Source: a virus (taxonomy: Duplodnaviria; Heunggongvirae; Uroviricota; Caudoviricetes). From it: 64,000 nucleotides of DNA. Below are positions 1 through 64,000 of this stretch, one piece after another. The position numbers and the translations under genes were made by a program. The stretch covers positions 1 through 64,000 of IMG/VR virus record IMGVR_UViG_2923350032_000001; one strand, written 5' to 3'. Below the pieces are notes generated by a model. The model was not told the DNA's origin. It saw nothing but the letters and a program-made list of their open reading frames with translations, and did no database searches. Positions within the stretch are counted from its first letter, which is position 1. The number at the start of each line of letters is the position of its first letter.

Positions 1-2302
1 TACTGGTAGGGTCAGGGAACCGTTGTTCCAGTTCTGAAAACTACTGTCATAAAGCCGCGTTTAGCTTCACCAGTAGCAGCATCAGTAAAGCCTCCATATA
101 CTCTGTATAACTCTTTTCTAACACCACATTTTTGGTGTTTTTGTCACCAAACAGCGTTATGGCATCAATAGTTGAGCGTTCCAGATCCCGGAAAGTGACG
201 ATATTACCGAAGGTTTTAGTAGCGTCATAAATGCGGTTGGTGCGGGAAAATGCCTGCATCAGGCCGTGAAAACGCAAGTTTTTATCGACGAATAGCGTGT
301 TCAATGTTGGTGCATCGAAGCCGGTTAAAAACATCCCCACGACAATTAGCAGATCGATATCCTGATTTTAACCCGCTGGGCTAAATCACGATAGTAGTTC
401 TGAAAACCGTTACTGTCGGTGCTAAAGTTAGTTTTAAAATGGCTGTTATATTCACGAATTGCAGCGTCCAGAAACTCTTTAGCACTGCTGTCCATTGCGC
501 TGGTATCAAAAGTTTCATCGGAAATTTCACCAATGGCATTTTGTTCTTCATTGGCGGCAAAGGAGAAGATTGTCGCAATACGCAGCGGTTTATAGGTAGC
601 CGATTTATTAGCGGCTTCTTCTTGTAACCGTTTAAACGTCGCATAATAGGTTTTCGCGGCATCCACGCTGCTCACTGCCAACATAGCATTAAAACCTTTT
701 GAGCCAGGGAAGGTACGGTGAGTTTTCTGGCGGAAATTATTCAGAATATATTGCGTGATTTCCTGAATACGCATGGGATGAAGAAACGCCTGCTGATTTT
801 CAGCCGCACTTAGTTTTTTCTCGTCAGTTTCTGTCTCTAAAGACTTAAATTGTGGCCGCACATCGTTGTAGTCTACCTTGAATTTGAGCACTTTTTCGTC
901 ACGAATCGCATCGGTAATTACATACGAATGCAATTCACGACCAAATACGCTGGCGGTTGTTTCTGAGCCTAAGGCGTTTTCCGGGAAAATAGGGGTACCG
1001 GTAAAACCAAACTGATAATAGCGTTTGAATTTCTTCTTCAGGTTTTTCTGCGCTTCTCCAAACTGGCTGCGGTGGCATTCATCAAATATAAACACCACTT
1101 GCTGATTGTATACAGGCAGGTCGCTTTCTGCTTTCATCAGGTTATTAAGTTTCTGAATAGTGGTGACGATAATTTGTTATCGTCCTTATCCAGATTTCGT
1201 TTAAGACCTGCGGTATTTTCCGAGCCGTTGACGCTGTCTGGCGAAAAACGCTGATATTCCTTCATGGTCTGGTAATCGAGGTCTTTCCTGTCGACCACGA
1301 AGAAGACTTTATCAATAAAGTCCAGTTCAGTTGCCAGACGCGCGGCTTTAAAGCTGGTCAGTGTTTTACCGGAACCGGTGGTGTGCCAGATAAAGCCACC
1401 GCTTTCCGGTTTTGACCAGTTCTTCGCTGTAAAGGAACTCTTAATTTTCCACAGAATGCGCTCGGTGGCGGCAATCTGGTACGGTCGCATCACCAGTAGC
1501 GTCTGACTACTGTCAAAAACGCTGTAGTTCACCAGAACATTCAGCAGAGTATGTTTCTGGAAAAAGTAGCGGTAAAGTCTTTGAGGTCTTTAATCAGCGT
1601 GTTGTCTGATTTCGCCCAGTTCATGGTGAAGTCAAAACTGTTTTTATCGCGCTTTGTCGTGTTGGCAAAATAACGGGTATCGGTGCCGTTAGAAATGACA
1701 AACAGTTGCAGATACTTAAACAGGGAATTTTCGCTGTTAAAACTCTCTTTACTGTAACGATGTATCTGGTTGAAAGCCTCACGAATCGCCACGCCGCGCT
1801 TTTTCAGTTCGATTTGCACCAGCGGCAAGCCATTAACCAGGATCGTGACGTCATAACGGTTAGCGTGAGAGCCTGCCTGTTCAAATTGCTGGATAATCTG
1901 CACCTTATTGCGCATGAGATTCTTTTTATCTATCAAATAGATGTTCTCAAGTCGCTCGTCATCAAAAATAAAGTCGCAAATATAGTCGATATGGATTTTA
2001 CGGGTCTTATCCAGAATGCCATCGCTCGGGTTGTCCAGATACTGCTCCGTGAAACGCCGCCATTCGCTGTCATTAAACACCACACCATTGAGGCTCTGAA
2101 GCTGTTCCCGAACATTGGCCAGCATCTCTGACTGAGATTTTACGGCTATAAATTCATAGCCCTGATTTTGCAGGTCCTGAATCAGTTCACGTTCCAGGTC
2201 CGATTCGCTCTGGTAGCTGTCGCCTGTTGGTTCAGCTTTGATGTACTTATCAAGAATGATAAAGTTATTGGATTCAGCAATGGTGTGTGTCTGATGAGTC
2301 AT
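1..2302 (-). pseudogene. hsdR: Type I restriction enzyme R subunit (HsdR), split into at least four frame-shifted pieces; C-terminal part runs off the window start
   Basis: Colinear minus-strand ORFs 1541-2302 (HsdR N-domain), 1137-1532 (helicase motif I TGSGKT), 346-1137 (motif II FDECH), 47-340 (motif [10 protein letters not shown]) lie in different frames. Confidence 0.6.
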
Positions 2303-2423
2303 AGCGCATCCTTTGTGCCGTTTGGCAAGGGCCGGAAGGGGGTTAATGGTGACTTCCAGCGTGTAAAAAATGGTCTATATACTGACCGGATGTTAAGGTG
2401 ATCCGGTCGGTAGCAATGGTCAA

Positions 2424-3554
2424 TTAATTACTGACAGTTTCAGGTTTCGGGAAACTGAACAGTAAATCACGGTAGTATTCGTATTGTTTCTGGCGCAACT
2501 CGATTTCACGCGGGAGACCTTCAGTGATGGAGTTGGTCAGGGTGTCGAATTTATCGAGTATTTCGACAATGCGAGCTTGTTCTTCTGAAGGTGGTACAGG
2601 TATTGGGAATTTTAAAAACATTGGTCGACGAAGTGAGGTAACCGATGAACTTACTGATGCTTTTTGAATATAGGTAAAAAAATATGCTGTTATATAGTGA
2701 TATACAAATCGCGGATTCATAAATGCATTTGGGACAATACGATATGCTCTCTGATGCAAAGCATATTTACCTTTAGCATAATGAAATACCTTCCCCACCC
2801 CGGCGCCATCTCCAGCCGTAATGATTGCTGTTTCATCAAAATCAAATACATTTAACTTTAATGGTTCACGTCCACGTGCATAAAAAATATATTTGCCATG
2901 TTCTATAGCATCTTGCGTATCATGGTTACCTGTTCCTATAACAGCCACTTCCCCCAAAGTCTTCCACTCAACCTCACCCTCTTTAAAACTCAACAACTGG
3001 TCGCGATAGTAATTGTACTGTTTTTTACGCATGTTAAGCTCAGCGGTAAGCTCAGCGGTAAGTGCAGTAAATTTATCCAGAATCCGAACGATTTCAGACT
3101 GGATGGCAAGGGATTTTTCTGGGGTATCCGGGCAGGGGATTGGTATCAAAATAGGTGATACATCACGTGGATAAACATGCGGAACACCACCACCACTCTT
3201 AAACTCATGGAGTTGTTGTTGCATATTCATCAAAAAATGATAGCAATATCGTGGTAACAAAATATTATGAGGTTTTACAGTAAATGCATCCGATACGAAA
3301 ATTGGTTCCTCCCACCAACTAACGAATCCCGCATACGCACCAGAACCTGCGATAACAATTGTTTGTCCGTCGCGATTACTAGTATTATGATAATAAGCTG
3401 GTGTACGTCCGCCAGCGACTACGGGGATGGTTCCATCAATAACATCTTTTTTTGTAATTGATGTGCCTCGCTTTAGTTCAGCTATACTGCCTAGTGTTTT
3501 CCACTCAACCTCAACCCCATCCAGCAATTTTTCCAGATAACTCATCTCGCTCAT
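2424..3554 (-). CDS. hsdS: Type I R-M specificity subunit HsdS, type IC (EcoR124-like)
   Basis: 376-aa ORF with two target-recognition halves; central TAELTAEL encoded by a 12-bp tandem duplication near 3040-3063; 4-bp overlap with hsdM. Confidence 0.85.
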
Positions 3555-5113
3555 TTCTGCACCTCGCAGCCTTCAATTTCAGCCACAATCGCATCAATAT
3601 CTTTGCGCAACTGGTCGATTTTGCTGACCGTGATTTTCAGCTCTGCATTCAACTCAGCGATATCGATAATTTCGCGAGTATCTTTCGCTTCAACATAGCT
3701 GCTCACCGACAGGTTATAGTCATTAGCGACAACGGCTTCAAACGCGACAGATTTCGCCAGATGGGCAACATCTTCCTTGCTGGCAAATACCTGCATAATC
3801 TGTTCGATATGAGCATCGGTCAGAATGTTGTTGTTAGTCTCTTTTTTGAACAGTTCGCTGGCATCAATAAACTGAACTTTGGTATCCGTTTTATGTTTAG
3901 ACAGCACCAGAATATTGACGGCAATAGTGGTGCCAAAGAACAGATTCGGTGCCAGTGAAATCACGGTTTCGACATAGTTATTATCAACCAGATACTGACG
4001 GATTTTCTGCTCCGCGCCGCCACGGTAAAAAATACCCGGGAAGCAAACAATCGCAGCACGACCTTTGGCAGAAAGATAGTTCAGCGCATGTAGTACAAAG
4101 GCGAAGTCAGCTTTTGATTTGGGGGCCAGAACGCCAGCCGGGGCAAAACGCTCATCGTTAATCAGAGTCGGGTCATCGCTGCCAATCCATTTCACCGAAT
4201 ACGGCGGGTTAGAAACGATGGCATCAAACGGTTTTTCATCTCTGAAGTGCGGTTCAGTCAGCGTATTGCCCAGCTTGATATCAAACTTGTCGTAGTTGAT
4301 GTTGTGCAAAAACATGTTCATACGCGCCAGGTTATAGGTCGTATGGTTGATTTCCTGACCAAAAAAACCTTCTTCGATGATATGGTCATCAAACTGTTTT
4401 TTAGCCTGCAACAACAGCGAACCGGAGCCTGCTGCCGGGTCGTAGATTTTGTTAACGTGGGTCTGCCCGTGCATAGCCAGTTGTGCAATCAGCTTAGAGA
4501 CGTGCTGCGGTGTAAAGAACTCGCCGCCTGACTTACCGGCATTCGCCGCATAGTTAGAAATCAGGAACTCATAGGCGTCACCGAACAGGTCAATCTGATG
4601 TTCGTGGAAGTCACCAAGTTTTAGCCCTTCAACCCCTTTCAGAACTGCAGCCAGGCGGGCATTTTTATCTTTAACGGTGTTACCCAGGCGGTTACTGGTA
4701 GTATCGAAATCAGCAAACAAACCTTTGATGTCAGCTTCTGAAGGGTAACCGTAAGCAGAACTTTCGATAGCAACGAAGATGCTGTTTAAATCCGCATTCA
4801 GTCTGTCATTGGTATTTGCTTTCGCAGCTACGTTGCAGAAAAGCTGACTGGGGTAGATGAAGTAACCTTTGGTTTTGATGGCATCGTCTTTAATGTCATC
4901 AGTAATTACGCTGTCATCCAGTTTCGCATAACAGATACTGTCATCACCGGCTTCAATATAGCTGGAAAAATTTTCGCTGATAAAACGGTAAAAAAGCGCG
5001 CCCAAAACGTACTGCTTAAAATCCCATCCATCGACTGAACCCCTGACATCGTTAGCAATTTGCCAGATTTGACGATGAAGCTCTGCACGTTGTTGAATAC
5101 TTGTCATTTTCAT
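3551..5113 (-). CDS. hsdM: Type I R-M N6-adenine DNA methyltransferase HsdM
   Basis: 520-aa ORF with NPPY catalytic motif (VSNPPYS) and SAM-binding region; translationally coupled to hsdS. Confidence 0.9.
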
Positions 5114-5249
5114 CCACTTATTTCAGGTTTATGTAATTGGCGGTGATTCTACAGCAACTTGGATGCTTTAGCAGTTCGGACATTAGGCTACGAATGACCT
5201 GCCTAGAGGTTTGTTAAGCCGCAAAGTGCTGGTGCTTTATGTCTGTGAA

Positions 5250-5282
5250 GTTTATAATTGTGTACACATAACGAGTACACGA
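5250..5282 (+). promoter_or_regulatory. phd-doc promoter/operator with Phd-binding palindromes
   Basis: TTTATAAT -10-like box followed by TGTGTACACA and GAGTACAC palindromes directly upstream of phd. Confidence 0.5.
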
Positions 5283-5289
5283 GGTGTTT

Positions 5290-5511
5290 ATGCAATCCAT
5301 TAACTTCCGTACCGCGCGCGGCAACCTTTCTGAAGTGCTCAACAATGTTGAGGCCGGGGAAGAGGTTGAAATCACCCGCAGAGGCCGTGAGCCAGCAGTA
5401 ATTGTCAGCAAGGCTACTTTCGAAGCCTACAAAAAAGCGGCGCTGGATGCTGAATTTGCATCCCTGTTTGACACCCTGGACTCCACCAACAAGGAACTGG
5501 TTAACCGATAA
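5290..5511 (+). CDS. phd: Phd antitoxin (prevent host death)
   Basis: 73-aa product [49 protein letters not shown]... matches remembered P1 Phd; start taken at the second in-frame ATG. Confidence 0.93.
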
Positions 5512-5891
5512 TGAGGCATATATCACCGGAAGAACTTATTGCGCTTCATGATGCGAATATAAACCGCTACGGCGGCCTGCCGGGAATGTCTGATCCGGGT
5601 AGGGCAGAGGCCATTATCGGGAGAGTTCAGGCCAGAGTTGCCTACGAAGAGATCACCGACCTTTTCGAAGTCTCCGCCACCTACCTGGTGGCTACAGCGA
5701 GAGGGCATATATTCAATGATGCCAATAAGCGTACCGCGCTAAACAGTGCGCTGTTATTTCTACGCCGTAACGGGGTGCAGGTATTTGATTCACCTGAACT
5801 GGCAGACCTTACCGTAGGGGCTGCGACCGGAGAGATATCTGTATCTTCTGTCGCCGCCACGTTACGTAGATTGTATGGTTCTGCGGAGTAG
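5511..5891 (+). CDS. doc: Doc toxin (death on curing), Fic-fold kinase
   Basis: 126-aa ORF overlapping the phd stop; sequence matches remembered P1 Doc. Confidence 0.93.
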
Positions 5892-6075
5892 ATTAATGGC
5901 ACGCAAATACAACAAATTGTCCCGTGAAGCGTTAAAGATGCTTCTTGATGGCGTGAGTCGCCGCAAGGTAAAGCAATACCTGGTTGGTAAGCAAATTGGT
6001 GCTAGGACCGCTATTGCTGTGTTATGCCGTCAGGAAATGGTTGTGCTTAAACAGAGAATGCCGGGCAGCAGATAA
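5875..6075 (+). CDS. pdcA: Small basic protein downstream of doc (P1 PdcA-like)
   Basis: 66-aa ORF in the P1 position immediately after doc. Confidence 0.5.
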
Positions 6076-6102
6076 AGCCCAATCAGTGATGAAAGGTGTG
6101 AT

Positions 6103-7146
6103 GTGAAAGCCATTATTACTCCCTTTGTACAAAAAGAGCTTGGCGTCGCCACATTCAAAGTGGATCAGGAAGTCAGAAAGCTGGTGGAGGCTGGCCGTAA
6201 ATTTATTATGGAGCCGGTGCCGCGTGAGTTAATCGAGCACATGGACGACGGCCTCGTTGTTTCCGAGCAAACTATGGCAACAAATGAGGCGTTGCAGCCG
6301 TTTTTTAACAGCGATGAACTGTTTCGCCGTATTGGTGGAATTGACTCGCTGGTGGCGTGGTTGCGCAGGAAAGAGGGGCAATGCCAGGCCGCAGATCGTA
6401 GTTGGTGTGACAACCATATTGTCCACGCTAAACGAGACAATAGCGCGGTGTTGCTGTGCTGGCATCACGATAACCATTACCGGATGCGTGGTTTTAATGA
6501 GCTGAAAGAAACGCTGCATAATAATCGCGTTAACTGGATACTGGATGTCGCCCGTCAGGAAATGGGCCTTTCAAATAGCCATGATTTAAGTATTCAGGAG
6601 CTGTGCTGGTGGGCTTTCATGCGCAACATGATGCACCTGATGCCGGAAGAAGTCTGCCGCATATCAATAAATAAGATGAAGGCTGCTCCGCAGGATAGCG
6701 GACCTTTGAAAGAGGCGGATATTCGCCCGTATGACGATCGTGCTACAGCATATGTTCAGATGATGGAAGAACGCGCCGCGCCGATGCGTGCAAAAGTATG
6801 CCCTGTGGATGTTGACTCCGACCCTGGCACGGCGCATTTCAAAATACCAAAACTGCAATCGCTAAAATTACCCGAGTACATGGACTTTGTTGCTTCCCGT
6901 CCGTGCTGTGGATGTGGAGCTGCGGGAGCTGGCGCTCGCATTACGCCTTATATCGTTCGTCATAGTCGATTATGCGCGCATGACATTTACGCAATTCCTC
7001 TGTGCCAGTCATGCCAGCGTGATATTGAGCGTGACCGCGATAATTGGGAGAAGACGCACGGCAGGCTGGCGATGCATCAACGATTGTTCTTTGATTACGC
7101 GCTTGGAGTCGGCGCTATCACAAGTCACTCGTCGAGCGTTAGATAA
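6103..7146 (+). CDS. pdcB: P1 PdcB-like protein, Cys-rich
   Basis: 347-aa ORF between doc and lpa, as in P1 gene order. Confidence 0.5.
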
Positions 7147-7234
7147 AATTGCTCTAATGTATTGCTATTTCTTTAATCGAGGGTATTATATTCGTCGTTG
7201 ATTAGTTGACATGGGCTAATCAGTAGGTGACAGG

Positions 7235-7687
7235 ATGTTACTTAACTGGCAGGGACGCCACTTCATGGAAATAAATCACTCACGAATTACATCGTATGAG
7301 ATTGCGGATTACATGATTCGCACTAAATCTCTTCTATCAGCGAAAGAACTCGCAGCAATCCTTGAAAAGGAATACCCGCATCTGGATGTCGATAAGCGCG
7401 ATGTTTATCTGCGCTTAAAGGCTATCGCTGTGTCTAAGTATTCGTCTGTTTTGATTGATGACAGTACACGCCCACGTAGATTTCAGATCCACTCTCTGAA
7501 TCCTGAATTCTTTCGCCGTAGCCGCGCTCCGCGCCGGTTTGATGAAAAACTCCAGAACGAACTCTATATGACGCAGGACGAAAAGGAACGCCGGGAGCAC
7601 CAGCCTTGGGTAATGGCGCGTCAACTTTTCAATAAGGTGGCCCGTCAGCACCGTCATTACGGTAATGCCACATCCGCACGTATCTGA
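7235..7687 (+). CDS. lpa: Late promoter activator Lpa
   Basis: About 150-aa ORF directly upstream of pacA; true start may be the internal Met at about 7265. Confidence 0.6.
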   Translation: MLLNWQGRHFMEINHSRITSYEIADYMIRTKSLLSAKELAAILEKEYPHLDVDKRDVYLRLKAIAVSKYSSVLIDDSTRPRRFQIHSLNPEFFRRSRAPRRFDEKLQNELYMTQDEKERREHQPWVMARQLFNKVARQHRHYGNATSARI

Positions 7688-7772
7688 TTGATTGCTTGCC
7701 CGTTCCGGGCCTTTTGACATGTGACTTTCGTTACCCTCGCGTCAAAAAGAGTTTTTACGAAAGGAAGCATAA

Positions 7773-8966
7773 GTGACCTGGGACGATCACAAGAAGAATT
7801 TTGCTCGCCTGGCGCGAGATGGTGGTTACACCATCGCACAGTATGCCGCCGAGTTTAATCTTAACCCTAATACCGCACGTCGTTATCTCCGTGCCTTCAA
7901 AGAAGACTCCAGGACTGCGGACAGCCGCAAGCCAAATAAGCCAGTCAGGAAGCCACTAAAAAGCATGATCATTGATCACTCTAATGATCAACATGCAGGT
8001 GATCATATTGCGGCTGAAATAGCGGAAAAACAGAGAGTTAATGCCGTTATCAGTGCCGCAGTCGAGAATGCGAAGCGCCAAAATAAGCGCATAAATGATC
8101 GTTCAGATGATCATGACGTGATCACCCGCGCCCACCGGACCTTACGTGATCGCCTGGAACGCGACACCCTGGATGATGATGGTGAACGCTTTGAATTCGA
8201 AGCTGGCGATTACCTGATAGATAACGTTGAAGCGCGGAAGGCCGCGCGCGCTATGTTGCGTCGGTCCGGGGCCGATGTTCTGGAAACCACTCTTCTTGAA
8301 AAGTCTCTTTCTCATCTCCTTATGCTGGAGAACGCCAGGGATACGTGTATTCGCCTGGTGCAGGAAATGCGCGATCAGCAAAAAGACGATGATGAAGGTA
8401 CTCCGCCTGAATACCGTATCGCGAGCATGCTAAACAGCTGTTCCGCGCAGATAAGCAGCCTGATCAACACCATTTACAGCATCCGGAATAACTATCGAAA
8501 AGAAAGCCGGGAGGCGGAAAAGCACGCTTTGTCTATGGGGCAAGCTGGCATTGTTAAGCTGGCATACGAACGAAAGCGTGAAAATAACTGGTCAGTGCTG
8601 GAAGCAGCTGAATTCATCGAGGCGCATGGCGGGAAAGTGCCGCCCCTGATGCTGGAGCAAATCAAAGCCGATCTGCGTGCTCCTAAGACCAATACCGATG
8701 ATGAGGAAAGGCAAACAGCCGTCGGTGGCCCTTCTCTTGAAGATCTGGACAAAGTTGCGCGAGAACGGGCCGCCAACCGCCGCGCCGATGCCGCATTGTG
8801 GATTGAGCAGCGTAGGGAAGAAATCGCCGATATCGTTGATACAGGCGGTTATGGAGATGTTGATACTGAAGGTGTATCAAACGACCCATGGCTGGAACAA
8901 GACCTGGACGAAGACGAGGAGGAAGACGAAGAAGTTACCCGCAAGCTATACGGGGATGATGATTAA
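7773..8966 (+). CDS. pacA: Terminase small subunit PacA
   Basis: 397-aa ORF containing the pac site, acidic C-terminus, followed by pacB. Confidence 0.85.
7964..8127. other. pac: pac packaging site: 4 + 3 TGATCA/G hexamers (Dam sites) flanking the cleavage region
   Basis: GATC hexamers at about 7966, 7974, 7985, 8001 and about 8097, 8109, 8121 inside pacA. Confidence 0.85.
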
Positions 8967-10450
8967 TGGCCAGAAGTTGCGTAACGGATCCACGTTGGCG
9001 CGAGCTGGTGGCGCTATATCGTTATGACTGGATTGCTGCCGCTGATGTTTTGTTCGGCAAAACACCTACCTGGCAGCAGGATCTGATTATTGAGTCTGTG
9101 CAGGAACAGGGTAGCAAGACATCTGTTTCGTCTGGTCACGGTACCGGGAAATCAGACATGACTTCTATCATGATCATGTTGTTCATAATCATGTATCCCG
9201 GTGCCCGCGCCATTATCGTTGCGAACAAAATTCAGCAGGTAATGACCGGTATATTCAAGTACATCAAGATAAACTGGGCTACTGCCACCAGCCGTTTCCC
9301 ATGGCTTGCTGATTATTTTGTTCTGACAGAAACCGCTTTCTATGAGGTTACAGGTAAAGGTGTATGGACTGTAGTACCGAAGGGCTTTCGTCTGGGAAGT
9401 GAAGAAGCTCTCGCCGGTGAACACGCAGATCATCTTCTGTATATTATCGATGAAGCCTCCGGTGTCAGTGATAGAGCTTTCGGTATCATCACCGGTGCTC
9501 TTACCGGACAGGATAACCGCATCTTATTACTGTCACAGCCTACACGCCCAAGCGGCTATTTCTACGATACACACCATAAACTGGCCAAGCGTCCTGGTAA
9601 CCCTGATGGCGTTTATACGGCGATCACGCTTAACAGTGAGGAATCACCGTTGGTAACGCCAGCATTTATCAAAATGAAGCTGGCGGAGTACGGCGGGCGT
9701 GATAACCCTATGTACATGATTAAGGTACGCGGCCTATTCCCTAAATCACAGGATGGCTTCCTTCTTGGACGTGATGAGGTTGAACGTGCAACGCGGCGGA
9801 AAGTCAAGATTGCCAAAGGATGGGGCTGGCTTGCATGTGTGGACGTTGCTGGTGGTACGGGACGGGATAAGTCCGTTATCAATATCATGATGGTGTCCGG
9901 CCAGCGAAATAAACGCCGTGTAATCAACTATCGAATGCTGGAATACACAGACGTTACAGAAACGCAGCTTGCCGCCAAAATTTTCGCAGAATGTAATCCT
10001 GAGCGATTCCCAAATATCACCATAGCGATAGACGGCGATGGGCTGGGTAAAGCAACGGCGGATCTGATGTACGAGTATTATGGTATTACCGTACAGCGTA
10101 TACGCTGGGGTAAAAAGATGCATAGCCGTGAAGATAAGAGCCTGTACTTTGATAAACGTGCTTATGCCAACGTTCAAGCCGCAGAGGCCGTAAAATCTGG
10201 TCGTATGAGACTGGATAAGGGTAATGAAACTATTGAGGAAGCGTCGAAAATCCCTGTAGGGATTAACTCCGCAGGTCAATGGAAGGTGATGAGTAAGGAG
10301 GATATGAAGAAAAAACTCAACCTGCACTCACCAGACCATTGGGATACATATTGTTTCGCTATGCTGGCGGATTATGTTCCCCAGGATGAAGTGCTTAGCG
10401 TCGAAGACGAAGCGCAGGTTGATGAAGCTCTGGCATGGCTTAATGAATGA
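8966..10450 (+). CDS. pacB: Terminase large subunit PacB
   Basis: 494-aa ORF, start overlaps the pacA stop. Confidence 0.85.
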
Positions 10451-10453
10451 ATA

Positions 10454-10470
10454 TTTGCTCTAATAAATTG
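10454..10470 (+). promoter_or_regulatory. C1 operator (TTTGCTCTAATAAATTG)
   Basis: 16/17 match to the P1 C1 operator consensus, 4 bp after the pacB stop and upstream of the icd-like/ant-like genes. Confidence 0.7.
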
Positions 10471-10597
10471 TGTTTTTTAACTGCCGATGTTACATTGAAC
10501 CTGACCTCTTGCGCCTTGAGGCATTTTCGGTTTATGCTTATCAGGCACCTCATTAAAACGGGTGCCGGGATTGAGACCCCGGATAATGCAAAAGGCG

Positions 10598-10622
10598 ACA
10601 CAGACGCCAAAAGCGTCTTTTT
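10598..10622 (+). terminator. Rho-independent terminator-like hairpin (AGACGC-CAAAA-GCGTCT + T8)
   Basis: Perfect 6-bp stem followed by TTTTTTTT. Confidence 0.45.
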
Positions 10623-10810
10623 TTTGTGTCATGCCATCGCACAGCCATACGTAGCGTTTAGCTCAGAGATCAATGGTAGTGCTGGCTGGGCTGCCGAAAG
10701 GCAGGCCGGTTCCCTTTTGCGCCGGTAGTCTCAACCCAGTCAGTGCTACCGCCATTGAGATTGAGACCTCACGCGGTAGCTCCTTAAATTAGCAAAAGGA
10801 GGCTGCCATT

Positions 10811-11032
10811 GTGGCTACTATCCCTACCCCTGCTCATCCTGAATTTATCTGGCGCTTTTACTCCTGCCAAAAACGTCACTATCACTTCGTTATTGCACCG
10901 ACAGAAGATGAGGCACGTTCTCAGCTTCCTGACGCCCCATGTATTTTCTCTGCCCGTTTTTCCACTGATTCACGCAATTCTCTCAGTTACTGGTGCCTCC
11001 CTGTTAACGCTTCTGCTCAGGAGGGACTATGA
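10811..11032 (+). CDS. Icd-like small protein (cell-division inhibitor / Ash family), extra copy
   Basis: 73-aa ORF, paralog of ORF 24261-24482 (EFIWRFYSC..HYHFVIA.TEDEARSQLPD..CIF.ARFST.SRNSLSYW shared). Confidence 0.6.
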   Translation: MATIPTPAHPEFIWRFYSCQKRHYHFVIAPTEDEARSQLPDAPCIFSARFSTDSRNSLSYWCLPVNASAQEGL

Positions 11033-12141
11033 GAACATCGTTAGTTACCCGTGAAGAGATGATCGAGGCAATTGAACAGCACACTGCCTGTATCAGTACC
11101 AGGGATATACCTGGCGTTATTGCCAACTACTTCATGATCACCAAACAACTTTACCGGAGAAAGGACAAGAACGCGGTTCACCGTATCCTGCTGTCTGATA
11201 TCCGCGAATACCTGCTCGAACAGGGGCATCTGAATTACGCAACCGTCGCAGCCGAAGCACGCAAGGAGGCACACAGAATGAAAGCAACTAACGTTAAATC
11301 AGAAAAAATTTATGCACCTTCAGTTCAGGAATCGGAACTGGTGGTTGTTCAGAATCAGCCGGATGAAATTCCCGTTCTGGAATGGCAGGGAGTACGTGTC
11401 GTGACAACCGAAACTCTTGCTAGAGGGTATGGGGTCGATGAAGCCAATATTCGCAACAATTTGTCTCGCAACCTTGACCGCTTTGAAGAAGGTAAGCATT
11501 ACTTTCTTCTAACAGGTTTAAAATTAAGAGAATTTAAGAACAGAGTAACCGGAAGTTACTCTGTTGGTAAGAACGCCAGAAGCCTTACACTCTGGACAGA
11601 GCGCGGCGCTGCACGCATGTCTAAGATCGTGGACACAAATGAAGCATGGGCATTCTTTGAAAAACTGGAAGACAGCTACTTCCGACAAAAAGAACAGCAA
11701 CCGATCGCAATCCCCCAGACGCTTCCTGAAGCCCTACGCCTGGCTGCCGAACTGGCTGAACAAAAGCAGCTTCTGGAACAGAAAGCCCACCAGCTAAATC
11801 AGCAGCTGGTGGCCGCCGCTCCTAAGGTCGATTTTGCCGACCGGGTATCAGTAGCTAAAGGGATCCTGATTGGGAATTTTGCAAAGGTTGTTGGACTTAA
11901 GCAAAACGCGCTGTTTGCCTGGTTACGGGAGAACGGCATTCTGATAGCGTCCGGCGGGCGTAAAAATGTGCCGTTCCAGCAGTACATAAACGCCGGATAT
12001 TTCACAGTGAAAGAAGTGGTGCTGGATGATGAAGATGGCTACCAGATACGGCTGACGCCCCAATTAACGGGGAAAGGACAACAGTGGTTGACGCGTAAAC
12101 TGCTCGATGCTGGCTTGTTAAAACCGGTGGCGGCTGAATAA
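11029..12141 (+). CDS. Antirepressor-like protein (Ant/KilA-N domain plus Ant C-terminal domain)
   Basis: 370-aa ORF coupled to the icd-like gene; C-terminal 150 aa nearly identical to ORF 25081-25524 and similar to the C-terminus of KilA. Confidence 0.7.
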   Translation: MRTSLVTREEMIEAIEQHTACISTRDIPGVIANYFMITKQLYRRKDKNAVHRILLSDIREYLLEQGHLNYATVAAEARKEAHRMKATNVKSEKIYAPSVQESELVVVQNQPDEIPVLEWQGVRVVTTETLARGYGVDEANIRNNLSRNLDRFEEGKHYFLLTGLKLREFKNRVTGSYSVGKNARSLTLWTERGAARMSKIVDTNEAWAFFEKLEDSYFRQKEQQPIAIPQTLPEALRLAAELAEQKQLLEQKAHQLNQQLVAAAPKVDFADRVSVAKGILIGNFAKVVGLKQNALFAWLRENGILIASGGRKNVPFQQYINAGYFTVKEVVLDDEDGYQIRLTPQLTGKGQQWLTRKLLDAGLLKPVAAE

Positions 12142-12147
12142 TGGAAG

Positions 12148-12170
12148 AATGCCCGGTTGATGCCGGGCAT
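12148..12170. terminator. Hairpin between convergent ant-like and c1 genes (GCCCGG-TTGAT-GCCGGGC)
   Basis: Stem-loop in the 32-bp gap between two convergent stop codons. Confidence 0.35.
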
Positions 12171-12173
12171 AAT

Positions 12174-13025
12174 TTATTGCGCGCTTTCGGGGTTGTCGTT
12201 TACTGGCTGCCCCTTCTTAGTTTTACGACTGCGCGTAACTGATGCGGCTGATTTGACCTTTTTCTCTTCGCGAGTGATGGCAATTTGTTTTTTTACATTT
12301 TCAATATCTGCCAGGCGATATATTTTTGCCTGCGGCCAGCGGTCGCAGATGATCGGTTCTATGGAGTCATAAAGGCTAAATTTTGCTTTTTCGAATTCAC
12401 CGTTGATGATAATTCCATCACGGAGAGTTTCATCGCAGATAAACACGCCACACAGTGGCACATGGTAACTAACTGATTTACCATCATTGTAGTTAGGGCT
12501 ACTGGAAATGTAGTGGACGCGCAGCATTGTTTCGCTAAAGCCGTGTACGCGCATACGGAATTTTTCATCCTCCGGGTACTGCTTCATTAGCTCTTTTGTT
12601 GCTTCCAGGTTCTCTATGTATTTCGCACTGTGCTCATTGATCCCCGCGCTTTTTTGGATGCGAATGTCCTTATCAATCAGATGAATAATGCGGCCAGCGG
12701 TCATGTTGACGCTGTTCACAGCCTCTGTCTGATAAGTTGTAACCTTACGCACACCGCGAAGGATGTTAGGCACTGGATATAAAATAGTCTTTGGGATATT
12801 GAGGTCTGGGTACTGTTCCAGTTCCCGCGCCATTAAAGTCCATTTATCAATTTCAGCCTGAATGCTGTCAGTTTCTTTGAACGGTAGAACGACAACCGGG
12901 CGTACAGGACGACCGTCGCTGGCTGTATCAACGTGTTGGGCGCGTGCAACAGCTTTTTTTAGAAAGAGATCCCTGAAGCTGACGAACTCCTGGTACAGTT
13001 GTTCGCCGTAGACATAATTTATCAT
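12174..13025 (-). CDS. c1: C1 repressor of lysis
   Basis: 283-aa ORF MINYVYGEQLYQEFVSFRDLFLKK... matches remembered P1 C1. Confidence 0.95.
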   Translation of the reverse strand: MINYVYGEQLYQEFVSFRDLFLKKAVARAQHVDTASDGRPVRPVVVLPFKETDSIQAEIDKWTLMARELEQYPDLNIPKTILYPVPNILRGVRKVTTYQTEAVNSVNMTAGRIIHLIDKDIRIQKSAGINEHSAKYIENLEATKELMKQYPEDEKFRMRVHGFSETMLRVHYISSSPNYNDGKSVSYHVPLCGVFICDETLRDGIIINGEFEKAKFSLYDSIEPIICDRWPQAKIYRLADIENVKKQIAITREEKKVKSAASVTRSRKTKKGQPVNDNPESAQ

Positions 13026-13119
13026 TGATCCTCCTCCAGAATTGACATGGCCAATAACGCCCGGCTGAGAAAACCGGTCATTACTGACCTATATTATAGA
13101 GGGATCAAACAAAAATAAT

Positions 13120-13136
13120 AGATTTATTAGTGCATT
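13120..13136 (-). promoter_or_regulatory. Weak C1 operator-like site between coi and c1
   Basis: 14/17 match to reverse-complement consensus. Confidence 0.3.
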
Positions 13137-13345
13137 TATTGTGAGTCTAACTGGTTAGTTGCCATGAGATATTCGATTGTGTCAGTGAGGTCATCCAGGT
13201 CGTCTTGGGTGATGCGGTACTCCTGATTGGATATCTTTGAGTAGTGTTCAGCAATGGCGCGGGCAGCGTCGGTTTCGGCAGGGTCTACAGATAAAGCGTT
13301 AGAGCAATGTCTAACGTCGTCGATGGTTGGTTGAATGAAAGCCAT
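13136..13345 (-). CDS. coi: Coi, C1 inactivator
   Basis: 69-aa ORF immediately upstream of c1 on the same strand. Confidence 0.85.
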   Translation of the reverse strand: MAFIQPTIDDVRHCSNALSVDPAETDAARAIAEHYSKISNQEYRITQDDLDDLTDTIEYLMATNQLDSQ

Positions 13346-13583
13346 AATTATGCCTCACTGTATTGACAACACAGAGCCTGAAGCTCTGACCTACTGTTTC
13401 ACCCATGATCCATGCTGGGGTAATCTAACAACATTGCGCTGTGTGTAAGATGAGCAATGCATAGCTGTAATGCCGTTGTATAAGGTTTCCCTGTTTGCTC
13501 ATTTCCTTCTGAGCCGCTCTACAACGCTGAAGACACATTAAATAGTGAATCCAAAGTCGTATTACGTAACGGCGGCAAAACTA

Positions 13584-13600
13584 TAATTTATTAGAGCAAT
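13584..13600 (-). promoter_or_regulatory. C1 operator (reverse orientation)
   Basis: TAATTTATTAGAGCAAT, 16/17 to reverse-complement consensus. Confidence 0.7.
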
Positions 13601-13666
13601 TGTCAAACAACTATGAAAAACAATCCAGTTTTTGGTTGGTGGAGTGGGATTTTTCTCTCAAAATTT

Positions 13667-13683
13667 ATTGCTCTAATAATTCT
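13667..13683 (+). promoter_or_regulatory. C1 operator
   Basis: ATTGCTCTAATAATTCT; first 13 positions match consensus. Confidence 0.6.
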
Positions 13684-13726
13684 TGATTTTTATGCGCAGC
13701 TGGACGTAAACTCCTCTTCAGACCTA

Positions 13727-13760
13727 ATAACTTCGTATAGCATACATTATACGAAGTTAT
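13727..13760 (+). other. loxP: loxP recombination site
   Basis: Exact ATAACTTCGTATA-GCATACAT-TATACGAAGTTAT, 435 bp upstream of cre. Confidence 0.98.
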
Positions 13761-14178
13761 CTTAAGGGTTATTGAACATGATCAATTTACCTGTAAATCC
13801 ATACAGTTCAATACCTTATCAGGTCAAATAGTGATCACTTGATCATTTGATCAAGGTTGCGCTACGTAAAATCTGCGAAATGTTGGCAGTGTTAGTGCTC
13901 CAGATTTTGCGTAGCGCACTTAGCACCACCAATCAATCAGAGGTGAAAAATGGGATATTCAGCTGCTAAAGTGTCCACTCATATTGAGCTTGAGAAAAAC
14001 CGTGGTTACTGGCGGGCAAAAGGGTTTGATCGTGATAGTTGTCAACTGTCATTATCGCGCGGTGAAGAGAAAATAGAGCGCACGCGCGGTCGCTGGCGTT
14101 TCTATGACGAGAACCATAAACAGGTAAAGGCAGAGCCGATCCTGTACACTTTACTTAAAACCATTATCTGAGTGTTAA

Positions 14179-15210
14179 ATGTCCAATTTACTGACCGTAC
14201 ACCAAAATTTGCCTGCATTACCGGTCGATGCAACGAGTGATGAGGTTCGCAAGAACCTGATGGACATGTTCAGGGATCGCCAGGCGTTTTCTGAGCATAC
14301 CTGGAAAATGCTTCTGTCCGTTTGCCGGTCGTGGGCGGCATGGTGCAAGTTGAATAACCGGAAATGGTTTCCCGCAGAACCTGAAGATGTTCGCGATTAT
14401 CTTCTATATCTTCAGGCGCGCGGTCTGGCAGTAAAAACTATCCAGCAACATTTGGGCCAGCTAAACATGCTTCATCGTCGGTCCGGGCTGCCACGACCAA
14501 GTGACAGTAATGCTGTTTCACTGGTCATGCGACGGATCCGAAAAGAAAACGTTGATGCCGGTGAACGTGCAAAACAGGCTCTAGCGTTCGAACGCACTGA
14601 TTTCGACCAGGTTCGTTCACTCATGGAAAATAGCGATCGCTGCCAGGATATACGTAATCTGGCATTTCTGGGGATTGCTTATAACACCCTGTTACGTATA
14701 GCCGAAATTACCAGGATCAGGGTTAAAGATATCTCACGTACTGACGGTGGGAGAATGTTAATTCATATTGGCAGAACGAAAACGCTGGTTAGCACCGCAG
14801 GTGTAGAGAAGGCACTTAGCCTGGGGGTAACTAAACTGGTCGAGCGATGGATTTCCGTCTCTGGTGTAGCTGATGATCCGAATAACTACCTGTTTTGCCG
14901 GGTCAGAAAAAATGGTGTTGCCGCGCCATCTGCCACCAGCCAGCTATCAACTCGCGCCCTGGAAGGGATTTTTGAAGCAACTCATCGATTGATTTACGGC
15001 GCTAAGGATGACTCTGGTCAGAGATACCTGGCCTGGTCTGGACACAGTGCCCGTGTCGGAGCCGCGCGAGATATGGCCCGCGCCGGAGTTTCAATACCGG
15101 AGATCATGCAAGCTGGTGGCTGGACCAACGTAAATATTGTCATGAACTATATCCGTAACCTGGATAGTGAAACAGGGGCAATGGTGCGCCTGCTGGAAGA
15201 TGGCGATTAG
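14179..15210 (+). CDS. cre: Cre site-specific tyrosine recombinase
   Basis: 343-aa ORF MSNLLTVHQNLPALPVDATSDEVRKNLMDMFRDRQAFSEHTWK... matches remembered P1 Cre. Confidence 0.98.
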   Translation: MSNLLTVHQNLPALPVDATSDEVRKNLMDMFRDRQAFSEHTWKMLLSVCRSWAAWCKLNNRKWFPAEPEDVRDYLLYLQARGLAVKTIQQHLGQLNMLHRRSGLPRPSDSNAVSLVMRRIRKENVDAGERAKQALAFERTDFDQVRSLMENSDRCQDIRNLAFLGIAYNTLLRIAEITRIRVKDISRTDGGRMLIHIGRTKTLVSTAGVEKALSLGVTKLVERWISVSGVADDPNNYLFCRVRKNGVAAPSATSQLSTRALEGIFEATHRLIYGAKDDSGQRYLAWSGHSARVGAARDMARAGVSIPEIMQAGGWTNVNIVMNYIRNLDSETGAMVRLLEDGD

Positions 15211-15227
15211 CCATTAACGCGTAAATG

Positions 15228-15244
15228 ATTGCTCTAATTCTTTG
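15228..15244 (+). promoter_or_regulatory. C1 operator-like site upstream of cra
   Basis: ATTGCTCTAATTCTTTG, 11-bp core match. Confidence 0.5.
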
Positions 15245-15260
15245 ATATTTATGGTGACAT

Positions 15261-15572
15261 ATGAGAAAGGATTTCAACATCGACGGAAAATATGTAGTGC
15301 TGTCTGTAAGCACTAATATTCAGTCGCCAGCCGTCATTGTCACTGTAAAGCTGAGCGATAGAATGCCTGATATTGATTCAATATCCATTGCGTTCCCTGT
15401 CAAAAGTATGCGTGGTGCTGAACATTTCGTGATGAATGCCACCGAGGAAGAAGCACGGCGCGGTTTTGCTAAAGTGATGTCTGAGTTTGGCGAATTTTTG
15501 GGGCACGTTGACAAAGCCCTTTCAATCAGTTCAGCAAGATCCAAAGCGTTAACAGCTTCCATGATGAAATAA
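15261..15572 (+). CDS. cra: Hypothetical protein in the P1 cra position
   Basis: 103-aa ORF between cre and ref, preceded by an operator-like site; a mirror ORF on the other strand was rejected. Confidence 0.45.
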   Translation: MRKDFNIDGKYVVLSVSTNIQSPAVIVTVKLSDRMPDIDSISIAFPVKSMRGAEHFVMNATEEEARRGFAKVMSEFGEFLGHVDKALSISSARSKALTASMMK

Positions 15573-15704
15573 AAAAAAGCCTGGCAAGGAGCCAGGCTGC
15601 ACAAAAGAGCGGGTTTGTATTCCGCATCCAATCAATCAAGAAGGAGTATAGCACACAGGTACTGAAGTGAAAAAATGTGATTCGCGATAAACAAAATATC
15701 TACC

Positions 15705-15721
15705 ATTGCTCTAATTGATTG
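15705..15721 (+). promoter_or_regulatory. C1 operator upstream of ref
   Basis: ATTGCTCTAATTGATTG about 100 bp upstream of the ref start. Confidence 0.6.
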
Positions 15722-15820
15722 TTATAATTGAGCCGCAGTTTTTGTCAACTACGAAGACGTTGCCATTACTTCACTCCTTGACATCATTGGCGGCCATTAG
15801 GCCGCCTTTTTTTTGACCAT

Positions 15821-16396
15821 ATGAAAACAATCGAACAAAAAATTGAACAGTGCCGCAAGTGGCAGAAGGCAGCCAGAGAACGAGCGATCGCTCGGCAACG
15901 GGAGAAGTTGGCTGATCCGGTCTGGCGAGAATCTCAATATCAGAAAATGCGGGATACTATCGACCGCCGTATCGCTAAACAGAAAGAGCGCCCACCAGCC
16001 AGCAAAACGCGGAAAAGTGCGGTAAAAATAAAATCTCGTGGCTTGAAGGGACGAACACCGACGGCAGAGGAACGGCACATAGCCAATGCTCTTGGCGCTC
16101 TCCCCTGCATTGCGTGCTATATGCATGGAGTAATATCTGAAGAGGTGTCTCTGCACCATATTTCCGGTCGTACCGCGCCTGGTTGTCACAAAAAGCAATT
16201 GCCACTTTGTAGATGGCACCACCAGCATGCAGCACCGGCTGAAGTAAGAGCAAAATACCCCTGGCTGGTCCCTGTTCATGCCGATGGTGTGGTTGGAGGC
16301 AAGAAAGAATTCACCCTGCTGAACAAGTCAGAGATGGAGTTACTGGCTGACGCCTATGAGGGGTCGTCTCAGAAAACGGAAAATAAAGCACGCTAA
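15821..16396 (+). CDS. ref: Ref, recombination enhancement function (HNH endonuclease), 3' end replaced by transposon sequence
   Basis: 191-aa [29 protein letters not shown]... with Cys/His HNH motifs; the last 11 codons and stop lie inside the Tn21-family inverted repeat. Confidence 0.85.
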
Positions 16397-16397
16397 G
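16360..16397. repeat. Tn21-family 38-bp terminal inverted repeat
   Basis: GGGGTCGTCTCAGAAAACGGAAAATAAAGCACGCTAAG. Confidence 0.85.
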
Positions 16398-19359
16398 CCG
16401 GTTGCAGAGGCCGTAGCGGCCTGAACTTCCCCGCGCCGATCTTGGCGCTGCTGCGCCATAGGTAATCACCGGTCAGGTTGATGTGCTCCCAGCCGAGTGG
16501 CGACAGGTACTGCAATAGCGAGTCATCGACGGCATGACCATTGCCGCGCAACGCATGCGCCGCACGCTCCAGGTAGACCGTGTTCCACAGCACGATGGCC
16601 GCCGTCACCAGGTTGAGGCCGCTGGCCCGGTAGCGCTGCTGCTCGAAACTGCGGTCACGGATTTCACCAAGGCGGTTGAAGAACACGGCACGGGCCAGCG
16701 CATTGCGCGCCTCGCCCTTGTTCAGCCCGGCATGCACGCGGCGGCGTAGCTCGACGCTTTGCAGCCAGTCGAGGATGAACAGCGTGCGCTCGATGCGGCC
16801 CAACTCGCGCAGCGCGACGGCCAAGCCGTTCTGGCGCGGGTAGCTGCCGAGTTTCCTGAGCATCAGCGAGGCCGTCACCGTGCCCTGCTTGATCGAGGTG
16901 GCCAGCCGCAGGATTTCGTCCCAATGGGCGCGGACGTGCTTGATGTTGAGCGTGCCGCCGATCATCGGCTTGAGCGCGTCATAGGCGGCATCGCCCTTCG
17001 GGATGTAGAGCTTGGTGTCGCCCAGGTCGCGGATGCGCGGCGCGAAGCGGAAGCCCAAGAGGTGCATCAGGGCGAAGACGTGATCGGTGAAGCCCGCCGT
17101 GTCGGTGTAGTGCTCCTCGATCCGCAGGTCGGATTCGTGGTACAGCAGGCCGTCGAGCACGTAGGTTGAGTCGCGCAGGCCGACATTGACCACCTTGGTG
17201 TGGAATGGCGCGTATTGGTCGGAGATGTGGGTGTAGAAAGTCCGTCCTGGGCTGCTGCCATATTTTGGGTTGATGTGCCCCGTGCTCTTTGCCTTGCTAG
17301 CGGTTCGGAAATTCTGTCCGTCCGATGATGATGTGGTGCCATCGCCCCAGTGCCCGGCAAAGGGATGCCGAAACTGAGCGTTGACCAGTTCAGCCAACGC
17401 TGTCGAGTACGTTTCGTCGCGGGTATGCCAGGCTTGCAGCCAAGCGAGCTTCGCGTAGGTCGTGCCGGGGCAGGACTCGGCCATCTTGGTCAGGCCCAGG
17501 TTGATCGCGTCGGCCAGGATCGTGGTCAACAACAGGTTCTTGTCCTTGGCCAGATCGCCCGATTTCAAGTGCGTGAAGTGCCGGGTGAAGCCCGTCCACT
17601 CATCGACTTCGAGCAGCAGTTCGGTGATCTTGACGTGCGGCAGGACCATGGCTGTCTGGTCTATCAGCGCCTGCGCGGTGTCGGGCACCGCCGCATCCAG
17701 CGGCGTGATCTTCAAGCCCGACTCGGTGATGATGGCATCCGGCAGGTCGTTGGCTGCCGCCATGCGGTTGACGGTGGCAAGTTGTGCTTCCAGCAGCGTC
17801 AGCCGCTCATGCAGATATTGTTCGCAGTCGGTGGCCACGGCCAGCGGCAATTCGCTGGACTGCTTGAGGCTGGTGAACTTCTCGGGCGGTACCAGGTAGT
17901 CCTCGAAGTCCTTGAACTGGCGTGAACCCTGCACCCAGATGTCGCCCGAGCGCAGGGAGTTCTTCAACTCGGACAGCGCGCACAGTTCGTAGTAGCGCCG
18001 GTCGATGCCGGCGTCGGTCATCACCAGTTTCTGCCAGCGCGGCTTGATGAAGCCGGTCGGTGCATCGGCTGGCAGCTTGCGGGCGTTGTCGGTGTTCATG
18101 CCGCGCAGCACCTCAATGGCATCAAGCACGTTTTTGGCGGCGGGCGCGGCCCGCAGCTTGAGCACGGCAAGGAATTCCGGTGCATAGCGGCGCAGGGTGG
18201 CGTAGCTCTCGCCGATGCGATGCAGGAAATCGAAGTCATCGGGTTGCGCGAGCTTCTGCGCCTCGGTGACGCTCTCGGCAAAGGAATCCCAGGACATGAC
18301 GGCCTCGATGGCGGCAAACGCATCGCGGCCTGATTGCTTGGCGTCGATCAGCGCCTGACCGATGCGCCCGTACAGACGTACCTTGGCGTTGATGGCCTTG
18401 CCTGACGCCTGGAACTGCTGCTGATGCTTATTCTTGGCAGCGTTAAACAGCTTACCCAGGATGCGGTCGTGCAGGTCGATGATTTCGTCGGTGACGGTGG
18501 CCATGCCCTCGGTGGCCAGCGCCACGAGAGTGGCGTAGCGCCGTTGCGGCTCGAATTTGGCCAGGTCGGCGGGTGTCATCTGGCCGCCCTCGCGGGCAAT
18601 CTTGAGCAGGCGGTTCTGGTGAACCAGCCGCTCGATGCCGGTAGGCAGATCGAGTGCCTGCCATGCCTTGAGGCGTTCGATGTGTTCCAGCATATGCCGC
18701 GAATTTGGCTTGGCCGGAGACTGGCGCAACCAAGCCAACCAGGTCGTCTTGCCGTTGTCCCGGCGCTTGAGCAGATCGTCGAGGCGGCGGCGATGCGCGT
18801 CCGCCAGTGGTTCGGCCAAGGCGTCGTAGATGCGCCGGTTAGCACGGGTGATCGCCTCTGCACTCGCCCGCTCGACGGCGTTGAGGGCGGGCAGAATGAC
18901 CGACTGCCGCCGCAGGTGCCCGATCAAGGCGCTGGCCAGCACGATGCCTTTGTCGGTTTGCATCGCCAGCTCGGTCAGCATCTGGACGGCCTGCCGGTAA
19001 TGGCTCATGGTGAAGGGCCGGAAACCGAACACGGTTTGCAGCTCGCTCAGGTGCTCGCGCCGGGTCTGCTCCCGCTGGCCGTACTCGTTCCAGCTTTCGA
19101 CGCCGACCTTGAGCTGGTCGGCGACCAGCTTCAACAAGGGCGGGAACGGTAGTTCATCGACGCCCAGGATGACGCCGGGAAAGCGCAGGTAACAGAGCTG
19201 CACCGCGAAGCCCAGCCGATTGGCTGGCCCGCGCCGCTGTCGGATGATCGAGAGGTCGGTATCGTTGAATGTGTAATGTCGGATCAGGTCGTCCTTGGAG
19301 TCCGGCAACGCCAGCAGGCTTTCCCGCTCGGCGGCGGACAGGATGGAACGACGTGGCAT
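16393..19359 (-). CDS. tnpA: Tn3-family transposase TnpA (Tn21-like)
   Basis: 988-aa [34 protein letters not shown]... Confidence 0.95.
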
Positions 19360-19361
19360 AT

Positions 19362-19922
19362 TTACTGATCCGTTCTCAAGTATTGATACAGGGTTTCGCG
19401 ACTGATTCCGAATTCACGAGCAAGCTTGGTCTTTTGCTCGCCAGCCTCGATACGTTGGCGCAGTTCGGCAATACGCTCAGACGACAGGGATTTCTTCCTG
19501 CCACGGTAAGCCCCGCGTTGCTTGGCGAGCGCAATACCCTCGCGCTGACGCTCGCGGATCAGGGCGCGCTCGAACTCGGCGAACGCGCCCATCACCGAGA
19601 GCATCAGGTTCGCCATCGGAGAGTCTTCGCCAGTAAAACTGAGGTGTTCCTTGACGAATTCGATATGCACGCCGCGTTGTGTCAGCGTTTGCACGATCCG
19701 GCGCAAATCATCGAGATTGCGCGCCAGGCGATCCATGCTATGCACCACCACGGTGTCGCCGGTGCGGGCGAAGCTTATCAGCGCTTCCAGTTGCGGACGC
19801 TTGACATCCTTGCCGGATGCCTTGTCGCTAAAAGCGCGATCAACCTTGACGCCTTCCAGTTGCCGTTCCGGGTTCTGGTCGAAGGTGCTGACCCTGATAT
19901 ACCCAATGCGCTGTCCAGTCAT
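19362..19922 (-). CDS. tnpR: Serine resolvase TnpR (Tn21-like)
   Basis: 186-aa [24 protein letters not shown]... with C-terminal HTH. Confidence 0.95.
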
Positions 19923-20060
19923 GGAATTCCCTGCAAAATGTCAGGGAAGACTCTATGACCTTCAACGAGATATGTCAATAAATTCAAAATTCAATCCTAT
20001 CCTGACGCAATTTACACATGGCATCTGACATCAGGTTAGGGTATGCCTCAACCTGACGGC
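19923..20060. other. res: Probable res (resolution) site of the Tn21-family element
   Basis: Located immediately upstream of tnpR with TGTCA-type subsites. Confidence 0.45.
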
Positions 20061-20154
20061 GGCGAATCACAAGCGTCCGGTTTGACGCTGGTTTCGGTCG
20101 CAGTGCTGGCCCGCGCCTGGAAGCGCTGATAGCACTCCAGCCCGCAGAAATGCT

Positions 20155-20432
20155 GGCACTGTTGCAAATAGTCGGTGGTGATAAACTTATCATCCCCTTT
20201 TGCTGATGGAGCTGCACATGAACCCATTCAAAGGCCGGCATTTTCAGCGTGACATCATTCTGTGGGCCGTACGCTGGTACTGCAAATACGGCATCAGTTA
20301 CCGTGAGCTGCAGGAGATGCTGGCTGAACGCGGAGTGAATGTCGATCACTCCACGATTTACCGCTGGGTTCAGCGTTATGCGCCTGAAATGGAAAAACGG
20401 CTGCGCTGGTACTGGCGTAACCCTTCCGATCT
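20155..20432 (+). mobile_element. Truncated IS26 (first 278 bp: IR plus 5' part of tnpA)
   Basis: 14-bp IR GGCACTGTTGCAAA at 20155-20168; tnpA N-terminal 72 codons identical to the complete copy, then abrupt junction. Confidence 0.9.
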
Positions 20433-21252
20433 GGCACTGTTGCAAAGTTAGCGATGAGGCAGCCTTTTGTCTTATTCAAAGGCCTTACATTTCAAAAACT
20501 CTGCTTACCAGGCGCATTTCGCCCAGGGGATCACCATAATAAAATGCTGAGGCCTGGCCTTTGCGTAGTGCACGCATCACCTCAATACCTTTGATGGTGG
20601 CGTAAGCCGTCTTCATGGATTTAAATCCCAGCGTGGCGTTGATTATCCGTTTCAGTTTGCCATGATCGCATTCAATCACGTTGTTCCGGTACTTAATCTG
20701 TCGGTGTTCAACGTCAGACGGGCACCGGCCTTCGCGTTTGAGCAGAGCAAGCGCGCGACCATAGGCGGGCGCTTTATCCGTGTTGATGAATCGTGGGATC
20801 TGCCACTTCTTCACGTTGTTGAGGATTTTACCCAGAAACCGGTATGCAGCTTTGCTGTTACGACGGGAGGAGAGATAAAAATCGACAGTGCGGCCCCGGC
20901 TGTCGACGGCCCGGTACAGATACGCCCAGCGGCCATTGACCTTCACGTAGGTTTCATCCATGTGCCACGGGCAAAGATCGGAAGGGTTACGCCAGTACCA
21001 GCGCAGCCGTTTTTCCATTTCAGGCGCATAACGCTGAACCCAGCGGTAAATCGTGGAGTGATCGACATTCACTCCGCGTTCAGCCAGCATCTCCTGCAGC
21101 TCACGGTAACTGATGCCGTATTTGCAGTACCAGCGTACGGCCCACAGAATGATGTCACGCTGAAAATGCCGGCCTTTGAATGGGTTCATGTGCAGCTCCA
21201 TCAGCAAAAGGGGATGATAAGTTTATCACCACCGACTATTTGCAACAGTGCC
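20433..21252 (-). mobile_element. Complete IS26 (820 bp, IS6 family)
   Basis: 14-bp IRs at 20433-20446 and 21239-21252; internal 234-codon transposase. Confidence 0.95.
20485..21189 (-). CDS. tnpA: IS26 transposase
   Basis: [34 protein letters not shown]... 234 aa; the ORF-track N-terminal extension MLMELH is rejected. Confidence 0.95.
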   Translation of the reverse strand: MNPFKGRHFQRDIILWAVRWYCKYGISYRELQEMLAERGVNVDHSTIYRWVQRYAPEMEKRLRWYWRNPSDLCPWHMDETYVKVNGRWAYLYRAVDSRGRTVDFYLSSRRNSKAAYRFLGKILNNVKKWQIPRFINTDKAPAYGRALALLKREGRCPSDVEHRQIKYRNNVIECDHGKLKRIINATLGFKSMKTAYATIKGIEVMRALRKGQASAFYYGDPLGEMRLVSRVFEM

Positions 21253-21266
21253 CCATATCAGCCCCC

Positions 21267-21857
<591 letters not shown>

Positions 21858-21963
21858 TTAACTGATTCTACGAGATGTCATTTGTCCATTGTGCCAACTG
21901 TTATTATGGATATCGTAATTCGTACGAATCGCGCTGTTACAGGATGTATAGCAACCTTAATAA

Positions 21964-23196
21964 TTATTTGAATATATCGGTTATAGTTGGGTAATTATAC
22001 ATCTTAAGCTTATCTCTAAATTTCATAGAAAATATAGGGTCTACCTTACATCTCTGTGAGAGCTTTGCAAGCCTTAGCTCCCTCTCTTTCATAATATCTT
22101 TGTATTCTCTATCAATACTCTCCTGAATTTGCTGATTCTCAACAGGAGACGGTTTTGTAATTTTATCCCATTGATAAGTTGGATTCTCAGTGTAATTTAA
22201 ATCATCATTTTGAAGTAATTTCTCAAGATGAGACATAGCATTTTCATATAGCATTCTATCTTGGGGCAACATACTTGCAACACGCACTTCGCTTTCAATT
22301 TCCGATACTATCATTTCAAGTTGACGTTTTTCCATCGCTATAGCTACACGGAATGGAAACAGGGCTTCTTGCTTAATCATTTGACAATTCACATTATTGT
22401 TTATGTCACTAAGTAATTTTACAAATGAGAACTTCGCTAAAGGCTGCTGATTTATGACACTCTGTCTAACTGGCATTGTGTAGCTCGGTGTTTTTTCAAG
22501 TGTTTTCTTCACTTGCTCTATAGCAACATTAGGAGTTTTGAGAACAGTCTTTGCTGGAATACGTAGCACCATAAACCCCTCCTTTATTGAATATTCATCA
22601 CGAATACGATCTCGCTCTATTTGTTCAGGGGATGAATGCCATGCTGCACCATCAATTTCTATAATTTGGCGTCCATTTACGACAAAATCAAAACGATAAC
22701 GCTTATAGGGCACTTGCATTTCAAGCACTAAGTCAGGAGAAACTAACATTCCAGATTTAGGTTTAAGATTAAACTCTGCAACCATTTTACGAAGAAATGC
22801 CTCCTCAGCCGGAGATTCGCAACCTTTGCAAAATATATCAAGCCAGTTTTCTGCGTCAGCGTCAACAGTTTGCCACCATGCTAACAGTCCGCGTCGGTGT
22901 CCATATAATCGTTCATCTGACGGTTTTGTTAATGGCTTTGTTAACGGTTTAATTAAGGGTTCATTTAACGGCTTATTTAACGGATTTAATAACGATTCAT
23001 TTAATGGTTTGATTGACGGTCTATTTGACGACTCAATCGGTGGTTTAGATGATGATTTGTTTTTTTTATCAAAACCTACGATAGTTATATATGCTACATA
23101 TAGCATCATGCCTGCAACAGGCCATACACATGGATAAATCACGTAACACAACAGTAATAGAACAATAGTCCCAAAAAATGTTAACTTCTTCCGCAT
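21964..23196 (-). CDS. Membrane-anchored protein with Pro-rich tetrapeptide repeats and a DUF559/Vsr-like endonuclease-fold domain
   Basis: 410 aa; N-terminal TM helices; PLNKPLNEPLIKPLTKPLTKP repeats; motif IEIDGAAWHSS...RDRIRDEY...GFMVLRI; low-GC gene. Confidence 0.55.
   Translation of the reverse strand: MRKKLTFFGTIVLLLLCYVIYPCVWPVAGMMLYVAYITIVGFDKKNKSSSKPPIESSNRPSIKPLNESLLNPLNKPLNEPLIKPLTKPLTKPSDERLYGHRRGLLAWWQTVDADAENWLDIFCKGCESPAEEAFLRKMVAEFNLKPKSGMLVSPDLVLEMQVPYKRYRFDFVVNGRQIIEIDGAAWHSSPEQIERDRIRDEYSIKEGFMVLRIPAKTVLKTPNVAIEQVKKTLEKTPSYTMPVRQSVINQQPLAKFSFVKLLSDINNNVNCQMIKQEALFPFRVAIAMEKRQLEMIVSEIESEVRVASMLPQDRMLYENAMSHLEKLLQNDDLNYTENPTYQWDKITKPSPVENQQIQESIDREYKDIMKERELRLAKLSQRCKVDPIFSMKFRDKLKMYNYPTITDIFK
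22922..23030. repeat. Imperfect 12-bp tandem repeat array (about 9 units) inside ORF 21964-23196
   Basis: Units GGNTTNNTTAAY repeated head to tail; encodes the Pro-rich tetrapeptide repeats. Confidence 0.7.
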
Positions 23197-23269
23197 ACCA
23201 AACTCTTTGCATCAATAAAGGGGGCTGGCTTATATAATCAAATCACATGCCCGAAATAAAAGATGACCA

Positions 23270-23706
23270 ACACCAACGGAAATAACACTCTAAAGCTCCA
23301 CCGCCAGCACCACCAGCACCACCAGCACCACCAGCACCACCAGCACCACCAGCAACTGCACCCAAGGTAGAAGTTCCTTTAATATTATATCCAGTAACAC
23401 TACCAGCTACTGCACCGAGAACAGCACCGAAAGTCTGAGCTGCTTATTTATTAGCTGTATTATCAACTTTTACTTTGGCTGGGAGAACAGAGATTATATT
23501 TACTACTCTTGTTTTGAATTAAGTTGGGCTGTGTCGTACACATCTGCCGCATATTCAGCACCATTAGACTGACACCCTGAGAGAAAAATTGCAGAAACAA
23601 CCATGACGCATAAAGAAGAAATTTTAGCCATTAGAATCATCCCAGAAAAAAATATAATCCAAGAAAATCTATCACATAAGCCAAATACAAACAAGATTAC
23701 AAACAA
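23270..23706 (-). pseudogene. Decayed SlyB/Pcp-like glycine-zipper outer-membrane lipoprotein
   Basis: ORF 23503-23706 has a lipobox (AIFLSGC) and DVYDTAQLNSKQ resembling SlyB; downstream in another frame a Gly-zipper GAVLGAVAGSVTG...(GAG)5 follows, separated by stop codons. Confidence 0.4.
23305..23349. repeat. Perfect 9-bp tandem repeat CAGCACCAC x5
   Basis: Direct reading; encodes (Gly-Ala-Gly)5 on the minus strand. Confidence 0.9.
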
Positions 23707-23931
23707 GATTAATCCTATTGATGTATATCAATTATTATAAAAAATACGATCTTCATTGCTGAAGCTGCGTTATATTAAGTCTAAAAAAATCAACCATCGA
23801 TATTATATGCTCTGCTAATAATTTATACTTGATTTAGTTGAATTGGATTAATATTGACACTTACTCACTCTCTAATTATATATAATTTCCAATTTTATAT
23901 GCGCATATATAGAAACCTATACCAATAGCAC

Positions 23932-23948
23932 TTCGCTCTAATAAATTT
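23932..23948 (+). promoter_or_regulatory. C1 operator-like site upstream of the immI-like module
   Basis: TTCGCTCTAATAAATTT, 15/17 to consensus, about 310 bp upstream of icd. Confidence 0.55.
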
Positions 23949-24099
23949 GTATTTTTAAGTCGCGAATGCTATCTTTTCGCATCATATTGACCTTTTAATC
24001 GTTCAGGCTTGTAGTTCCGCCGTCGTAGCAAATTCTGCGACCGGGTTTAGCAGCCTGAATACTTACGCGGACAACCGCAGATTTCCGATATTGCGGTAT

Positions 24100-24255
24100 T
24101 TTTGTGTCCGTAAACCACGTTACGCCCGAATTATGGTGGGGCGTGATGGGGAGGCTTCGGCCTGCTGGTTTCGTAAGTGCCAGTCTGCTAACCCCGTCAC
24201 GTCCTGCCACCTGTTTAGCAGCGGGTCGCAGGTTGTTTATCAACTTACGAGGCCG
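24100..24255 (+). ncRNA. c4: Candidate c4-type antisense regulatory RNA region
   Basis: Position between operator and icd; GC-rich hairpins; TTTTTGTGTC element shared with the paralogous region at about 10617; not verified against the P1 c4 sequence. Confidence 0.3.
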
Positions 24256-24260
24256 TAACT

Positions 24261-24482
24261 ATGGTTAATGCCAATCCTTGCGCACGCCAAGAATTCATCT
24301 GGCGTTTCTATTCCTGTAAAAAACACCACTATCACTTCGTTATCGCAGCAACAGAAGACGAAGCACGCTCTCAATTGCCTGATGGCCCCTGCATTTTTAC
24401 TGCCCGTTTTTCAACTAACTCGCGCAATTCACTTAGTTACTGGAGCCTCCCCTTCTCTGCCGACGTTCAGGGGGGTTTATGA
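24261..24482 (+). CDS. icd: Icd-like protein
   Basis: 73-aa ORF, 4-bp overlap with the ant start. Confidence 0.65.
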   Translation: MVNANPCARQEFIWRFYSCKKHHYHFVIAATEDEARSQLPDGPCIFTARFSTNSRNSLSYWSLPFSADVQGGL

Positions 24483-25524
24483 AAACACCTCTCGTCACCC
24501 GTAATGAAATAGCCGAAGCGATCGCCTTGCATACTGCCTGTATGCCGACACGGGAGACCCCCGGCGCAATTGCCAACTATTTCATGATAACCAGACGTTT
24601 TTATACCCGAACAGATAAGGCTGTGATCAACAGGCTACTGATAGCCGAGATCAGGGATTATTTGATTGAACAAGGACGTCTACGTTACGCAACAGTGGCA
24701 GCAGAAATGAGAAAGGAGGCGCGCAGAATGACCGGTAATAATTTGAATGTTGAAAAACCAGCACCTGTTGCTTCAGCTACGCCATCACCAGCTGTGAATG
24801 TTATCTCCAACACTGGAGACACAATCGACAGCCAGACACTGTTAAAGATGGTCAATGAAGCGCGTAAGTTATGTGTGGAACCAGAGGTTCGGAACAACAA
24901 ATTCATCGAAAAAATACTCGACGAATTAGAAGGTGAGGACGGTTACACAAAAAGTGCAACCGTGCCGCCAGGTGGCGGTACGCCTATGGTTGTCATAACC
25001 ATGACCTACAAACAAGCCCTGCGAGTCGCGCGCGCGAGTCAAAAGCGGTCCGCCGTTCGCTGATCGACAAACTGGAAGAATTGCAGCAGGCATACTCCCC
25101 TGCCCCATCGATCCCCCAAACATTACCAGAAGCTCTACGCATGGCTGCCGAGTTGGCAGAGCAGAAAATGCAGTTGGAACAGCAGCTGGTGGCCGCAGCC
25201 CCTAAAGTCGATTTTGCCGACCGGGTATCAGTGGCCAATGGAATCCTGATCGGGAACTTTGCAAAGGTCGTTGGACTTAAGCAAAACGCCCTTTTCTCAT
25301 GGTTGCGCCAGAACGGCATTCTCATGGCTTTTGGAGCGCGCAAAAACGTACCGCGCCAACAGTACATCAATGCGGGGTATTTCACGGTGAAAGAAGTGGT
25401 GCTGGATGATGAAAATGGCTACCAGATACGGCTGACGCCCCAATTAACGGGTAAAGGCCAGCAGTGGTTAACTCGCAAGCTACTTGATGCTGGTTTGTTA
25501 AAACCAGTGGCGTCCTTGTCTTAA
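24479..25524 (+). pseudogene. ant: Antirepressor Ant, apparently frameshifted into two ORFs
   Basis: ORFs 24479-25063 and 25081-25524 together parallel the 370-aa protein at 11029-12141; frame change near a GCGCGCGCG run around 25030-25065. Confidence 0.55.
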
Positions 25525-26077
25525 CGTATTCAGACCAGGATTTGCCATAAATTACAGGCATGTGTACGATATGCCCAACCCTGTTTTTCAGGGGAGGCGC
25601 AACGTTATGCGGGGGTTATGAACTCCTGGATGCGTAGCCTCCAGACAGAAAAAACCCTCGCCACAACGTTGCATGGAGGCAACCAGCGAGGGCATTCCTT
25701 ATGTCTGATCAACAAGAGGATAGCCGCAAGCAGTTGCTGTTGCAAGTGTGCGGAGCTTCGTAATGACTCTTCAAAAAGCTTGCAAGTGGATTGTGACCAA
25801 CATCATTGTTCCTGTCATCATCGGAGCTTCAAGTTCTGTGTTGGCATCAGTGATTGCCTCACTTCTCCACATTGCATAACAACATTGAAGGGCGTTAGTT
25901 CGCAGTGTAACAGCAGCGCGTTGCGCCCGAACAGGCCACAGGGTAAAACCTGTGGCCTTTTTCGTTTTAGCCAGCCACAAATCCACATTGAAAAACGCCT
26001 TATACAAAAAAACCTGCCAGCAAACTGGCAGGTTTCTGAGCAGTTCGACCAACCCGATCTGGATCGAGTCAGAAAAA

Positions 26078-26094
26078 TTTGCTCTAATAAATTT
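26078..26094 (+). promoter_or_regulatory. C1 operator upstream of kilA-repL
   Basis: TTTGCTCTAATAAATTT, 16/17. Confidence 0.75.
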
Positions 26095-26163
26095 TGTTTT
26101 CTGAGTGCAAAGAATCACCATTTCGAGCTGGTGATTGAAGGTTGATGCAAATTTGGAGAAAAA

Positions 26164-26964
26164 ATGCAACAAACATTCAATGCGGATATGAATATATCAA
26201 ACCTTCATCAAAATGTCGATCCTTCAACCACTCTGCCTGTTATTTGTGGTGTTGAAATTACGACCGACCGCGCTGGCCGTTACAACCTTAATGCTCTACA
26301 CAGAGCGAGCGGACTCGGTGCCCATAAAGCGCCAGCTCAATGGCTAAGAACGCTGTCAGCCAAACAGCTCATCGAAGAGCTTGAAAAAGAAACTATGCAG
26401 AATTGCATAATTTCGTTCGAAGGCCGTGGCGGCGGCACTTTTGCCCATGAATTGCTCGCAGTGGAGTACGCTGGTTGGATTTCTCCCGCGTTTCGGCTGA
26501 AGGTAAACCAGACATTTATCGACTATCGAGCTGGAAGATTACAACCTGCTATTCCGAAGAGCCTCCCAGAAGCTCTCCGTTTGGCTGCCGACCTGGCAGA
26601 GCAAAAGCAACGGCTGGAGCAAAAAATGCTTATGGATGCACCTAAAGTCGAATTCGCCGAACGCGTTGCTACCGCCAGCGGGGTTCTAATCGGCAACTAT
26701 GCCAAAGTGCTCGGCCTGGGCCAAAACTATCTCTTCACCTGGTTGCGTGATAACGGAATTCTGATCGCAACCGGTGAACGCAGGAACGTCCCCAAACAAG
26801 AATACATATCCCGTGGGTATTTCACCCTTAAAGAAACCGTGATCGATACAAGCAATGGAAGCAGGATTTCTTTCACGACTCGTATAACCGGCAAAGGTCA
26901 GCAGTGGCTGATGAAGCGATTGCTTGATGCTGGTGTGCTGGTACCTGTCGCGGCAACGCGCTAA
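26164..26964 (+). CDS. kilA: KilA (KilA-N domain protein)
   Basis: 266-aa ORF with KilA-N/APSES-like N-terminus and Ant-like C-terminus, followed by repL. Confidence 0.8.
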   Translation: MQQTFNADMNISNLHQNVDPSTTLPVICGVEITTDRAGRYNLNALHRASGLGAHKAPAQWLRTLSAKQLIEELEKETMQNCIISFEGRGGGTFAHELLAVEYAGWISPAFRLKVNQTFIDYRAGRLQPAIPKSLPEALRLAADLAEQKQRLEQKMLMDAPKVEFAERVATASGVLIGNYAKVLGLGQNYLFTWLRDNGILIATGERRNVPKQEYISRGYFTLKETVIDTSNGSRISFTTRITGKGQQWLMKRLLDAGVLVPVAATR

Positions 26965-26993
26965 CAGACGTAGTAAGAACCACCAGCATTGTA

Positions 26994-27839
26994 ATGCTGG
27001 CTAAAGTCACTTTCCTGAGCTGTATAACGATGAGCGATTTTACTTTTTCTGGCTATGAATTGGCCTGCTTTGTAACACACTCCGGTCTATCCCGTAGCGC
27101 CGGGCATATCCTGTCGCAATGTGCAAATCTCGCGGCAACAACCAGTGAATACTTCATTCACAAGCCTCACCGCCTGATCGCGGCAGAAACTGGTTATAGT
27201 CAATCAACCGTCGTTCGTGCATTCCGTGAAGCTGTAAACAAAGGAATCCTGTCTGTAGAGATTGTTATCGGCGATCACCGTGAACGTCGCGCTAACCTGT
27301 ACCGGTTTACACCATCCTTTTTGGCCTTCGCACAACAAGCCAAAAATGCGCTGATTGAAAGCAAATTAAAGATCTCTTCAGCGGCAACTAAGGTTAAAGC
27401 TGTTCTCGCTAAGACATTAGCTTTATTTAATTTTTTATCCACACCCCCATGTCAAAATGATACCCCCTCCCCCTGTCAGGATGACGTGGCAATAAAGAAT
27501 AAGAAGTCACAAGTTAAAAAAACAAAAAGATCAGTTTCCGGCGGTGCCGGAACGATCAGACTCAAAAAATTGACTTCATGGATCGCTGAGACAAAAGCAA
27601 AGGCTGACAATCTGCGGTTATCCAAAAAACGCGCTCAAAAACATGAGTTCAAGCAGAAAGTAGAGGCGGCAGCGCGGAAATATGCTTACCTGAAGAACAA
27701 GCGTTCTCCTGATATTGGCGGGGTATCAAACTTCGATAATCTGCCGCATTGCATGACGGTAAACGAAGCTCTTAATGCGGTTTTAGCCAAAAATAAAGAT
27801 AACGAACAATGGGGTATACCGGCAGGATTCAGAGGGTGA
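26994..27839 (+). CDS. repL: RepL, lytic replicon initiator (oriL expected inside)
   Basis: 281-aa ORF in the P1 kilA-repL arrangement. Confidence 0.85.
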   Translation: MLAKVTFLSCITMSDFTFSGYELACFVTHSGLSRSAGHILSQCANLAATTSEYFIHKPHRLIAAETGYSQSTVVRAFREAVNKGILSVEIVIGDHRERRANLYRFTPSFLAFAQQAKNALIESKLKISSAATKVKAVLAKTLALFNFLSTPPCQNDTPSPCQDDVAIKNKKSQVKKTKRSVSGGAGTIRLKKLTSWIAETKAKADNLRLSKKRAQKHEFKQKVEAAARKYAYLKNKRSPDIGGVSNFDNLPHCMTVNEALNAVLAKNKDNEQWGIPAGFRG

Positions 27840-28135
27840 TAGATTGCTCTAATCTGGAGTCACCTGGCGTTTTCAGTTTGAGGTCGGAGATGCAATCTGA
27901 TTTTTTACAGTTAGCGATCGCTTTTGCAGGATATGTTTGTATTGGCTTCTGTGTATACATGATCAGCCGAAAAATGCTTGTCGATATCGACCGCAAAGAA
28001 CAAGCAGAGGAGATCTTAGTATGGATTTTCTTTGGCGCGGTCTGGCCATTAGGGATCATGTTTGCTGCAACATTTCTTCTGATGTGGATATTCACCCTTC
28101 CAGGTGATTTCTATAGAAAAAAAGCCAGACATTGA
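27809..28135 (+). CDS. Small membrane protein (two TM helices)
   Basis: 108-aa ORF with hydrophobic segments. Confidence 0.4.
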   Translation: MGYTGRIQRVIDCSNLESPGVFSLRSEMQSDFLQLAIAFAGYVCIGFCVYMISRKMLVDIDRKEQAEEILVWIFFGAVWPLGIMFAATFLLMWIFTLPGDFYRKKARH

Positions 28136-28199
28136 TACAATCGTTGCGGGTGCTTGAGGCTATCTGCTTCAGGCATTACCCGAAAAGCAGATAGAAGAA

Positions 28200-28300
28200 A
28201 GCCCCAGATAACATTACGCGTCCTGCAAGACGCTTAACATTAATCTGAGGCCATATCTATGCTTAGCATACGTAGATTAGCCTCTTACCGACCAAAAGGT
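28200..28300 (-). ncRNA. sok: Expected Sok-type antisense RNA region
   Basis: Inferred from standard hok/mok/sok architecture only. Confidence 0.3.
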
Positions 28301-28468
28301 CAAGGAGAAGCAGGCTATGAAGCAGCAAAAAGCGATGTTAATCGCTCTGATCGTCATCTGTTTAACCGTCATTGTGACGGCACTGGTAACGAGGAAAGAC
28401 CTCTGCGAGGTACGAATCCGAACCGGCCAGACGGAGGTCACTGTCTTCACAGCCTACGAATCTGAAAG
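28259..28468 (+). CDS. mok: Mok-like overlapping reading frame of the hok locus
   Basis: 68-aa ORF overlapping hok in another frame. Confidence 0.5.
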
Positions 28469-28472
28469 GTAA
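28317..28472 (+). CDS. hok: Hok/Gef-family type I membrane toxin
   Basis: 51 codons MKQQKAMLIALIVICLTVIVTALVTRKDLCEVRIRTGQTEVTVFTAYESER; below the ORF-track size cutoff; closest to HokD/RelF-type sequences from memory. Confidence 0.85.
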   Translation: MKQQKAMLIALIVICLTVIVTALVTRKDLCEVRIRTGQTEVTVFTAYESER

Positions 28473-28492
28473 GAGACCTGGCGGGGAGAGAT

Positions 28493-29835
28493 CCCATAAG
28501 CGCTAACTTAAGGGTTGAACCATCTGAAGAATGCGACGCCTCGGTGCCTCGTTAAGACGATGCCTCGCGTTCTTCAATTGCGTTTTGTAGGCTGTCAGGG
28601 ATACTGTCCCACGAATGGCCACCTGTAAGCTCCAGATGACCATTTTTGTTATTCTCCACAACGAGTTAGTTCTTCTTTTCGGATCCGGCACTTCTGGGGG
28701 GGAAATCCAGCGATGGCTGGATTATGTCGTCAATTAAAAATGCGGCGAGTAGATTAGCAAATATCCACGCTTTCGCGAGTTCAGGTTCCTTTGCACGCAA
28801 AGCATCCAGGTGCAGCAAACTTTTGAGCCGCTTAAAAGCCAGTTCAATTTGCCATCGCAGACGGTAACAATCAGCCACTTGCTCTGCTGAATATTCATCT
28901 TCCGGTAATGATGTTAGCAATAGCACATGGCCCGCTGCTTCCAGCGTTTCCGCCTGAACTACTCGTCCTTTTCGACGATTCTCGCTGAGCAGTCGGGTTT
29001 TACTGATTAATGCTTTTTCGGGAGGAAGTGATACGGCAATGAGACGTGCCGGAAAGGGAGCTCCGGCTTTTTTATTACCTGAATTGCCTATCATTACAGT
29101 GGTTTCACCGTTCTTACCGCAATCCAGCCCGCGCAGAAAACCCATCATGTCAAAGCGCATTCCTTCTGCAGTTAACCAGCGCAATCCTCGCCAGTGAACC
29201 CGGACGATATAATCAGCTTCTCCAAAAGCAAGTGAGCGGATACATTCGGGACGCGAACCGAATCCCCGGTCAGCAATGCGTATCTCGTCTGCCGTTTGCG
29301 CAAATCGGTCCAGCCGTTCAGCGTCTCTGCTGTCGGTTAGCTCAAAATCAGTGAACTGACAGGTATGAGGATCATATCCCATATGTAGTCGCCATTCAGC
29401 GCTGCCGCCCCCGGGCGCACTGATTGCTGTTCCATCGACAAGACGCAATCTCTTTCCGCTTGTACAACCCGTAACTGCGGCGCGTACAGCAAGTGTTTGT
29501 GCGGCAAGTATGCCAAACCAGTCGGCGGCATTCCGCAGCCGCTTCAGGAGAGCCACGTCAGATAATGTTGCAACGTCATGGAGCTGAGCCCATGCAGTGA
29601 CTTCACGTAATGACATCCCCCCGGGGCCGTAAGCCAGCCCCAGACGTAGCAGAGTTGCAGCATCACGAATTTCGCGGCGGCGGGTTAGAGCCCCGGCATT
29701 ACGTGCCGAAGTATCCAGTTCTTCGGGCTTACCAATATGGGCCAGAATTGCTGACCAGTTATCGTGAGAGTAATTCATCGGCACGTTAAATCATATCAGG
29801 CGTAATACCACAACCCTTAAGTTAGCGCTTATGGG
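28493..29835 (-). mobile_element. IS186 (IS4 family)
   Basis: Terminal inverted repeats CCCATAAGCGCTAACTTAAGGGTTG at both ends; GC-rich GGGG...CCCC target context. Confidence 0.85.
28666..29784 (-). CDS. IS186 transposase
   Basis: 372-aa ORF MPMNYSHDNWSAILAHIGKPEELDTSARNAG... Confidence 0.85.
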   Translation of the reverse strand: MPMNYSHDNWSAILAHIGKPEELDTSARNAGALTRRREIRDAATLLRLGLAYGPGGMSLREVTAWAQLHDVATLSDVALLKRLRNAADWFGILAAQTLAVRAAVTGCTSGKRLRLVDGTAISAPGGGSAEWRLHMGYDPHTCQFTDFELTDSRDAERLDRFAQTADEIRIADRGFGSRPECIRSLAFGEADYIVRVHWRGLRWLTAEGMRFDMMGFLRGLDCGKNGETTVMIGNSGNKKAGAPFPARLIAVSLPPEKALISKTRLLSENRRKGRVVQAETLEAAGHVLLLTSLPEDEYSAEQVADCYRLRWQIELAFKRLKSLLHLDALRAKEPELAKAWIFANLLAAFLIDDIIQPSLDFPPRSAGSEKKN

Positions 29836-30140
29836 AGTGATCCCCGCCACTCTTCGTGTGTCTGGTAACCTCAATGCACCCTTTTCTCCCCAATAGTGTA
29901 AAACACAATGAAGTAGAAGGAGTTATTTCACATCATGCAAAGATTCAGACCATATCTCCCAATAGCCTTCGCGACATGATGACTTTCAGAAATATCTAGC
30001 TGTTAACAAAATTCCATACTTGCTTTGCTAATACCACCTAGATTATATATGGAAAAATACACCTAAAACTTAAACAAATTATATCCACAACAAACATCCA
30101 TCTATTAGGATTAAAATTAATTTAATAATAAATAATACAA

Positions 30141-30168
30141 CACCGGTTCATTTTCTAACAAACCGGTG
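30141..30168 (-). terminator. Rho-independent terminator after the MazG-like gene
   Basis: Stem CACCGGTT/AACCGGTG with T-rich tail on the minus strand. Confidence 0.5.
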
Positions 30169-30175
30169 GGCACCA

Positions 30176-31168
30176 TTATTGGAATAACTTACTGATTACA
30201 TTAAAAACATTAAGGGCGTTACTTGCCACACTAGACATCTTGGCTGAATTTTTTTCGATTGAGTCAAGAACACTTTCGACTTCCGATAAAGTTCTTCTGC
30301 TATCTGCATCTTTTCCTGAGTCTATCGCATCTTTAATTGCAGATATAGCAGACTCTAAATTCTCCTTAAACTCACCTGTCGTCTCATCCTTCAAGAGAAG
30401 TTCTAACTCTTGTTTAAGTTTTTCCAATGATGCTCTTTTCTCATCAGTTTTACTAATCTTCCCTGAATAACTGACACAAACACATTCTCTTTTATTGCAG
30501 ACAGGACAACCATTTAGATAATAACTTTCAAACGCCTCGCCAAGATCATCATCTTTAAAAATAATCCCCCATAAAGAAAACAACCAAGCATATATATCAG
30601 CACACTCTTCATGAAGATTTTCTTTGTTGTAATTTTTATCTTCAATTGATTTAGCATAAGCCTCTTGCAACTCACCCAACTCTTCGAATAACCTGGATGA
30701 ATGATAAAACCCACCAAAAGTAGACCAAATGGTTCTATTCGACGGATAGATGTCATTAATCATTCGTGGCGCATAAGGCGGAAATTGCATAGGTTTAATA
30801 GCGTTATATTTATTGAAAAGCTCATCTTTAATTCCTTTTGCGCTTCTTATTTTCTCTGGCTTTCTGTGTGTTTGAGAACAGGAACAAGGCGCCCCTAAGC
30901 AATAAGGACAGCAACTAGGAAATTTTTTATAAAATGCTTCCTGTGGTTGTATTTCAAGTTTATCACAGATTGCAAAAAGCCAAGACAATGCTTCTATATA
31001 GGTATTTTTTAATAATTCTTTATCCTGATTACCATCACGAATAAACTCACGTGTTAAATAAGCTGTTTTCCTTGTCAGATAAGAGTACATATACTCAAAT
31101 GATTTTTCTTCATTTTTTTTGCTGTAAATACCTACAATAATATTGCTCATATCATTGATACGTAACAT
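30176..31168 (-). CDS. Tandem MazG-like NTP-pyrophosphohydrolase-fold protein with two Cys4 zinc ribbons and a C-terminal coiled coil
   Basis: 331 aa from the ATG with AAGAGGA RBS (MLRINDMSN...); motifs FEELGELQEA...EECADIYAWLFSLWGII, CCPYCLGAPCSC, CPVCNKRECVC; low-GC gene. Confidence 0.55.
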   Translation of the reverse strand: MLRINDMSNIIVGIYSKKNEEKSFEYMYSYLTRKTAYLTREFIRDGNQDKELLKNTYIEALSWLFAICDKLEIQPQEAFYKKFPSCCPYCLGAPCSCSQTHRKPEKIRSAKGIKDELFNKYNAIKPMQFPPYAPRMINDIYPSNRTIWSTFGGFYHSSRLFEELGELQEAYAKSIEDKNYNKENLHEECADIYAWLFSLWGIIFKDDDLGEAFESYYLNGCPVCNKRECVCVSYSGKISKTDEKRASLEKLKQELELLLKDETTGEFKENLESAISAIKDAIDSGKDADSRRTLSEVESVLDSIEKNSAKMSSVASNALNVFNVISKLFQ

Positions 31169-31465
31169 GACATTCCTCTTAAATAAGCCAATACTTCCTA
31201 GAACCATATATGCTTCGACAAAGATTAACGGACATCTTGCCTTCACAAACTTTGACGCTACATAAATTTAACCATGTGCATACTAAATATTTAAGGTAGA
31301 AAAGTATAGGAGTATTTATTAATAGGTAACTGTTAGTTTACACTCACTTCATACCAGAGTATTTACAAGATGTTATTTTACTCTATTCGCTAGGCGGTGG
31401 AATGCGGTTGTATCAAGGGGAGGTAAACCTCCCCCGAAGAAGATTAAAAGTACAAGGGATAACAC

Positions 31466-31975
31466 TTAATCCCACTCAATCCAGTTGTAGACGATACGAA
31501 GTGACGGGCGCACAGCGGCAGTCACATCTTCGGTACTAAAGTCGATTGCATCACTGTAGATTTTGCAGTCCAACATTTCAATTGTTGTAGCAGCTTTTGT
31601 CACAGCGTTAACCCCGGAAGATTTGGATTCAGGGGTAGCAGCCATCGTGATATCAACATAGTCCTTCGCCGCAATGCGATCTTTAATGAACTGAAGAATA
31701 TCGCCTTCGATAGTCTCCACGCACTGGACCTGGATTTCCCCAGAGTTTCGAATTGGACCGTGCTGGTTGAACTTCACACCATTCGGACCATAGTCCTCCA
31801 CATCCTCGCGGGTCATTTCAGGAATTTGCGACGTGCGAACCAGTACGCTGATATCTTCATGGCCTGCAAAAGTGAGCTGGAATTCAGAAGATACCAGTCG
31901 TTCGCCTTTGGCCGCGTTGGCAGTATAGCGGCCCTTAATAAATTTACGGTTTCCCTTAGTGTTATTGTGCCCCAT
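31466..31975 (-). CDS. Putative virion/morphogenesis protein
   Basis: 169-aa ORF in the structural block upstream of parS. Confidence 0.35.
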   Translation of the reverse strand: MGHNNTKGNRKFIKGRYTANAAKGERLVSSEFQLTFAGHEDISVLVRTSQIPEMTREDVEDYGPNGVKFNQHGPIRNSGEIQVQCVETIEGDILQFIKDRIAAKDYVDITMAATPESKSSGVNAVTKAATTIEMLDCKIYSDAIDFSTEDVTAAVRPSLRIVYNWIEWD

Positions 31976-31986
31976 ATAAAATCCTT

Positions 31987-32568
31987 TTACTGGAACGCCC
32001 GAACAATATCGGAGCTGTTATATATCGAAGAACCGGTCAACTGGAGGTTGACGGTGTTTTTCAGGAAATGCCCATTGCTGTCCCTGGGCGCATCGAGATC
32101 GAAACTTATGTCCTGGATAGCGACATCAATGATGTTGATCCGGCGACCAATGTTTAGCGTCACGCGCTCCGGGATTCGACCACCAATACTGGCATCTTTA
32201 AGTTCCGGGCTAATCATCGCTGACAATGCGGCGATAGCTCCTGAAACCTCCGTGAATGGGTCAAACAAAGCGATGAAAGTTACTGGCAGCGTGAAAGTCG
32301 GCGGTGTTCCCCCTTCCCAAACCATTAAGCTGTTCCAACGGGCAACCGACGTTGTTTCAGTACCAACCTGCGCAAAACCACTGAAGGCACCAGCAACAGA
32401 TCCCATGGACATACCGGTAAACGGCGCTTCCCAATTCTGGGCCATGTTCATTGCCGCCCCCTGGCTGATATATCCGGTAACCTGGTACTGAGAGTTCGTT
32501 AAAGTAACTTTCAGAAATGGCGATACACCGTCAGCCTGGCTGTAAACCCCATAAGGTATAGGTGCCAT
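31987..32568 (-). CDS. Putative virion/morphogenesis protein
   Basis: 193-aa ORF in the same co-oriented block. Confidence 0.35.
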   Translation of the reverse strand: MAPIPYGVYSQADGVSPFLKVTLTNSQYQVTGYISQGAAMNMAQNWEAPFTGMSMGSVAGAFSGFAQVGTETTSVARWNSLMVWEGGTPPTFTLPVTFIALFDPFTEVSGAIAALSAMISPELKDASIGGRIPERVTLNIGRRINIIDVAIQDISFDLDAPRDSNGHFLKNTVNLQLTGSSIYNSSDIVRAFQ

Positions 32569-32603
32569 TCAAGTTAAAGGCCGGAGTTCTCCGGCCTCCT
32601 CCT

Positions 32604-33419
32604 TTAGCCAAGGCGCTTACGGCGCAGTTTCATTGACTTTTTGCGGGCAAGTTTTGCCGCGCCGGTCTGGGCTTTTCGACGCGCTTTTTTCAGCGCCGAT
32701 TTTTGAGCCGCAGTCAGACGTTTTTTACGCAGGCGTTTACGGATGAGTTTGATCTCACCGTTACGAACAACCTTCTTAAATGCTTCAGTCAGCATTTCAT
32801 CAGAAGTGCCAGCAACAACAAACGCCGCTTCCAGTTCGTCACGGTCGTCGCTATCTAAACCAGCGATAGAGGCACCAACATCAGCAGCTGCGTCGTCGTC
32901 TTCATCATCAGCCAGTGCTTCGATCAGGTCATCATCTACACCGCATGCTGCGAGGAAGTCAGCAACATTTGCCCATGCTTCGTTATAGGCATCGTCCTGT
33001 TCTTCTGTAACTTCGGAGTCGTCGTCATCAGAGATACCAGCGATAGCCTGAACGAAACCATCAAGGGAGTCGAAAGTCAGATCACCGCTATCAGCCCAGG
33101 CGAAAACGGCGTCGGCCGCATCACTCAACGCATTCTGCATAGCACTTCGATTTGCAGCTTCCAGAATCATCTGGTGCGCCTGTTCGACGGTCCATTCTTT
33201 ACCGTCTTTCCCTTCCAGGATTTGCTCAGGAGCCGGGGCAGATGGAACGTTATCGTTAGTCTGTGCCGCCGGTTCCGGATTATTATTAATAACCGGGTCT
33301 GTTGGCGGTTCGGCGCTTGCTCGGGCAGACTCCATCAGCTGCACAGGATCAGAGTTCAAAGCGAAACGAGACAGTCCATTCCCCAAAAATGCCCCGGATT
33401 GAAAAAAGTTTTTGCTCAT
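32604..33419 (-). CDS. Acidic protein with basic C-terminal tail (scaffold or internal virion protein-like)
   Basis: 271 aa, D/E-rich centre, K/R-rich C-terminus. Confidence 0.35.
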   Translation of the reverse strand: MSKNFFQSGAFLGNGLSRFALNSDPVQLMESARASAEPPTDPVINNNPEPAAQTNDNVPSAPAPEQILEGKDGKEWTVEQAHQMILEAANRSAMQNALSDAADAVFAWADSGDLTFDSLDGFVQAIAGISDDDDSEVTEEQDDAYNEAWANVADFLAACGVDDDLIEALADDEDDDAAADVGASIAGLDSDDRDELEAAFVVAGTSDEMLTEAFKKVVRNGEIKLIRKRLRKKRLTAAQKSALKKARRKAQTGAAKLARKKSMKLRRKRLG

Positions 33420-33428
33420 TGTATTCCC

Positions 33429-35018
33429 TTACTTAATAAGCAGCGGTACGCCCTGGATACGACGGGCTACGCCAGTCGGGCAGCAGGCCCAGACTACTTC
33501 CCATTTATCGAATTCCGCCTGCGTAACTTTCAGCACATACGGTTCTGTACCGTCAGCATCAGGATCACGAGGAGCCACCAGAGCGCCGGAGGCGACAAAG
33601 CGATCCAAAAGTTTGGTCATCCCTTTAGTCAGACCAGCGGCAGTAATACCGTCAGGGCTATGCTTCATCTGGCGGGCTAACTGGACAAAGAAACGGCTGA
33701 TTGCATTCATCAGGGATGGGACGTGCTGGAAGTGCAGATAGTTATCCTGCGTGCAGCAAGTTAAAGCATCGTCGATGATCATCTGGCCAGAGGTGCCAAC
33801 AGATACTTTATTGAGGCGGCCCTTAACCATTGCTTCTTCGTCCGGGGTATCTTCCGGATACAGCGGTTGAATTGACGCACGAGCAATGACGGCACGTTCT
33901 TCACCAGCCGGTGAGTAATGCCAACCGCCGACATCAGAGTTTTTCTTGACGCCACGAGCTTTCGCCGCATACGCCGCGCCAGACAGACCGAAGACCACAC
34001 GGGATTGGGTCCATTTGTCTTTGCAGGAGAACGGGAAGTGATAGACAGCACAGCTTACATAATCGGTACCAAATAAACCGGTATCTTCAACAGCAGAGAG
34101 CGCTTCCGTATACGTCAATGTCGGTTTGACATCAAAGAAGCCATCAATCAGGCGATCAGAACAAATATTACCTAACGCGGTGATCGCCGCATTGTCATAG
34201 CAACCCAGGCCGAGAACAGCGGTGTACATGTACGGCGCATTGTTCAGCACTTTCACCGCACGCAGGTACGCAGCGGTTGAGATTTTCGACTGATCACCGT
34301 TGGTACCACCAGTGAACGCCAACGATTTTTTATTTGTTACTTTCGCCGTCGAAATCAGCTCTTCATTAACAACCGCGCGCAGATATTTAGAACGGGCTTC
34401 CAGAGCCGTAGGCAGATAACACAAGCGGCCCATGTCATCTTTCGCTTCTTCCGCCAAAGACACAGTGTGTGTCTCCAGGGTCGTTACCACGCCGAGCGAA
34501 GTCGTCTGGGTAAGTTTTAAGAGGAAGCGTTCATTACCCGCGCTGTCCGCTGTTGCCGTTTCGATGGTTAACTCACGGGTAGGTGAAATACACGGATCAC
34601 CATCATCAACGTAGATAGCAAAGGCTTCGCCACTATCAAGTTCAATTTCAGAACCGTATGGCAACGCACTGTAAGCCGGTTCGCCTGATTCATCGAACAT
34701 AATAATCGGGAACTTCGCATCATCCGGAACAGCACGAACAACATAACCTGACGTTTGCTGAATAGCTTCGTATACATGGCGAATTGGTTCGAACTGTGAG
34801 CCGGAAGACGGCTTCAGCGGTTCGCCGAGAACATCTTCGTAATTGGACTCAGTAACCGCAAGAACAGTAAACGGCTTGCCACGCGCAAATACGCCAATAC
34901 CAGCCCACAAGCTGCTATTTAATGCAACACCGGTAGATAACGTCGCATCGGCATTGATCGGGCTAACCGCGACGCCGGATGCATTACCTAATGACTGTTG
35001 AATTGAATATTGAGACAT
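33429..35018 (-). CDS. Large virion structural protein (P1 gp22-like, possibly tail sheath)
   Basis: 529-aa ORF adjacent to the putative major head gene; position matches P1 21-22-23 order. Confidence 0.4.
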   Translation of the reverse strand: MSQYSIQQSLGNASGVAVSPINADATLSTGVALNSSLWAGIGVFARGKPFTVLAVTESNYEDVLGEPLKPSSGSQFEPIRHVYEAIQQTSGYVVRAVPDDAKFPIIMFDESGEPAYSALPYGSEIELDSGEAFAIYVDDGDPCISPTRELTIETATADSAGNERFLLKLTQTTSLGVVTTLETHTVSLAEEAKDDMGRLCYLPTALEARSKYLRAVVNEELISTAKVTNKKSLAFTGGTNGDQSKISTAAYLRAVKVLNNAPYMYTAVLGLGCYDNAAITALGNICSDRLIDGFFDVKPTLTYTEALSAVEDTGLFGTDYVSCAVYHFPFSCKDKWTQSRVVFGLSGAAYAAKARGVKKNSDVGGWHYSPAGEERAVIARASIQPLYPEDTPDEEAMVKGRLNKVSVGTSGQMIIDDALTCCTQDNYLHFQHVPSLMNAISRFFVQLARQMKHSPDGITAAGLTKGMTKLLDRFVASGALVAPRDPDADGTEPYVLKVTQAEFDKWEVVWACCPTGVARRIQGVPLLIK

Positions 35019-35078
35019 AACTTTCCCTGTTATGCGCCCCGCACGGGGGCGCTATGTTAAACGGAGAACTTCCCCTGA

Positions 35079-36806
35079 TTACTCAGAGTCACCGGCATCA
35101 ATCGTGTCGCCGCTAATGAAGTTAAGCCCGCCTTTTTTGGCCATTGTCAGCGTTACACGAGTGAAGTAATCAGCGCCGTTGCGTGGGTGCATATCGTTGA
35201 TAGCCGAACCCCACAGTGTGGTACGGTTGACCAGCGCCGGAGTGGTCGGATGCTGGAACGGGATAGCCGGGACAGCATCACCAGTCACGAAGCCTGCTTT
35301 ACCCGGATTTTCATCACGGACGTAGCACAGCACATCCATCGAGCTGAACTGAATGTTCTCTGTCGTTAAGTTCTTACAAATACCAGCAGGTACTTCGTAC
35401 ACTTTCACGTTACCGAACAGGGTACCGATGTAGTGAACATACGGAGTCTGGATATAGTCTTCGGCTGGCTGGAAGAAATCCTTCGGCAACTGTTTGAAGA
35501 AAGATGCTGCATCAGCACCAGCAAACATCCCCATCGCACCAGAAGATTTAACGCGCTCAATAATGTCGCGATATACAGTCTGGAATTTGCCACGAATGAT
35601 GGTTGCCCATACATCAAAGGACTGGTTAACCGGCAGAGCGATGTCAAAGGTGTCGGTCGCAAGAGTACGCCAGATCATGATGCGAAGACGCAGCATATCC
35701 TGTTCATGAGACAGGTATTCCTTCAGGGTGCGGAACTGTAGGGAACCCAGGTCCAGACCAAATTCACGCTGTGCTTCATACGCCGCCTGTACCGTGTGCT
35801 CAGCCGCGATAACGAACTGGCTTGGGAACAGGGTGTATTTCTTCATTTCGTGGTTGATCAGCGGGATCAGCTCAGGAGCGGCTTCAATATTGATTTCCGT
35901 CTCAATTGCGATCTCAGTGCCTTTATCCGGCGCTTTGGAGAACGACAGGGCAATCTGACCAATGTTGTAGTTCAGAGAGCAGGTAACAGTGATTTGCTCA
36001 CCAGCAGCATTAGTAAACGAGTGAAGTAGGCTGCCGGAACCGTTATCAACAACAGACTTAATACGGTTAACGTAGATATTAGTGCGACCTTTTCGGATTG
36101 GTACATTCTGGCCTTCGAAGTCTTCCATCTTGAAGGTTGCGGTTTTGCTGGTGCCATCGGAGCTTGCCACCAGCACATAGCGGCGGCGTAACTGGCTGTA
36201 CACACCGACGGATTGCATGTCCAGAACATCACCAGCAGCATAAGAACCAAAAGAGGAACCTGCCACGTTAAAGACTTCATAGATGTCGGACTGGTCACGC
36301 GTAACCGGAATGAAGGTACACGCATCAGCGGTAGCTGCCCCCAACTGAACAGGCAGGATCATCGCGAGGAATAAAGGCAGACGCATAACACCGTCAGAAA
36401 CGCTCATCATCTCTGCTGCAACGGATTCCAGCATCGCTTTATTAGTGGCATCCATGCTATTGCGGGTGGACTCAATCAGGCAGTTTTCCAGCGTCTGGTG
36501 GCAGGAGGCCAGAATTTCCGGACGCGGCATAGATTTATGTGCTGCGGCGTAGTCAGCCAGTGCACTTGCCCACGCTGTAGCGATTTGAGCGGTGGCATTA
36601 TCAGAGATACCCGCAAAAACCGGGTCTTTACGTGCAGCTTCAAGGATAGATGCGGCACGCGCGGCATCATCTTTAATGAATTGGTTATCAGTACCGAACT
36701 GCGCAGTGCTTGCCCAGCCAAGCACAGCTTTAGAGCGTTTTGCGATATCTGCAATACGATTCTGGTATTCGCGTAAGTTACTCAATTTACTCTTCCTTAA
36801 ACACAA
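35079..36806 (-). CDS. Putative major head protein (P1 gp23-like)
   Basis: 575-aa ORF immediately upstream of parS, as gene 23 in P1. Confidence 0.45.
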   Translation of the reverse strand: MCLRKSKLSNLREYQNRIADIAKRSKAVLGWASTAQFGTDNQFIKDDAARAASILEAARKDPVFAGISDNATAQIATAWASALADYAAAHKSMPRPEILASCHQTLENCLIESTRNSMDATNKAMLESVAAEMMSVSDGVMRLPLFLAMILPVQLGAATADACTFIPVTRDQSDIYEVFNVAGSSFGSYAAGDVLDMQSVGVYSQLRRRYVLVASSDGTSKTATFKMEDFEGQNVPIRKGRTNIYVNRIKSVVDNGSGSLLHSFTNAAGEQITVTCSLNYNIGQIALSFSKAPDKGTEIAIETEINIEAAPELIPLINHEMKKYTLFPSQFVIAAEHTVQAAYEAQREFGLDLGSLQFRTLKEYLSHEQDMLRLRIMIWRTLATDTFDIALPVNQSFDVWATIIRGKFQTVYRDIIERVKSSGAMGMFAGADAASFFKQLPKDFFQPAEDYIQTPYVHYIGTLFGNVKVYEVPAGICKNLTTENIQFSSMDVLCYVRDENPGKAGFVTGDAVPAIPFQHPTTPALVNRTTLWGSAINDMHPRNGADYFTRVTLTMAKKGGLNFISGDTIDAGDSE

Positions 36807-36839
36807 GGCACTTGTGTGAATCCCTTTTCGGAAGAGATT

Positions 36840-37045
36840 TTATTGAAAGTCACTTGTTGACTTTCTCGCTAAAAGTAATTTTTTAAATTTTTTGTGCGGG
36901 GGAGGGGGCAAGTAAAATAGGCGTGAAACCGTGGGAATTTCAGTCTGAAATTTTTCTAAAAAACATATATAAATCATAATGTTAATAATGAAATCGGTGC
37001 GGGACATTTTAGGCAGGGGAGGGGCTAACGCCACCTCCCACCAGC
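36840..37045. other. parS: parS-like centromere
   Basis: Region downstream of parB with repeated TGAAAT/ATTTCA heptad-like boxes, GGGG-rich boxes and an AT-rich IHF-like centre. Confidence 0.55.
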
Positions 37046-37049
37046 AGGT

Positions 37050-38015
37050 TTATTTTCCTGCGGACATTTTCTCAATGATTTTTTTTATTGCTTCGTCAAT
37101 TTCAGTTTGCACTTCAGATGGGAGTCTGGAGAACTCGTAGGCGACTACCCGTTTTTTCGGATCGGTCTTCTTTCGTGCGTACTGGCGTCGGTCAGAGAAA
37201 TCTCGCAGCTTCTCTACCACTACAGATTTAACCGGCGCAGGTTTCAGGCTTTTGCTTTCCGCTTTGAAGATAGCCAGTATCTTCGCTTTATCCTCTTTCG
37301 CGCCCTCAGTCTCTGCAATTCGCTCGCGCACCGTATCAACCAGTTCTCCAATCGGTACGTTTTTAGCGTTAGCATCTTCGGAGATCTGGAGCAGCAACTG
37401 GTAATCAGGCAGGGCGAGATCGCTGGCAACAGGGAAGACAGCAATCATCTCATCCGGCACCGCCGCAGCCTGGAAAGCTCGCGTCACTTTAGCCTTTGAG
37501 ATGTTCTCAGCTCGGGCGATCTCTTCTTTGGTCATATTCTTGCCGTACATAACCTCGAAGCGTTTACCCAGCTCGCGCAGGGTGTGTTCGCGGGCTGTCT
37601 GGATATCAATGGCCAGCTGGCGGGCATCTGCCAAGCTGATCTCATCTTTCGTCACCAGAATCTCAAATTTCGTTTCATTGAAGATACACGCAGCGCGGCG
37701 ACGTGATCCGTCCAATACCTCAATGCGCTCCCCAACCATACGGCCGATAGCCGGGAAGAACTGTTGCAATTTAATGGTGCGGGAAATATCGCTTACCGAC
37801 TCAGGGGTGAGCAGAGACTGATCGCGGCCGTTAACTGCCGGGTCAACGAACGTGCGCGACTCAATCTCACCACTCAGCACAACGGTAAGCAAAAATTTAG
37901 CCTGGCGGCCAGATTTTAGGGTAAAGGTTTTGGTGCCTTCACTGCCTTCAAGCATGCGAGCAAACTCGGAGCTATTCTTGCCCAGCACTCGTCCACGGGA
38001 AACTATTTTTTTCAT
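37050..38015 (-). CDS. parB: Partition protein ParB
   Basis: 321-aa ORF with ParB box (ILDGSRRRAA) and HTH; divergent from remembered P1 ParB. Confidence 0.85.
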   Translation of the reverse strand: MKKIVSRGRVLGKNSSEFARMLEGSEGTKTFTLKSGRQAKFLLTVVLSGEIESRTFVDPAVNGRDQSLLTPESVSDISRTIKLQQFFPAIGRMVGERIEVLDGSRRRAACIFNETKFEILVTKDEISLADARQLAIDIQTAREHTLRELGKRFEVMYGKNMTKEEIARAENISKAKVTRAFQAAAVPDEMIAVFPVASDLALPDYQLLLQISEDANAKNVPIGELVDTVRERIAETEGAKEDKAKILAIFKAESKSLKPAPVKSVVVEKLRDFSDRRQYARKKTDPKKRVVAYEFSRLPSEVQTEIDEAIKKIIEKMSAGK

Positions 38016-39223
38016 GCCGCCTCACCCCTAACAAACTCAATTCGATCAAACACAGCCTTAGTGAAACGCTCGGCCTCGGTTCGTGCCTTCTTCAGCGCCT
38101 CTGCACTGCCTGGATACGATTGCGGGTTGGCACTGATTACGGTGTCGAAAGACTCGCCGCATCGCTCAAATCCATCCAGACGAGGCAGAGAAGAGTCCAG
38201 AATGTTGCTGGCGTAAACCTCACGCGCAAGGCTGTGTGATGTCTCGTGATCGCGCTTGCCGGTCATCTTCGACATAAAACCAATGCTGGCGCTTAAACGC
38301 GGTTCTACGCCTTCCTCCTCCAGTTGCTCCAGCATTTCTGGCAGACGGGTGAGATATTTCAGTGTTGAGTGGAAGTCAACCTGGGCTGGTGGGGTAGGGG
38401 TAAGCAGCAAATCGCTGGCCGCCAGACCGTTGAGCAGGAACGGATCCAGGTGTGGACCGGTATCAATAAAGATAAAGTCATAATCATCCGCAACACGATC
38501 AATGATATTGCGGCGAAGGATTTCGTACTGATTTTGTCCGGGAAGATGCTCTTCAACCAGCTCTTTCCATTGGCTGGCAACAAAGCCATCGTCGATAGAG
38601 GCTGGAATCACGTCTACGCCAGGAACGATGGTCGGACGAATCACCTCTTTGCGTAGCGTCTCCGCGTCCAGGTCGTTCAGCATCGCCTGCGCGGCGGTTT
38701 CCAGGATGGAACCAATACTGTGAGTATGGTCGAGGAACATTGTGCTGGATGCCTGAGGGTCAAGGTCAATTACCAGAATGCGCAGATCGTGACGCAGTAA
38801 ATCCTGATGCACACGCAGAGCGTGCGCCAACGTGACTGTGGAAACCGTTTTGGATACGCCACCCTTCAGGTTTACGACAAAAATAACGTAAGGCGATTTG
38901 TGAATGTCGCGATATTTGGGGATCTTACGGTGGGCATAGATATCAATGACGTTCTGGATGGTCAGCGCGTACTGTTCAACGTTACCGACCTGTTTCTTGT
39001 TGAACTGGTACCCATCATCTTCCATCTCTTTGATGGCCTGCTCCACAATGCGGCGGCTCAGCTTCGGCAACTTTGCCACAGCGTTACGAGTGAACGTCTG
39101 ATAATACTCGGTCTGATTGAACTCTTTGCGCTGATCTTCAATATCCTGACTCATGGCCTTAAGTAATGCGCTTGCACGAAGAGCTATGGTGCCGACACCG
39201 CCGTAATCGCGTTTCATCATCAT
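38012..39223 (-). CDS. parA: Partition ATPase ParA (type Ia)
   Basis: 403-aa ORF with deviant Walker A (KGGVSKT) and C-terminus matching P1 ParA (LPRLDGFERCGESFDTVISANP). Confidence 0.9.
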   Translation of the reverse strand: MMMKRDYGGVGTIALRASALLKAMSQDIEDQRKEFNQTEYYQTFTRNAVAKLPKLSRRIVEQAIKEMEDDGYQFNKKQVGNVEQYALTIQNVIDIYAHRKIPKYRDIHKSPYVIFVVNLKGGVSKTVSTVTLAHALRVHQDLLRHDLRILVIDLDPQASSTMFLDHTHSIGSILETAAQAMLNDLDAETLRKEVIRPTIVPGVDVIPASIDDGFVASQWKELVEEHLPGQNQYEILRRNIIDRVADDYDFIFIDTGPHLDPFLLNGLAASDLLLTPTPPAQVDFHSTLKYLTRLPEMLEQLEEEGVEPRLSASIGFMSKMTGKRDHETSHSLAREVYASNILDSSLPRLDGFERCGESFDTVISANPQSYPGSAEALKKARTEAERFTKAVFDRIEFVRGEAA

Positions 39224-39332
39224 CTCCTTATCATTTCGTATGAGTGAATTGTACGTTTGATTCTGCTACGTGCAACTTTTTTTGATTCGTGCGTCAATTA
39301 TTGCACGTAAAGAAATGGCGATGAGGCTATTA

Positions 39333-39618
39333 GATGTGTGCTGGAGGGATGATGCAGGACCAGAATGTGCGATAGAGGGAAGTCGCATTGAATTATGTGT
39401 TGTGGAGGGATCGCTTGTATCAAATATGTGTGCTGGAGGGAAAGACAGAGAATTACATGTGCACTGGAGGGAAAAACGGATGGACAGATGTGTGCTGGAG
39501 GGAAAGTCTGAGCAAACTGCGGGGCGTCCCCCTCCAGCGCACATCAAAAACGGGAAATTGGACAAGCCTTCCCGGCAGCACACATTTTTTGAATGCAGCT
39601 GCCCTCCAGCACACACTT
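39333..39618. repeat. incA: incA: about nine 19-bp RepA-binding iterons (copy-number control)
   Basis: Repeats of GATGTGTGCTGGAGGGAAA and its complement in both orientations. Confidence 0.85.
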
Positions 39619-40477
39619 ATTCGGGGAGTTTCAGCTTTGGATTGCGAGAATGGACGATTACAAAACTTTCCCGGCCTTTCTTCTCAATTGAACAGTCGAG
39701 ATAGCCGATTGTTTTAAGCTGTTCTATCGCTTTCTTAATGATACGGTTTTGCTCGCCAACAGCTGACTGCAAAGCCAGGCGCTCACGGATTCGGGCGAAA
39801 GATAGCGGCAACGGATTCTGCGGAAGGCTTTCGATGAAAGTGTAAATGGCTTGTGCAGCTTCTTTCTTCGGAAGGGCACGCAAGGCGTGGTGTTGCAACA
39901 GAACGCGATAATCAAGCTGGAACAGCTCCCACAGCTTCGAATCAGCCTCCAGCTCTATCAGATCAAGGTCAGCATCAAAACGACCGACCTTTAGCAGACC
40001 AGTCTGATAGCCGCCTTTAGCATCTTTTCCGCGCTTAAAAGCGATACCCTTGTTACGTAAGCGTCCAAGTGATTCATGAATGGTTAAACGCAGTTTCGCA
40101 TCCAGACGTTTTGAGGGGAAACCACAGGCTTTAGCGAATTCCTGAAACGATAACTGGATGGTGTTTGAGGACAAGCCGTATTTGCTGAACGCGTAGATGA
40201 CACCGATCCACGTTTTGAAATCAGTATCCATATCGAGTCGAGGACCGGTGATTTTAATATCATCGTAACCCTCGGCTTTAGCTATCTCCAGCTGGGAAAA
40301 CGCTTTGGTGGCATCAATCTCTTTACTTTCTCCTTTGCTCTTTGATGGCTTCGGCACGAATACCCCCAAGCGCATCAACGCTACAGGCTGCACAGTGTTG
40401 TTTGAATTAACTGTTAGTTCTTTTGCCTTACTTTCAATGTCTGCGTAAAGAATATCGGAGATAAATGATTGATTCAT
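39617..40477 (-). CDS. repA: Plasmid replication initiator RepA
   Basis: 286-aa ORF MNQSFISDILYADIESKAKELTVNSNNT... matches remembered P1 RepA; flanked by incA and incC iterons. Confidence 0.95.
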   Translation of the reverse strand: MNQSFISDILYADIESKAKELTVNSNNTVQPVALMRLGVFVPKPSKSKGESKEIDATKAFSQLEIAKAEGYDDIKITGPRLDMDTDFKTWIGVIYAFSKYGLSSNTIQLSFQEFAKACGFPSKRLDAKLRLTIHESLGRLRNKGIAFKRGKDAKGGYQTGLLKVGRFDADLDLIELEADSKLWELFQLDYRVLLQHHALRALPKKEAAQAIYTFIESLPQNPLPLSFARIRERLALQSAVGEQNRIIKKAIEQLKTIGYLDCSIEKKGRESFVIVHSRNPKLKLPE

Positions 40478-40534
40478 ATTACTTTTTCCGAATTGTGTGG
40501 ATAGTTTTTATAAGTGGTGATAACTACCCAGGCT

Positions 40535-40640
40535 TTCCCGTCAGCACACATCCTATATCCCGCCAGCACACATTAGCAACCCGTCAGCACACATTTTTAT
40601 CCCTCCAGCACACATCGTTTTCCCTCCAGCACACATCGCG
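40535..40640. repeat. incC: incC: five 19-bp iterons of the plasmid origin
   Basis: Five direct repeats of TCCCTCCAGCACACATC-type sequence. Confidence 0.85.
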
Positions 40641-40760
40641 ATACACTTCTAAGCCAGACGTGGCGCGGCCTGCAACGATCAGGGATCTATATGGATCTAA
40701 TTGGGATCTATATGGACCTGATTATTGGATCTATCCAGTGGATAATGTGGATAAGTGAAA
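40641..40760. other. oriR: oriR replication origin (GATC cluster plus DnaA boxes)
   Basis: Five GATC sites within about 70 bp and a TGTGGATAA DnaA box. Confidence 0.75.
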
Positions 40761-40795
40761 AACCGGCCAACGTAGCCGGTTGGAAGGGAGTCGTA

Positions 40796-41188
40796 TTATT
40801 CTACGCTTTCGATGAGAAGACCATGTTCATAGCATTTAAGCTCATCGCCCTCGTACAGGAATTGGTATCCAATACCACCATATTCAGGCACATTAGGGAA
40901 TAACTCATCACTTACCGAAGAACAAATCACACCAATGCAGCGATCAACGCCTTCTCGTTCTTCAGTGCTGAAAAAATCCTCTTCGGTAAGAACATGAGTA
41001 CATTGCTCATCAGCATAGGTCAGAAATACATGCTCGATGCAATCCGGGTGTTTTAAACCAAGCTGATCGGCAAGCTCGAAAGCATGACGGTATTGTTCAG
41101 ATCCTGGCTTGCCAACAGTGATTTGCTCAATTTTGTAGATTGAAGTCGTTTTGTTGATAGTTTGCTTTACTGTTACTTTATCAGACAT
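40796..41188 (-). CDS. Hypothetical protein (P1 upfA position)
   Basis: 130-aa ORF downstream of the replicon. Confidence 0.4.
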   Translation of the reverse strand: MSDKVTVKQTINKTTSIYKIEQITVGKPGSEQYRHAFELADQLGLKHPDCIEHVFLTYADEQCTHVLTEEDFFSTEEREGVDRCIGVICSSVSDELFPNVPEYGGIGYQFLYEGDELKCYEHGLLIESVE

Positions 41189-41199
41189 AAAAATCCCTT

Positions 41200-41532
41200 T
41201 TAGTTACCGCTGATAGCGCGGTTGTAATCATTAACGTTGCGATTCTTCCTGTTAATCCCCATCAGCATCGTTTCTGTATCAAGGATATAGGCTGGCAGAT
41301 CATCAAAATATTCACTGCTAAACTCTGGCATCCTGCACATAAATGCACTTTTGGGGGCAGGGTGATTAACCTTTGTCGGCGTCGGCGTTAAATTCGCTGA
41401 TCGACTCCCGGAGCAACCGCTGAGTGTCAACAGGAATGCGCTGGCGAACACTACCCGACGCAACCAGTTGTTTCTGAACTTCAGCTTTTCGTTCCATTTG
41501 TCTGTCTGCATACTTCGCTTGTTCTGATTCAT
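41200..41532 (-). CDS. Lipoprotein (P1 mlp-like; candidate o-spanin)
   Basis: Lipobox LLTLSGC, Pro-rich mature part; overlaps the 3' end of the upstream TM/coiled-coil gene in another frame. Confidence 0.5.
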   Translation of the reverse strand: MNQNKRSMQTDKWNEKLKFRNNWLRRVVFASAFLLTLSGCSGSRSANLTPTPTKVNHPAPKSAFMCRMPEFSSEYFDDLPAYILDTETMLMGINRKNRNVNDYNRAISGN

Positions 41533-41788
41533 TTTTCACTTCCTGGCTGTGAAAATGTTGATCCGCTTTATTCATCGTCTCAATGGTCTGGTTAAGATCA
41601 ATGATTGACTTATCGCGCTCCTTAACAGCCTGATCAAGGCTGCCAATTTTTTCCAAGGCGTGCTTTAACTGATAACGTTCCCATGCAAACCCAGCACCAA
41701 CAAGTGCGCAAATCAGGACAAGAACACCAGTAACAGCAAGTTTCTCCTTCAAAGACAAAGCTGTTTTTAACGTTGAAAAAAACGACAT
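41366..41788 (-). CDS. N-terminal TM plus coiled-coil protein (candidate i-spanin)
   Basis: 140 aa; single TM helix then periplasmic coiled coil; 3' overlap with the lipoprotein gene. Confidence 0.45.
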   Translation of the reverse strand: MSFFSTLKTALSLKEKLAVTGVLVLICALVGAGFAWERYQLKHALEKIGSLDQAVKERDKSIIDLNQTIETMNKADQHFHSQEVKNESEQAKYADRQMERKAEVQKQLVASGSVRQRIPVDTQRLLRESISEFNADADKG

Positions 41789-41827
41789 TTCTTCCTCCTG
41801 AAGAAAAATTATCTGTGAAGTCCTTTG

Positions 41828-42616
41828 TTAAAGTGTCGCCTTGTTTAATTCATCAAGAACAGAATCAGGAACCAAAGCGGCAACTGCGCTGGCTGTGCTG
41901 GCCTTATTTGCTGATGCTTCCGCAAGCGCGGTACCGATAGCATGGTTATAAGCAGTTATGGCTACGCTGGCGCTTTCCTTCGCTCGTTCATACTGCTGTT
42001 GCAATGCTGCTACCGGTACTGTTGTCTGGTCGAAAAAAGCACCAAATTGTTCAGTTGCTTCCTTCAGTGCTTCAACTTGTTGTTCTGTCAGTGCTGGTGG
42101 GGGAGTGACTGCGCCGCCACCTGAATCAGAGCCTGACGAGCTTCCTGAGCCTGTGTTAAGGGTCTGGTTAATGTCCCCCATAACAGCGACTAAACTCGAC
42201 GTATTAAGCGCATTTACAGCGTCCTCAAGCGATTTCGTTGTAGTCGCGTCACCAATGGCAATAGAGATCGGCAGTTTTGAAACTTCTCGCTCATTAGCAC
42301 GACAGTAAACATCCCAACCAATATCGAGTTGAAGGAGCATTGACAGATCAGCATAACCAGCCAACAGCTCCGCGTGCTGAGTTGCCAGCCCTCCAATATT
42401 CGTTAAACCGGTTGTAGTTGTTCTGATCGTTGAAACATAACTGGTAATAGTGTCGGGATAGACAATTGTATCCAGAATTAATCCGGTCAATTCTTCTGCA
42501 AGCAGTTTTGCTGTGTTAGCACTGTTTCGTGCCGATGTTATGGCACCAGGTGTTTTCATCCCACCGGCGGCGGCCAATTTTTTATATGCGGATAACTGGT
42601 AGTCTTTTTCCAGCAT
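41828..42616 (-). CDS. Hypothetical protein
   Basis: About 262 aa from the internal Met (MLEKDY); Gly/Ser-rich linker. Confidence 0.35.
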   Translation of the reverse strand: MLEKDYQLSAYKKLAAAGGMKTPGAITSARNSANTAKLLAEELTGLILDTIVYPDTITSYVSTIRTTTTGLTNIGGLATQHAELLAGYADLSMLLQLDIGWDVYCRANEREVSKLPISIAIGDATTTKSLEDAVNALNTSSLVAVMGDINQTLNTGSGSSSGSDSGGGAVTPPPALTEQQVEALKEATEQFGAFFDQTTVPVAALQQQYERAKESASVAITAYNHAIGTALAEASANKASTASAVAALVPDSVLDELNKATL

Positions 42617-42624
42617 GATATCTC

Positions 42625-42909
42625 CTAACTTACCTGAACCAGGCCGTCTCCGGACGCTACGGTAGATCCGCATGAAACAGGGTCACCAACGCATACGATC
42701 CCTTTACCATTGACGGTAAACCATGCCCTGGTTGATATAGCTTGCCCACCGTGCGTACTGTTTCCATCGGTATGCTGTGCATATTGCTTACCATCAACTA
42801 ACACTTCGACTCCGTTGACTTTAAGTAGTGGTTCACTCTCTACAGGAGGCCTGGATGGGAATCCTCCGTGCCCCGAACAAATGCTGTCTTTTGTTGCAAT
42901 ACTCGCCAC
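42625..42909 (-). CDS. PAAR-domain protein (tail spike tip)
   Basis: 94 aa with paired Cys/His motifs (CSGHGG, HTDGNSTHGG, CVGDPVSCGS). Confidence 0.6.
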   Translation of the reverse strand: MASIATKDSICSGHGGFPSRPPVESEPLLKVNGVEVLVDGKQYAQHTDGNSTHGGQAISTRAWFTVNGKGIVCVGDPVSCGSTVASGDGLVQVS

Positions 42910-42990
42910 ATCACCACCAATTGTTTGCTCTAAGTTTTGTTATTTTAACTTAGGTTTATTGTGGCTTTAGTGTCATTGTCTTTGAGATTA

Positions 42991-43007
42991 ATTGCTCTAA
43001 TAAATAT
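42991..43007 (+). promoter_or_regulatory. C1 operator upstream of uhr-hrdC-dmt
   Basis: ATTGCTCTAATAAATAT, 16/17. Confidence 0.75.
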
Positions 43008-43079
43008 TGTTTTTTTATATCGTGTTTTCGGTACCATTCAGGCATCGCCCTTCAATGGGCATTAGTTAGGAGTCGTCAG

Positions 43080-43364
43080 ATGCAGATGGAGCTAATAAGC
43101 CGCAAGGAGTTCGATAGTCGGGTAACTAGCGGTGAACTCGACAACTTGCAGGCTATCAAGGTGAAAGAAGGCTTTTGCCTCATTGGGAATCAGAGCGGAA
43201 CAAATCGCGTTTTTATGCTTCGCCGTACGGATCTGAAGCCATTTGTCTGGAAGAACGAAATTGGTCCCAGCTCATACGCTCAAACGAGGGGGTGCCATAA
43301 CCTAGCCCTTTTCTACAAAGACGAGCTTTCTGTGGTTGATATTCAAGGGTTACAACATGTTTAA
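43080..43364 (+). CDS. uhr: Small protein upstream of hrdC
   Basis: 94-aa ORF in the P1 uhr position. Confidence 0.5.
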
Positions 43365-57314: not shown

Positions 57315-57944
57315 ATGAACATACCACCCAGGGCGACTAGGACTGTTTTTTGTGTCGGTAGCGGACCGTCACTCACTCGTGAGGACTGTGCTGCTATAGA
57401 AAAAACTGGCTGTTCAATCATCGCGGTTAACAATTCCTGGCAGATGTTCGATGACATTTATGCCTTATACGCCGGTGATTTGTCATGGTGGAAGCAATAC
57501 GGATCCACCATACCGGGAGGGAGATTCCGCAAAGTGACAGCCAACCTGGCGGCGGCGAAATCATTTTCGTTGGAGTACAGGCGATATTGTGGACCGGCGG
57601 AAGGGGTAAATAGCGGCGCGCAGGCTATCAGTCTGGCTGCTGAATCAGGGGCTGAAGTAGTGGTATTAGTCGGCTATGACTGTTCTCTGCAAAACGGCCT
57701 TCATTGGCATGGCGCGCACCCTCAAGCACTACGGAATCCAACGCAGGTGTCTATTTCAAAATGGCAACAGCAGTTCCTGGATACCCGCAAAAAACACGCA
57801 GATTTACATATTTTGAATGCAAGTAGGAGCAGTGCAATTCAATGTTTCCCAAGAATAAATTTAGAGGCAGTGATCGCGTTATTATCGTCGGCAGTGGCCC
57901 AAGCGCCGCAAACTTTGTTGCGCCGCGCGGAGTGCCGATTATAG
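57315..57944 (+). CDS. DUF115/MptE-like protein, copy 1
   Basis: Motif VFCVGSGPSL...IIAVN; start at the internal Met by alignment with copy 2; C-terminal extent uncertain because it reads into copy 2. Confidence 0.4.
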   Translation: MNIPPRATRTVFCVGSGPSLTREDCAAIEKTGCSIIAVNNSWQMFDDIYALYAGDLSWWKQYGSTIPGGRFRKVTANLAAAKSFSLEYRRYCGPAEGVNSGAQAISLAAESGAEVVVLVGYDCSLQNGLHWHGAHPQALRNPTQVSISKWQQQFLDTRKKHADLHILNASRSSAIQCFPRINLEAVIALLSSAVAQAPQTLLRRAECRL

Positions 57945-58006
57945 CGGTAAATGGGGCCATCGACTGGCTTAACCGCGCTTCTTATTTTTTCACCCTTGAC
58001 GTATAG
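57842..58006 (+). pseudogene. DUF115/MptE-like protein, copy 2, N-terminal fragment interrupted by an IS91-family element
   Basis: 54 codons MFPKNKFRGSDRVIIVGSGPS...IIAVNGA; homologous C-terminal part resumes at about 59850-60156. Confidence 0.45.
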
Positions 58007-59850
58007 GAAATTGAAAAACCAGTCGATACCATTGTCCACGCCTTATGCCACGTGAGCCTTTCTGCTTTTCCCACCACTCCGGTGGTTTCCCTCTCTGTAT
58101 GGTCGATTTTTATACCGTAACAGGCTGTTTTTTATACTTTCACCGATTCCCGGGCACACTTAGCCTGTGTCAGGCCGGCATATACCTCAGTAGACTGATA
58201 TCCCGCGCGTTTTTCTTCAGCCCTGATACATTCAGCCCCGCAATGGCCCGGCGGTATACCATCCGGCAGCCACACAGCACGCATTCGAACGGGTCACGAC
58301 TCAGGAACTGTTTCACCATTTGTGCATAGCACACTTTCGCCACTGGTTCCGGTTTATCCATCCCCAGTGCACGGTACACCTGCGGCAGCTTCTCTCCACA
58401 CACACGGTTGGCAAGGAACCCGAAGTACCTCACCATCTTAAAAAACTTCTCCGGGATGTGCTGTTTCAGCCTCGCGACCAGCTCACGCTGTGTCAGCGTT
58501 TCCGTCGCCGTTTCTCCCGTTTTGTGGTCCAGGTAACGGAAGCTCAGGCTTGCCCCTCCGTTGTAATGAGCCAGTCGGGAAGCCGCTATTGGTGGCTTCT
58601 TCAGATAACGACCCAGGTAGCGTGCCGTATTCCGCCCTCCGGCTGTCTTCTTCGACATGTACACATGCCAGTATTTTCCGCCGGATTTCAGCACCAGGCT
58701 TCTCCACTGTGATTCCGTCGTGATATGTGACAACGACTCCGGCATTGCTATCCCCTCTGACCACGCTTTCAGAAGCAGCTGCCGCATATTCCACATCCAC
58801 CGTGAACGCATCGCGTCTTTCAGGAAGCTCAGCTTTTTCCACTGACCATGCTTATTCAGACCTCCACAGGTTACAGACACATGTACATGCGGATGCCAGT
58901 TGAGACGACGGCCATACGTGTGGATGGCGCAGAAGATACCGGGTTCCAGCCCCCGTTTTCGGGCGGCATACAGCAGATTCTCCACCGCCAGACGGCACAC
59001 GTCATTCAGCAGCCAGCGGTTGCTTTCGAACACCGGCCACAGCGTGTCCGGCAGGGTGAAGACCAGATGTACCCAGTCGCAGTCAGGAAGACGATTCAGC
59101 TGTGTTGCTGTCCACAGGTCTGTGGCCTTCTTTCCGCAGGACGGGCAGGCACGGCTGCCGCATGAGTTGGTCAGGTACTTTACGTGCTGACAGTCCGGGT
59201 TATCACACCCGAACTCTTTTACACCCAGTATCCGTGTGCCGCAGGCCAGCATTTTGGTGACGGCTTCAACCTCGATATCGCGCAGACCGCCCGCATCCAG
59301 GAAGGACGTCCAGCACTGGTTGGCTGTGAACAGACGTTTCAGAGGGCGGGGAGTAAAACCGGACAACATGAGGATGGATTAAACCCCGGTATCCTGTAGC
59401 AGGGTAAGGGCTGCTGTATCGCCACGGCGCTTCAGGATGGAGGTCGTCACCATCGCAGGTGGTGGGTCCATGGGTTTGAGCATTTTCATCCAGTCCCATT
59501 CTCGTTGTGAGAGCTTCTCAGCACCAACAGAGAGCAGAACTGTATCGATACTTTTGCGGGTCAACATAAGGGGATGAGTCCTTAATAAAACAGGTCCTCA
59601 GAGCATACATATTCTGCGGGGCGTGCGGCAACAACAGGACGAACCGGGGCGGTTTTCAATTTGCAGCCGCCAGGCTGCCGTGGTTCATCCATCCCCAGAC
59701 AATATGCGGCGCGTTGGTCGTGGCCGCCGTCGCCGTGGTGTTTGTTATTGCATGGCACTACCCGATGTTAAAGAACGTGAAGTCAGAGATGGCGTTCTGT
59801 GCTTCCGTCGTGTGGCTGAACGCGGCATGGAGCCAAAAAATACGAATTCT
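58007..59850 (-). mobile_element. IS91-family element (rolling-circle HUH transposase); ends approximate
   Basis: 399-aa transposase plus typical small upstream ORF, located between the two halves of the copy-2 gene. Confidence 0.5.
58170..59369 (-). CDS. IS91-family HUH transposase
   Basis: 399 aa; N-terminal Zn-binding Cys cluster; HUH motif (HPHVH). Confidence 0.8.
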   Translation of the reverse strand: MLSGFTPRPLKRLFTANQCWTSFLDAGGLRDIEVEAVTKMLACGTRILGVKEFGCDNPDCQHVKYLTNSCGSRACPSCGKKATDLWTATQLNRLPDCDWVHLVFTLPDTLWPVFESNRWLLNDVCRLAVENLLYAARKRGLEPGIFCAIHTYGRRLNWHPHVHVSVTCGGLNKHGQWKKLSFLKDAMRSRWMWNMRQLLLKAWSEGIAMPESLSHITTESQWRSLVLKSGGKYWHVYMSKKTAGGRNTARYLGRYLKKPPIAASRLAHYNGGASLSFRYLDHKTGETATETLTQRELVARLKQHIPEKFFKMVRYFGFLANRVCGEKLPQVYRALGMDKPEPVAKVCYAQMVKQFLSRDPFECVLCGCRMVYRRAIAGLNVSGLKKNARDISLLRYMPA

Positions 59851-60137
59851 CCCGAGTGGTGGGCGTGGCGCTGGTCCGCACATTTCGGCCTTTGCGAAGA
59901 TGAGAATGAAATTGCCAGCGGCAATAGTGCATATGGTGCTCTGAACCTGGCTTTCCATATCGGATTCAAACATGTAGCTCTGGTGGGCGTTGACGCTACG
60001 CAAGAACTACGCGTTCACTCCGGCGGCACGCCAAAAAATCTAAGTCACCTGCCTTTGTTATTCCAGTCTGCGCGTGAACAGATTGACGTTGTTTCATGCG
60101 GGAAAATGGGAGGTATTCCGCAGATGACTCTTAAAGA

Positions 60138-60830
60138 ATGGCTGAAAAATACATGATGGCACCCACAATTTATCACCGTATCGACGGTACCAAATACAGG
60201 AATGTCTGGGTTGTTGGTGATCTGCATGGTTGCTACACCAGACTGATGTCCGAACTCCATCGTGTGGATTTTGACCCGGCGCAGGATTTACTGATATCGG
60301 TCGGCGACCTTATCGATCGCGGTACTGAAAATGTCGAATGTCTGGAACTATTGCAGATGCCCTGGTTCAGGGCAGTGATGGGGAACCATGAGCGGCTGAT
60401 GATTGATGCGTTAAGTCCAGATGGCAACGTGAATAACTGGCTAATGAATGGCGGACAATGGTTCTTCATGCTGGACACTGATCAGGAAATATTAGCCTGG
60501 GCGCTGGTGGAGCTGGTAAAGCGTCTGCCCTATATCATTGAGTTGAACACCGGGCAAGAAACTATCGTTATAGCCCATGCCGACTATCCGGATAATGAAT
60601 ACCAATTCGGTAAGGAGGTACCGCTTTTCAACGTTGTCTGGGCGCGCGAGCGTATCAGTGATTCGATGGATGATATTGGTGGCGAAATTTCGGGCGCAGA
60701 TCGTTTTATCTTTGGTCACACTCCGGTGAAAAGCCCGAAGACATTCTGGAATCAGCAGTATATCGACACTGGTGCCGTATTTTGCGGAAACCTGACATTG
60801 ATGAAAGTGAAAGGTGATGGTGCAGCATGA
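60138..60830 (+). CDS. ppp: Ser/Thr protein phosphatase (lambda PPase-like)
   Basis: 230 aa with GDLHG, GDLIDRG, GNHE metallophosphatase motifs. Confidence 0.85.
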
Positions 60831-61528
60831 AGATTGCTTTAGTTTTTCGCTCTGGTGGTGACTATAACGCTTCCGATGTGCAGTGGCTGGTTAATCAACT
60901 GCCAAAAGGCTATGAAATTATTTGCCTGACAGACCTGAAGCGTTTACATGTACCTGGCGTCAAAGTTGTCCCATTGATCAACCAGTGGCAAAAGTGCCGT
61001 GGCTGGTGGGCGAAAATCGAGTTGTTCCGACCGGATATAACCGATGATCTGTTCTATCTGGATTTGGACACGGTTATTGCCGGTGATATACGCCCAATCC
61101 TAGAGCATCCACCAACCAGCTTCACCATGCTTAGGGATTTTTACCATCCACAATATCGTGGCAGCGGTGCCCTGTGGATACCAAATAGTGTTAAAGCGCA
61201 TATCTGGAGTTCATTCTGGCAAGATCCGGAAGGTTGGATTTCTCGTTGTGTCACTACTGAGTGTTGGGGTGACCAGGGGTTCTTACGAAAGGTTATGGGC
61301 GATGATACACCAGCATTTCAGGATCTGTATCCAGGATGGTTTGTAAGTTACAAGGCCGATGTTGTGGAACCTGGTTCAAAATATGCGAGCGCGCGTTACT
61401 CCAGGGGGAATGGGGCATTACCAAAAGACTGCCGAATAATCTTTTTCCACGGCAAACCGCGACCTCGCGAAGTGTCAGAGGATTGGCTTCCCCTTATCAG
61501 CTCATTTTTTGAGCGAGAATCAGAATAA
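60827..61528 (+). CDS. Putative GT-A-type glycosyltransferase-like protein (DxD motif)
   Basis: 233 aa; YLDLDTV motif; coupled to ppp. Confidence 0.35.
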
Positions 61529-61529
61529 T

Positions 61530-61546
61530 ATTGCTCTAATAATTCC
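61530..61546 (+). promoter_or_regulatory. C1 operator
   Basis: ATTGCTCTAATAATTCC. Confidence 0.6.
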
Positions 61547-61578
61547 GTATTTTTAAAACGTGATGTACACTCATTACG

Positions 61579-61595
61579 TTTTTTATTAGAGCAAT
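61579..61595 (-). promoter_or_regulatory. C1 operator, inverted partner
   Basis: TTTTTTATTAGAGCAAT; 32 bp from the preceding operator. Confidence 0.55.
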
Positions 61596-61609
61596 CTACA
61601 AGGTGCACT

Positions 61610-61828
61610 ATGTGGCCATTCCGACGGAAATATCACTACTGGCTGATCGCCTTTGTTACGCCGACCGGCGGTATCAGGCATGTCATCACCAGGTATCGCA
61701 ACAAGAGACTCACCTTAGCCAGAATTTTACAGGCTGCCATAGGTGAGGGACTGGATACAAATTGCGTAGTCCTTCCTCCTTCATACTTAGGAAAAATGAC
61801 CGAAGCACAAGCTAATACGGAACTTTGA
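61610..61828 (+). CDS. Small hypothetical protein
   Basis: 72-aa ORF after the operator pair. Confidence 0.35.
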   Translation: MWPFRRKYHYWLIAFVTPTGGIRHVITRYRNKRLTLARILQAAIGEGLDTNCVVLPPSYLGKMTEAQANTEL

Positions 61829-61829
61829 A

Positions 61830-63092
61830 ATGAGCACTTCAACACAAAACCAATCAATCGAAAATGTATGTATCCCTGATGTCCTGAATGCCGGTATCCC
61901 GGCCATTATCCAGAACATCCGGGCCGCGCAACGCCGCGTTAGTTGTGATGACCTCACAGCACGTTTTTTTGATAATGCGGTTCAGTCAGCGGAGATGCTT
62001 CACGCACAGCTTATTGATGTTTATAACGCAGAAGCTGATAGCCATAACTCCCTGGTAGATGCAGCTGAAAATATGCAGTTGGATCTCGGTCTGAAGGGTA
62101 AAGAAATTGAAGAGCTTCAGCTGCAAATTGAACATTTGAAACGCCAGCAACAGGACGCGATCGACGATGCGACGCATGACGCCAACCAGCGTGCTGATAA
62201 TGCCGAACGTATAAGCATTGAGCTGGAAACAAAACTCAATGAAATGACCGCGATGGTTGAACTGCGGAACTCACAGATTTCAACGCTAAAATCTCAATAT
62301 AAAGAGATCATGAAACTTGATCCTTTTAACCTTGAGAAACGCTATAACAAAGCTAAAAGCGAGCGACAGGAACTGCGTAAGCAGGTCGCCGATCTTAACC
62401 AACAGCTCAAAAAAACTATTAAAGATGCAAGCGAAGCGCGCGTGGCATTTGCTAATAAAAAAGCAGAGGTTACCGCGCTGGTTAATGAGAATGCCAAATT
62501 TGCGACGCTCAAGAAGGAAATGTATGGCATTACTGAGCGCCGTTTCCCTGCAAGCAAACTTCATCCGACGTTAGGGCAAATATCCTTCTTCCCGCGCCTC
62601 CTGGCTTATGGGATCTCATCGCCTAAAGAGTTCAATAACGAGCGTCCTTATATCGTGTCTAAGCTGGACTTTGCTTATCAGTTCTGCTGCGACATGGGCT
62701 ATGCCATTGATATCCGAATCAACGAATGGTTGATGCCAAACTTCCAGCCGTTGGCAATTTTCCGCGAGTTCCAGCCGGAAGGTTGGGTAGAGTTCTTCCA
62801 TGAATTGATCTGTAAAGAGATGGAAAGCCGCCGCCCGGAACTGGTCCGTCGAGTTGAGTGGGCGCAAGAGGTTATGTTGGCAGATGCAGAGCTGCCGTTC
62901 GAACCGGAATTCATTGATGATCTGGCAACTAAAGGGCTGCATACCCTGTTTGATGTGGTTACCCGCCGTCATGAGCAGTTGGTTGTCGAATTGGGTTTAG
63001 AGGAAACTGCGGCAAGAAGACTTCTCGATGTTTGCTATGCACGTAGCGATGCATGGGAAAAAGAGAACGGCGGCACTATTTACGTTCGCTGA
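61830..63092 (+). CDS. Coiled-coil protein with conserved C-terminal domain
   Basis: 420-aa ORF. Confidence 0.4.
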   Translation: MSTSTQNQSIENVCIPDVLNAGIPAIIQNIRAAQRRVSCDDLTARFFDNAVQSAEMLHAQLIDVYNAEADSHNSLVDAAENMQLDLGLKGKEIEELQLQIEHLKRQQQDAIDDATHDANQRADNAERISIELETKLNEMTAMVELRNSQISTLKSQYKEIMKLDPFNLEKRYNKAKSERQELRKQVADLNQQLKKTIKDASEARVAFANKKAEVTALVNENAKFATLKKEMYGITERRFPASKLHPTLGQISFFPRLLAYGISSPKEFNNERPYIVSKLDFAYQFCCDMGYAIDIRINEWLMPNFQPLAIFREFQPEGWVEFFHELICKEMESRRPELVRRVEWAQEVMLADAELPFEPEFIDDLATKGLHTLFDVVTRRHEQLVVELGLEETAARRLLDVCYARSDAWEKENGGTIYVR

Positions 63093-63164
63093 TAGTTACA
63101 GTGTCACTTTTAATGCTGGTGGAGTGCGCCCACCAGCATTTTTTTCGTCCAATGAGGAGGGCAT

Positions 63165-63671
63165 TTGAGTATTTTCAATAAACACGCACACCAGGAACGT
63201 CCGTACATCGTCATAGTAGATATTGATGGAACGATATCAGAGGCAACGGAAGACAGGCTGCATTTACTTCCACCACCTGGCAAAGGTGCATTAACAGAGC
63301 ACTGGAACGAGTTTAACCTTGCCTGTGACACTGATGCTCCCATCACTCCAGTTATTGATATGGTGCGCCAGTTGTCCAGCATTTACACGCTCTGGTTTGT
63401 AACCGGGCGCTGTGAGATAGCCAGGGATAAAACACGAGCCTGGCTGCGGAAGTACGTAACAAATGGGGCTGAGCCTTTGCTATCTATGCGTCCTGCCACC
63501 GATGACAGAAATGACGGCCATGCAAAGATTGATCTCCTGAAGAAAATTGGTCTAAGTAAAATTGCGTTCGCGCTGGAAGATAAGATTGAAGTGGCGCGTG
63601 TTTTCAGGAGTCACGGCGTACTTACGTTAATGGTCAGGGAATATGAAAATGCGCTTCTTCATCAACAATAA
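63165..63671 (+). CDS. HAD-superfamily phosphatase-like protein
   Basis: 168 aa with N-terminal DIDGT motif. Confidence 0.5.
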   Translation: MSIFNKHAHQERPYIVIVDIDGTISEATEDRLHLLPPPGKGALTEHWNEFNLACDTDAPITPVIDMVRQLSSIYTLWFVTGRCEIARDKTRAWLRKYVTNGAEPLLSMRPATDDRNDGHAKIDLLKKIGLSKIAFALEDKIEVARVFRSHGVLTLMVREYENALLHQQ

Positions 63672-63687
63672 TTGCTCTAATAAATCT
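63671..63687 (+). promoter_or_regulatory. C1 operator
   Basis: ATTGCTCTAATAAATCT followed by TGATTTTTA, same extended motif as at 13667. Confidence 0.7.
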
Positions 63688-63769
63688 TGATTTTTAAAAC
63701 AGAGAAAGTGAAAATAAAAATATGCCGCAAGGGGCGCGGCATGTATCCAATCAATCACAGGAGCTGAAG

Positions 63770-63856
63770 ATATGAACACGGCATTCAAAATCATTATGAC
63801 CGCGATCTATTTCTGGCTGTTCTCTATCACTTTTGGCGGCATCGTCGCGCATGGGT
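63770..63856 (+). CDS. Small hydrophobic peptide
   Basis: 28 codons MNTAFKIIMTAIYFWLFSITFGGIVAHG, about 85 bp after a C1 operator. Confidence 0.3.
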
Positions 63857-64000
63857 AAGGGGAGTATATTAGCCATTTGGAACCCCACGAGCTCTTGCGG
63901 GTTTAATTAAGAACCCGCAAGAAAAACACGAATTGGGCTATATTTTTCCGCCTACGCCTTTAAACTTCTCAATAAACGAGACGATTTTCTGGAAAACTGC

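Follow-up and report, generated by a model that had tools for sequence, protein, structure and literature searches.

EcoR124I, encoded by plasmid R124, is the archetype of the type IC restriction-modification systems and recognises GAA N6 RTCG. Its hsdR gene has a promoter of its own, located within the spacer between hsdS and hsdR. Type I systems are grouped into families on the basis of cross-hybridisation, antibody cross-reaction and complementation between subunits, and the equivalent at the sequence level is near-identity within a family. Tyndall et al. reportedly described in 1997 that P1 DNA flanks a type IC hsd cassette. The reference record of P1 (NC_005856) carries a misc_feature annotation by which positions 87969-88647 share 98% identity with the region upstream of the EcoDXXI hsd locus, and positions 84263-84482 and 84399-84482 are annotated as homologous to the sequence downstream of EcoDXXI and R124/3 hsdR. 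Within the EcoR124 family the copy number of a repeat in hsdS, which encodes the amino acids TAEL, sets the length of the spacer in the recognition sequence (PMC3874165). This type of control is textbook knowledge for the family and not new.

The window (the whole stretch of 64,000 nucleotides analysed here) carries EcoR124-type (type IC) hsd genes at positions 1-5113 and 63938-64000, arranged in the order hsdM-hsdS-hsdR on the coding strand. Table 1 gives an overview of the features of the cassette and its surroundings.

Table 1 Features of the hsd cassette, its flanks and the single-base differences within hsdR
Feature	Position	Strand	Description
hsdR codons 1-768	2-2302	-	four reading frames, single-base indels; blastx map and ORF pieces
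hsdR segment 1	2302-1562	-	aa 1-247 of intact 1038-aa homologue
hsdR segment 2	1565-1170	-	aa 247-378 of intact homologue
hsdR segment 3	1176-367	-	aa 377-646 of intact homologue
hsdR segment 4	367-2	-	aa 647-768 of intact homologue
Indel 1	37-40		A4 in window, A3 in all relatives compared (+1)
Indel 2	92-93		T1 in window, T2 in all relatives compared (-1)
Indel 3	365-369		T4 in window, T5 in all relatives compared (-1)
Indel 4	1172-1175		T3 in window, T4 in all relatives compared (-1)
Indel 5	1565-1566		G1 in window, G2 in all relatives compared (-1)
hsdS-hsdR intergenic spacer	2303-2423	-	121 bp; ORF coordinates
hsdS	2424-3554	-	376 aa, intact; specificity subunit; ORF
12-bp tandem repeat	3035-3062	-	ACCGCTGAGCTT x2 plus partial flanks; encodes TAELTAEL in the central conserved helix of HsdS; Tandem Repeats Finder: 12-bp unit, 2.3 copies, 100% matches
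hsdM	3551-5113	-	520 aa, intact; type IC N6-adenine methyltransferase subunit; ORF
Right cassette edge, upstream of hsdM	5114-5213		P1 homology resumes at 5214 = P1 87970, immediately after humD
phd-doc addiction module	5284-5891	+	flanks cassette
phd	5284/5290-5511	+	divergent from hsdM
doc	5511-5891	+	divergent from hsdM
Left cassette edge, downstream of hsdR	63863-63937		P1 homology ends at 63862 = P1 84482, just before pmgT
hsdR codons 1019-1038 plus stop	63938-64000	-	far end of window

HsdM matches the PADLOC MTase_I model and is identical to the EcoR124 M protein (PDB 7bst_D) at 514 of 520 residues over its full length (98.8%). HsdR of a near-identical relative with an intact allele shows about 99% identity to EcoR124I HsdR (PDB 2w00) over residues 1-1038, and the hsdR frames within the window are 99-100% identical to the intact 1038-aa homologue. 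HsdS has the typical type IC architecture of two variable recognition domains, a central conserved helix bearing the TAEL repeat and a conserved C-terminal helix; in the N-terminal, central and C-terminal constant regions it matches EcoR124I HsdS (chain 7bst_A) exactly, and the two-copy TAEL context is also found in that chain. The type IC order M-S-R is present together with the gap between hsdS and hsdR, and the start codon of hsdS overlaps the stop codon of hsdM by 4 bp in the sequence ATGA. A scan of positions 2250-5350 for consensus promoters and terminators yielded sites no more common than in shuffled sequence. Since HsdM and HsdR are nearly identical to the archetype, which is what family membership means at the sequence level, the locus is, judged by its sequence, a long-known EcoR124-family (type IC) restriction-modification cassette.

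Differences to the described systems are found in HsdS. Both target-recognition domains (roughly residues 20-140 and 215-330 in the alignment to 7bst_A) diverge from those of EcoR124I, and the half-sites recognised should therefore not be GAA and RTCG. EcoR124II, EcoDXXI and EcoprrI share the family, the constant regions and the repeat unit with the cassette of the window, but have a third TAEL unit and a gap of N7 (PMC3874165), whereas the window allele has two perfect copies. By analogy, HsdS and two HsdM subunits would form an M2S1 methyltransferase, whose bipartite target would be N6-methylated at one adenine per half. With two TAEL turns, the central coiled coil would be expected to give the spacing of EcoR124I, in which the gap is N6 and the methylated adenines lie at a distance of 7 nt. 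Addition of two HsdR subunits would yield an R2M2S1 complex, which would translocate DNA from unmethylated targets and cut it at a distance.

The copy number of the repeat varies among public alleles. In an evenly spaced sample of plasmids, copies were inferred from differences in alignment span; 56 plasmids were informative, with two copies in 31, three in 24 and four in a single case, which was confirmed by direct reading of the sequence. Cassettes with at least 80% of the block were present on 504 plasmids of PLSDB. Other plasmids than the closest relatives of the window bear the cassette with a swapped N-terminal recognition domain (e.g. NZ_OX442409.1) or with three TAEL units. The HsdS protein of the window (WP_085704300.1) occurs on 22 public contigs, and roughly one in four complete E. 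coli genomes contains a close homologue of hsdR.

The element carrying the cassette is a P1-like plasmid prophage, in which the cassette of roughly 6.1 kb exactly replaces pmgT-humD of P1 next to phd-doc. On the hsdM side it is bordered by phd-doc and on the hsdR side by the pap-pmgT intergenic sequence of P1. Homology to P1 stops and resumes at the very junctions to hsd flanks that are annotated in the P1 record, and P1-derived flanks as in the window are likewise known from EcoDXXI and R124/3. The arrangement as accessory cargo is thus already known, having been published in 1997 and annotated in the P1 reference record. As far as these features are concerned, the original prediction was borne out: it had described an EcoR124-like type IC system with intact and coupled hsdM and hsdS genes and two TAEL copies, inserted as accessory cargo where P1 has other genes.

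The gene for the restriction subunit looks different. As written, hsdR runs through four frames, every shifted segment terminates at a stop codon, and an additional patch between positions 93 and 40 is out of frame. The first frameshift reached by a ribosome is indel 5 at codon 246-247 or thereabouts, so that translation halts after 253 aa, inside the nuclease domain. With regard to the complete HsdR expected of a type IC system, the window thus holds a gene with five frameshifts, 749 bp of which (aa 769-1018, about 250 codons) lie outside the window.

The closest relatives were compared to the window in order to judge these breaks. Plasmids pL9-1 (NZ_CP142045.1) and pEC85-4-128k (NZ_CP158185.1) encode an identical HsdS (WP_085704300.1) and an identical HsdM within the same flanks, and the DNA of their cassettes matches that in the window apart from the five indels, hsdR being intact in both. 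Alignment of positions 1-20154 to pL9-1 gave no mismatch and five one-base gaps, all of them located at 37-1566, with none in the 18.6 kb adjoining hsdR. The remaining 40 kb or so that align to pL9-1 contain one homopolymer indel, two substitutions and one 18-bp difference in repeat copies. By chance, at least five of six indels would fall within 1.57 of 60 kb with a probability of about 7e-8. All five are changes of ±1 base in runs of 3, 2, 5, 4 and 2 bases (lengths of the intact allele). The hsdS allele of the window is also present in six independent assemblies (pL9-1, pEC85-4-128k, Logan ERR1879957, GCA_051681865.1, GCA_043235925.1 and GCA_020416345.1). All of them encode the intact HsdR of 1038 aa and deviate from the window at these five sites; over the shared stretch they are otherwise identical to it, save for one SNP common to two of them. 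The intact state was also found in relatives of 96-97% identity, and the 25 E. coli matches listed for positions 1-2400 all extend over 2403 bases, exceeding this stretch by three. The frameshifted allele had no match of 100% identity in phage, plasmid and E. coli collections. A 39-mer across the indel at 365-369, the sole indel k-mer tested, was absent from viral, genome and metagenome contig collections, and no entry exists for the exact sequence of the truncated 253-aa product.

On the circle of pL9-1 the last base of the window corresponds to position 45153 and the first to 44403. Both ends of the window therefore fall inside hsdR, 749 bp apart, which places the indels at the beginning of what appears to be a circular contig opened there. 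From this circular mapping the start of the window appears to be the start of the contig, and the indels lie 37, 92, 365, 1172 and 1565 bases from it. The opposite visible end (59687-64000) is identical to pL9-1. An effect of the contig end would accordingly be one-sided, or else fall within the 749 bp outside the window. The clustering as such fits a cause specific to hsdR as well as one tied to the contig end, because both regions coincide.

Indels that are private, of homopolymer type, clustered and free of accompanying substitutions point to sequence error rather than pseudogenisation. We infer, with a probability of about 85%, that the five single-base changes are uncorrected errors in homopolymer length at the beginning of a long-read contig whose circle had been opened within hsdR. 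Most likely the real element encodes an intact HsdR of 1038 aa and is r+ m+, as far as can be read from sequence comparison. The description of hsdR in at least four frame-shifted pieces consequently applies to the gene as written, but its interpretation as decay does not stand: the breaks are five private ±1 changes, none of which comes with a substitution or recurs in any relative examined. The methylation-only state that had been proposed in addition is not supported either, since the breaks carry the pattern of sequence error.

It is very unlikely that the frameshifts are real and that hsdR is a pseudogene on a phage-plasmid expressing the M2S1 methyltransferase alone (r- m+). Such a state would agree with a stop in the nuclease domain next to untouched hsdM and hsdS genes and with the restriction of all five indels to hsdR, none occurring in the neighbouring 18.6 kb. 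It would also agree with the activity of the type IC methyltransferase in the absence of HsdR, which is established for the family (PMC2877798). Nevertheless, a single frameshift already inactivates hsdR, so selection cannot account for five. Neutral decay, in turn, would have left substitutions in hsdR and dozens of silent-site changes in the other 58 kb or so, but none was found in hsdR and only two elsewhere. In E. coli base substitutions are normally more common than indels, which also counts against real frameshifts. Moreover, none of the indels is shared with the six assemblies of the same allele or with three contigs of 96-98% identity, all of them checked base by base, the listed E. 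coli matches uniformly show the span longer by three bases, and the positions of the indels coincide with the apparent contig start. Even slighter is the likelihood of a deleted P1-like plasmid with a restriction-dead, methylation-only type IC system that could be shifted between N6 and N7 by gain or loss of TAEL units.

When restriction-modification systems are transferred, mutants that have lost restriction commonly arise, and one of the indels might be a genuine inactivating mutation, for example selected on entry into a host with unmodified DNA, the others being errors. The data cannot distinguish the five sites from each other. However, all of them represent the same type of ±1 homopolymer miscount, none is present in other assemblies of the allele and nothing sets any single one apart, which makes such a mixed origin extremely unlikely. 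Slippage in homopolymers as a source of phase variation in hsdR was rejected: the runs comprise just 2-5 bases, it would make no sense for five sites to be off at the same time, and none of the changes is seen in a relative. Contamination of the consensus by a paralogous type IC system on the chromosome (about 97% identical) was dismissed too, since it would introduce substitutions and not pure indels.

If the five indels were real, the locus could represent an epigenetic switch without restriction borne on a phage-plasmid. Nothing at the locus is new, and the system is already known. Frameshifts clustered where a record begins, with no substitutions against near-identical relatives, call for caution, and assembly error should be considered before gene decay. 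The locus confirms once more that the pmgT-humD slot of P1-like plasmids is home to type IC cassettes, and that their alleles vary by swaps of recognition domains and by two versus three TAEL units.

The hsd genes near the left end of the window are listed in the table below. The original prediction had described hsdM, hsdS with a TAEL repeat and a broken hsdR, and all of these are present, so that, at the level of the sequence, the description holds. The pieces of hsdR were placed on the intact homologue by a blastx map, and according to the ORF call a stop codon terminates every segment.

Genes, hsdR pieces and one-base gaps relative to plasmid pL9-1 at the hsd locus of the window
Feature	Position	Strand	Remarks
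hsdM	5113-3551	minus	520 aa (ORF call)
hsdS	3554-2424	minus	376 aa; ATG overlaps hsdM stop (ORF call)
hsdR start	2302	minus	121-bp gap separates hsdS from hsdR
hsdR piece, aa 1-247	2302-1562	minus	first frame (blastx)
hsdR piece, aa 247-378	1565-1170	minus	second frame (blastx)
hsdR piece, aa 377-646	1176-367	minus	third frame (blastx)
hsdR piece, aa 647-768	367-2	minus	first frame again; short out-of-frame patch between 93 and 40
Five one-base gaps	37-40, 92-93, 365-369, 1172-1175, 1565-1566		all within hsdR (alignment to pL9-1)

The five indels in hsdR are probably sequence errors, a reading to which we assign a probability of about 85%. Window positions 1-20154 align to pL9-1 (NZ_CP142045.1), a plasmid of E. 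coli from chicken with an intact hsdR, with 0 mismatches and exactly the five gaps. Along the remaining ~40 kb alignable to pL9-1, the two sequences differ by two substitutions, a homopolymer indel at 43016 and an 18-bp change in repeat copy number. With six indels in 60 kb, the chance of five or more lying within a single 1.57-kb stretch is ~7e-8. All five change the length of a homopolymer by +/-1, the runs of the intact allele comprising 3, 2, 5, 4 and 2 bases.

Plasmid pEC85-4-128k (NZ_CP158185.1; complete, human urine) encodes the same HsdS and HsdM proteins as the window next to an intact hsdR, and differs at the same five sites and by one SNP private to this plasmid. The exact HsdS protein of the window was found in 22 public contigs. 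Among these, hsdR encodes 1038 aa in all seven places shown with the complete neighbouring gene, and four contigs match the window base for base wherever the two overlap, the five sites excepted. The intact state was also seen in two contexts at 96% identity and in one contig at 97.7%, at the indel sites that their alignments cover. Among the E. coli matches listed for window 1-2400, 25 of 25 span 2403 bases. No protein on record equals the truncated 253-aa HsdR product, and a 39-mer with the 365-369 indel had no match in viral, genome and metagenome collections.

The original prediction of a decayed hsdR and a methylation-only state is thus not supported, since the indels are private to the window, come with zero substitutions and face an intact hsdR in the relatives. 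Real pseudogenisation is very unlikely, because a single frameshift already inactivates hsdR, because five changes built up neutrally in 1.6 kb should be accompanied by local substitutions and by numerous differences in the rest of the sequence, none of which was seen, and because none of the five indels is common to any relative. A mixture of error and real mutation among the five is even less probable.

Sequence error also has to be viewed with the position of the indels. Window position 1 corresponds to pL9-1 44403 and position 64000 to 45153, the window running in descending direction; it therefore begins and ends inside hsdR with only 749 bp missing between end and start. This would be explained most simply if a circular contig of ~64.75 kb had been linearised inside hsdR and the window were its first 64,000 bases. 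In that case, the indels would lie at distances of 37, 92, 365, 1172 and 1565 bases from the start of the contig. In long-read assemblies of circular molecules the ends are typically poorly polished, and homopolymer miscounts are the typical residual error.

The window as a whole looks like a P1-like plasmid of the pL9-1 type reduced by deletion to ~64.75 kb. Two segments of pL9-1, 89.3-134 kb and 0-24.2 kb, are absent from it; they carry virion genes, among them those for tail fibre and lysis, as well as the large methylase and the greater part of the resistance region. Junctions coincide with a copy of IS26 (20433-21252) and with an element of the IS91 family (57992-59689); the window regions concerned are 20154-22500, 28669 and 57992-59689. 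Provided that the deletions are genuine, we are probably dealing with a defective prophage plasmid. Apart from those in hsdR, the only single-base indel against pL9-1 is that at 43016 (T7, T6 in pL9-1); none of the pL9-1 genes listed by PLSDB, whose gene table is incomplete, covers it. At 23299-23354, a 9-bp tandem array, CACCACCAG, reaches 6.2 copies and exceeds its pL9-1 counterpart by two units (18 bp); no ORF of at least 80 aa overlaps it.

The assignment to a type IC, EcoR124-like system was confirmed. HsdM is identical to the EcoR124 M protein (PDB 7bst) at 514 of 520 residues over the full length, and the nearest relative has an intact HsdR with ~99% identity to EcoR124I HsdR (PDB 2w00) across all 1038 residues. 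PADLOC models identify the three proteins as type I MTase, specificity subunit and REase. In an alignment to the EcoR124I specificity chain, the N-terminal, central and C-terminal constant regions of the window HsdS are identical, including the two-copy TAEL context, whereas both target-recognition domains are divergent. Judged by these alignments, the locus belongs to the EcoR124 family of type IC systems, and its specificity is a different, uncharacterised one. While the identity of the parts is established here, we infer their function from the family: M2S1 would methylate one adenine per half-site of a bipartite target, R2M2S1 would translocate and cleave unmodified DNA, and two TAEL turns would set EcoR124I-type spacing. 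Both recognition domains differ from characterised ones, and the half-sites are predicted to be other than GAA and RTCG.

The predicted two-copy TAEL repeat was recovered by Tandem Repeats Finder as a perfect 12-bp repeat (2.3 copies, 3035-3062), whose coding strand reads ACCGCTGAGCTT twice and gives TAELTAEL. EcoR124I, which recognises GAA N6 RTCG, has two copies of this repeat, and three are present in EcoR124II (GAA N7 RTCG), EcoDXXI and EcoprrI; altered copy number alters the gap as predicted (PMC3874165). A plasmid collection was queried with a synthetic three-copy version of the repeat region; 60 matches were sampled at even intervals, and the copy number of each was read from how far its record span departed from the query span. 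Among the 56 records that were informative, two copies occur in 31, three in 24 and four in one, so that two copies are one of two common states. The four-copy case was verified by sequence reading: positions 1283-1330 of the Enterobacter cloacae plasmid AP022136.1 lie in an IS30/IS6-flanked type IC hsdS remnant, one unit above the characterised maximum of three.

The HsdS of the P1-like plasmid NZ_OX442409.1 (5427-6563) shares the C-terminal recognition domain and two TAEL units with the window HsdS and has a different N-terminal domain, a pair that illustrates the known modular exchange. Its N-terminal recognition domain resembles its own C-terminal one (shared 12-residue motif), which suggests a near-palindromic target. 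Outside a P1 context, an HsdS protein identical to that of the window occurs in GCA_017593525.1 and Logan ERR5443133, in a cassette ~96% identical in DNA and neighboured by dynamin-like GTPase genes and IS5/IS66 elements. Thus, the specificity allele has moved between cassette backgrounds and contexts.

The proposed accessory cargo slot was borne out by comparison with P1 (NC_005856). P1 homology stops at window 63862 (P1 84482), just before pmgT, and restarts at 5214 (P1 87970), just after humD; the hsd cassette of ~6.1 kb, including 749 bp outside the window, replaces pmgT, pmgU, pmgV, upfM, upfN, upfO, hot, lxr and humD. Indeed, the P1 record itself notes hsd-flank homology at both junctions: 84263-84482 and 84399-84482 are matched to the DNA downstream of the hsdR genes of EcoDXXI and R124/3, and 87969-88647 to that upstream of the EcoDXXI hsd locus. 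The arrangement is very common: 504 PLSDB plasmids carry at least 80% of the 5.6-kb hsd block, and 1301 of the 5426 complete genomes of E. coli have a close hsdR homologue. With its P1 flanks it is reportedly the subject of Tyndall et al. (1997). Everything real at this hsd locus is already known.

Follow-up and report, generated by a model that had tools for sequence, protein, structure and literature searches.

The segment between the terminase subunit gene pacB and the repressor gene c1 (10451-12173) of a 64,000-nt stretch of DNA from a P1-like phage-plasmid, hereafter the window, is probably a complete second immI-type immunity cassette, in which antisense RNA would gate the expression of an antirepressor, Ant, predicted to antagonise C1. 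P1-like plasmids frequently carry a second icd-ant module next to c1 as an accessory; the module is annotated in RefSeq and has already been mentioned in print as a pacB/c1 insertion, with RCS47 named (Venturini et al. 2019). Beyond this known insertion, our comparison showed that the c1-side module amounts to an entire immI operon that includes a C4 RNA of its own, that two or three cassettes whose RNA specificities do not overlap are commonly combined in P1-like elements, and that covariation between the recognition elements and the two target sets is perfect, also at the a1/b1 sites, whose role is poorly understood. A full-text search (without the RCS47 and D6 genome papers) returned no paper on orthogonal RNA specificities or an orthogonal multi-cassette immI, and, within the same scope, none on further insertion sites giving up to three or four cassettes per contig.

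The block between pacB and c1

The block, its flanks and its genes are arranged as follows.

8966-10450, + strand: pacB, terminase subunit, the left flank; its TGA stop ends at 10450 (ORF list)
10451-12173, + strand: block extra relative to P1, standing in place of the 24-bp pacB/c1 spacer
10454-10470, + strand: C1 operator-like site TTTGCTCTAATAAATTG, two mismatches to the consensus ATTGCTCTAATAAATTT; counterpart of P1 Op51/Oc4
10468-10496, + strand: weak promoter-like hexamers TTGTGT-17-TACATT (7/12), placed by alignment only
10811-11032, + strand: icd-like gene, 73 aa, GTG start; NCBIfam phage_ICD_like, 49.8 bits against a cut-off of 25
11029-12141, + strand: ant1, 370 aa; Pfam ANT 109 bits, ORF6N 66.6 bits
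11278-12141, + strand: predicted ant2, in-frame start at Met84, preceded by AAGGAGG (11263-11269)
12149-12170, + strand: G+C-rich terminator-like hairpin between the convergent ant and c1; 9-bp stem with 6 G-C pairs (terminator scan)
12174-13025, - strand: c1 repressor gene, the right flank, convergent with ant (ORF list)

Alignment of the window to P1, in which pacB ends at 93206 (NC_005856), revealed that both flanks of the block are identical to P1, through the pacB stop codon on one side and from the c1 stop codon onwards on the other, and that the block substitutes precisely for the 24-bp spacer lying between these two stop codons in P1. The block is present at 100% identity in NZ_CP142045.1 and NZ_CP158185.1, and c1 is labelled 'phage repressor protein C1' in the annotation of an identical record; collinearity between NZ_CP142045.1 and the window breaks between the two modules described below.

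The sequence-only reading of this DNA had recognised two paralogous operator-icd-ant modules, at 10454-12141 and 23932-25524, and all of their listed elements were recovered. Its view that the c1-side module is additional agrees with the comparison to P1 and P7, as P1 has only 24 bp at this position and P7 matches only the C-terminus of Ant. Pairwise alignment of the two modules gave 79% DNA identity overall, with an unrelated central ant segment and nearly identical Ant C-termini (KilAC). Because the modules are only 79% identical and differ in the centre of ant, they are paralogues; an assembly duplication is ruled out by these same differences and by recurrence of the module in hundreds of independent records.

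That reading had also implied that a module beside c1 is rare, which did not hold, as P1-family genomes routinely carry it at the pacB/c1 position. Among the plasmids of PLSDB, 305 hold at least 80% of the module and 557 hold pacB, and the contiguous pacB-module-c1-coi block occurs in at least 245. Similarly, the module with both flanks was found in 250 of 5,426 complete Escherichia coli genomes, where 25 of the matching places are chromosomal, and most of 78 IMG/VR loci have the module between pacB and c1. The phages RCS47, JL22 and vB_EcoM-673R5 carry it as well. The pacB/c1 position is occupied on diverged backbones (pacB identities of 88% and 100%) and by several specificity types; at the end of one IMG/VR contig (L066), the cassette is duplicated in tandem.

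A scan for C1 operators allowing up to three mismatches found 15 sites in the window, compared with 0.34 expected by chance. The site at 10454-10470 aligns with Op51 of the canonical copy, and in every P1-like cassette examined, at all insertion sites, a C1 operator lies about 320-350 nt upstream of icd. The hexamers at 10468-10496 align with the P1 promoter P2c4 (P51a), whose -35 element overlaps the operator. A scan for consensus sigma-70 promoters found no convincing candidate beside the operator, these hexamers scoring below threshold, and no clear equivalent of the constitutive P1 promoter P51b was identified in the c1-side cassette by promoter scanning.

Leader and C4 RNAs of the two copies

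Both modules encode a C4 antisense RNA and an upstream target leader, elements not located in the sequence-only reading. In the c1-side copy they comprise the following.

10545-10623, + strand: IsrK-like leader RNA; Rfam RF01394 (isrK), 59 bits against a gathering score of 50, model positions 1-77
10571-10577, + strand: site a1, TTGAGAC, in a hairpin loop of the IsrK-like leader (fold)
10588-10595, + strand: site b1, GCAAAAGG, single-stranded in the IsrK-like leader (fold)
10602-10618, + strand: intrinsic terminator hairpin of the leader, then a run of 8 T, to 10626 (terminator scan)
10669-10756, + strand: C4-type antisense RNA; Rfam RF01695, 75 bits against a gathering score of 45, full-length model match
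10713-10720, + strand: C4 loop b', CCUUUUGC, in the loop region of the second hairpin (MFE fold)
10728-10734, + strand: C4 element a', GUCUCAA, in the unpaired stretch after the second hairpin (MFE fold)
10761-10767 and 10792-10799, + strand: downstream C4 targets a2 and b2, perfect complements of a' and b' of their own module only

The MFE fold of this C4 RNA has an energy of -46.4 kcal/mol, and PGAP calls the region an 'ash family protein'. The b2 target overlaps the icd Shine-Dalgarno sequence AAGGAGG (10795-10801). The canonical copy is laid out as follows.

23932-25524, + strand: canonical immI operon, 93.7% identical to P1 immI
23932-23948, + strand: operator
24009-24061, + strand: c4-a1b1 leader match, Rfam 51.4 bits
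24047-24053 and 24061-24067, + strand: a1 (TTAGCAG) and b1 (ACTTACG), from complementarity to the copy's own C4
24129-24214, + strand: C4 RNA, Rfam 70.8 bits against a gathering score of 45
24215-24221 and 24243-24250, + strand: a2 and b2, from complementarity to the copy's own C4
24261-24482, + strand: icd
24479-25524, + strand: ant, disrupted by a 1-nt deletion and split into 24479-25063 and 25081-25524
25028-25031, + strand: deletion site, one C missing after about 25029 (GTCGCCGCGCG to GTCGCGCGCG)

The a/b elements differ between the two copies, being TTGAGAC/GCAAAAGG in the c1-side cassette and TTAGCAG/ACTTACG in the canonical one. For each C4 RNA, the only perfect 7-8-nt complements are the four within its own module, the other module containing none. 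Duplexes are predicted at -9 to -12 kcal/mol between cognate elements, compared with -1 to -4 kcal/mol between non-cognate ones. Thus, the two C4 RNAs should not cross-regulate, and on this complementarity the c1-side and canonical cassettes should be regulated independently. The heteroimmune pair P1 (TTGACAG/GTTAGTG) and P7 (TTAGCAG/GATTGTG) fits the same scheme.

Covariation was analysed in 38 distinct related leaders, of which 17 are IsrK-type and 21 P1-type. Across this set, pairing is complete (100% of cells) for a'/a2, b'/b2, a1/a' and b1/b', and every variable pair is altered on both sides (7-8 pairs, 45-70 cells); none of 500 shuffles reached the observed score, and slid controls paired only 24-55%. 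Inspection and pair counts revealed that the a/b type TTGGCCT/GTCTAAGG pairs via G-U wobble. In total, the a/b code among the cassettes includes at least five 'a' variants, at least nine 'b' variants and 15 combinations, and cassettes that reside together are distinguished by one element or both, the single exception being the identical-type tandem duplicate at the L066 contig end.

Antirepressor genes, proposed regulation and alternatives

The Icd proteins of the two modules are 79% identical, and the c1-side icd stop codon overlaps the ant start as ATGA (11029-11032), the coupling found in P1-type immI. Ant1 consists of an Ant1-specific N-terminus (residues 1-83), an ORF6N domain (116-200) and a KilAC domain (258-359); it is 57% identical to P1 Ant1, with high identity at both ends (about two-thirds at the N-terminus and about 90% in the KilAC C-terminus) and an unrelated middle. 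Homology does not extend over the whole length, as residues of about 86-225 (about 140) gave no meaningful alignment to P1 Ant1. Since this ORF6N-containing centre is unrelated to P1 Ant, the interaction between P1 Ant and C1 cannot simply be transferred to the c1-side protein. The KilAC domain is also matched by profile in P1 KilA, for which we know of no reported role as a C1 antirepressor. The predicted ant2 start at Met84 coincides with the annotated ant2 starts in P1, P7 and RCS47. Both genes are under purifying selection relative to their relatives, with dN/dS of 0.13-0.20 for ant and 0.03-0.08 for icd, and ant is full-length in nearly all loci examined.

The canonical ant is disrupted, its initial frame ending at 25063 while the KilAC part runs on in another frame. 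Alignment to five relatives (P1, JL22, RCS47, 673R5 and MH422554) located the missing C, and PGAP marks the gene 'frameshifted' in NZ_CP142045.1, which bears out the earlier description of an intact c1-side copy beside a frameshifted canonical one. As the canonical gene is frameshifted, the c1-side cassette supplies the only intact antirepressor of this plasmid lineage. The allele is rare, found once among 470 plasmids and only twice among 468 E. coli genomes, and is not tied to possession of the module; nor does an intact second copy generally go with a broken canonical ant, as had been suggested, since in JL22 and RCS47 the module is accompanied by a canonical ant1 that is intact. The canonical region of 673R5 is annotated as one 1,260-nt CDS, Ant1, which also spans icd. 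A pure sequencing error is an unlikely source of the frameshift, because two independent assemblies, from chicken and from human urine, carry it.

We propose that the cassette would work as follows. A single transcript would be driven by the promoter that the C1 operator overlaps, and its first approximately 80 nt would form the IsrK-like leader with a1 and b1, closed by the intrinsic terminator. The C4-type RNA would arise from read-through RNA, and its exposed elements a' and b' would pair with a2 and b2 of the same mRNA, where pairing at b2 would mask the icd ribosome-binding site. Blocked icd translation would then keep downstream Ant1/Ant2 off via translational coupling, as well as, in P1, Rho-dependent polarity. 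If C4 ran short, or if no cognate C4 awaited the incoming DNA, production of Icd and Ant would follow and Ant would antagonise the C1 repressor. An element of this kind would hold two independent immunity specificities: as a prophage it may silence incoming ant operons of either type, and as an infecting phage it may escape unless the resident supplies both C4 types. That the cassette RNAs are transcribed and processed, that the a1/b1 leader serves as a sponge and, above all, that an Ant with an ORF6N centre inactivates C1, we infer; to our knowledge, the a1/b1 sites of P1 have no settled function.

More tentatively, and with less confidence than we place in the c1-side cassette itself, P1-family phage-plasmids might be viewed as carriers of interchangeable C1-operator-controlled, antisense-RNA-gated antirepressor cassettes. 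These lie at no fewer than five genomic sites, a single contig holding up to three or four and one genome no fewer than three. Their a/b code would be reshuffled combinatorially in an immunity arms race of orthogonal RNA locks and keys, and the a1/b1 (IsrK-like) leader would be a built-in sponge that sets the C4 threshold. Such cassettes could serve as a natural library of orthogonal antisense RNA/target pairs and as an entry point to what the a1/b1 (IsrK-like) leader does. They could also offer a testable account of how immunity and compatibility are patterned among the P1-like plasmids by which resistance genes spread.

An alternative is that the RNA-gated operon works but Ant does not act on its own C1, serving instead as a cargo weapon or regulator against another repressor (e.g., of D6-like or lambdoid prophages) or as an ORF6N DNA-binding regulator, with C4 mainly protecting the host or prophage from relatives bearing the same cassette. 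The unrelated ORF6N centre of Ant would suit this explanation, as would the leaders of the same specificity that precede a Rha-type antirepressor in D6, the 25 chromosomal places in E. coli, and the IsrK/C4-type cassettes with Bro, KilA or Ant effectors across lambdoid prophages and PICI satellites (PMC10111431; PMC4825925). We consider it unlikely: the Ant1 N-terminus, the KilAC C-terminus and the internal ant2 start are all retained from P1, the cassette directly adjoins c1, and every cassette examined in P1-like genomes has a C1 operator, which ties it to the C1 circuit.

Less probable still is that Icd, a reversible cell-division inhibitor, is the main payload, with Ant secondary or non-functional and the cassette modulating host division after infection or derepression. 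It is true that icd is the most strongly constrained part and that Icd is the sole protein common to all cassette variants, including that of D6; however, the P1 record annotates icd as apparently needed for ant expression, which would account for its conservation, and ant, too, is under purifying selection and has kept its full length at nearly all loci. That the second module is an inactive relic, or an artefact of assembly or duplication, is hardly credible. The weak promoter hexamers and the tandem duplicate at the L066 contig end might be cited in its favour; against it stand the intact ORFs, the purifying selection, the perfect RNA-target covariation, the divergence of the two copies in the window, and the occurrence of the block in three sequenced phages and in independent assemblies numbering in the hundreds.

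Comparison with known systems

Among the known systems closest to the proposed C1-antagonising, RNA-gated cassette is the immI operon of P1 and P7 (Op51-c4-icd-ant1/ant2). The parts follow in the same order, from the operator through a coupled ant1 with an in-frame ant2; the C4 RNAs share an Rfam family, the Icd proteins are 79% identical, homology extends to the N- and C-terminal parts of Ant, and the specificity logic is that which separates heteroimmune P1 and P7. In contrast to immI, which lies upstream of kilA-repL, a place occupied here by the canonical copy, the c1-side cassette is located between pacB and c1. It also differs in its IsrK-type leader with a clear intrinsic terminator, in its a/b elements (TTGAGAC/GCAAAAGG), in the replacement of the Ant centre by ORF6N and in that a P51b-like promoter was not identified.

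The immI region of P22 (ant, the sar antisense RNA, arc and mnt) is likewise a secondary immunity region, whose antirepressor is silent in the lysogen, partly via antisense RNA. Its components are unrelated, with the protein repressors Mnt and Arc in control, so that the analogy is one of logic and not of shared membership. In the immunity of satellite P4 (CI RNA, seqA/seqB), a small processed RNA similarly pairs with two targets on the same transcript, turning downstream genes off. In P4, CI causes transcription to terminate prematurely and governs replication genes rather than an antirepressor, and a C1 operator is absent. The Rfam C4 profile that matches the cassette also picks up the P4 CI RNA (PMC10111431), and the PGAP call of 'ash family protein' for the C4 region is a further resemblance to P4.

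The isrK-orf45-anrP locus of Salmonella Gifsy-1 (Hershko-Shalev et al. 2016, PMC4825925) resembles the c1-side cassette in its leader, as the latter exceeds the Rfam isrK gathering score, in the predicted origin of both a short terminated sRNA and a read-through mRNA from one promoter, and in a small ORF coupled (AUGA) to an anti-repressor gene. Supplying IsrK in trans in Gifsy-1 raises translation of the small ORF upstream, together with that of the anti-repressor gene coupled to it, 140-fold (PMC4825925). The host element there is a lambdoid prophage, the anti-repressor is different, and IsrK has been described as pairing with the 3' part of orf45, with no separate C4 RNA (PMC4825925).

A second c4-icd locus is also found in phage D6 and D6-like plasmids (MF356679 orf83/82), and has been noted for the D6-like plasmid pYU39_89 (PMC6799933). 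Across the isrK-like part, C4 and the 5' portion of icd, the D6 leader matches window positions 10544-10872 at 94.8% identity. Its a/b specificity is that of the c1-side cassette, and it is likewise the second copy in its own genome. The D6 locus differs in its genomic position and in having as effector a Rha-type regulator rather than ORF6N-KilAC, and an operator search found no P1-type C1 operator upstream of it. Pairing of a leader of the same specificity with a Rha-type protein in D6 shows that the regulatory cassette is not tied to one effector.

The pacB-c1 interval and its operon

The window derives from a P1-like phage-plasmid in which an extra immI-type operon (module 1, 10451-12173) lies between pacB and c1, in addition to the canonical immI operon upstream of kilA-repL (module 2, 23932-25524). 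In P1 (NC_005856), pacB ends at 93206 and c1, a complement feature, starts at 93231, the 24 bp between the stop codons being the whole gap; alignment revealed identical flanks on either side, reaching as far as the two stop codons, with 1,723 bp in the window in place of this spacer. The absence of a c1-side copy from P1, as put forward in the sequence-only reading, is thereby borne out, and P1, P7 and SJ46 match the block only at the Ant C-terminus. An ATGCCGG motif in the P1 spacer is matched by the 3' arm of the block's closing hairpin (12149-12173); it might be left over from an ancestral cassette that P1 has lost, or the match might be due to chance.

Features of the two modules and their surroundings
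7773-8966, pacA
8966-10450, pacB
10454-10470, module 1, C1-operator-like site, 2 mismatches to consensus
10545-10623, module 1, isrK leader motif (Rfam, 59 bits)
10669-10756, module 1, C4 antisense RNA (Rfam, 75 bits)
10811-11032, module 1, icd-like ORF, 73 aa (NCBIfam phage_ICD_like, 49.8 bits)
11029-12141, module 1, ant, 370 aa, ATG overlapping the icd stop
12174-13025, minus strand, c1
13136-13345, minus strand, coi
14179-15210, cre
24009-24061, module 2, c4-a1b1 leader motif (Rfam)
24129-24214, module 2, C4 antisense RNA (Rfam, 70.8 bits)
26164-26964, kilA, after the canonical immI region
26994-27839, repL, after the canonical immI region

Module 2 has the same set of parts as module 1. 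The operator-icd-ant modules proposed earlier at these two places were recovered with their coordinates, 73-aa Icd and ATG/stop overlap, and the claimed likeness of their products also held: the Icd proteins are 79% identical, as is the DNA of the modules, in which the ant 3' ends are near-identical and the central ant segments unrelated. Operator-like sites of this kind number 15 in the window, against 0.34 expected by chance. Both modules keep an in-frame start for Ant2 (in module 1, Met84 at 11278, after AAGGAGG). In comparison with relatives, dN/dS was 0.13-0.20 in ant and 0.03-0.08 in icd; both genes of module 1 are under purifying selection.

The canonical ant is frameshifted, as had been read from the sequence. 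One C is missing after about 25029 relative to P1, JL22, RCS47, 673R5 and MH422554, so that frame 0 stops at 25063 and the KilAC part runs on in another frame, and PGAP labels the gene "frameshifted" in the identical plasmid record. The exact allele was found in 1 of 470 PLSDB plasmids and in two of 468 E. coli genomes (NZ_CP142045.1, chicken; NZ_CP158185.1, human urine); as two independent assemblies share it, a random sequencing error is unlikely, and the frameshift is private to one plasmid lineage. Having module 1 does not in general come at the cost of the canonical copy, as module-bearing relatives keep an intact canonical ant1 (annotated in 673R5 as one fused icd-ant CDS).

Several other features were observed around module 2. 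The segment 25525-26077, which separates the kilA operator (26078-26094) from the stop of the canonical ant, has about 475 bp absent from P1 and JL22, in which this gap is about 80 bp; PGAP places a 133-aa hypothetical protein there on the minus strand, and the full segment is present in only 8 of the 495 E. coli genomes matching any part of it. Just downstream of repL, 28148-28322 strongly matches the sok antitoxin RNA in Rfam (114.9 bits; gathering 59), which suggests a hok/sok-type addiction module. In place of the P1 sim region, a 410-aa minus-strand ORF (21964-23196) carries consecutive short repeats of the KPL(N/T) type, and the adjoining 23243-23365 is a GGAGGAGCA-type simple repeat translating to a Gly-Ala-Gly run. 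NZ_CP142045.1 is 100% identical over both modules, yet its collinearity with the window is lost in the interval that separates them (module 1 at 32-34 kb, module 2 at 83.6-84.9 kb of the record); either that plasmid has undergone rearrangement, or the window stems from another relative.

Antisense RNAs and their recognition elements

Each module contains a C4 RNA and a target leader (Rfam gathering scores: C4 45, isrK 50), both missed by the sequence-only reading; the two modules are predicted to be complete operons under RNA control. In the P1 annotation, the C4 elements a' and b' pair with a2 and b2, the latter abutting the icd ribosome-binding site, and also with putative upstream sites, a1 and b1. 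When each C4 was searched against both leaders for perfect complements of at least 7 nt, module-1 C4 matched TTGAGAC at a1 (10571-77) and a2 (10761-67) and GCAAAAGG at b1 (10588-95) and b2 (10792-99), b2 overlapping the Shine-Dalgarno sequence AAGGAGG. Module-2 C4 matched TTAGCAG at 24047-53 and 24215-21, and ACTTACG(A) at 24061-67 and 24243-50. No such complement of a' or b' was found between either C4 and the leader of the other module, the single cross-module 7-mer lying in the stem of module 1's C4, and duplex energies were -9 to -12 kcal/mol for cognate elements, compared with -1 to -4 for the others. Module-1 C4 is predicted to fold so that b' falls within the second hairpin's loop region, with a' in the unpaired segment that follows; in the leader fold, a1 occupies a hairpin loop, b1 is unpaired, and the 3' end forms a hairpin followed by eight T. 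RefSeq places a 39-aa "ash family protein" CDS over this C4 (window 10673-10792; NZ_CP142045.1 33609-33728), probably an RNA gene called as protein.

Leaders were compared from 78 IMG/VR loci encoding module-1 Ant relatives, together with P1, P7, RCS47, JL22, 673R5, MH422554 and D6. Two groups aligned well, an IsrK type (n=40, 17 distinct) and a P1 type (n=26, 21 distinct), with nearly all variation confined to the a and b elements, whose variants occur in many combinations.

Variants of the recognition elements
IsrK type, a: TTGAGAC, TTGGAAC, TTGGCCT
IsrK type, b: GCAAAAGG, GTCAAAGG, GTCTAAGG
P1 type, a: TTGACAG, TTAGCAG
P1 type, b: GTTAGTG (P1), GATTGTG (P7), ACTTACG (window), GTACATG, ACGAATG, ACTTGTG

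Across four interactions (a'/a2, b'/b2, a1/a' and b1/b'), 100% of cells were paired in both groups, and all variable pairs changed on both sides, with no one-sided change. None of 500 shuffles reached the observed covariation score or paired fraction, and only 24-55% of cells paired when partners were slid by 1-3 columns. This is strong comparative evidence that C4 would recognise both the downstream and the upstream sites, and the comparison shows that predicted C4 specificity is diversifying.

Distribution and genomic sites of the cassettes

Counterparts of the block in JL22, RCS47 and vB_EcoM-673R5 are 97%, 94% and 91% identical, respectively. The contiguous pacB-module-c1-coi block occurs in 245 PLSDB plasmids (at least 80% of the module in 305, and of pacB in 557), and the module with both flanks in 250 of 5,426 complete E. 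coli genomes. Most IMG/VR loci have PacB upstream and C1 downstream, the PacB of the backbone being ~100% or ~88% identical. Venturini et al. mentioned the insertion, naming RCS47 (PMC6906374), and a second c4-icd region was noted in a D6-like plasmid (PMC6799933). The feature is thus routine and already recorded, although absent from P1 and P7, and its earlier description as an unusual extra copy is unsupported. Our literature search, outside which the RCS47 and D6 papers fell, returned no paper in which the module is recognised as an entire immI operon having a separate C4 specificity.

Further P1-like cassettes, in which a C1 operator precedes icd by about 320-350 nt, occupy other sites in relatives; these sites are empty in the window, and each extra cassette has its own a/b specificity.

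Extra cassettes in IMG/VR loci encoding module-1 Ant relatives
Next to the equivalent of window 15812: L018, L020, L030, L075, L079
Beyond 16360: L011, L033
Between 51341 and 51398: L009, L082

Two to four cassettes with module-1-type Ant are present on several contigs, and one contig (2698536372_000019) has four, including the tandem pair of L066. Where typed, co-resident cassettes differ in a, b or both (L018/L082 in a only, L030/L046 in b only), the single exception being L066, a tandem duplicate located where a contig ends. The copies in the window are direct repeats. In L062, a module-1-type cassette occupies the canonical site before kilA-repL, and in L086 a canonical-type leader and icd are joined to the Ant C-terminus adjoining c1; both resemble recombinants between cassette copies.

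A second immI cassette among known systems

The best-supported reading is that module 1 is a second immI cassette that is functional and under control separate from that of the canonical one. The weakest link of this model is the effector, as C1 inactivation is putative for an ORF6N-centred Ant. Module-1 Ant is 57% identical to P1 Ant1 overall, with about two-thirds identity over residues 1-85 (the Ant1-unique part) and ~90% in the C-terminal KilAC domain, the sole Pfam match of P1 Ant; residues ~86-225 form an ORF6N domain with no meaningful alignment to P1 Ant1. That module-1 Ant has a target other than C1 seems to us rather improbable.

For this second cassette, we propose a further role for the IsrK-like leader, because both C4 targets are present in it in perfect, co-varying form and it is closed by a terminator, and because IsrK of Gifsy-1 activates in trans a downstream small ORF and anti-repressor (PMC4825925): the terminated leader may act as a decoy for C4.

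The findings added here, namely a complete RNA circuit, pairing restricted to cognate elements, three-way covariation and cassettes at several sites, are incremental within a known kind of system. D6 has a leader of the window's module-1 specificity ahead of icd and a Rha-type protein. The heteroimmune pair P1 and P7 differ in exactly these a/b elements, and the canonical cassette of the window matches neither, combining a P7-type a with a different b. By analogy with this pair, two orthogonal cassettes would allow a prophage to silence the ant of a wider range of incoming relatives, and would make an element infecting a lysogen harder to exclude.

Follow-up and report, generated by a model that had tools for sequence, protein, structure and literature searches.

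The last codons of ref in a P1-type phage-plasmid are supplied by a Tn21 terminal repeat, at a site shared with other Tn3-family insertions

The ref gene carried on the 64,000-nt stretch of viral DNA considered here (the window; positions 1 to 64,000 of IMG/VR record IMGVR_UViG_2923350032_000001) does not end in its own sequence, but in the terminal inverted repeat (IR) of a Tn21 transposon, which provides its final 11 codons and its stop. Tn21 is a mercury- and antibiotic-resistance transposon. The whole account favored below, to which we give a probability of about 0.93 with its inferred parts included, is that Tn21 transposed into ref in an ancestral phage-plasmid, and that IS26-linked events later removed the far end of the transposon together with a large part of the P1-type backbone.

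A preliminary description of the sequence placed the start of a Tn21-type IR at position 16360, inside the ref reading frame, and had the IR encode the last 11 codons and TAA stop of a 191-aa open reading frame (ORF). Direct reading of the sequence and of its frame agrees with this to the base (Table 1). The 38-bp repeat, GGGGTCGTCTCAGAAAACGGAAAATAAAGCACGCTAAG, occurs once in the 64-kb window by motif search, with 0 chance copies expected in shuffled sequence, and is identical at 38 of 38 positions to the tnpA-side IR of Tn21 from plasmid R100 (NR1). A full-text literature search with the IR sequence returned no paper, and the Tn21 identity was accordingly established against R100. The junction falls within ref codon 180 (GAG, 16358-16360), whose third base is the first base of the IR; codons 181-191 (16361-16393) and the TAA (16394-16396) lie wholly within the repeat. 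On the opposite strand, tnpA also ends within the IR, at a TAG (complement of 16393-16395), so that the stop codons of the two genes overlap on opposite strands. P1 Ref is exactly 186 aa, the length given in the preliminary description, and ends ...AYE-MANIMH; in the 191-aa window Ref, eleven IR-encoded residues replace MANIMH. The native C-terminus therefore differs from the one encoded here, in line with the earlier claim that it had been replaced.

The upstream neighbors of ref are of P1 type, with cre at 14179-15210 and c8 at 15261-15572. The C1 operator Oref and the ref promoters are also upstream of the gene and are unaffected by the insertion. Terminator and hairpin scans found no terminator-like or hairpin signal at the ref/IR junction.

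Table 1. Features around the ref/Tn21 junction and the adjoining IS26 and backbone boundaries (window coordinates).
Feature	Position	Strand	Basis
Oref, C1 repressor operator of ref, ATTGCTCTAATTGATTG	15705..15721	+	P1 annotation (P1 1962-1978) transferred by window/P1 alignment, and direct reading
Chimeric ref ORF, 191 codons plus TAA	15821..16396	+	ORF list; residues 1-180 are Ref, residues 181-191 and stop are Tn21 IR
TATGA, left copy of 5-bp target-site duplication	16355..16359	.	Equals P1 2611-2615; repeated outside the mer-side IR in CP100027.1 and pL9-1
38-bp Tn21 terminal IR, tnpA side	16360..16397	+	Exact match, unique in window
tnpA, Tn21 transposase, 988 aa, convergent with ref	16393..19359	-	ORF; Pfam DDE_Tnp_Tn3 and DUF4158; 988/988 identical to R100 TnpA
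tnpR, Tn21 resolvase, 186 aa	19362..19922	-	Pfam Resolvase and HTH_7; 185/186 identical to R100 TnpR (V158I)
Tn21 res region (by position only) and tnpM 3' remnant	19923..20154	-	Collinear with R100 to 15936 and with pL9-1 to 24095
IS26 left-end fragment, 278 bp, cutting off Tn21	20155..20432	+	Begins GGCACTGTTGCAAA; 100% match to sibling IS26 copies
Complete IS26, 820 bp, inverted relative to the fragment	20433..21252	-	Both 14-bp ends read; transposase ORF 20485-21207; blastn to IS26
P1-type backbone restart, first tub codons, then pmgC (21267-21833)	21253..21891	-	blastn to P1, at about P1 45,995

The assignment to a Tn21-family end holds well beyond the IR: the 3.8 kb from 16360 to 20154 are 99.947% identical to R100 Tn21, with 2 mismatches in 3,795 bp. 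The IR and TnpA are identical to those of R100, and TnpR differs at a single residue, but the window keeps only the tnpA-tnpR-res/tnpM end of the element. Homology to Tn21 stops inside tnpM, exactly where the IS26 fragment starts, and neither the mer operon nor class 1 integron cargo is present in the window. A second, mer-side IR is likewise absent from the 64 kb, even when 3 mismatches are allowed in the conserved 28-bp core. As read from the window, this is a one-ended Tn21 remnant, unable to transpose as a unit.

Related plasmids supply the other end. The same ref/IR junction is found in three complete plasmids: p204A1-114K (CP100027.1, IncY), pL9-1 (NZ_CP142045.1), and pEC85-4-128k (NZ_CP158185.1). 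In CP100027.1, the element order is tnpA-tnpR-tnpM-IS26 ... merEDACPTR, followed by the mer-side IR, and the right junction (boundaries marked by slashes) reads ...GAGGTGCCCCC/TATGA/GATGGCAAACATCATGCACTAA, followed by mat. GATGGCAAACATCATGCACTAA corresponds to the six ref codons and stop that are missing from the window. The right junction of pL9-1 is the same, at 100% identity over 501 bp. As in R100 Tn21, the element in these siblings has its mer operon and mer-side IR, carries an integron in the Tn21 position, and is flanked by a 5-bp duplication, which for the R100 copy itself is TATTA. The preliminary description expected a 5-bp target duplication at the missing other end, and in the sibling plasmids it is there, as TATGA; the window has no second TATGA flank and no ref 3' remnant. 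With the other transposon end, the second TATGA, and the ref tail, the siblings show that Tn21 transposed in with a 5-bp TATGA duplication. The argument for transposition into ref is thus one drawn from the sibling plasmids, the window by itself holding one IR and one TATGA.

The event can be reconstructed as follows. Tn21 entered an ancestral P1/P7-type (IncY) phage-plasmid by Tn3-family replicative transposition, between the equivalents of P1 positions 2615 and 2616, 21 bp before the ref stop, with duplication of TATGA. The tnpA-side IR arrived in frame with ref, allowing translation to continue for 34 bases into the IR and to end at a TAA in its conserved inner motif, ACGCTAAG, which also holds the opposite-strand tnpA stop.

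It is very unlikely that the junction was instead made by IS26-mediated or illegitimate recombination bringing a Tn21 fragment to ref. The presence of only one transposon end in the window, the strong IS26 remodeling, and the position of IS26 within Tn21, which differs from sibling to sibling, could be read in that way, but the junction falls exactly at base 1 of the IR, and the siblings have both IRs and a perfect 5-bp direct repeat in an otherwise unbroken ref, which is the signature of transposition. That Ref occurs naturally with this 191-aa ending, its likeness to the IR being incidental, as its plain NCBI label of “Ref family protein” might suggest, is next to impossible, given that the 38 bp are those of the Tn21 IR and run on into Tn21 itself, that Ref ends in a MANIMH-like sequence in P1 and in 71 of 72 contigs surveyed, and that the displaced native tail sits across the transposon in the siblings.

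Transposition of Tn21 into ref seems to have happened once in this lineage. Over 20.2 kb, pL9-1 and the window are 99.975% identical, so the junction in the window was inherited rather than newly formed. Thirty contigs on record carry the exact 191-aa chimera; this count is from exact protein look-ups, which were used in place of a homology census of Ref tails because clustering at 90% merges tail variants. The chimera-bearing contigs examined share the junction but differ beyond it in their integron cassette arrays or IS26 cuts, pointing to one ancestral insertion followed by diversification. The junction is present in 2 of 5,426 complete E. coli genomes, about 490 of which hold a P1-type pmgC. 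Many members of the Tn21 lineage exceed 114 kb.

The window itself is a much reduced member. Its other Tn21 end is missing because of IS26 truncation and a large loss of backbone: blastn and boundary reading place the gap between ref and the backbone restart at P1 2616-45,995, and 18 P1 proteins from mat to tub (mat, res, lxc, darB, prt, pro, lyz, ssb, ddrB, darA, lydA, S, R, 16, bplA, sit, pmgB, and tub) gave no tblastn match in the window. Genes for virion morphogenesis and lysis are among those without a match. The same search did find cre, ref, and pmgC, with Cre 99.7% and the pmgC product 97% identical to their P1 counterparts. The c1, cre/lox, pacAB, par/rep, and phd-doc modules are collinear with those of P1/P7-type plasmids, and ParA and ParB were identified. 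The last 3.2 kb and the first base of the window map 749 bp apart on pL9-1, which suggests a circle of about 64.7 kb; the source was probably a defective P1-derived plasmid of ~65 kb, which would form no virions. The IS26/tub junction has no record in PLSDB or among the complete E. coli genomes. The IS26 fragment and the complete IS26 lie head-to-head, an arrangement typical of IS26-into-IS26 or intramolecular IS26 events. At some point after the insertion, IS26 cut Tn21 off inside tnpM, and it now adjoins the first tub codons. Gone from the window are the integron and mer operon, the IR and the TATGA copy on the mer side, what remained of the ref 3' end, and all the genes tested from mat through tub; IS26-mediated deletion or rearrangement probably removed them.

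At the protein level, residues 1-180 of the window Ref are 95-97% identical to P1 and P7 Ref. Pfam domain PF16786 (RecA_dep_nuc) is matched over residues 80-180 (E = 6e-49), and the structure of P1 Ref, a RecA-dependent HNH endonuclease (PDB 3PLW), matches residues 1-181. The residues invariant in an alignment of the Ref family (C99, H112, H113, C130, H133, H134, and H153) are all present. The domain and its Cys/His residues are therefore shared with P1 Ref, the last six residues of which are absent, and the chimera should keep a catalytic HNH core, as the preliminary description proposed. Its picture of a simple exchange of tails beyond that core is less secure. The core is intact, but the junction lies within a predicted C-terminal helix, and conserved hydrophobic positions are lost. 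In an AlphaFold model built from 42 sequences (mean pLDDT 90), helix 171-190 spans the junction, with a pLDDT of 98 for residues 171-180 and 82 for residues 181-190. Of 41 homologs, 38 have a hydrophobic residue at position 181, nearly all have Ala or Ile at 182, and positions 184-185 are often hydrophobic; where these have hydrophobic-Ala-x-hydrophobic-hydrophobic, the chimera has G-S-S-Q-K, and the native end of the helix is gone.

Because the junction removes conserved hydrophobic residues from inside this helix, the activity of the chimeric Ref is uncertain and could be anywhere from normal to impaired; we would give roughly even odds to an active and to an impaired protein. A stronger reading, that the chimera is destabilized or inactive and that the insertion in effect knocks ref down instead of harmlessly changing its tail, deserves consideration but stands somewhat short of even odds. 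The replaced pattern at 181-185 and the helix across the junction speak for it, as does a natural parallel: P7 Ref has ~30 extra C-terminal residues, and Gruber et al. (2015; PMC4330346) report the reconstructed protein to be insoluble. In P7 ref (locus L001, 2078-2728), this extension arises because translation reads on into the Tn3 IR and the antisense strand of tnpA. On the other side, no catalytic or metal-binding residue has been lost and the Pfam domain is complete, the new tail is a short, polar one that the model still shows as helix (pLDDT about 82), and some natural homologs stop just 2-4 residues past position 180. GenBank ties the P7 extension to Tn3, a link that does not appear in the available passages of Gruber et al. 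(2015; PMC4330346).

P7 is one of several replicons in which a Tn3-family element has inserted at the end of ref. In the window lineage, the tnpA end of Tn21 faces ref at the junction TATGA/GGGGTCG, with a 5-bp duplication (TATGA). In P7 (ref::Tn3, Tn2/Tn902; AF503408), the tnpA end of a Tn3-family transposon likewise lies in the last ref codons and gives Ref a foreign C-terminus, described in the record as a “C-terminal region of 36 aa extended ... at Tn3 insertion,” as compared with 11 aa added in the window. The P7 junction is TGAAA/GGGGTCTG, 2 bp downstream, with a 5-bp duplication (TGAAA) that shares 3 bp with the TATGA of the window. P7 differs further in its transposon, in the reading frame of the IR, and in having both transposon ends intact.

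In Salmonella phage SJ46 / P1-CTX, another Tn21-subgroup element, Tn1721-blaCTX-M-27, has inserted at this TATGA, in the ref-mat interval, and fusion of its IR to Ref gives a protein of 193 aa. The junction is TATGAA/GGGGGAACC. In contrast to the window, the element is of Tn1721 type, complete, and in the opposite orientation, with the non-tnpA end facing ref and tnpA facing mat, and the duplication is 6 bp (TATGAA); Yang 2017 (PMC5241659) gives it as TATGA, and a 2024 paper gives TATGAA for the SJ46-type insertion. Phages of this type are reported to be inducible and transducing (PMC11117986).

The same Tn1721-type IR as in SJ46 is found in pPSJ-07_1 (NZ_AP027620.1; locus L009, 7300-7337), at TATGA/GGGGGAACC, where it abuts exactly the same base as in the window and yields a Ref of 191 aa; the other end has been lost to IS26. 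Relative to SJ46 (locus L082) there is a 1-bp frame shift, and the Ref tails read GEPQNSEKIVR (191 aa) in pPSJ-07_1 and GGTAEFGKNRTLS (193 aa) in SJ46. This is possibly a fourth capture: it could be either a separate insertion or a 1-bp change from SJ46. Tn21, Tn1721, and Tn3 make at least three independent insertions by members of the Tn3 family, all within 2 bp and with both orientations represented.

Wider surveys added little to this list. In IMG/VR, the ref end is native in 71 of the 72 contigs that carry the gene, and the remaining one is SJ46-type. A scan of metagenomes for any GGGG-type IR at the ref site returned nothing real, the two matches being unrelated chance ones. Members of Ref clusters with odd lengths were considered as further Tn3-family fusions and rejected, having alternative starts or other disruptions instead; elements of other kinds do disrupt ref, at other positions. 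A fixed orientation of insertion at the site was also rejected, since the Tn1721 of SJ46 runs in the opposite direction.

Nor is the site exclusive for Tn21, which is also found in c8 of three P1 records from Spanish infant gut (MH422554.1, MH445380.1, and MH445381.1; loci L096-L098). There the tnpA-side IR follows ...AAAGCGTTAA/GGGG, at GTTAA and 20 bp short of the c8 stop (equivalent to window 15552/15553), and marks an independent insertion; it too is near the 3' end of a gene. An apparent sharing of the ref flank with Salmonella IncF plasmids was rejected: the match continues for 16 bp past the IR, but in a different gene with only a loose likeness (...CTCAATGA/GGGG). In pST1007-1A (Salmonella IncF; locus L005, 3018-3055), for example, the Tn21 tnpA-side IR comes after ...GCCTCAATGA, loosely like the ref flank ...CGCCTATGA, and it is because of this resemblance that megablast alignments ran 16 bp past the IR in ~10 Salmonella and E. 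coli plasmids. The likeness of the pST1007-1A flank is probably a matter of chance together with a preference for ATGA-like targets.

As to why these elements should meet at one point, 12 bp separate the insertion site from the C1 operator Omat (P1 2628-2645) downstream of it, and the Pfam domain of Ref ends at residue 180. The mat operator stays with mat in the intact siblings, 12 bp past the insertion point, and insertions at the site would leave the controls of both neighboring genes intact. For the insertions ascertained so far, which are an incomplete set, clustering appears to be far above the expectation of a uniform model, and the site seems to be favored by Tn3-family elements: an AT-rich pentamer with GC-rich flanks, between the Ref fold and the mat operator.

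One explanation, to which we would give nearly an even chance, is intrinsic target choice by Tn3-family elements, which could recognize the AT-rich pentamer in GCC-TATGA-GATGGC, possibly as DNA bent by repressor at the mat operator. Ref is dispensable for P1, and selection alone would allow insertions anywhere in ref; no Tn3-family insertion was seen elsewhere in the gene. Three elements in both orientations have produced the duplications TATGA, TATGA(A), and TGAAA, and other Tn21 and Tn1721 duplications are also AT-rich pentamers: TATTA (R100), TATAT (PMC11117986), and, inferred from one junction read, AATGA in the Salmonella IncF plasmid. Against target choice, three P1 records have the same Tn21 end at GTTAA, close to the c8 stop, and P1-type replicons have been surveyed only in part for Tn3-family junctions.

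A second explanation, possible but with the odds clearly against it, is survivorship: the elements may land widely, with only the ~12-bp gap between the Ref fold and the mat operator and promoters being tolerated. The position of the site, downstream of the end of the Pfam domain and upstream of Omat and the mat promoters, is as expected on this account; P7, a described phage, has its insertion there, and the SJ46 type, reported to be inducible and transducing (PMC11117986), can be added to it. However, the insertions fall within 2 bp, more tightly than the permissive gap would demand, and since many members of the Tn21 lineage are above 114 kb and the window is without morphogenesis genes, phage viability is not obviously under selection.

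Target choice can be put in a more specific form, which is offered tentatively and with the balance leaning against it: in P1-type phage-plasmids, the TATGA(R)A heptamer in the terminal part of ref may act as a hotspot that Tn3-family transposases recognize by sequence or by structure. If so, it would be the main doorway for Tn3-family resistance transposons into transducing phage, and each capture would rewrite the Ref C-terminus according to reading frame.

Parts of this are known already. The annotation of P7 describes a new Ref C-terminus provided by a Tn3-family IR, and Tn1721 at TATGA between ref and mat has been published. [quoted passage not shown]

There are some practical consequences. 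The exact 191-aa Ref chimera can serve as a lineage marker for Tn21-bearing P1-type plasmids, which occur in dozens of human and poultry E. coli assemblies. “Ref family protein” entries of 191, 193, or 216 aa are to be taken for IR fusions, and the “extra” insoluble C-terminal residues of P7 Ref as transposon read-through rather than natural variation. If insertion is indeed targeted, the site could be monitored or tested as an entry point for resistance genes into transducing phage.

Elsewhere in the window, a 286-aa ORF (39617-40477) was considered as blaTEM, and the 37-50 kb region as a second resistance region; the ORF has no NCBIfam match and its neighbors are P1-type backbone, and the idea was dropped. 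The type I restriction gene hsdR (1-2305, minus strand) appears to be interrupted, with only ORFs 1541-2302 and 346-1137 in place of the intact 1038-aa hsdR of pL9-1, despite 99.975% DNA identity to that plasmid; the break marks either a pseudogene or a sequencing error. An IS200/IS605-family TnpB of 391 aa (RNA-guided endonuclease family; 47665-48840, plus strand) lies next to dmt in the P1-type backbone. The Dmt-like double DNA methyltransferase ORF itself (44259-47300, plus strand; 1013 aa) has matches to Hint_2 (residues 77-126), LAGLIDADG_3 (298-361), and intein C-terminal splicing (398-419), all ahead of its best C5-methylase match (533-666) and its Dam match (752-985), and looks like a methylase gene of a P1-type plasmid containing a LAGLIDADG intein.

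Follow-up and report, generated by a model that had tools for sequence, protein, structure and literature searches.

What process leaves one end of Tn21 in a P1-like backbone, cut by a fragment of IS26 that abuts a complete, oppositely oriented IS26, and where are the transposon cargo and the P1 genes that would be expected at this place? The locus lies in the 64,000-bp stretch of DNA analyzed here (the window). A sequence-only reading had described it as a resistance-island scar devoid of cargo, and every coordinate that it gave is right to the base. The features of the locus are as follows:

15821-16396, plus strand: ref, P1-type (RecA-dependent nuclease), left flank of the scar
16355-16359: TATGA, left copy of the 5-bp target duplication from the entry of Tn21 into ref
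16360-16397, plus strand: Tn21 IRtnp, 38-bp terminal inverted repeat GGGGTCGTCTCAGAAAACGGAAAATAAAGCACGCTAAG
16393-19359, minus strand: Tn21 tnpA, intact, 988 aa (ORF list and R100 alignment)
19362-19922, minus strand: Tn21 tnpR resolvase, intact, 186 aa (ORF list and R100 alignment)
19923-20047: Tn21 res region, presumably, between tnpR and tnpM (collinearity with R100 Tn21)
20048-20154, minus strand: 3' remnant of tnpM/urf2 (DUF3330 ORF), 107 bp, cut by the IS26 fragment
20155-20432, plus strand: IS26 fragment, bases 1-278 (IRL and the first 215 bp of tnp26), 278 bp
20433-21252, minus strand: complete IS26-v1, 820 bp, with IRR at the fragment and IRL at P1 DNA
20485-21189, minus strand: tnp26, intact, 234-aa Tnp26
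21253-21256, minus strand: ATGG, last 4 nt left of tub (tail-tube gene), the rest being deleted
21267-21833, minus strand: pmgC, intact, 188 aa, right flank of the scar

The Tn21 remnant and its insertion site

The left flank of the scar is the 3' end of ref. The sequence up to nucleotide 16360 is 97.7% identical to P1 1-2616 (P1 ref encompasses 2077-2637), and the Tn21 end interrupts the gene at its 3' end. The ref ORF, whose 191-amino acid product was recognized in a domain search (Pfam RecA_dep_nuc, E=6e-49), has its last seven codons swapped for read-through into the Tn21 inverted repeat. The window includes the left copy alone of the TATGA target duplication, while both copies are found at the same site in the related plasmid pL9-1; the right copy is deleted here. 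In pL9-1 the borders of the transposon read GCCTATGA followed by IRtnp, and IRmer followed by TATGAGATGGC; P1 without the insertion reads GACGCCTATGAGATGGC.

Nucleotides 16360 to 20154 correspond to the tnp end of Tn21, i.e., IRtnp, tnpA, tnpR, res, and 107 bp of tnpM. This 3,795-bp remnant shows 99.95% identity (two mismatches, no gaps) to Tn21 from R100 (coordinates 19730-15936), and IRtnp is an exact match to R100 19693-19730. The earlier assignment to the Tn21 family was correct and can be narrowed to Tn21 itself, of the Tn21 subgroup in the Tn3 family. The tnpR product is annotated as a recombinase in pL9-1 and in a second P1-like plasmid, p204A1-114K. Nucleotides 19923-20047 are taken to be res partly from the established anatomy of Tn21, the assignment being to the region as a whole and not to single subsites. 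The first junction, J1 (20154/20155), lies within tnpM, past res and 232 bp from the tnpR start codon, at a breakpoint equivalent to R100 15936, which is 244 bp short of the In2 IRi. In both pL9-1 and p204A1-114K tnpM runs on past this point.

A second Tn21-type inverted repeat (IRmer) was not found in the 64-kb window, while pL9-1 has it. The mer operon and the class 1 integron in urf2/tnpM are both missing from the window, and in pL9-1 they lie inside the 68.9-kb gap relative to the window. Inspection of the gene content bore out the earlier statement that the scar region has no integron and no resistance gene; it includes just tnpA, tnpR, the tnpM stub, a tnp26 stub and tnp26. The Tn21 of the window is a remnant and not a complete transposable unit, and since only one inverted repeat is left it is unable to transpose normally. 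The TnpR/res pair of the stub and the IS26-v1 copy are potentially still active.

The two IS26 segments and their junctions

The complete IS26, an element of the IS6 family, has perfect 14-bp terminal inverted repeats, GGCACTGTTGCAAA. Residue 184 of its Tnp26 is N (G184N), which identifies it as the variant IS26-v1 as defined in PMC9412624. Plasmid pL9-1 includes three IS26 copies, one of them the v1 variant and all oriented as the complete copy of the window, which matches one of the three exactly and differs from the other two at positions 459, 613 and 614. Reverse-complemented, the last 278 bp of the complete copy of the window match the fragment without a mismatch, so that the two form an inverted repeat with 278-nt arms of 100% complementarity separated by 542 nt. 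Beyond these two segments no further IS26 inverted repeats were found in the 64-kb window. Both IS26 inverted repeats are preceded by CT, a 2-base coincidence.

At J2 (20432/20433) the fragment adjoins the IRR of the complete IS26, and at J3 (21252/21253) the IRL end of this element is joined to the fourth base of tub. J1, J2 and J3 thus each coincide with a terminal base of an IS26 inverted repeat, either the first or the last. There is no 8-bp target duplication at the IS26 unit, as the octamers at J1 (GAAATGCT) and J3 (CCATATCA) are neither direct nor inverted repeats. This lack is expected after cis deletions and is no argument against the identity of the element. A simple insertion of the 1,098-bp unit was rejected, as no 8-bp repeat, direct or inverted, flanks it.

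It is extremely improbable that a pre-formed unit consisting of the IS26 fragment and the complete IS26 was inserted in an already short P1-like plasmid or acquired by plasmid recombination. Truncated IS26 copies at a complete inverted IS26 do occur elsewhere in many plasmids, as seen in two-piece matches with slightly larger spans. Against such an origin, the direct repeat is lacking, the left flank reproduces the pL9-1 ref::Tn21 junction, with 100% identity as far as the breakpoint, on the right the P1 backbone continues collinearly from base 4 of tub, and the exact J2 was not found in the collections searched.

The P1 backbone

To the right of the scar, the pmgC region is 96.2% identical to P1 45983-46634 (P1 pmgC is 46010-46576); the aligned tub references were P1 45388-45999 and pL9-1 89293-89904. 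The whole window maps on P1 as 87970-94800, then 1-2616, the scar, and then 45983-84482, on one strand and with 92-99% identity. In this alignment nothing in the window corresponds to P1 2617-45993, and the distance from the end of ref (16360) to the start of the P1 c4/icd/ant (immI) locus (23935) is about 7.5 kb, in agreement with the earlier observation that the large ref-to-immI interval is absent. While the earlier reading had left the choice between deletion and rearrangement, the former stands and an inversion was rejected because both flanks are on the same strand on P1 and on pL9-1.

The P1 maintenance and immunity set is present (repA/parAB, phd/doc, cre/lox, c1, immI, repL). The virion and lysis gene set is incomplete in the window, which lacks portal, pro, lyz/lydAB, tail fibres, baseplate, sit and tub. 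By its gene content the element is a P1-derived (P1-family, IncY) plasmid that is predicted not to be a functional phage-plasmid of the P1-like (Punavirus) type.

Comparison with pL9-1

A near-identical complete relative was found among P1-like phage-plasmids bearing Tn21 and IS26, the comparison that had been proposed earlier. Plasmid pL9-1 (NZ_CP142045.1) is a 133,989-bp IncY P1-like phage-plasmid from E. coli L9, isolated from a chicken in Henan, China. Its backbone is 99.7-100% identical to the window over all shared segments: window 1-20154 shows 99.975% identity to pL9-1 44403-24247, window 28669-57999 shows 99.993%, and window 59687-64000 shows 100%. Both have the identical Tn21 site in ref, a type I hsd module, a second icd/ant module and the IS26-v1 variant. 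Unlike the window, pL9-1 keeps a whole 29.3-kb Tn21 derivative, with an arr-3/dfrA27/aadA16 integron, sul1, chrA, mph(A), aac(3)-IId and mer, as well as the 43.5-kb mat-to-tub block, and IS26 is absent both from its tnpM and from its tub. Further differences are two IS91-family copies at other sites and a 269-bp loss in pL9-1, neither shared by the window, and an IS91-family copy in pmgP that is the window's own. On these sequences pL9-1 is a sister and not the direct ancestor. Relative to pL9-1 the loss amounts to 68,939 bp and includes every annotated resistance gene of that plasmid, and the intact Tn21 derivative and mat-to-tub block support the earlier suggestion that an IS26-mediated event removed the cargo.

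The two ends of the window map on pL9-1 at 44403 and 45153, 749 bp apart in hsdR and in consistent orientation. Because of this proximity the window would be almost the whole of a circle of about 64.7 kb; we infer the circular closure of the replicon from this mapping. The unseen segment of about 749 bp is too small for the missing genes, which consequently are not elsewhere in the replicon, nor is the other Tn21 inverted repeat, for which a search had been suggested. This bears on the possibility that the segment of about 69 kb, together with one IS26, was re-inserted as a large translocatable unit in the chromosome or another plasmid, in which case the strain would retain the resistance and P1 morphogenesis genes. 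IS26-bounded circles can reintegrate beside another IS26, as is established (PMC4471558), and the data represent one window of one replicon of the host. Relocation within this replicon is opposed by the window, which leaves only about 749 bp of the predicted circle uncovered and has no second Tn21 inverted repeat and no further IS26, and we regard relocation in general as improbable.

Searches for the scar and its relatives

With nucleotides 20055-21400 as query, no covering record was found in PLSDB or among complete E. coli genomes. A 398-bp query including J1 and J2 gave no single-piece match, and 140-bp queries for J1, J2 and J3 taken separately gave two-piece matches only, with larger spans; these are IS26 copies at other nearby positions. 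Exact 39-40-mers of the three junctions had zero matches among contigs of JGI metagenomes and of GTDB genomes, so that none of the junctions was found in PLSDB, complete E. coli genomes, GTDB representatives or JGI metagenomes.

The 114-kb IncY P1-like plasmid p204A1-114K (CP100027.1) shares the ref::Tn21 junction with the window and has an IS26 in tnpM beside res, but this copy is complete, is located 108 bp further into tnpM and is oriented opposite to the fragment of the window. Also unlike the window, it retains the mer operon, IRmer and the P1 backbone (mat, darB onward). The top multi-piece matches, pEC21Z144-121K-NDM5 and pCAU16175_1, include these pieces in another order and do not have the structure of the scar. 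In MH445380.1 (phage 'P1' transconjugant 2) Tn21 lies near cre; as it occupies another site, outside ref, it was inserted independently.

The absence of J2 from every other record searched, and the fact that IS26 is a multi-copy repeat (three copies in pL9-1) that often breaks or misjoins assemblies, would be compatible with an artefact in which 20432/20433 is a chimeric or collapsed path and the 69 kb are still present, e.g., inverted between inverted IS26 copies. However, repeat collapse gives one IS26 and not a 278-bp fragment at the exact IRR base of an inverted copy, and a random chimera seldom lands on an IS terminus. In addition, J1 and J3, with unique sequence on one side, must exist physically, and the contig closes to within 749 bp with a size that fits a real 64.7-kb circle. 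An assembly artefact is accordingly very improbable.

Proposed origin of the scar

The locus is very probably an IS26 deletion scar that originated in situ in a P1-family (IncY) phage-plasmid with a pL9-1-like ancestor. IS26 is known to carry out intramolecular replicative transposition, which generates deletions when it occurs 'in cis' and inversions when it occurs 'in trans', and the cis deletions lack a target duplication (He et al. 2015, mBio, PMC4471558). The exact IS26 termini at all three junctions and the lack of target duplications fit this mechanism. As is the case for the scar, the deletions in that study start exactly at an IS26 end and extend over tens of kb, and a 74-kb deletion beside an IS26 was inferred there. 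The scar differs from those cases in that one target was another IS26, now the 278-bp stub, and in that phage structural genes were deleted.

The ancestor would have closely resembled pL9-1 and acquired, by transposition into the 3' end of ref, a Tn21 derivative about 29 kb long, and IS26 copies within the resistance region would then have acted by intramolecular replicative transposition. J1 would record the arrival of a plus-oriented IS26 in tnpM, most economically through an 'in trans' inversion by a resident minus-oriented copy. J2 would result from an attack 'in cis' by the minus-oriented IS26-v1 on the plus copy at position 278/279, and J3 from the IRL end of the same IS26-v1 reaching the first codon of tub 'in cis'. 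In each cis event the intervening DNA would be excised as a circle with one IS26 copy and with neither oriR nor oriL, and would be lost. The DNA removed would comprise 25.5 kb of Tn21 cargo (integron, sul1, chrA, mph(A), aac(3)-IId, mer and IRmer) and 43.5 kb of backbone (mat, darB, portal, pro, lysis genes, ssb, the darA operon, cin and tail fibres, baseplate, sit, pmgB and tub).

At least two IS26 events, and probably three, are needed. We infer their number, order and replicative (cis or trans) nature; none of J1, J2 or J3 was found in the searched collections, no intermediate speaks for the proposed order, and the states in between are hypothetical. Some of the cargo could also have been lost earlier than the final events, by RecA-dependent recombination between direct IS26 copies. 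The remaining plasmid of about 64.7 kb, which keeps repA/parAB, phd/doc, cre/lox, c1, immI, repL, pacAB and the capsid and sheath genes, carries no resistance genes and is predicted from its gene content to be unable to make virions.

Significance

The scar is ordinary, known biology, as IS26-driven deletion is textbook behaviour, and by sequence its components (Tn21, IS26-v1 and the P1/IncY backbone) are about 99.7-100% identical to described elements. IS-mediated loss of P1 modules has been documented in P1-like plasmids (PMC6906374; PMC10879196). The defective P1-derived plasmids pTZ20_1P and pSvP1 (Venturini et al. 2019, PMC6906374) and the P1-like plasmids of Pfeifer and Rocha 2024 (PMC10879196), who described the conversion of phage-plasmids to plasmids, lost tail, baseplate or lysis modules via IS and persist as plasmids only, like the element described here. 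An IS26 is also found at tub in pTZ20_1P, although at the opposite (3') end of the gene, and this unrelated junction was rejected as a relative of J3. Those defective plasmids usually keep or gain resistance and conjugation genes, whereas the present element lost all cargo and gained none.

The derivative keeps pac/pacAB, lpa, repL/oriL, c1/immI, cre/lox, and the capsid and sheath genes, which might allow packaging by a helper; it is without portal, tail tube, tape measure, baseplate, fibres and lysis genes. The 1,098-bp unit of IS26 fragment and IS26-v1 is bounded by two outward-facing IRL ends. It is conceivable, but unlikely, that the 64.7-kb derivative is satellite-like, being headful-packaged and transferred by a P1-like helper, and that, separately, the 1,098-bp unit is mobile. 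If so, the derivative would be no evolutionary dead end, and the helper would be a co-resident or superinfecting P1-like phage.

The window and pL9-1 can be considered a clean near-isogenic before/after pair, which illustrates how a few IS26 events may cure a phage-plasmid of all its resistance genes and turn it into a virion-defective plasmid of about 65 kb. The conversion that Pfeifer and Rocha (2024, PMC10879196) described, from phage-plasmid to plasmid, is exemplified here with breakpoints that are mapped precisely. For surveillance, an IncY/P1 replicon call implies neither a functional phage nor the carriage of resistance.

The Tn21 and IS26 sequences between ref and pmgC

The region interrupting the P1-like backbone consists of the features listed below, the last of which, pmgC, is its right flank. 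The sequence agrees exactly with the description in the sequence-only reading (IR, inverted repeat).

16360-16397: Tn21-type inverted repeat, 38 bp
16360-20154: Tn21 remnant including IRtnp, tnpA, tnpR, res and the last 107 bp of tnpM (DUF3330 ORF)
16393-19359, − strand: tnpA, intact, 988 aa
19362-19922, − strand: tnpR, intact, 186 aa
20155-20432, + strand: IS26 fragment, 278 bp, IS26 bases 1-278 (IRL and start of tnp26)
20433-21252, − strand: complete IS26, 820 bp, perfect 14-bp IRs, intact 234-aa transposase
21267-21833, − strand: pmgC, intact, adjoining the tub remnant

The 3,795 bp between 16360 and 20154 show 99.95% identity (2 mismatches, no gaps) to Tn21 of plasmid R100 (19730-15936), and the remnant is therefore Tn21 itself, with a breakpoint in tnpM located 244 bp short of the start of the In2 integron as placed in R100. 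The IS26 fragment has no mismatches to the matching part of the complete copy, and its last base directly precedes the first IRR base of that copy. No further IS26 IRs or Tn21 IRs were found within the 64-kb window. The complete IS26 differs at positions 459, 613 and 614 from two IS26 copies of the near-identical IncY P1-like phage-plasmid pL9-1, and residue 184 of its transposase is Asn; it is thus IS26-v1, a named variant (G184N) defined in PMC9412624. The 278-bp fragment ends before these three positions and thus fits either variant.

The left flank is a P1-type ref (Pfam RecA_dep_nuc), which Tn21 entered 21 nt upstream of the stop codon. At the right end, the complete IS26 abuts base 4 of the tail-tube gene tub with its IRL. 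Compared with P1 (NC_005856), the window corresponds to 87970-94800, then 1-2616, then the Tn21/IS26 region, then 45983-84482, on a single strand throughout. Because the mapping jumps from 2616 to 45983, the window lacks about 43 kb of P1, from mat to tub. An inversion was ruled out, as the P1 segments on both sides share one strand, and the configuration is that of a deletion. The immI region (c4/icd/ant) starts at 23935, about 7.5 kb past ref by P1 mapping, close to the 7.6 kb estimated earlier.

Comparison with pL9-1 and extent of the loss

Plasmid pL9-1 (NZ_CP142045.1; 133,989 bp, IncY, from E. coli, chicken, China) shows 99.7-100% identity to the window in every shared segment. Its ref-IRtnp junction is identical to that of the window, and it has in addition IRmer followed by a second TATGA, the uninterrupted P1 sequence being GACGCCTATGAGATGGC. 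It follows that ordinary transposition, duplicating 5 bp, brought Tn21 into ref in an ancestor shared by the two. The pL9-1 transposon is a Tn21 derivative of 29,255 bp including intI1 with arr-3/dfrA27/aadA16, qacEdelta1-sul1, chrA, IS6100, mph(A)-mrx-mphR, three IS26, aac(3)-IId and merRTPCADE. Beyond it lies the complete P1-type block with mat, darB, portal, pro, lysozyme, ssb, the darA operon, holins, cin, tail fibres, baseplate, sit, pmgB and tub.

Window positions 20154 and 21253 correspond to pL9-1 24247 and 89296, respectively, which defines a gap of 68,939 bp, counted round the origin of the circular record; Tn21 accounts for 25,460 bp of it and backbone for 43,479 bp. Every resistance gene in the pL9-1 annotation falls within this gap, so the retained part is free of resistance genes.

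Window bases 1 and 64000 map to pL9-1 44403 and 45153, both in hsdR, 749 bp apart and in consistent orientation. The simplest reading of this mapping is that the replicon would be a circle of about 64.75 kb that the window covers except for about 749 bp. Neither the cargo nor the 43-kb phage block would fit into the remainder, which speaks against the alternative named in the sequence-only reading, P1 morphogenesis genes contiguous elsewhere in the replicon.

Possible mechanism of the deletion

The three novel junctions, J1 (20154/20155, tnpM to fragment), J2 (20432/20433, fragment to complete IS26) and J3 (21252/21253, IS26 to tub), each fall on an exact IS26 terminus: the fragment IRL, the complete-copy IRR and the complete-copy IRL, respectively. 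J2 joins IS26 position 278 to that IRR. The outer flanks, GAAATGCT and CCATATCA, do not repeat one another in either direct or inverted orientation. An IS26 event in cis removes the stretch separating the element from its target, with no duplication left behind; an event in trans inverts this stretch and yields a copy in the opposite orientation (He et al. 2015, PMC4471558). Exact termini with non-repeated flanks are the signature of intramolecular replicative transposition; together with the pL9-1 gap, they support the IS26-mediated deletion or rearrangement put forward in the sequence-only reading.

All three pL9-1 IS26 copies are oriented like the complete copy of the window. The shortest path that can be constructed from a pL9-1-like ancestor has three events. 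A trans event, or an independent insertion, would have placed a plus-oriented IS26 in tnpM; a minus-oriented IS26-v1 would then have attacked this copy in cis at 278/279; and the IRL end of IS26-v1 would have attacked the start of tub in cis. In a possible variant with the same number of steps, the plus-oriented copy would first hit tub in trans, inverting the 69 kb, before a cis deletion back into the plus-oriented copy. An inverted intermediate would have TGATATGG adjoining an IRR. No intermediate that would fix the order of events was found. Both oriR/repA and oriL/repL map to the retained part, and loss of the excised circle or circles, which would include neither, is expected.

No contiguous matches to J1, J2 or J3 were found in PLSDB, 5,426 complete E. 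coli genomes, GTDB representative genomes or JGI metagenome contigs. IS26 at other tnpM positions is common in the searched records; among P1-like elements, p204A1-114K (CP100027.1) has an IS26 in tnpM 108 bp away from the site in the window, and pTZ20_1P has one at the end of tub opposite to J3. Although the junctions are known from one record only, it is very improbable that an assembly error produced them, because repeat collapse does not join a fragment to the exact terminus of an inverted complete IS26, one side each of J1 and J3 is unique sequence, and the contig closes at a coherent size.

Other features of the window and its relatives

The cre-c8-ref-mat corner of P1-like elements has repeatedly and independently taken up transposons, which suggests a permissive cargo site: Tn21 is found 376 bp after cre in MH445380.1 (9586-16738), Tn3 beside ref in P7 (AF503408), and Tn21 in ref in the pL9-1 lineage.

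A second icd/antirepressor module, extra to the canonical immI (23935-25511), is located at 10838-12141 (ORF 11029-12141, + strand) between pacB and c1, a position that is empty in P1. The module includes ORF6N and KilAC domains, shows just 70-80% identity to P1 icd/ant1, and is also present in pL9-1 and p204A1-114K. Non-P1 sequence at 21892-23934 stands where P1 has the sim (superimmunity) genes. It includes an intact 410-aa ORF (21964-23196, − strand, especially 22227-22495) with a DUF559/REase_MTES_1575-like domain. In pL9-1 this ORF is broken by an IS91-family copy with the loss of 269 bp; the window is therefore more ancestral at this locus, and pL9-1 is a sister, not a parent.

A 1,689-bp IS91-family element (57999-59687; transposase ORF 58170-59369, − strand; Y2_Tnp and Zn_Tnp_IS91 domains), which fits IS1294 in size and family, splits pmgP. 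In pL9-1 this insertion is missing, but the same element is present twice elsewhere; it has therefore been active since the plasmids diverged.

A type I restriction-modification system (1-5110 and 63940-64000), located between pap and phd in place of the P1 genes pmgT through humD, comprises, by mapping to pL9-1, hsdR (~1-2305, running across the window ends), hsdS (~2427-3557) and hsdM (~3554-5110). The window lacks the type III res/mod genes of P1; their position in pL9-1, between mat and lxc, is occupied by a DUF2971 gene. Segments without P1 counterpart and common to pL9-1 (28672-31433, 36954-39330, 44492-45513, 47551-48881 and 49215-50830) are lineage-specific accessory content of the IncY P1-like group, annotated in pL9-1 as hokD, a MazG-like protein, an IS4-family transposase, a TnpB-type RNA-guided endonuclease and a divergent repA-par intergenic/partition region.

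Predicted consequences

Judging from gene content, the Tn21 stub, with one IR, cannot undergo normal two-ended transposition; both TnpR/res and IS26-v1 remain intact. Genes for replication, partition, addiction, immunity, packaging, capsid and sheath are present in the plasmid, which lacks those for portal, head processing, lysis, ssb, darA/darB (anti-restriction), tail fibre, baseplate, tape measure and tail tube. This gene complement predicts that it should persist as a plasmid without forming particles.

P1-derived plasmids and the IS-mediated loss of P1 modules have already been described (Venturini et al. 2019, PMC6906374; Pfeifer and Rocha 2024, PMC10879196), and the locus is an ordinary IS26 deletion scar, with well-known components, in a P1-like IncY plasmid. 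The window and pL9-1 form a near-isogenic pair, illustrating how resistance cargo and phage competence can be lost at the same time.

Follow-up and report, generated by a model that had tools for sequence, protein, structure and literature searches.

A decayed lipoprotein gene next to the immunity region

The locus described here lies in a stretch of 64,000 nucleotides, hereafter the window, and sits in a P1-like phage-plasmid of E. coli, adjoining the c4-icd-ant immunity region. The C4 antisense RNA and its targets are located at 24009-24214, and in sister plasmids an icd-like gene and KilAC antirepressor genes are found next door. The window's plasmid apparently lacks about 47 kb of tail genes and its ant1 gene is frameshifted, so that it is probably not a viable phage. 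A 988-aa ORF at 16393-19359 was considered as the tail gene sit and rejected, being a Tn3-family transposase. On the minus strand, an ORF with an ATG at 23631 encodes the product MAKISSLCVMVVSAIFLSGC/QSNGAEYAADVYDTAQLNSKQE, with a lipobox (L-S-G-C) and the motif DVYDTAQLNSKQ. The frame is closed by a TAG (23505-23503) with a TAA (23502-23500) directly after it, and a glycine-zipper sequence continues in a second frame as VVNIISVLPAKVKVDNTANK, a stop codon, and then AAQTFGAVLGAVAGSVTGYNIKGTSTLGAVAGGAGGAGGAGGAGGAGGGAL. This is the arrangement given in a preliminary description of the locus, which had a lipobox ORF with a SlyB-like motif followed by stop codons, a frame change and a glycine zipper, and to which we add the internal TAA at 23446-23444. 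The features of the locus are listed below.

23686..23711, short repeat of variable copy number (12 bp x 2.2, TACAAACAAGAT) preceding the start codon of the lipoprotein gene
23631-23506, minus strand, lipobox ORF, the 5' remnant of the gene: 42 codons, from the signal peptide through the lipobox LSGC to residue 22 of the mature protein
23507..23513, minus strand, site of a 7-bp deletion, with a frameshift after NSKQE
23294..23499, minus strand, frame-shifted remnant, approximately codons 45-103 of the ancestral 170-codon gene
23444..23446, minus strand, in-frame nonsense codon TAA, replacing a CAA (Gln65) that the intact gene and every one-copy pseudogene allele retain
23305..23349, five perfect 9-bp units, CAGCACCAC on the plus strand and GGTGGTGCT on the minus strand, within a wider array at 23299-23354
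23310..23353, minus strand, five exact Chi octamers 5'-GCTGGTGG-3' at 9-bp spacing (starts 23310, 23319, 23328, 23337 and 23346)
23293..23294, minus strand, junction of a deletion of about 973 bp, GGCGGTGGAGCT/TTAGAGTG, corresponding to 3467/4441 in plasmid L001
23263-23370, plus strand, ORF for a candidate His/Gln-repeat peptide, MTNTNGNNTLKLHRQHHQHHQHHQHHQHHQQLHPR
23197..23292, minus strand, native leader of the DUF559 gene, retained and now fused to the dead lipoprotein gene
21964..23196, minus strand, intact neighbour gene (410 aa, DUF559/MTES_1575 endonuclease domain), given as context and outside the pseudogene

The window reads AIFLSGC/QS around the lipobox, giving the signal peptide and lipobox cysteine expected of the Upf50.5/YfgH family, in which this cysteine (C20) is invariant across 45 homologues. 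Downstream, the intact gene contains a direct repeat, AACAAGA-AACAAGA, of which the window keeps a single copy (AAAACAAGAAACAAGAGTAG in the intact gene of L001 versus AAAACAAGAGTAG in the window). The frame-shifted remnant that follows covers one beta strand and both glycine-zipper helices, and the alignment column at window position 23446 reads T T C T T across the compared sequences. The deletion of about 973 bp took codons 104-170, that is the C-terminal third of the gene, together with all of the DUF5384/yfgI-like gene and some 218 bp of intergenic sequence; beyond it, window positions 23294..21900 align with L001 4440..5861. The window gene thus has neither an uninterrupted frame of about 170 codons with the C-terminal beta domain (C141, C166) nor the adjacent DUF5384 (YfgI/Upf50.0-like) partner, which is present in pTetA_020022, P7, TL-2011b and K-12. 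The start coordinate of 23270 given earlier for the decayed gene falls beyond the junction (~23294/23293), in the native leader of the next gene. The preliminary description also overlooked the large deletion of the C-terminus and partner gene, as well as the identity of the repeat unit with Chi. Upstream of the gene, the 12-bp repeat has one extra unit in two related plasmids, L005 and L026.

After correction of the frame the remnant shares 91% identity with the intact pTetA_020022 protein over about 110 residues, and 55% with K-12 YfgH. The 7-bp deletion and the large junction are common to 16/16 pseudogene alleles examined, and NCBI annotates this gene in sister plasmids as “frameshifted; internal stop; incomplete”; both observations bear out the pseudogene status proposed earlier. 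The identical 42-aa product occurs in 122 blocks of the public assembly index and corresponds to WP_259788507.1, a member of the 90% cluster of the intact protein. By sequence, the window gene belongs as a pseudogene to the lipoprotein family of phage P7 upf50.5 and E. coli yfgH, itself related to SlyB, and the locus overall is a case of ordinary gene decay.

Relationship to Upf50.5, YfgH and SlyB

The intact ortholog matches PHROG 1277 with an E-value of 1.8e-87 and shares 84% identity with P7 Upf50.5 and 65% with YfgH (163 residues), while its partner is 80% identical to Upf50.0 and 49% identical to YfgI. In P7 the two genes form a cassette (AF503408.1, upf50.5 at 50050-50571 and upf50.0 at 49507-50046; PHROG 1277 and PHROG 1094), and a pair of the same type is found in phage TL-2011b, while E. 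coli K-12 has it as yfgH-yfgI. We found 393 homologues of about 170 aa. A megablast search of the locus against a phage collection returned nothing, and P7-type phages were found by protein-level search only. A search of full-text literature gave no mention of upf50.5, Upf50.0 or DUF5384. The label “DNA methyltransferase” that PHROG and RefSeq attach to Upf50.5 is evidently wrong. For YfgH, a glycine-zipper lipoprotein reported from the outer membrane, stabilisation of the membrane during stress has been described and SlyB-like rings have been predicted (bioRxiv 10.64898/2025.12.22.696046).

As a single sequence, the intact ortholog matched SlyB (PDB 7ojf_A) with an E-value of 1.1e-5, and a profile of intact homologues matched 7ojf with an E-value of 1.8e-9 along its full length (residues 9-163 against 6-154). 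SlyB 7ojf_A was also the top Foldseek match of the AlphaFold model of the intact ortholog (E 6.6e-7, TM 0.49/0.57, 137/138 residues aligned). The model shows a strand, a helical hairpin and a C-terminal beta domain in the order found in SlyB, though with a mean pLDDT of only 62 it served for ranking folds only. Pfam and NCBIfam matches of the lipoprotein were all sub-threshold: the Rick_17kDa_Anti/Gly-zipper models scored 17.0, 17.2 and 15.7 bits against cut-offs of 24.2, 25 and 28.9. The best Pfam match was TraT (PF05818; 24.5 bits, cut-off 31), covering profile positions 72-156 of 214 in the zipper region, and TraT structures (9fsm/9fs5) came second and third in Foldseek (E ~0.2, TM 0.2-0.27); membership of the TraT surface-exclusion family was rejected on these values. 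The designation SlyB-like made in the preliminary description thus stands at superfamily level, whereas the close family is, by sequence comparison, that of P7 Upf50.5 and YfgH, with SlyB a distant relative only.

A polymorphic tract of 9-bp units

The remnant of the glycine zipper contains the five perfect 9-bp units reported earlier. A regular-expression search recovered exactly five units of CAGCACCAC, the sole such array in the window, and Tandem Repeats Finder delimited the wider array at 23299-23354 (period 9, 6.2 copies, 97% matches, score 105). Beyond the first unit, the four further exact copies of the 9-mer amount to 36 matched bases, for which the chance in 64 kb is roughly 64,000 x 4^-36, so the array is not a product of chance. 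Each unit reads GCTGGTGG followed by T, and the tract is therefore also a run of five tandem Chi sites. The unit can equally be written in a synonymous form, GGCGGAGCA, that is not Chi.

Among near-identical plasmids we found alleles with 1, 2, 3 and 5 copies. The window and L029, with five copies each, show no SNP relative to the two-copy L002 over 2.3 kb, and L031 and L033 (two copies each) lie one SNP from this group. The three-copy L004 shows 0 SNPs over 1.8 kb, and L005 (three copies) and L026 (two copies) are one SNP apart; across related plasmids the range is 0-37 SNPs in 2.3 kb. The five-copy allele recurs in a second plasmid, GCA_003328285.1, on a contig whose downstream structure differs. 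As the only difference between otherwise identical 2.3-kb segments, the tract could serve as a fine-scale lineage marker. It is a real instability hotspot, as had been suggested, though the number of cases is small: the approximately 16 alleles examined are related to one another and the hotspot rests on about four independent copy-number changes. Copy-number variation is observed directly, while slippage, the mechanism named in the preliminary description, is inferred.

The distribution of copy number follows the state of the gene. All 16 pseudogene alleles obey the same rule, those with at least two copies having TAA and those with one copy having CAA. The six one-copy pseudogene alleles belong to two distinct haplotype groups and already carry both the 7-bp and the 973-bp deletions. 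The expansion is absent from the best 120 intact homologues, and intact-gene E. coli plasmids gave matches of equal length in 15/15 cases. Expansion was therefore observed in dead alleles only, with intact genes and CAA pseudogene alleles alike at one copy, and by parsimony we infer that the repeat expanded after the gene had died. This reverses the order of a repeat-expanded gene that was later disrupted, as first proposed. The step from one to two copies was apparently a single event. Within the TAA group a return to one copy was seen in no allele, which could hint at an upward bias rather than purely neutral slippage.

Beyond these plasmids, the 17-base deletion junction gave only chance matches in unrelated organisms when searched in genome and viral contigs, and a two-copy repeat with its upstream anchor was found in none of the viral and metagenome contigs. 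Three tandem units, in comparison, had over 119 viral and over 120 metagenome matches, most of them on environmental or giant-virus contigs. The three-unit motif is a common Gly-Ala coding repeat, and such contig matches say nothing on Chi function.

Decay, expansion and a possible role for Chi

Our preferred reading, to which we give a probability of roughly 0.8, is that the locus is a dead two-gene phage cassette with three lesions, in which a 9-mer expanded after gene death by slippage or unequal exchange and without selective effect. The cassette consists of a YfgH-like outer-membrane glycine-zipper lipoprotein (P7 upf50.5) and a YfgI-like DUF5384 protein (P7 upf50.0), placed in P1/P7-like phage-plasmids between immI (c4 RNA-icd-ant) and the tail-tube genes. 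A 7-bp deletion between the two AACAAGA direct repeats shifted the frame, and with the deletion of about 973 bp the C-terminal beta domain was lost along with the partner gene; the CAA>TAA change presumably came later, adding a stop codon. An ancestral near-duplicate 9-mer, GCTGGTGGT GCTGGCGGT, would then have been duplicated once the glycine-zipper helix of the dead gene was free of constraint, and fast copy-number change through replication slippage or unequal exchange would have produced alleles with 2, 3 and 5 perfect units. The order of these events follows from parsimony, and we assume that the tract is selectively neutral, although its units are exact copies of Chi in a group of genomes where positive selection on Chi is thought to act.

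Assemblers sometimes err at short tandem repeats and at AT-rich direct repeats, and one might suspect that the disruptions or the five copies are errors of sequencing or assembly. The same 7-bp deletion, junction and stop codon, however, occur in independent complete genomes and drafts from several countries and hosts, and the second five-copy allele is on a differently arranged contig. Since the lesions recur in at least 16 independent assemblies we consider an artefact ruled out for them, and error as an explanation of the locus next to impossible. Had the expansion come first and contributed to inactivation, as the earlier order of events implies, the membrane hairpin would probably have been damaged by the twelve residues added to the second glycine-zipper helix, if the protein has a SlyB-like architecture. 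But we found no intact gene with more than one copy, the six one-copy pseudogene alleles in two haplotype groups have both deletions already, and expansion first would imply that alleles had contracted more than once to exactly one copy and that TAA had reverted to CAA as well, which makes it very improbable. About as improbable, if anything slightly more so, is the idea that the remnant still functions as a small lipoprotein stub, through driving or tuning of DUF559 expression by the fused leader with its repeat, or as a plus-strand peptide. In the stub the start codon, signal peptide and lipobox are preserved and numerous assemblies share it, yet its conservation is accounted for by the recent common origin of the plasmids (0-37 SNPs in 2.3 kb). 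Through the deletion the dead gene now lies no more than 97 bp from the DUF559 start codon, with about 218 bp of the native region upstream of DUF559 lost, but a consensus scan of 23100-24100 showed no promoter-like or terminator-like site, a result that is uninformative rather than negative evidence. The plus-strand ORF at 23263-23370 exists, but begins within the deletion junction, lacks a recognisable Shine-Dalgarno sequence and varies in length with copy number. Nor can a 9-bp unit switch the reading frame; its length is a multiple of three and the gene already carries three irreversible lesions, and phase variation is ruled out.

A less remote though still unlikely reading is that the tract is a naturally arisen and still-expanding Chi array in which higher copy number is favoured, or that Chi-stimulated unequal exchange itself causes the instability. 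By this account the array would make RecBCD recognise Chi more reliably at this place, and the benefit could lie in recombinational rescue of broken or rolling-circle DNA or in circularisation of injected DNA. Each unit being an exact octamer, n repeat copies are n Chi sites. The window as a whole contains 33 Chi sites where 1.8 are expected, a number reached in 0/100 shuffles. [quoted passage not shown] Following the orientation rule of a paper on Chi in P1-like phages, the array, on the minus strand, faces RecBCD moving from low to high window coordinates, and it supplies 5/6 of the minus-strand Chi sites between 16.2 and 36 kb, the other one being at 26980. With recognition of 20-35% per single site, five independently recognised sites would by our calculation give 67-88%, and two Chi sites in tandem are reported to give cut plasmid DNA better protection than one (Kuzminov 1994, as cited by another paper). 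The TAA group, moreover, has only counts of at least two, with independent rises to three in two haplotype groups. Against this, three or more units of GGTGGTGCT are a common Gly-Ala coding repeat of environmental viral and metagenome contigs, unrelated to Chi there, and Ala-Gly-Gly codons make the Chi reading automatic. In an unrearranged P7-like genome the locus would lie about 55 kb from pac, in the Chi-poor middle and rarely within the terminal repeats where Chi is proposed to matter, and the window's plasmid is probably no viable phage in any case. The sites are only 1 nt apart, and their 3' flank has T-G-G-T at nucleotides 4-7, two favoured and two disfavoured bases under the rules of PMC5041463, by which A/G is favoured at these positions. 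The commonest expanded allele, finally, has two copies only. If selection for Chi or Chi-stimulated exchange were nevertheless at work, this would be a natural case of Chi dosage evolving through repeat expansion, for which a dead glycine-zipper gene supplied the raw material through Ala-Gly-Gly codons spelling Chi.

Returning to neutral expansion in a dead cassette, the consequence for gene content is minor: a further accessory gene that has decayed in a P1-like resistance plasmid, with a pseudogene status already annotated publicly. The comparison does link P7 upf50.5/upf50.0 to the chromosomal yfgH/yfgI pair and, by analogy with the role proposed for YfgH, phages may carry envelope-stabilising lipoprotein cassettes. 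It also brings to light a natural 5x Chi array in a Chi-selected genome, with an allelic series of 1, 2, 3 and 5 copies for the study of Chi dosage in vivo.

Among known systems the P7 cassette is closest to the window gene. It occupies the same slot, divergent from c4-icd-ant and upstream of tubA, but in the window lineage the lipoprotein gene is a pseudogene, the Upf50.0 partner is deleted and a DUF559 endonuclease gene stands between cassette and tubA. P7 upf50.5 has no Chi site at the position of the repeat. YfgH (b2505) and YfgI (b2506) of K-12 have the gene pair arrangement of the phage cassette, yfgH being a chromosomal housekeeping gene whereas the window gene is a dead phage/plasmid paralogue. 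SlyB (PDB 7ojf/7ojg) has the DVY..KQ motif in common with the family and, as far as the model predicts, also a helical hairpin and a C-terminal beta domain, at an identity of only about 24%; two invariant C-terminal cysteines, C141 and C166, mark the YfgH/Upf50.5 family, and C141 stands opposite a non-cysteine in SlyB alignments. Contingency loci likewise have a short tandem repeat in a surface-protein gene with copy number varying between close relatives, but the 9-bp unit keeps the frame and the consensus scan placed no promoter-like site across the tract. Chi is heavily enriched in the window genome as it is in P1 and P7. Like the engineered 3x arrays and Chi pairs with which RecBCD recognition is increased, the window tract has GCTGGTGG octamers in tandem. 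The window array, a putative hotspot, differs in being natural and derived from coding-repeat expansion in a pseudogene, in the 1-nt distance between its sites and in its mixed 3' context.

Remains of the gene and their phage-plasmid setting

The minus strand carries the remains of a lipoprotein gene at about 23294-23631, and the lipobox ORF, change of frame and five-unit repeat noted in the preliminary description are all present on it. To locate its lesions the window copy was compared with pTetA_020022, a plasmid with an intact ortholog.

Features of the pseudogene
23631-23506, minus: 5' remnant ORF with ATG at 23631, TAG at 23505-23503 and a TAA directly after; encodes MAKISSLCVMVVSAIFLSGC followed by QSNGAEYAADVYDTAQLNSKQE
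about 23507-23513, minus: 7-bp deletion; direct repeat AACAAGA-AACAAGA collapsed, frame shifted after ..NSKQE
23446-23444, minus: nonsense mutation, CAA to TAA
23305-23349: 9-bp repeat, five perfect CAGCACCAC units; no second such array within the window
junction about 23294/23293, minus: deletion of about 973 bp, joining ..GGCGGTGGAGCT to TTAGAGTG..

The L-S-G-C motif in the product of the 5' remnant is a lipobox, and past the stops a different frame encodes VVNIISVLPAKVKVDNTANK, a stop and AAQTFGAVLGAVAGSVTGYNIKGTSTLGAVAGGAGGAGGAGGAGGAGGGAL. Tandem Repeats Finder gave the tract a period of 9, 6.2 copies and 97% matches; five perfect units cannot be attributed to chance. The ~973-bp deletion, which the preliminary description had missed, took codons 104-170 together with the whole DUF5384 gene and about 218 bp of intergenic sequence, and left the remnant fused to the final 97 bp before a DUF559 gene. 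The three lesions uphold the earlier pseudogene call, in agreement with the NCBI pipeline annotation of the locus in sister plasmids ('frameshifted; internal stop; incomplete'). The lesions are real and inherited, recurring in the sister plasmids, which answers the earlier refuting condition of an intact frame in corrected sequence; the 42-residue product of the remnant ORF (the stub) is recorded in 122 assembly-index blocks. The stub's database entry, WP_259788507.1, is assigned to Acinetobacter baumannii. Two plus-strand ORFs antisense to the pseudogene, one of 45 aa at 23603-23740 (hypothetical protein WP_161550801.1 in RefSeq sister plasmids) and one at 23263-23370 that translates the tract into a His/Gln repeat, (HQH)n, are probably spurious.

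Features of the surrounding region
24009-24061, plus: a1/b1 targets of C4 RNA (Rfam, 51.4 bits)
24129-24214, plus: C4 antisense RNA (Rfam, 70.8 bits)
24479-25524, plus: ant1/ant2 antirepressor gene, apparently broken into two ORFs (194 aa and 147 aa)
21964-23196, minus: DUF559 endonuclease-domain gene, 1233 bp against 1260 bp in pTetA_020022 (27 bp shorter)
about 16360-21253: Tn3-family transposon plus IS26, between ref and tubA; 988-aa transposase (16393-19359), resolvase and beta-lactamase gene

The C4 RNA and a1/b1 element correspond to the P1-type immI control RNA (Rfam) and stand just upstream of an icd-like ORF (24261-24482). The locus was matched in 22 of 5426 complete E. coli genomes, on plasmids only, flanked on one side by Icd-like and KilAC antirepressor genes and on the other by a gene with a DUF559 endonuclease domain and then tail-tube genes. 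Both the left part of the window (lpa-pacA-pacB-c1-cre-ref) and the right part (dmt/ban/head and tail genes) are collinear with P1 and P7. Together the C4 RNA, the plasmid matches and this collinearity identify the window as a P1/P7-like phage-plasmid. About 47 kb of P7-equivalent DNA (ref to tubB) is missing at the ref/tubA junction, with the restriction-modification, tail fibre, baseplate, sit and tubB/C genes; IS26 adjoins tubA, 13 bp beyond it, with its inverted-repeat end at about 21240-21253. Compared with the 345-aa allele of a related sequence (L025), the ant1/ant2 gene lacks 1 nt near 25029, and it is annotated 'frameshifted' in the sister plasmid pEC85-4-128k; ant1 of the window appears frameshifted, and the element is possibly a defective prophage-plasmid. 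The DUF559 gene also contains imperfect 12/24/36-bp tandem repeats (22920-23026), which appear in the protein as a KPL(N/T)-type repeat close to its N-terminus.

The intact family

An uninterrupted 170-codon gene for a 'membrane protein' is found in 15 of the 22 E. coli plasmids (WP_033550822.1 in pTetA_020022) and is followed in these plasmids by a DUF5384 gene. P7 has a matching pair, upf50.5 and upf50.0, at the corresponding place, with Op(c4)/c4-icd-ant to one side and tubA to the other; its upf50.5 is annotated as an 'outer membrane lipoprotein of unknown function'. The pair is present too in the lambdoid phage TL-2011b, and its chromosomal counterpart in E. coli K-12 is yfgH-yfgI. The intact plasmid protein shares 84% identity with Upf50.5 and 65% with YfgH, its DUF5384 partner 80% with Upf50.0 and 49% with YfgI. 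A homologue search with the intact protein gave 393 matches, almost all of about 170 aa; the lipobox cysteine and two C-terminal cysteines are invariant in the family. YfgH/Upf50.5 is the immediate family of the window's gene. According to a recent preprint (bioRxiv 10.64898/2025.12.22.696046), YfgH is a glycine-zipper lipoprotein of the outer membrane; it is reported to keep the membrane stable under stress, and SlyB-like rings are predicted for it.

The initial label 'SlyB-like' holds at the superfamily level and not for the close family. The intact protein can be aligned along its full length with SlyB of E. coli (PDB 7ojf; E 1.1e-5), a 45-sequence family profile gives E 1.8e-9, and an AlphaFold model of modest confidence (pLDDT 62; strand, helical hairpin and beta domain) has SlyB as its best Foldseek match (E 6.6e-7), with TraT much weaker (E about 0.2). 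In a Pfam scan of the lipoprotein every glycine-zipper and TraT model fell under the gathering threshold. The intact protein matches PHROG 1277 (E 1.8e-87), whose label 'DNA methyltransferase' is evidently wrong. That label is attached to Upf50.5/YfgH-like lipoproteins in PHROGs and several RefSeq phage records, and one record has 'minor tail protein' (NC_050152.1, NC_031129.1, NC_042128.1, NC_019445.1 among these phage records); these look like propagated mis-annotations.

Repeat copy number across alleles

We compared 16 pseudogene alleles: one from the window, five from RefSeq plasmids and ten from contigs found via the stub protein (one of which, L032, is E. coli plasmid CP191571.1, already among the E. 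coli genome matches). The 7-bp deletion and the ~973-bp junction are common to all 16. Six alleles, in two haplotype groups, have CAA and a single repeat copy, and all intact genes have one copy; repeat expansion was not found in the 120 best intact homologues. All ten TAA alleles have at least two copies: 2 in five, 3 in two, 5 in two, and 3 with a GGC>GGT change in the tenth.

No SNP separates the window (5 copies), L029 (5) and L002 (2) over 2.3 kb, or the window and L004 (3) across 1.8 kb; L031 and L033 (2 copies each) are one SNP from the window over 2.3 kb, as is L005 (3) from L026 (2) in the second haplotype group. Such differences in copy number between alleles with zero or one SNP bear out the suspected hotspot: the tract is a genuine site of instability, one that cannot serve as a frame switch because its unit is 9 bp. 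L029 keeps tubB and tubC downstream where the window instead has IS26; the 5-copy allele is therefore carried by no fewer than two different plasmids. Upstream of the lipoprotein start codon, a 12-bp tandem repeat (TACAAACAAGAT, 2.2 copies, 23686-23711) also varies in number, with one additional unit in L005 and L026.

Since one-copy alleles already carry both deletions, the preliminary sequence of a repeat-expanded gene that was then disrupted is reversed, and expansion followed gene death. By parsimony the 7-bp and 973-bp deletions would have come first, then the TAA mutation, then duplication of the near-repeat GCTGGTGGT/GCTGGCGGT, after which copy number would have altered again, repeatedly.

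Chi sites and the origin of the array

Every unit contains the E. coli Chi octamer, since the array runs T-GCTGGTGG-T-GCTGGTGG.. on the coding strand; this identity is absent from the preliminary description. An octamer search shows five exact sites at 23310-23353. Across the window there are 33 Chi sites where 1.8 would be expected, which fits the published abundance in P1, where Chi is the commonest octamer (50 sites in 94.8 kb). P1 requires RecA and RecBCD, and its Chi sites were apparently selected as a hotspot, non-coding DNA included (published work). Three inverted Chi pairs form hairpins (11787-11812, 55432-55453 and 63115-63137, the last being GCTGGTGGAGTGCGCCCACCAGC then a T-run) and look like terminator stems made of Chi on both strands.

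Selection for Chi dosage, favouring higher copy number of the array, seems improbable to us. Two tandem Chi sites protected cut plasmids better than one (Kuzminov 1994, as reported in a citing paper), and engineered 3x Chi arrays rest on an assumed 20-35% recognition per site, a rate that for five sites would amount to a calculated 67-88%; by the published orientation rule the array is active on RecBCD travelling from low to high window coordinates. However, the 9-mer array is also common as a Gly-Ala coding repeat in environmental contigs unrelated to the window, and Chi occurs at the repeat position only in the pTetA-type allele, being absent from P7, TL-2011b and yfgH. Moreover the 3' flank of the array is only middling, the locus would lie in the Chi-poor middle of the unrearranged genome, about 55 kb from pac, and the window's plasmid appears defective as a phage. 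No support was found for a functional remnant, be it a mini-lipoprotein that is still expressed, a leader of the DUF559 gene or the plus-strand His/Gln peptide.

On the best-supported reading, an accessory phage cassette would have decayed neutrally, a near-duplicate 9-mer seeding a slippage-prone minisatellite within it. The locus is a fresh instance of known phenomena.

Follow-up and report, generated by a model that had tools for sequence, protein, structure and literature searches.

The immI locus of the window

The window is the whole stretch of DNA analysed here, 64,000 nucleotides of the IMG/VR virus record IMGVR_UViG_2923350032_000001. On its plus strand, downstream of a C4 antisense RNA gene and icd and upstream of kilA and repL, lie two open reading frames that together make up a broken antirepressor gene, ant, see Table 1. 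The two are in different reading frames and are present exactly as they had been described from the letters of the window without any database search (the sequence-only reading). That reading also placed them at the canonical position of ant, and this is borne out by the C4 RNA and icd upstream and by kilA-repL downstream.

In the annotated records of P1 and P7, the C1 operator Oc4 and the promoters are followed by the a1/b1 target sites and the C4 antisense RNA. Next come the a2/b2 target sites, icd and ant1; ant2 begins inside ant1, at codon 84 and in the same frame, and 3' of ant the terminator, PkilA/Op53, kilA and repL are found. The window follows the same arrangement. Its alignment with P1, P7 and MH422554 in the upstream part is collinear starting at the operator, and the ant1/ant2-icd region is 94-97% identical at the DNA level to P1, P7 and P1-like phages (megablast, phage records). 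The operator-like site has two mismatches to the 17-nt P1 C1 operator sequence. The position of ant, the overlap of the icd stop with the ant1 start (ATGA) and the Ant2 start at codon 84 are all as in the immI region of P1 and P7; icd itself is annotated as Icd-like in two related plasmids, pL9-1 and pEC85-4-128k (below pEC85). No damage is seen in the C1 operator and promoter region upstream, nor in the terminator, PkilA and Op53 (97% identical to P1), kilA and repL downstream. From the shared gene order, the Rfam elements and the collinear upstream alignment it is clear that the ant of the window is the canonical immI ant1/ant2 of a P1-like phage-plasmid.

Table 1. Coordinates of the immI locus, the lesion in ant and the second immI-like module in the window.
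Feature	Position	Strand	Description
C1-operator-like site TTCGCTCTAATAAATTT	23932-23948	+	P1 Oc4/Op51 position; aligns with annotated P1/P7 Oc4
a1/b1 target sites of C4 RNA	24009-24061	+	Rfam RF03163, 51.4 bits (gathering score 46.7)
C4 antisense RNA gene, intact	24129-24214	+	Rfam RF01695, 70.8 bits (gathering score 45)
icd, intact	24261-24482	+	73 aa; NCBIfam NF033153 phage_ICD_like, E=4e-14; aligns with P1/P7 icd
5' half of ant1	24479-25063	+	194 aa, ATG start; 184 native and 10 out-of-frame residues, then TGA
Truncated ant2 frame	24728-25063	+	111 aa; ATG at ant1 codon 84, GGAGG in front
Lesion site GTCGCGCGCGCGAG	25025-25038	+	C missing between 25029 and 25030 (alignment with P1, P7, MH422554)
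3' half of ant	25081-25524	+	147 aa, TTG start; -1 frame relative to 5' half; KilAC/ANT domain
pacB	8966-10450		Assigned by size and position
Second immI-like module, intact	10454-12141	+	Between pacB and c1; separate from the ant lesion
C1-operator-like site, second module	10454-10470	+	Resembles the C1 operator
isrK-like element, second module	10545-10623	+	Rfam RF01394; a1/b1 equivalence inferred from position
C4-family RNA, second module	10669-10756	+	Rfam RF01695, 75 bits
icd-like gene, second module	10811-11032	+	Upstream of Ant-like gene
370-aa Ant-like gene, second module	11029-12141	+	ORF6N and KilAC; last gene of the module, intact
c1	12174-13025	-	Assigned by size and position

The C4 RNA and its targets are mutually complementary. 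The a' loop, CTGCTAA, is the full complement of both a1 and a2 (TTAGCAG). The b' loop TCGTAAGT is the full complement of b2 ACTTACGA; its pairing with b1 ACTTACGC covers 7 of 8 positions, and P1 shows the same. The a' loop is P7-like, the b' loop is unlike that of either P1 or P7, and all four target sites (24009-24061 and ~24215-24260) carry the matching changes. In contrast to P1 and P7, MH422554 matches the window in both the b' loop and the targets, and what the two have in common looks, from the pairing sequences, like a third immI specificity.

The surroundings of the locus also show several differences from P1 and P7. The ant stop is separated from the conserved terminator/PkilA region by ~494 bp of extra DNA (25512-26005) that P1 and P7 do not have. 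At least the first ~190 bp of this stretch (to 25700) are common to several Escherichia albertii P1-like plasmids, as judged from full-length matches to a 24300-25700 query, and it contains only doubtful ORFs, 25618-26145 (+) and 25771-26172 (-; hypothetical in pL9-1). Upstream of c4, the P1 sim operon is absent (window 21964-23700). In its place are a gene for a 410-aa protein with an endonuclease domain (DUF559/MTES_1575; 21964-23196, minus strand), which in pL9-1 is further interrupted by an IS91-family element, and a degraded remnant at ~23300-23630, at the position of the lipoprotein/membrane genes upf50.0/upf50.5 of P7. Downstream of repL, a sok antitoxin RNA (RF01794, 115 bits) is found at 28148-28322, and a hokD toxin gene is annotated near the sok position in pL9-1 and pEC85.

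A single missing base breaks ant1 and ant2

The alignment with P1, P7 and MH422554 locates the lesion in a CC pair that has lost one C (25029^25030), in the codons of Ala184 and Ala185 (GCC GCG). At the break P1 reads GAGTCGCCGCGCGCGAGTC and the window GAGTCG-CGCGCGCGAGTC. The wild-type codons GTC GCC GCG CGC GAG (V A A R E) become GTC GCG CGC GCG AGT in the window, so that the frame is lost after Ala184 and ten wrong residues (RASQKRSAVR) follow before the TGA at 25061-25063. The frame of the 3' half is open from 24937.

When one C is put back, the result is a 348-aa Ant1 that matches the Ant1 of P1, P7 and MH422554 end to end and is near-identical to them. It is collinear with the P1 protein (347 aa) and the P7 protein along the full length, and in this alignment the missing C is the sole lesion. 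The comparison with P1 ant1/ant2 thus identifies the two ORFs as the halves of one antirepressor gene. The KilAC/ANT domain (PF03374) is recognized by Pfam with E=2e-31 in the downstream ORF and with E=1e-30 in the repaired protein. Pfam and NCBIfam gave no match for the N-terminal or central region of Ant, and the upstream ORF has no Pfam match.

In the actual sequence of the window the KilAC domain is no longer connected to the N-terminal part of Ant. The start of Ant2 is located 249 nt past the ant1 start, an offset identical in the annotation of P1 and P7; the break comes after this start and so truncates Ant2 too. Missing from both Ant1 and Ant2 are the last part of the central domain, the linker and the complete C-terminal KilAC domain, as can be read directly from the sequence. 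Unlike in P1 and P7, therefore, the frame is broken after codon 184 and neither Ant product contains KilAC; through the premature stop, ant is a pseudogene of its family and not a functional member.

The sequence-only reading had ascribed the split to a frameshift at a slippage-prone run of GC dinucleotides. The first part stands, as the break maps inside the tract GTCGCGCGCGCGAG, but slippage of the dinucleotide does not: the change is -1 nt within the CC pair and not ±2 nt. In the wild type, GC-C is followed by (CG)4, and the run of five units, (CG)5, is produced by the deletion itself. A tract involved in phase variation would differ between close relatives in the number of repeat units, and lengths would change in multiples of the unit. 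Among the IMG/VR relatives, however, only base substitutions are seen (GCCGCGCGCGAG, GCCGCGCGCGAA, GCCGCACGCGAA, GCTGCTCGCGAA and GCCGCCCGCGAG), and the 66 of 80 loci in which the site can be read all have 12 nt there. With a 1-nt change and a constant site length in the relatives, GC-dinucleotide slippage was rejected and the tract is not a length-variable repeat.

The deletion is found in one plasmid lineage

To see how the allele is distributed, an 81-nt query with the break in its middle was compared with E. coli RefSeq by BLAST. The deletion allele is present in 2 of the 458 matching records, both 100% identical to the query, and absent from the other 456; 12 records among the matches listed differ from the query by the extra base only. 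The two carriers are the complete RefSeq plasmids pL9-1 (NZ_CP142045.1, chicken, China) and pEC85-4-128k (NZ_CP158185.1, human urine, China). Their loci, VPJ62_RS23525 and ABRY29_RS25440, share with the window the allele, the 1046-nt span and a 100% identical icd-ant sequence, and PGAP labels both as a frameshifted "phage antirepressor KilAC domain-containing protein". An exact-sequence protein look-up found the truncated 194-aa product on 7 contigs, including the drafts LVLU01000038.1 and JBAOQF010000016.1 and the Logan assembly of run SRR32878100. In every carrier locus retrieved, the deletion is present and icd-ant is 100% identical. Exact 35-mer scans of genome, viral and metagenome contig collections gave no match to the deletion allele, which surfaced instead through the E. 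coli RefSeq search and the protein look-up.

Among IMG/VR relatives, ant is a single frame in all 80 loci examined, a list that was ranked by match quality and is biased to intact copies, so that it does not give the frequency of ant pseudogenes.

These distributions bear on whether the gene is in fact intact and the frameshift an artefact of sequencing or assembly, in which a C was miscalled in a G+C-rich run. Some platforms do miscall bases in such a context, where a single nucleotide is gained or lost from a CC pair amid CG-rich sequence. However, the allele occurs in at least five independent assemblies from different isolates and projects (two complete plasmids, two drafts and one Logan assembly), and the carriers form one lineage with 100% identical icd-ant, where a systematic error would scatter across lineages. 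It is also absent from the E. coli records noted above and from the IMG/VR loci with the identical wild-type context GCCGCGCGCGAG, 25 in all. A random error would not be expected to recur and a systematic one would be expected to spread between lineages; the observed pattern fits neither. The sequencing indel that had been considered in the sequence-only reading is thus very unlikely, given the recurrence of the identical allele in independent assemblies of one lineage. Genuine inactivation, which it had also considered, is supported by this recurrence and by the annotation as a frameshifted pseudogene.

By this comparison of sequences the deletion is a real, heritable marker of one clonal plasmid lineage. 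Elsewhere the window is arranged unlike pL9-1 and pEC85, with IS and Tn insertions and rearrangements, and it is therefore a further member of the lineage. We conclude with high confidence that the canonical immI ant1/ant2 of this P1-like phage-plasmid has been inactivated through the loss of one C at 25029^25030, a genuine mutation that is inherited.

Improbable alternatives: recoding or two separate genes

A broken frame can still be expressed if the ribosome or the polymerase shifts on it. Both frames are open between 24937 and 25063, and the Ant frame could be regained only through a -1 shift at some point in 25030-25060. A frame analysis of the window sequence found no slippery heptamer of the type X_XXY_YYZ anywhere in the upstream ORF. 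The sole candidate motif is a single-codon A_AAG (CAA AAG at 25040-25045, A_AAG at 25042-25045), located upstream of the premature stop. The A_AAG tetramer is shift-prone and familiar from studies of frameshifting in E. coli. A small and weak hairpin (25046-25066), a candidate stimulatory structure, directly follows it, with no spacer where one of 5-9 nt would be expected.

A programmed shift had been another option in the sequence-only reading. Here the evidence is negative, as the relatives have one continuous ORF, the canonical heptamer is missing and the two-frame layout is not conserved (single-frame in 80/80 IMG/VR loci, allele lacking in 456/458 E. coli records). The split is found in one lineage, and A_AAG comes into phase via the deletion only, so that on sequence grounds a conserved, evolved recoding signal at the ant break is excluded.

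An unevolved bypass is a separate question. A -1 ribosomal frameshift or transcriptional slippage could yield a reduced amount of a functional, near-full-length Ant1/Ant2. Downstream of the deletion, within the overlap, the zero frame CAA AAG puts A_AAG in phase with the hairpin directly behind it, and a shift there would alter only five residues (RASQK for ARESK, positions 185-189). However, the motif is in phase solely through the deletion and so cannot be an evolved signal, X_XXY_YYZ is absent, the hairpin is weak and spacer-less, the expected efficiency of a shift is at most a few percent, and the split is limited to one clonal lineage whose relatives encode a single ORF. We regard functional bypass as highly improbable, although low-level -1 slippage at A_AAG upstream of the premature stop could still give a trace of near-native Ant.

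It is also conceivable that ant has become two functional genes, an Ant1'/Ant2' fragment and a separate KilAC protein starting at TTG 25081 or ATG 25141, which either reassemble or act independently. The break falls between the central and the KilAC domains, a boundary that is also seen in the modular KilA and 370-aa Ant-like paralogs; a 127-aa KilAC ORF is predicted by gene callers in related contigs; and TTG 25081 sits 18 nt past the stop, where reinitiation could be imagined. However, neither TTG 25081 nor ATG 25141 is preceded by a Shine-Dalgarno sequence at a usable distance, the allele exists in one lineage only and the sequence is unchanged since the split. The last two observations leave no sign of selection for a two-gene arrangement, which we consider hardly credible. 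The reading that remains strongly preferred is inactivation of ant by the deletion.

A second immI-like module between pacB and c1

The window also carries an intact second module of the same type between pacB and c1, see Table 1. In this it resembles RCS47 and pTZ20_1P, in both of which an ant insert has been described at the pacB-c1 position (PMC6906374). The C4-family RNA of the module is strongly diverged from the canonical C4.

The sequence-only reading had taken the two ant ORFs together to parallel the intact 370-aa Ant-like protein. This holds for the ends of the proteins: the 370-aa protein is a paralog that shares with canonical Ant the N-terminal region (~85 aa) and the KilAC C-terminus. 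It does not hold for the middle, where the second-module product has an ORF6N domain (PF10543) and P1 Ant a different central region.

Probable consequences of the ant lesion

In the P1 immI system, ant is silenced by C4 in lysogens. According to the notes of the P1 and P7 records, Ant1 and Ant2 overlap in the same frame and act against the C1 repressor in an Ant1/Ant2/C1 complex (see also PMC8546580). In a genome-wide CRISPRi screen of P1, ant1 and ant2 were non-essential (PMC10695390). None of the sources consulted here names the domain of Ant that contacts C1.

Both products of the window have lost the linker and KilAC, and the simplest expectation from this is that the immI antirepressor is lost. 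The truncated 194-aa and 111-aa proteins are most likely unable to antagonise C1, which would leave the prophage-plasmid without the immI route of derepression. The deletion is probably recent. A plasmid-borne prophage would be unaffected by it or benefit slightly, given that C4 silences ant in lysogens and that growth does not depend on ant, and the undecayed state of the rest of the operon and of kilA/repL points to the recent loss of a dispensable gene. The second c4-icd-ant-like module near c1 may keep some antirepressor capacity.

Loss of ant is also known as an answer to damage in C4, the classical cases being the c4/virs suppressors. Such compensation was rejected for the window, since neither C4 nor any of its four target sites is damaged and the RNA is complementary to all of them.

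It can further be speculated that the loss is an adaptive rewiring in a lineage with two C1-controlled c4-icd-ant modules of different C4 specificities. If this were true, the pacB-c1 module with its ORF6N-KilAC Ant would be left as the only antirepressor, different superinfecting relatives would be able to induce the prophage and the resistance-bearing plasmid would be stabilised. In a minor variant, the in-phase A_AAG made by the deletion could pass a trickle of full-length Ant. We consider such rewiring unlikely, and the loss of a dispensable gene remains the reading we favour.

The ant frameshift is already known, in the sense that public records label the locus a frameshifted pseudogene, and it is an ordinary finding. 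It tells annotators to treat the two ORFs as one pseudogene and the lesion as a true marker of the lineage; beyond annotation it has little import.

Other P1-like plasmids have also been affected in ant. The pRHB16-C13_3 lineage has an independent nonsense allele in the KilAC domain at codon ~283, FGAR*NVPRQ (CP057733.1, 12448-14260). The ant protein entry is missing in four sibling plasmids of pRHB16-C13_3, from UK pig farms. CP042641.1, with several ant indels, was left out of the count, as it has 49 features for a 95-kb record and may be a low-quality assembly. The nonsense allele of pRHB16-C13_3 is a small data point, but it fits the idea that ant is expendable in P1-like phage-plasmids that are kept as plasmids.

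Follow-up and report, generated by a model that had tools for sequence, protein, structure and literature searches.

IS186 in the terminal stem-loop of a hok/mok/sok locus on a P1-like phage-plasmid, with expected loss of post-segregational killing

Anatomy of the locus and site of the insertion

The hok toxin gene lies at 28317-28472 on the plus strand of the window, the whole 64-kb (64,000-nucleotide) stretch of DNA that was analysed. Its 51 codons give a product that matches the Pfam family HOK_GEF (PF01848; E=2.4e-22, 78.7 bits against a cutoff of 22), and an identical CDS is annotated in many plasmids. The earlier note had claimed a 51-codon Hok/Gef toxin with an overlapping mok frame, and both are present. 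The mok-like ORF, 68 codons at 28259-28465 on the plus strand, is out of frame with hok and overlaps almost all of it. Its start codon sits inside the Sok target and is aligned with the annotated start of K-12 mokC, and a GAGG Shine-Dalgarno is found at 28247-28250. Searches against Pfam at E<=0.01 gave no match for mok, for RepL, for a 108-aa ORF or for the MazG-like ORF discussed below. The identical hok copies carry the PGAP name 'HokD'.

The hok mRNA leader, which includes the Sok target region, spans 28148-28322 on the plus strand. It aligns to the K-12 hokC leader and matches Rfam RF01794 over model positions 1-157 of 157 (114.9 bits, gathering score 59, E=1.3e-26). Inside it, tac (GGGTGCTTGAGG, 28148-28159, plus strand) represents the 5' end of the mRNA, and the local partner of tac in the predicted folds stands at about 28166-28181 on the same strand. 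A consensus scan returned a putative promoter at 28114-28141 (plus strand), with a -35 TAGAAA, a 16-nt spacer and a TG-extended -10 TACAAT. It ends 7 nt before the predicted +1 (28148), and its position, which fits the start of the Rfam leader match, suggests that it serves hok and mok. The antisense RNA Sok is predicted on the minus strand at 28191-28267, an extent taken from alignment to the annotated K-12 sokC. The predicted RNA consists of a long hairpin followed by GGGGCUUUCUU (fold of -32.9 kcal/mol), and the Sok-target hairpin bears an 18-nt extension relative to hokC. A candidate sok promoter at 28274-28303 (minus strand) has a -35 TTGACC shared with hokC (reverse complement of 28298-28303), an 18-nt spacer and a -10 TAATCT (reverse complement of 28274-28279). 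It was assigned by inspection of the sequence and by homology, and it is called a candidate because its score in the consensus scan is under the threshold.

Downstream of hok lies a complete IS186 of 1339 bp (IS4 family; IS421 isoform in PGAP naming) at 28495-29833 on the minus strand, recognized from its inverted repeats, its transposase and its identity to K-12 IS186A, with which it agrees at 1339 of 1339 positions. It is the single copy of the element in the 64-kb window. The terminal inverted repeats of 23 bp, CATAAGCGCTAACTTAAGGGTTG, are at 28495-28517 and 29811-29833, and the transposase gene insL (28666-29778, minus strand) is antisense to hok. The transposase matches Pfam DDE_Tnp_1 (PF01609; E=1.6e-26) and is an IS421-family transposase according to PGAP. 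Between the end of the hok stop at 28472 and the start of IS186 there are exactly 22 nt, so the distance of about 22 bp that had been proposed is correct to the base. An assembly artefact was considered and rejected, since the same junctions occur in many complete assemblies.

The site of insertion is best understood from uninterrupted alleles, seen in locus L001 and in 44 IMG/VR loci, which read TAAGAGACCT, GGCGGGG AGAGAT CCCCGCC, ACTCTTCGTGTGTCAGGTAT, CCTCAATGCACCC and TTT. The middle portion is a perfect GC-rich stem-loop that begins 8 nt past the hok stop, and because these alleles show it whole, IS186 in the window must lie inside it. What is left beside hok is the remnant at 28480-28494 (plus strand), comprising the 5' arm GGCGGGG, the loop AGAGAT and the first CC of the 3' arm. 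The displaced 3' arm, CCCCGCC, is on the far side of the element at 29842-29848 (plus strand). The same L001 and 44 IMG/VR loci give the empty-site target as GGCGGGGAGAGATCCCCGCC, and comparison with it defines a 10-bp target duplication, whose left copy (GGAGAGATCC) is at 28485-28494 and whose right copy (GGAGTGATCC, one mismatch against the left) is at 29834-29843, both on the plus strand. IS186 has a consensus target of at least four G, three to six nucleotides of any kind and at least four C. The existence of a consensus target is reported for the element (SaiSree et al. 2001, title), and its duplications at one target are said to vary in length. Only three other GGGG-N3-6-CCCC sites are present in the 64-kb window.

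The window as a whole represents a multidrug-resistance P1-like (IncY-type) phage-plasmid, judged from the annotation of near-identical records and from the IncY typing of L001. The records in question are plasmids of E. coli, 90-135 kb in size, with a backbone of repL, kilA, icd, repA/parAB, tail-fibre genes, a Cin-type recombinase and holin/lysis genes. The repL gene is immediately upstream of hok, and phd/doc was located by tblastn at 5290-5888.

The displaced fold-back element and the predicted RNA folds

The fold-back inhibition element fbi (CCTCAATGCACCC) is at 29869-29881 on the plus strand, where it is complementary to tac at 28148-28159, with a tac:fbi duplex of -21.6 kcal/mol. In uninterrupted alleles the sequence complementary to the mRNA 5' end (GGGUGCUUGAGG) is found 47 nt past the stop. 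In the window, fbi is 1,349 bp further from hok and beyond IS186, which makes this locus a disrupted member of the hok/sok family. A fold-back element wholly upstream of 28493 had been named in the earlier note as the finding that would refute its claim; the actual position of the element is on the other side of the insertion. The proposal that IS sequence had replaced the 3' end of the hok mRNA holds in that this end is lost from the neighbourhood of hok, but the end has been displaced by 1,349 bp and not deleted. Likewise, the span of 28200-28520 given to the module is incomplete, with the promoter and +1 at 28114-28148 and the 3' part at 29834-29881.

Folds were compared with and without the IS186 junction, as the earlier note had suggested, using minimum free energy (MFE) folding of RNAs of 350-930 nt, which is approximate at such lengths. 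For the intact A and T alleles (named for the variant base of the target duplication) folded from +1, the MFE structure pairs nt 1-12 with nt 373-385 at P=0.99. The pairing of fbi with tac within one mRNA of roughly 400 nt is thus a property of the empty-site alleles and is absent from the window transcript. There, tac is predicted to pair locally with nt 19-34 for 10 of 12 3' ends tested within IS186, which is the fold predicted for the processed hok mRNA. The exception is formed by two tested 3' ends near 28791-28800, for which tac pairs with an IS-internal stretch at nt ~626-651. The stable GC stem-loop expected at the 3' end of the processed mRNA is split by IS186, and the remnant hairpin reaches only -10.0 kcal/mol vs -19.3 for the whole stem-loop.

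A surrogate fbi inside IS186 was sought and found unsupported. The best duplexes, of -17.9 and -15.3 kcal/mol, fall short of the native -21.6 kcal/mol. The former, at 28531-28550, is buried in a local IS hairpin, and the latter is at 28789. Both are no better than shuffled controls (57/500), and the pairing is lost when the 3' end is moved.

The assignment of fbi itself is consistent across diverse loci. In all seven hok loci compared (two P1-like haplotypes, K-12 hokC with the IS removed, Klebsiella, Enterobacter and IncI2 plasmids, and F flm), the best complement of the 5' end is 47-53 nt past the stop, after the GC hairpin. Across these loci GGGUGC/GCACCC of tac/fbi is replaced by GGCGC/GCGCC, a U-A to C-G covariation, and the remaining differences between them are G.U wobbles. 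An Rfam leader search of diverged plasmid Hok genes found none for L062, L063, L066, L067 and L068, which were for that reason kept outside the tac/fbi comparison.

Recurrence of the insertion, recombination and variation at empty sites

The arrangement in the window adds a phage-plasmid case to a type of disruption that has long been known from E. coli K-12. The K-12 hokC (gef)/mokC/sokC locus has a homologous leader, tac, hok, GC hairpin and fbi, and carries IS186A at the same hairpin base (GGCGGGGAGTGATCC joined to CATAAG...), in the same orientation and with a 10-bp duplication. It differs from the window locus in being chromosomal, in having mokC in frame with hokC, in its perfect T/T duplication where the window has A/T, in a Sok-target hairpin that is 18 nt shorter, and in its toxin, which is 1 aa shorter than the window Hok with 9 residue differences. 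According to PMC3562002, the IS186 downstream of K-12 gef is believed to interfere with fbi and with the processing of the mRNA. At K-12 hokE/sokE, IS186B occupies the equivalent GC hairpin (TGCGGGGAGTAATCC joined to CATAAG...) about 21-22 nt past the stop, although in the opposite orientation and beside a more divergent toxin. The intact systems R1 hok/sok (parB) and F flm, to which comparison had also been proposed, share with the window locus the order tac, ucb, mok, Sok target, hok, GC stem-loop and fbi (model summarised in PMC9841398), their fbi being about 50 nt past the stop. Unlike the window locus, they are uninterrupted, with proven post-segregational killing. Their 5' end GGCGC is paired to GCGCC, and their hairpin, GGCGGGC...GCCCGCC, falls outside the IS186 target pattern because it has no run of four G or four C. 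A known IS186 insertion in a promoter is likewise site-specific and recurrent at a G-run/C-run target, but it disrupts a promoter and not the 3' structure of an mRNA.

The insertion is common. Of the PLSDB plasmids that carry this hok, 160 show the window-type junction, 34 contain IS186 at that base in the reverse orientation and 249 are empty, giving an occupancy of about 44% of about 441-443 loci with redundant records counted. Among IMG/VR loci the same orientation is found in 5, the opposite in 2 and the empty site in 44. In addition to the 34 PLSDB records, the opposite orientation is seen at this plasmid locus in L045, L051 and L058. The arrangement of the window was found in 43 of the 5,426 complete E. 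coli genomes. At chromosomal hokC, the K-12-type junction is present in 819 genomes, against 3,814 with an empty site. The occupied plasmid loci represent several upstream backgrounds and four Hok protein alleles, with all ORFs intact. In the IMG/VR set, hok is intact and free of decay in 7 of 7 occupied loci, which fits either a recent insertion or a retained function.

The mismatched duplication of the window, with A in the left copy and T in the right, points to a further event. Perfect duplications exist for both alleles, A/A in L016 and L044 and T/T in L030, and both alleles also exist as empty sites. Since perfect A/A, perfect T/T and opposite-orientation cases all exist, at least three independent insertions have taken place. 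The two alleles are linked to different downstream sequences. The 'A' haplotype continues with GAGAGATC and then a terminator hairpin, and the 'T' haplotype with GAGTGATC and then a 1.55-kb segment with the MazG-like gene. On its right side the window has the T haplotype in full, with the MazG-like cassette, and its left flank is without the -312 SNP that is common to all six T-haplotype loci, which places a crossover inside IS186, between the duplication copies. The simplest account of these sequences would be homologous recombination within IS186 between plasmids occupied as A/A and as T/T. A point mutation after the insertion could also create an A/T mismatch, as the copies differ by a single base only, and IS186 duplications of variable length at one target have been reported (Sengstag et al. 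1986, title). We regard this as improbable, given that A and T both exist as empty sites and as perfect occupied sites, and that the two flanks of the window differ in haplotype as described. The shared IS186 represents a portable homology for swapping downstream cargo between phage-plasmids, in this case the MazG-like cassette.

The empty sites are themselves variable. Across the 40 empty loci of full length, 4 of the 7 positions in the hairpin's 3' arm (nt 346-352) are polymorphic, compared with 30 of 388 other mRNA positions (Fisher p=0.0013), and the 5' arm is invariant. The changes, present in 18, 7, 3 and 1 loci, are all C-to-T, producing G.U pairs, plus one deletion of a single C. The variants cost only 2-3 kcal/mol, yet they interrupt the C-run. 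In IMG/VR, an intact CCCCGCC is found at 7 of 7 readable IS right junctions vs 14 of 44 empty sites (p=0.001, kinship ignored). A right junction with the commonest variant, CCTC, had no perfect match in PLSDB, all top hits having one mismatch. The pattern is compatible with a need of IS186 for the C-run and may reflect selection for escape; it could equally stem from lineage structure or from deamination with a strand bias. That the hok terminal stem-loop is a landing pad for IS186, from which plasmids are escaping through C-to-T changes that keep the RNA hairpin, is a speculative reading to which we give limited credence. If selection were involved, an RNA element would be evolving target-site immunity against a sequence-specific IS with its RNA function preserved, and hok would still be worth protecting on P1-like plasmids. 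This population pattern of the hairpin is the only part of the analysis that might repay further work.

Expected consequences for the toxin module

We conclude, with good though not full confidence, that the window contains a hok/mok/sok type I toxin-antitoxin locus on a P1-like (IncY) phage-plasmid that was hit by IS186 and is expected to have lost post-segregational killing. This analysis itself established the anatomy, where IS186 inserted, where fbi now lies, how the RNAs are predicted to fold and that the IS186 event recurs; the effects on mRNA stability, translation and killing are extrapolated from the literature on R1 and on K-12 gef. The proposed course of events is as follows. IS186 would have transposed into the G4-N6-C4 palindrome that is the GC-rich stem-loop of hok, making the 10-bp target duplication and splitting the structure by which the processed, translatable hok mRNA is normally protected at its 3' end. 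With fbi moved away, it would no longer lock tac and so keep the full-length mRNA stable and inert. Transcription from the hok promoter, which is intact, would enter IS186 antisense to the transposase, and the 5' end of the transcripts would adopt the local tac hairpin, open and accessible to Sok, with no strong hairpin at the 3' end. No long-lived pool of latent hok mRNA would then build up, and post-segregational killing would be lost. The toxin ORF, mok and the Sok gene with its promoter are still intact, and for its maintenance the plasmid retains phd/doc and parAB.

The R1 system provides the main support for this course. There, 19 of 22 loss-of-function substitutions in the 3' UTR break one C-G pair of the terminal stem, and the translatable truncated hok mRNA is absent from terminal-stem mutants, an effect attributed to 3'-to-5' exonucleases (PMC9841398). 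By analogy, the hairpin split in the window is the counterpart of the R1 3' stem-loop needed for active hok mRNA. The earlier note had left it undecided whether the insertion would deregulate or inactivate the module. Because IS186 splits a stem-loop that R1 requires for the truncated hok mRNA, inactivation appears much more likely and is the part of that claim we retain; deregulation fits poorly with an intact Sok and a common allele. As the elements for a stable latent and for a stable active hok mRNA are both lost, a silent module without post-segregational killing would be the most likely outcome. Inactive is meant here as loss of the killing mechanism and not necessarily as total silence, since at K-12 gef with its IS186 both transcription and control by the antisense RNA persist, with an mRNA of ~644 nt that ends in the IS (PMC3562002).

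The same K-12 precedent lends some weight to the opposing view that the locus is still a working, Sok-controlled toxin module, in which an IS-internal stretch or another structure replaces fbi and the 3' hairpin. Transcripts would terminate or be trimmed in IS186, and the toxin would kill on loss of Sok, in post-segregational killing or abortive infection. In keeping with it, a 3' end near 28791-28800 allows the predicted pairing of tac with nt ~626-651, occupied loci show an intact hok ORF, mok and promoters with no sign of decay, and the IS186 allele is very common. The surrogate pairings, however, are weak, resemble those of shuffled sequences and depend on the choice of 3' end, and single C-G disruptions of the terminal stem abolish R1 hok toxicity, where here the whole 3' arm is gone. 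Moreover, even the uninterrupted chromosomal hokA, hokB and hokC are reported to be without post-segregational killing or rifampicin response (Hok survey preprint), and according to that preprint this led the original authors to call the chromosomal hok/Sok systems inactive. A working module is therefore unlikely, though less so than outright deregulation, in which loss of fbi would yield a constitutively translatable mRNA with higher toxicity or a fitness cost. That idea draws on the open tac hairpin predicted without fbi, which in R1 exposes the mok Shine-Dalgarno. The open hairpin is also, in the R1 model, the translatable state that binds Sok (PMC9841398), and Sok and its promoter are intact in the window. 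With the protective 3' stem destroyed, and with the allele found on diverse backbones, in no fewer than 194 PLSDB plasmids and in 43 complete genomes of E. coli, a spread that is incompatible with strong toxicity, we consider deregulation to be very improbable.

Under the favoured reading of a silenced module, 'hokD' is an IS-disrupted and probably non-addictive module on about four in ten of the PLSDB plasmids that have this hok, almost all of which are P1-like, and at IS186-hit loci its presence should not be taken to mean a functioning system of stability or defence. The hokC/hokE::IS186 state of K-12 is not a laboratory oddity; it is a recurrent and sequence-driven outcome of the hok 3' hairpin being an IS186 target. 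The current understanding of hok/sok is unchanged by these results.

Other insertion sequences also affect hok loci. K-12 hokA resembles the window locus in being disrupted by an insertion sequence and differs from it in the position of the element: IS150 is found upstream of hokA, within the mokA/sokA leader, and not in the 3' hairpin (MG1655 annotation). A plasmid hok with IS150 immediately upstream was also observed, in L063.

Unequal duplication copies and a probable exchange across IS186

In the window, the target duplication of IS186 has unequal copies, with an A in the left one (28485-28494) and a T in the right one (29834-29843); the loci set beside it are L016 and L044 (occupied, A/A), L030 (occupied, T/T) and L010 (IMG/VR). 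To the left of the element the flank belongs to the 'A' plasmid haplotype, to the right of it to the 'T' haplotype. Because the copies differ and the flanks belong to different haplotypes, the sequence implies a homologous exchange across IS186, which would have taken place between two phage-plasmids each already occupied.

The haplotypes also differ downstream. Where the 'A' haplotype bears a terminator hairpin after fbi, the 'T' haplotype carries a 1.55-kb segment (29894-31432) with a gene named MazG-like by PGAP (ORF 30176-31246, minus strand), for which no Pfam match was found at E<=0.01. Since this segment replaces the terminator hairpin, T-haplotype hok mRNAs are left with no obvious terminator, even in the absence of the IS. 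IS186 itself contains, on the plus strand at 29048-29077 and antisense to the transposase gene, a strong terminator-like hairpin with a T-run; any hok read-through would end there, about 600 nt after the stop codon.

Among empty-site alleles of the IMG/VR loci L005-L055, nt 346-352 of the mRNA, which form the 3' arm of the terminal hairpin of hok and correspond to window 29842-29848, frequently show C-to-T changes at four positions, or the deletion of one C, and the 5' arm is without variation. The C-run is intact at all IS-occupied sites. Escape from IS186 targeting, attenuation or mutational bias may each account for the 3'-arm variation.

The hok leader and other hok loci

The Sok-target hairpin contains an extra 18 nt (ACGCGTCCTGCAAGACGC) at 28218-28235, unlike K-12 hokC and the Rfam consensus, and the predicted Sok stem-loop is longer to match. 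Between repL and the hok promoter lies a small ORF of hydrophobic sequence (27809-28135) with no Pfam match; counted from its first ATG it has 108 aa, but related records annotate it with 81 aa. A terminator-like hairpin (28092-28107) is located directly ahead of the hok -35.

In K-12 hokA (L071, 3720448-3722111), IS150 lies within the mokA/sokA leader rather than 3' of the gene, and in the IncF plasmid pRM9513 (L063) a Hok gene for which Rfam found no leader is preceded by an IS150 transposase gene that ends about 130 bp before it. From these positions, hok leaders may be IS150 targets too. The Enterobacter plasmid L062 and the Citrobacter plasmid L066, with no hok leader detected by Rfam, have the gene order relB-relE-hok, similar to the K-12 relBEF (hokD) operon.

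Other genes of the phage-plasmid

The canonical P1 addiction module phd/doc was recognized at 5290-5888, its products being 100% and 97.6% identical to the P1 proteins; hok is therefore not the only maintenance system of the plasmid, which has this module as a second one. According to the annotation of the best-matching plasmid records, window 1-21300 encodes a TnAs3-family Tn3-like transposase, a type I restriction-modification system (HsdR/HsdM) and the macrolide-resistance gene mrx(A), which makes it a resistance/accessory region within the phage-plasmid.
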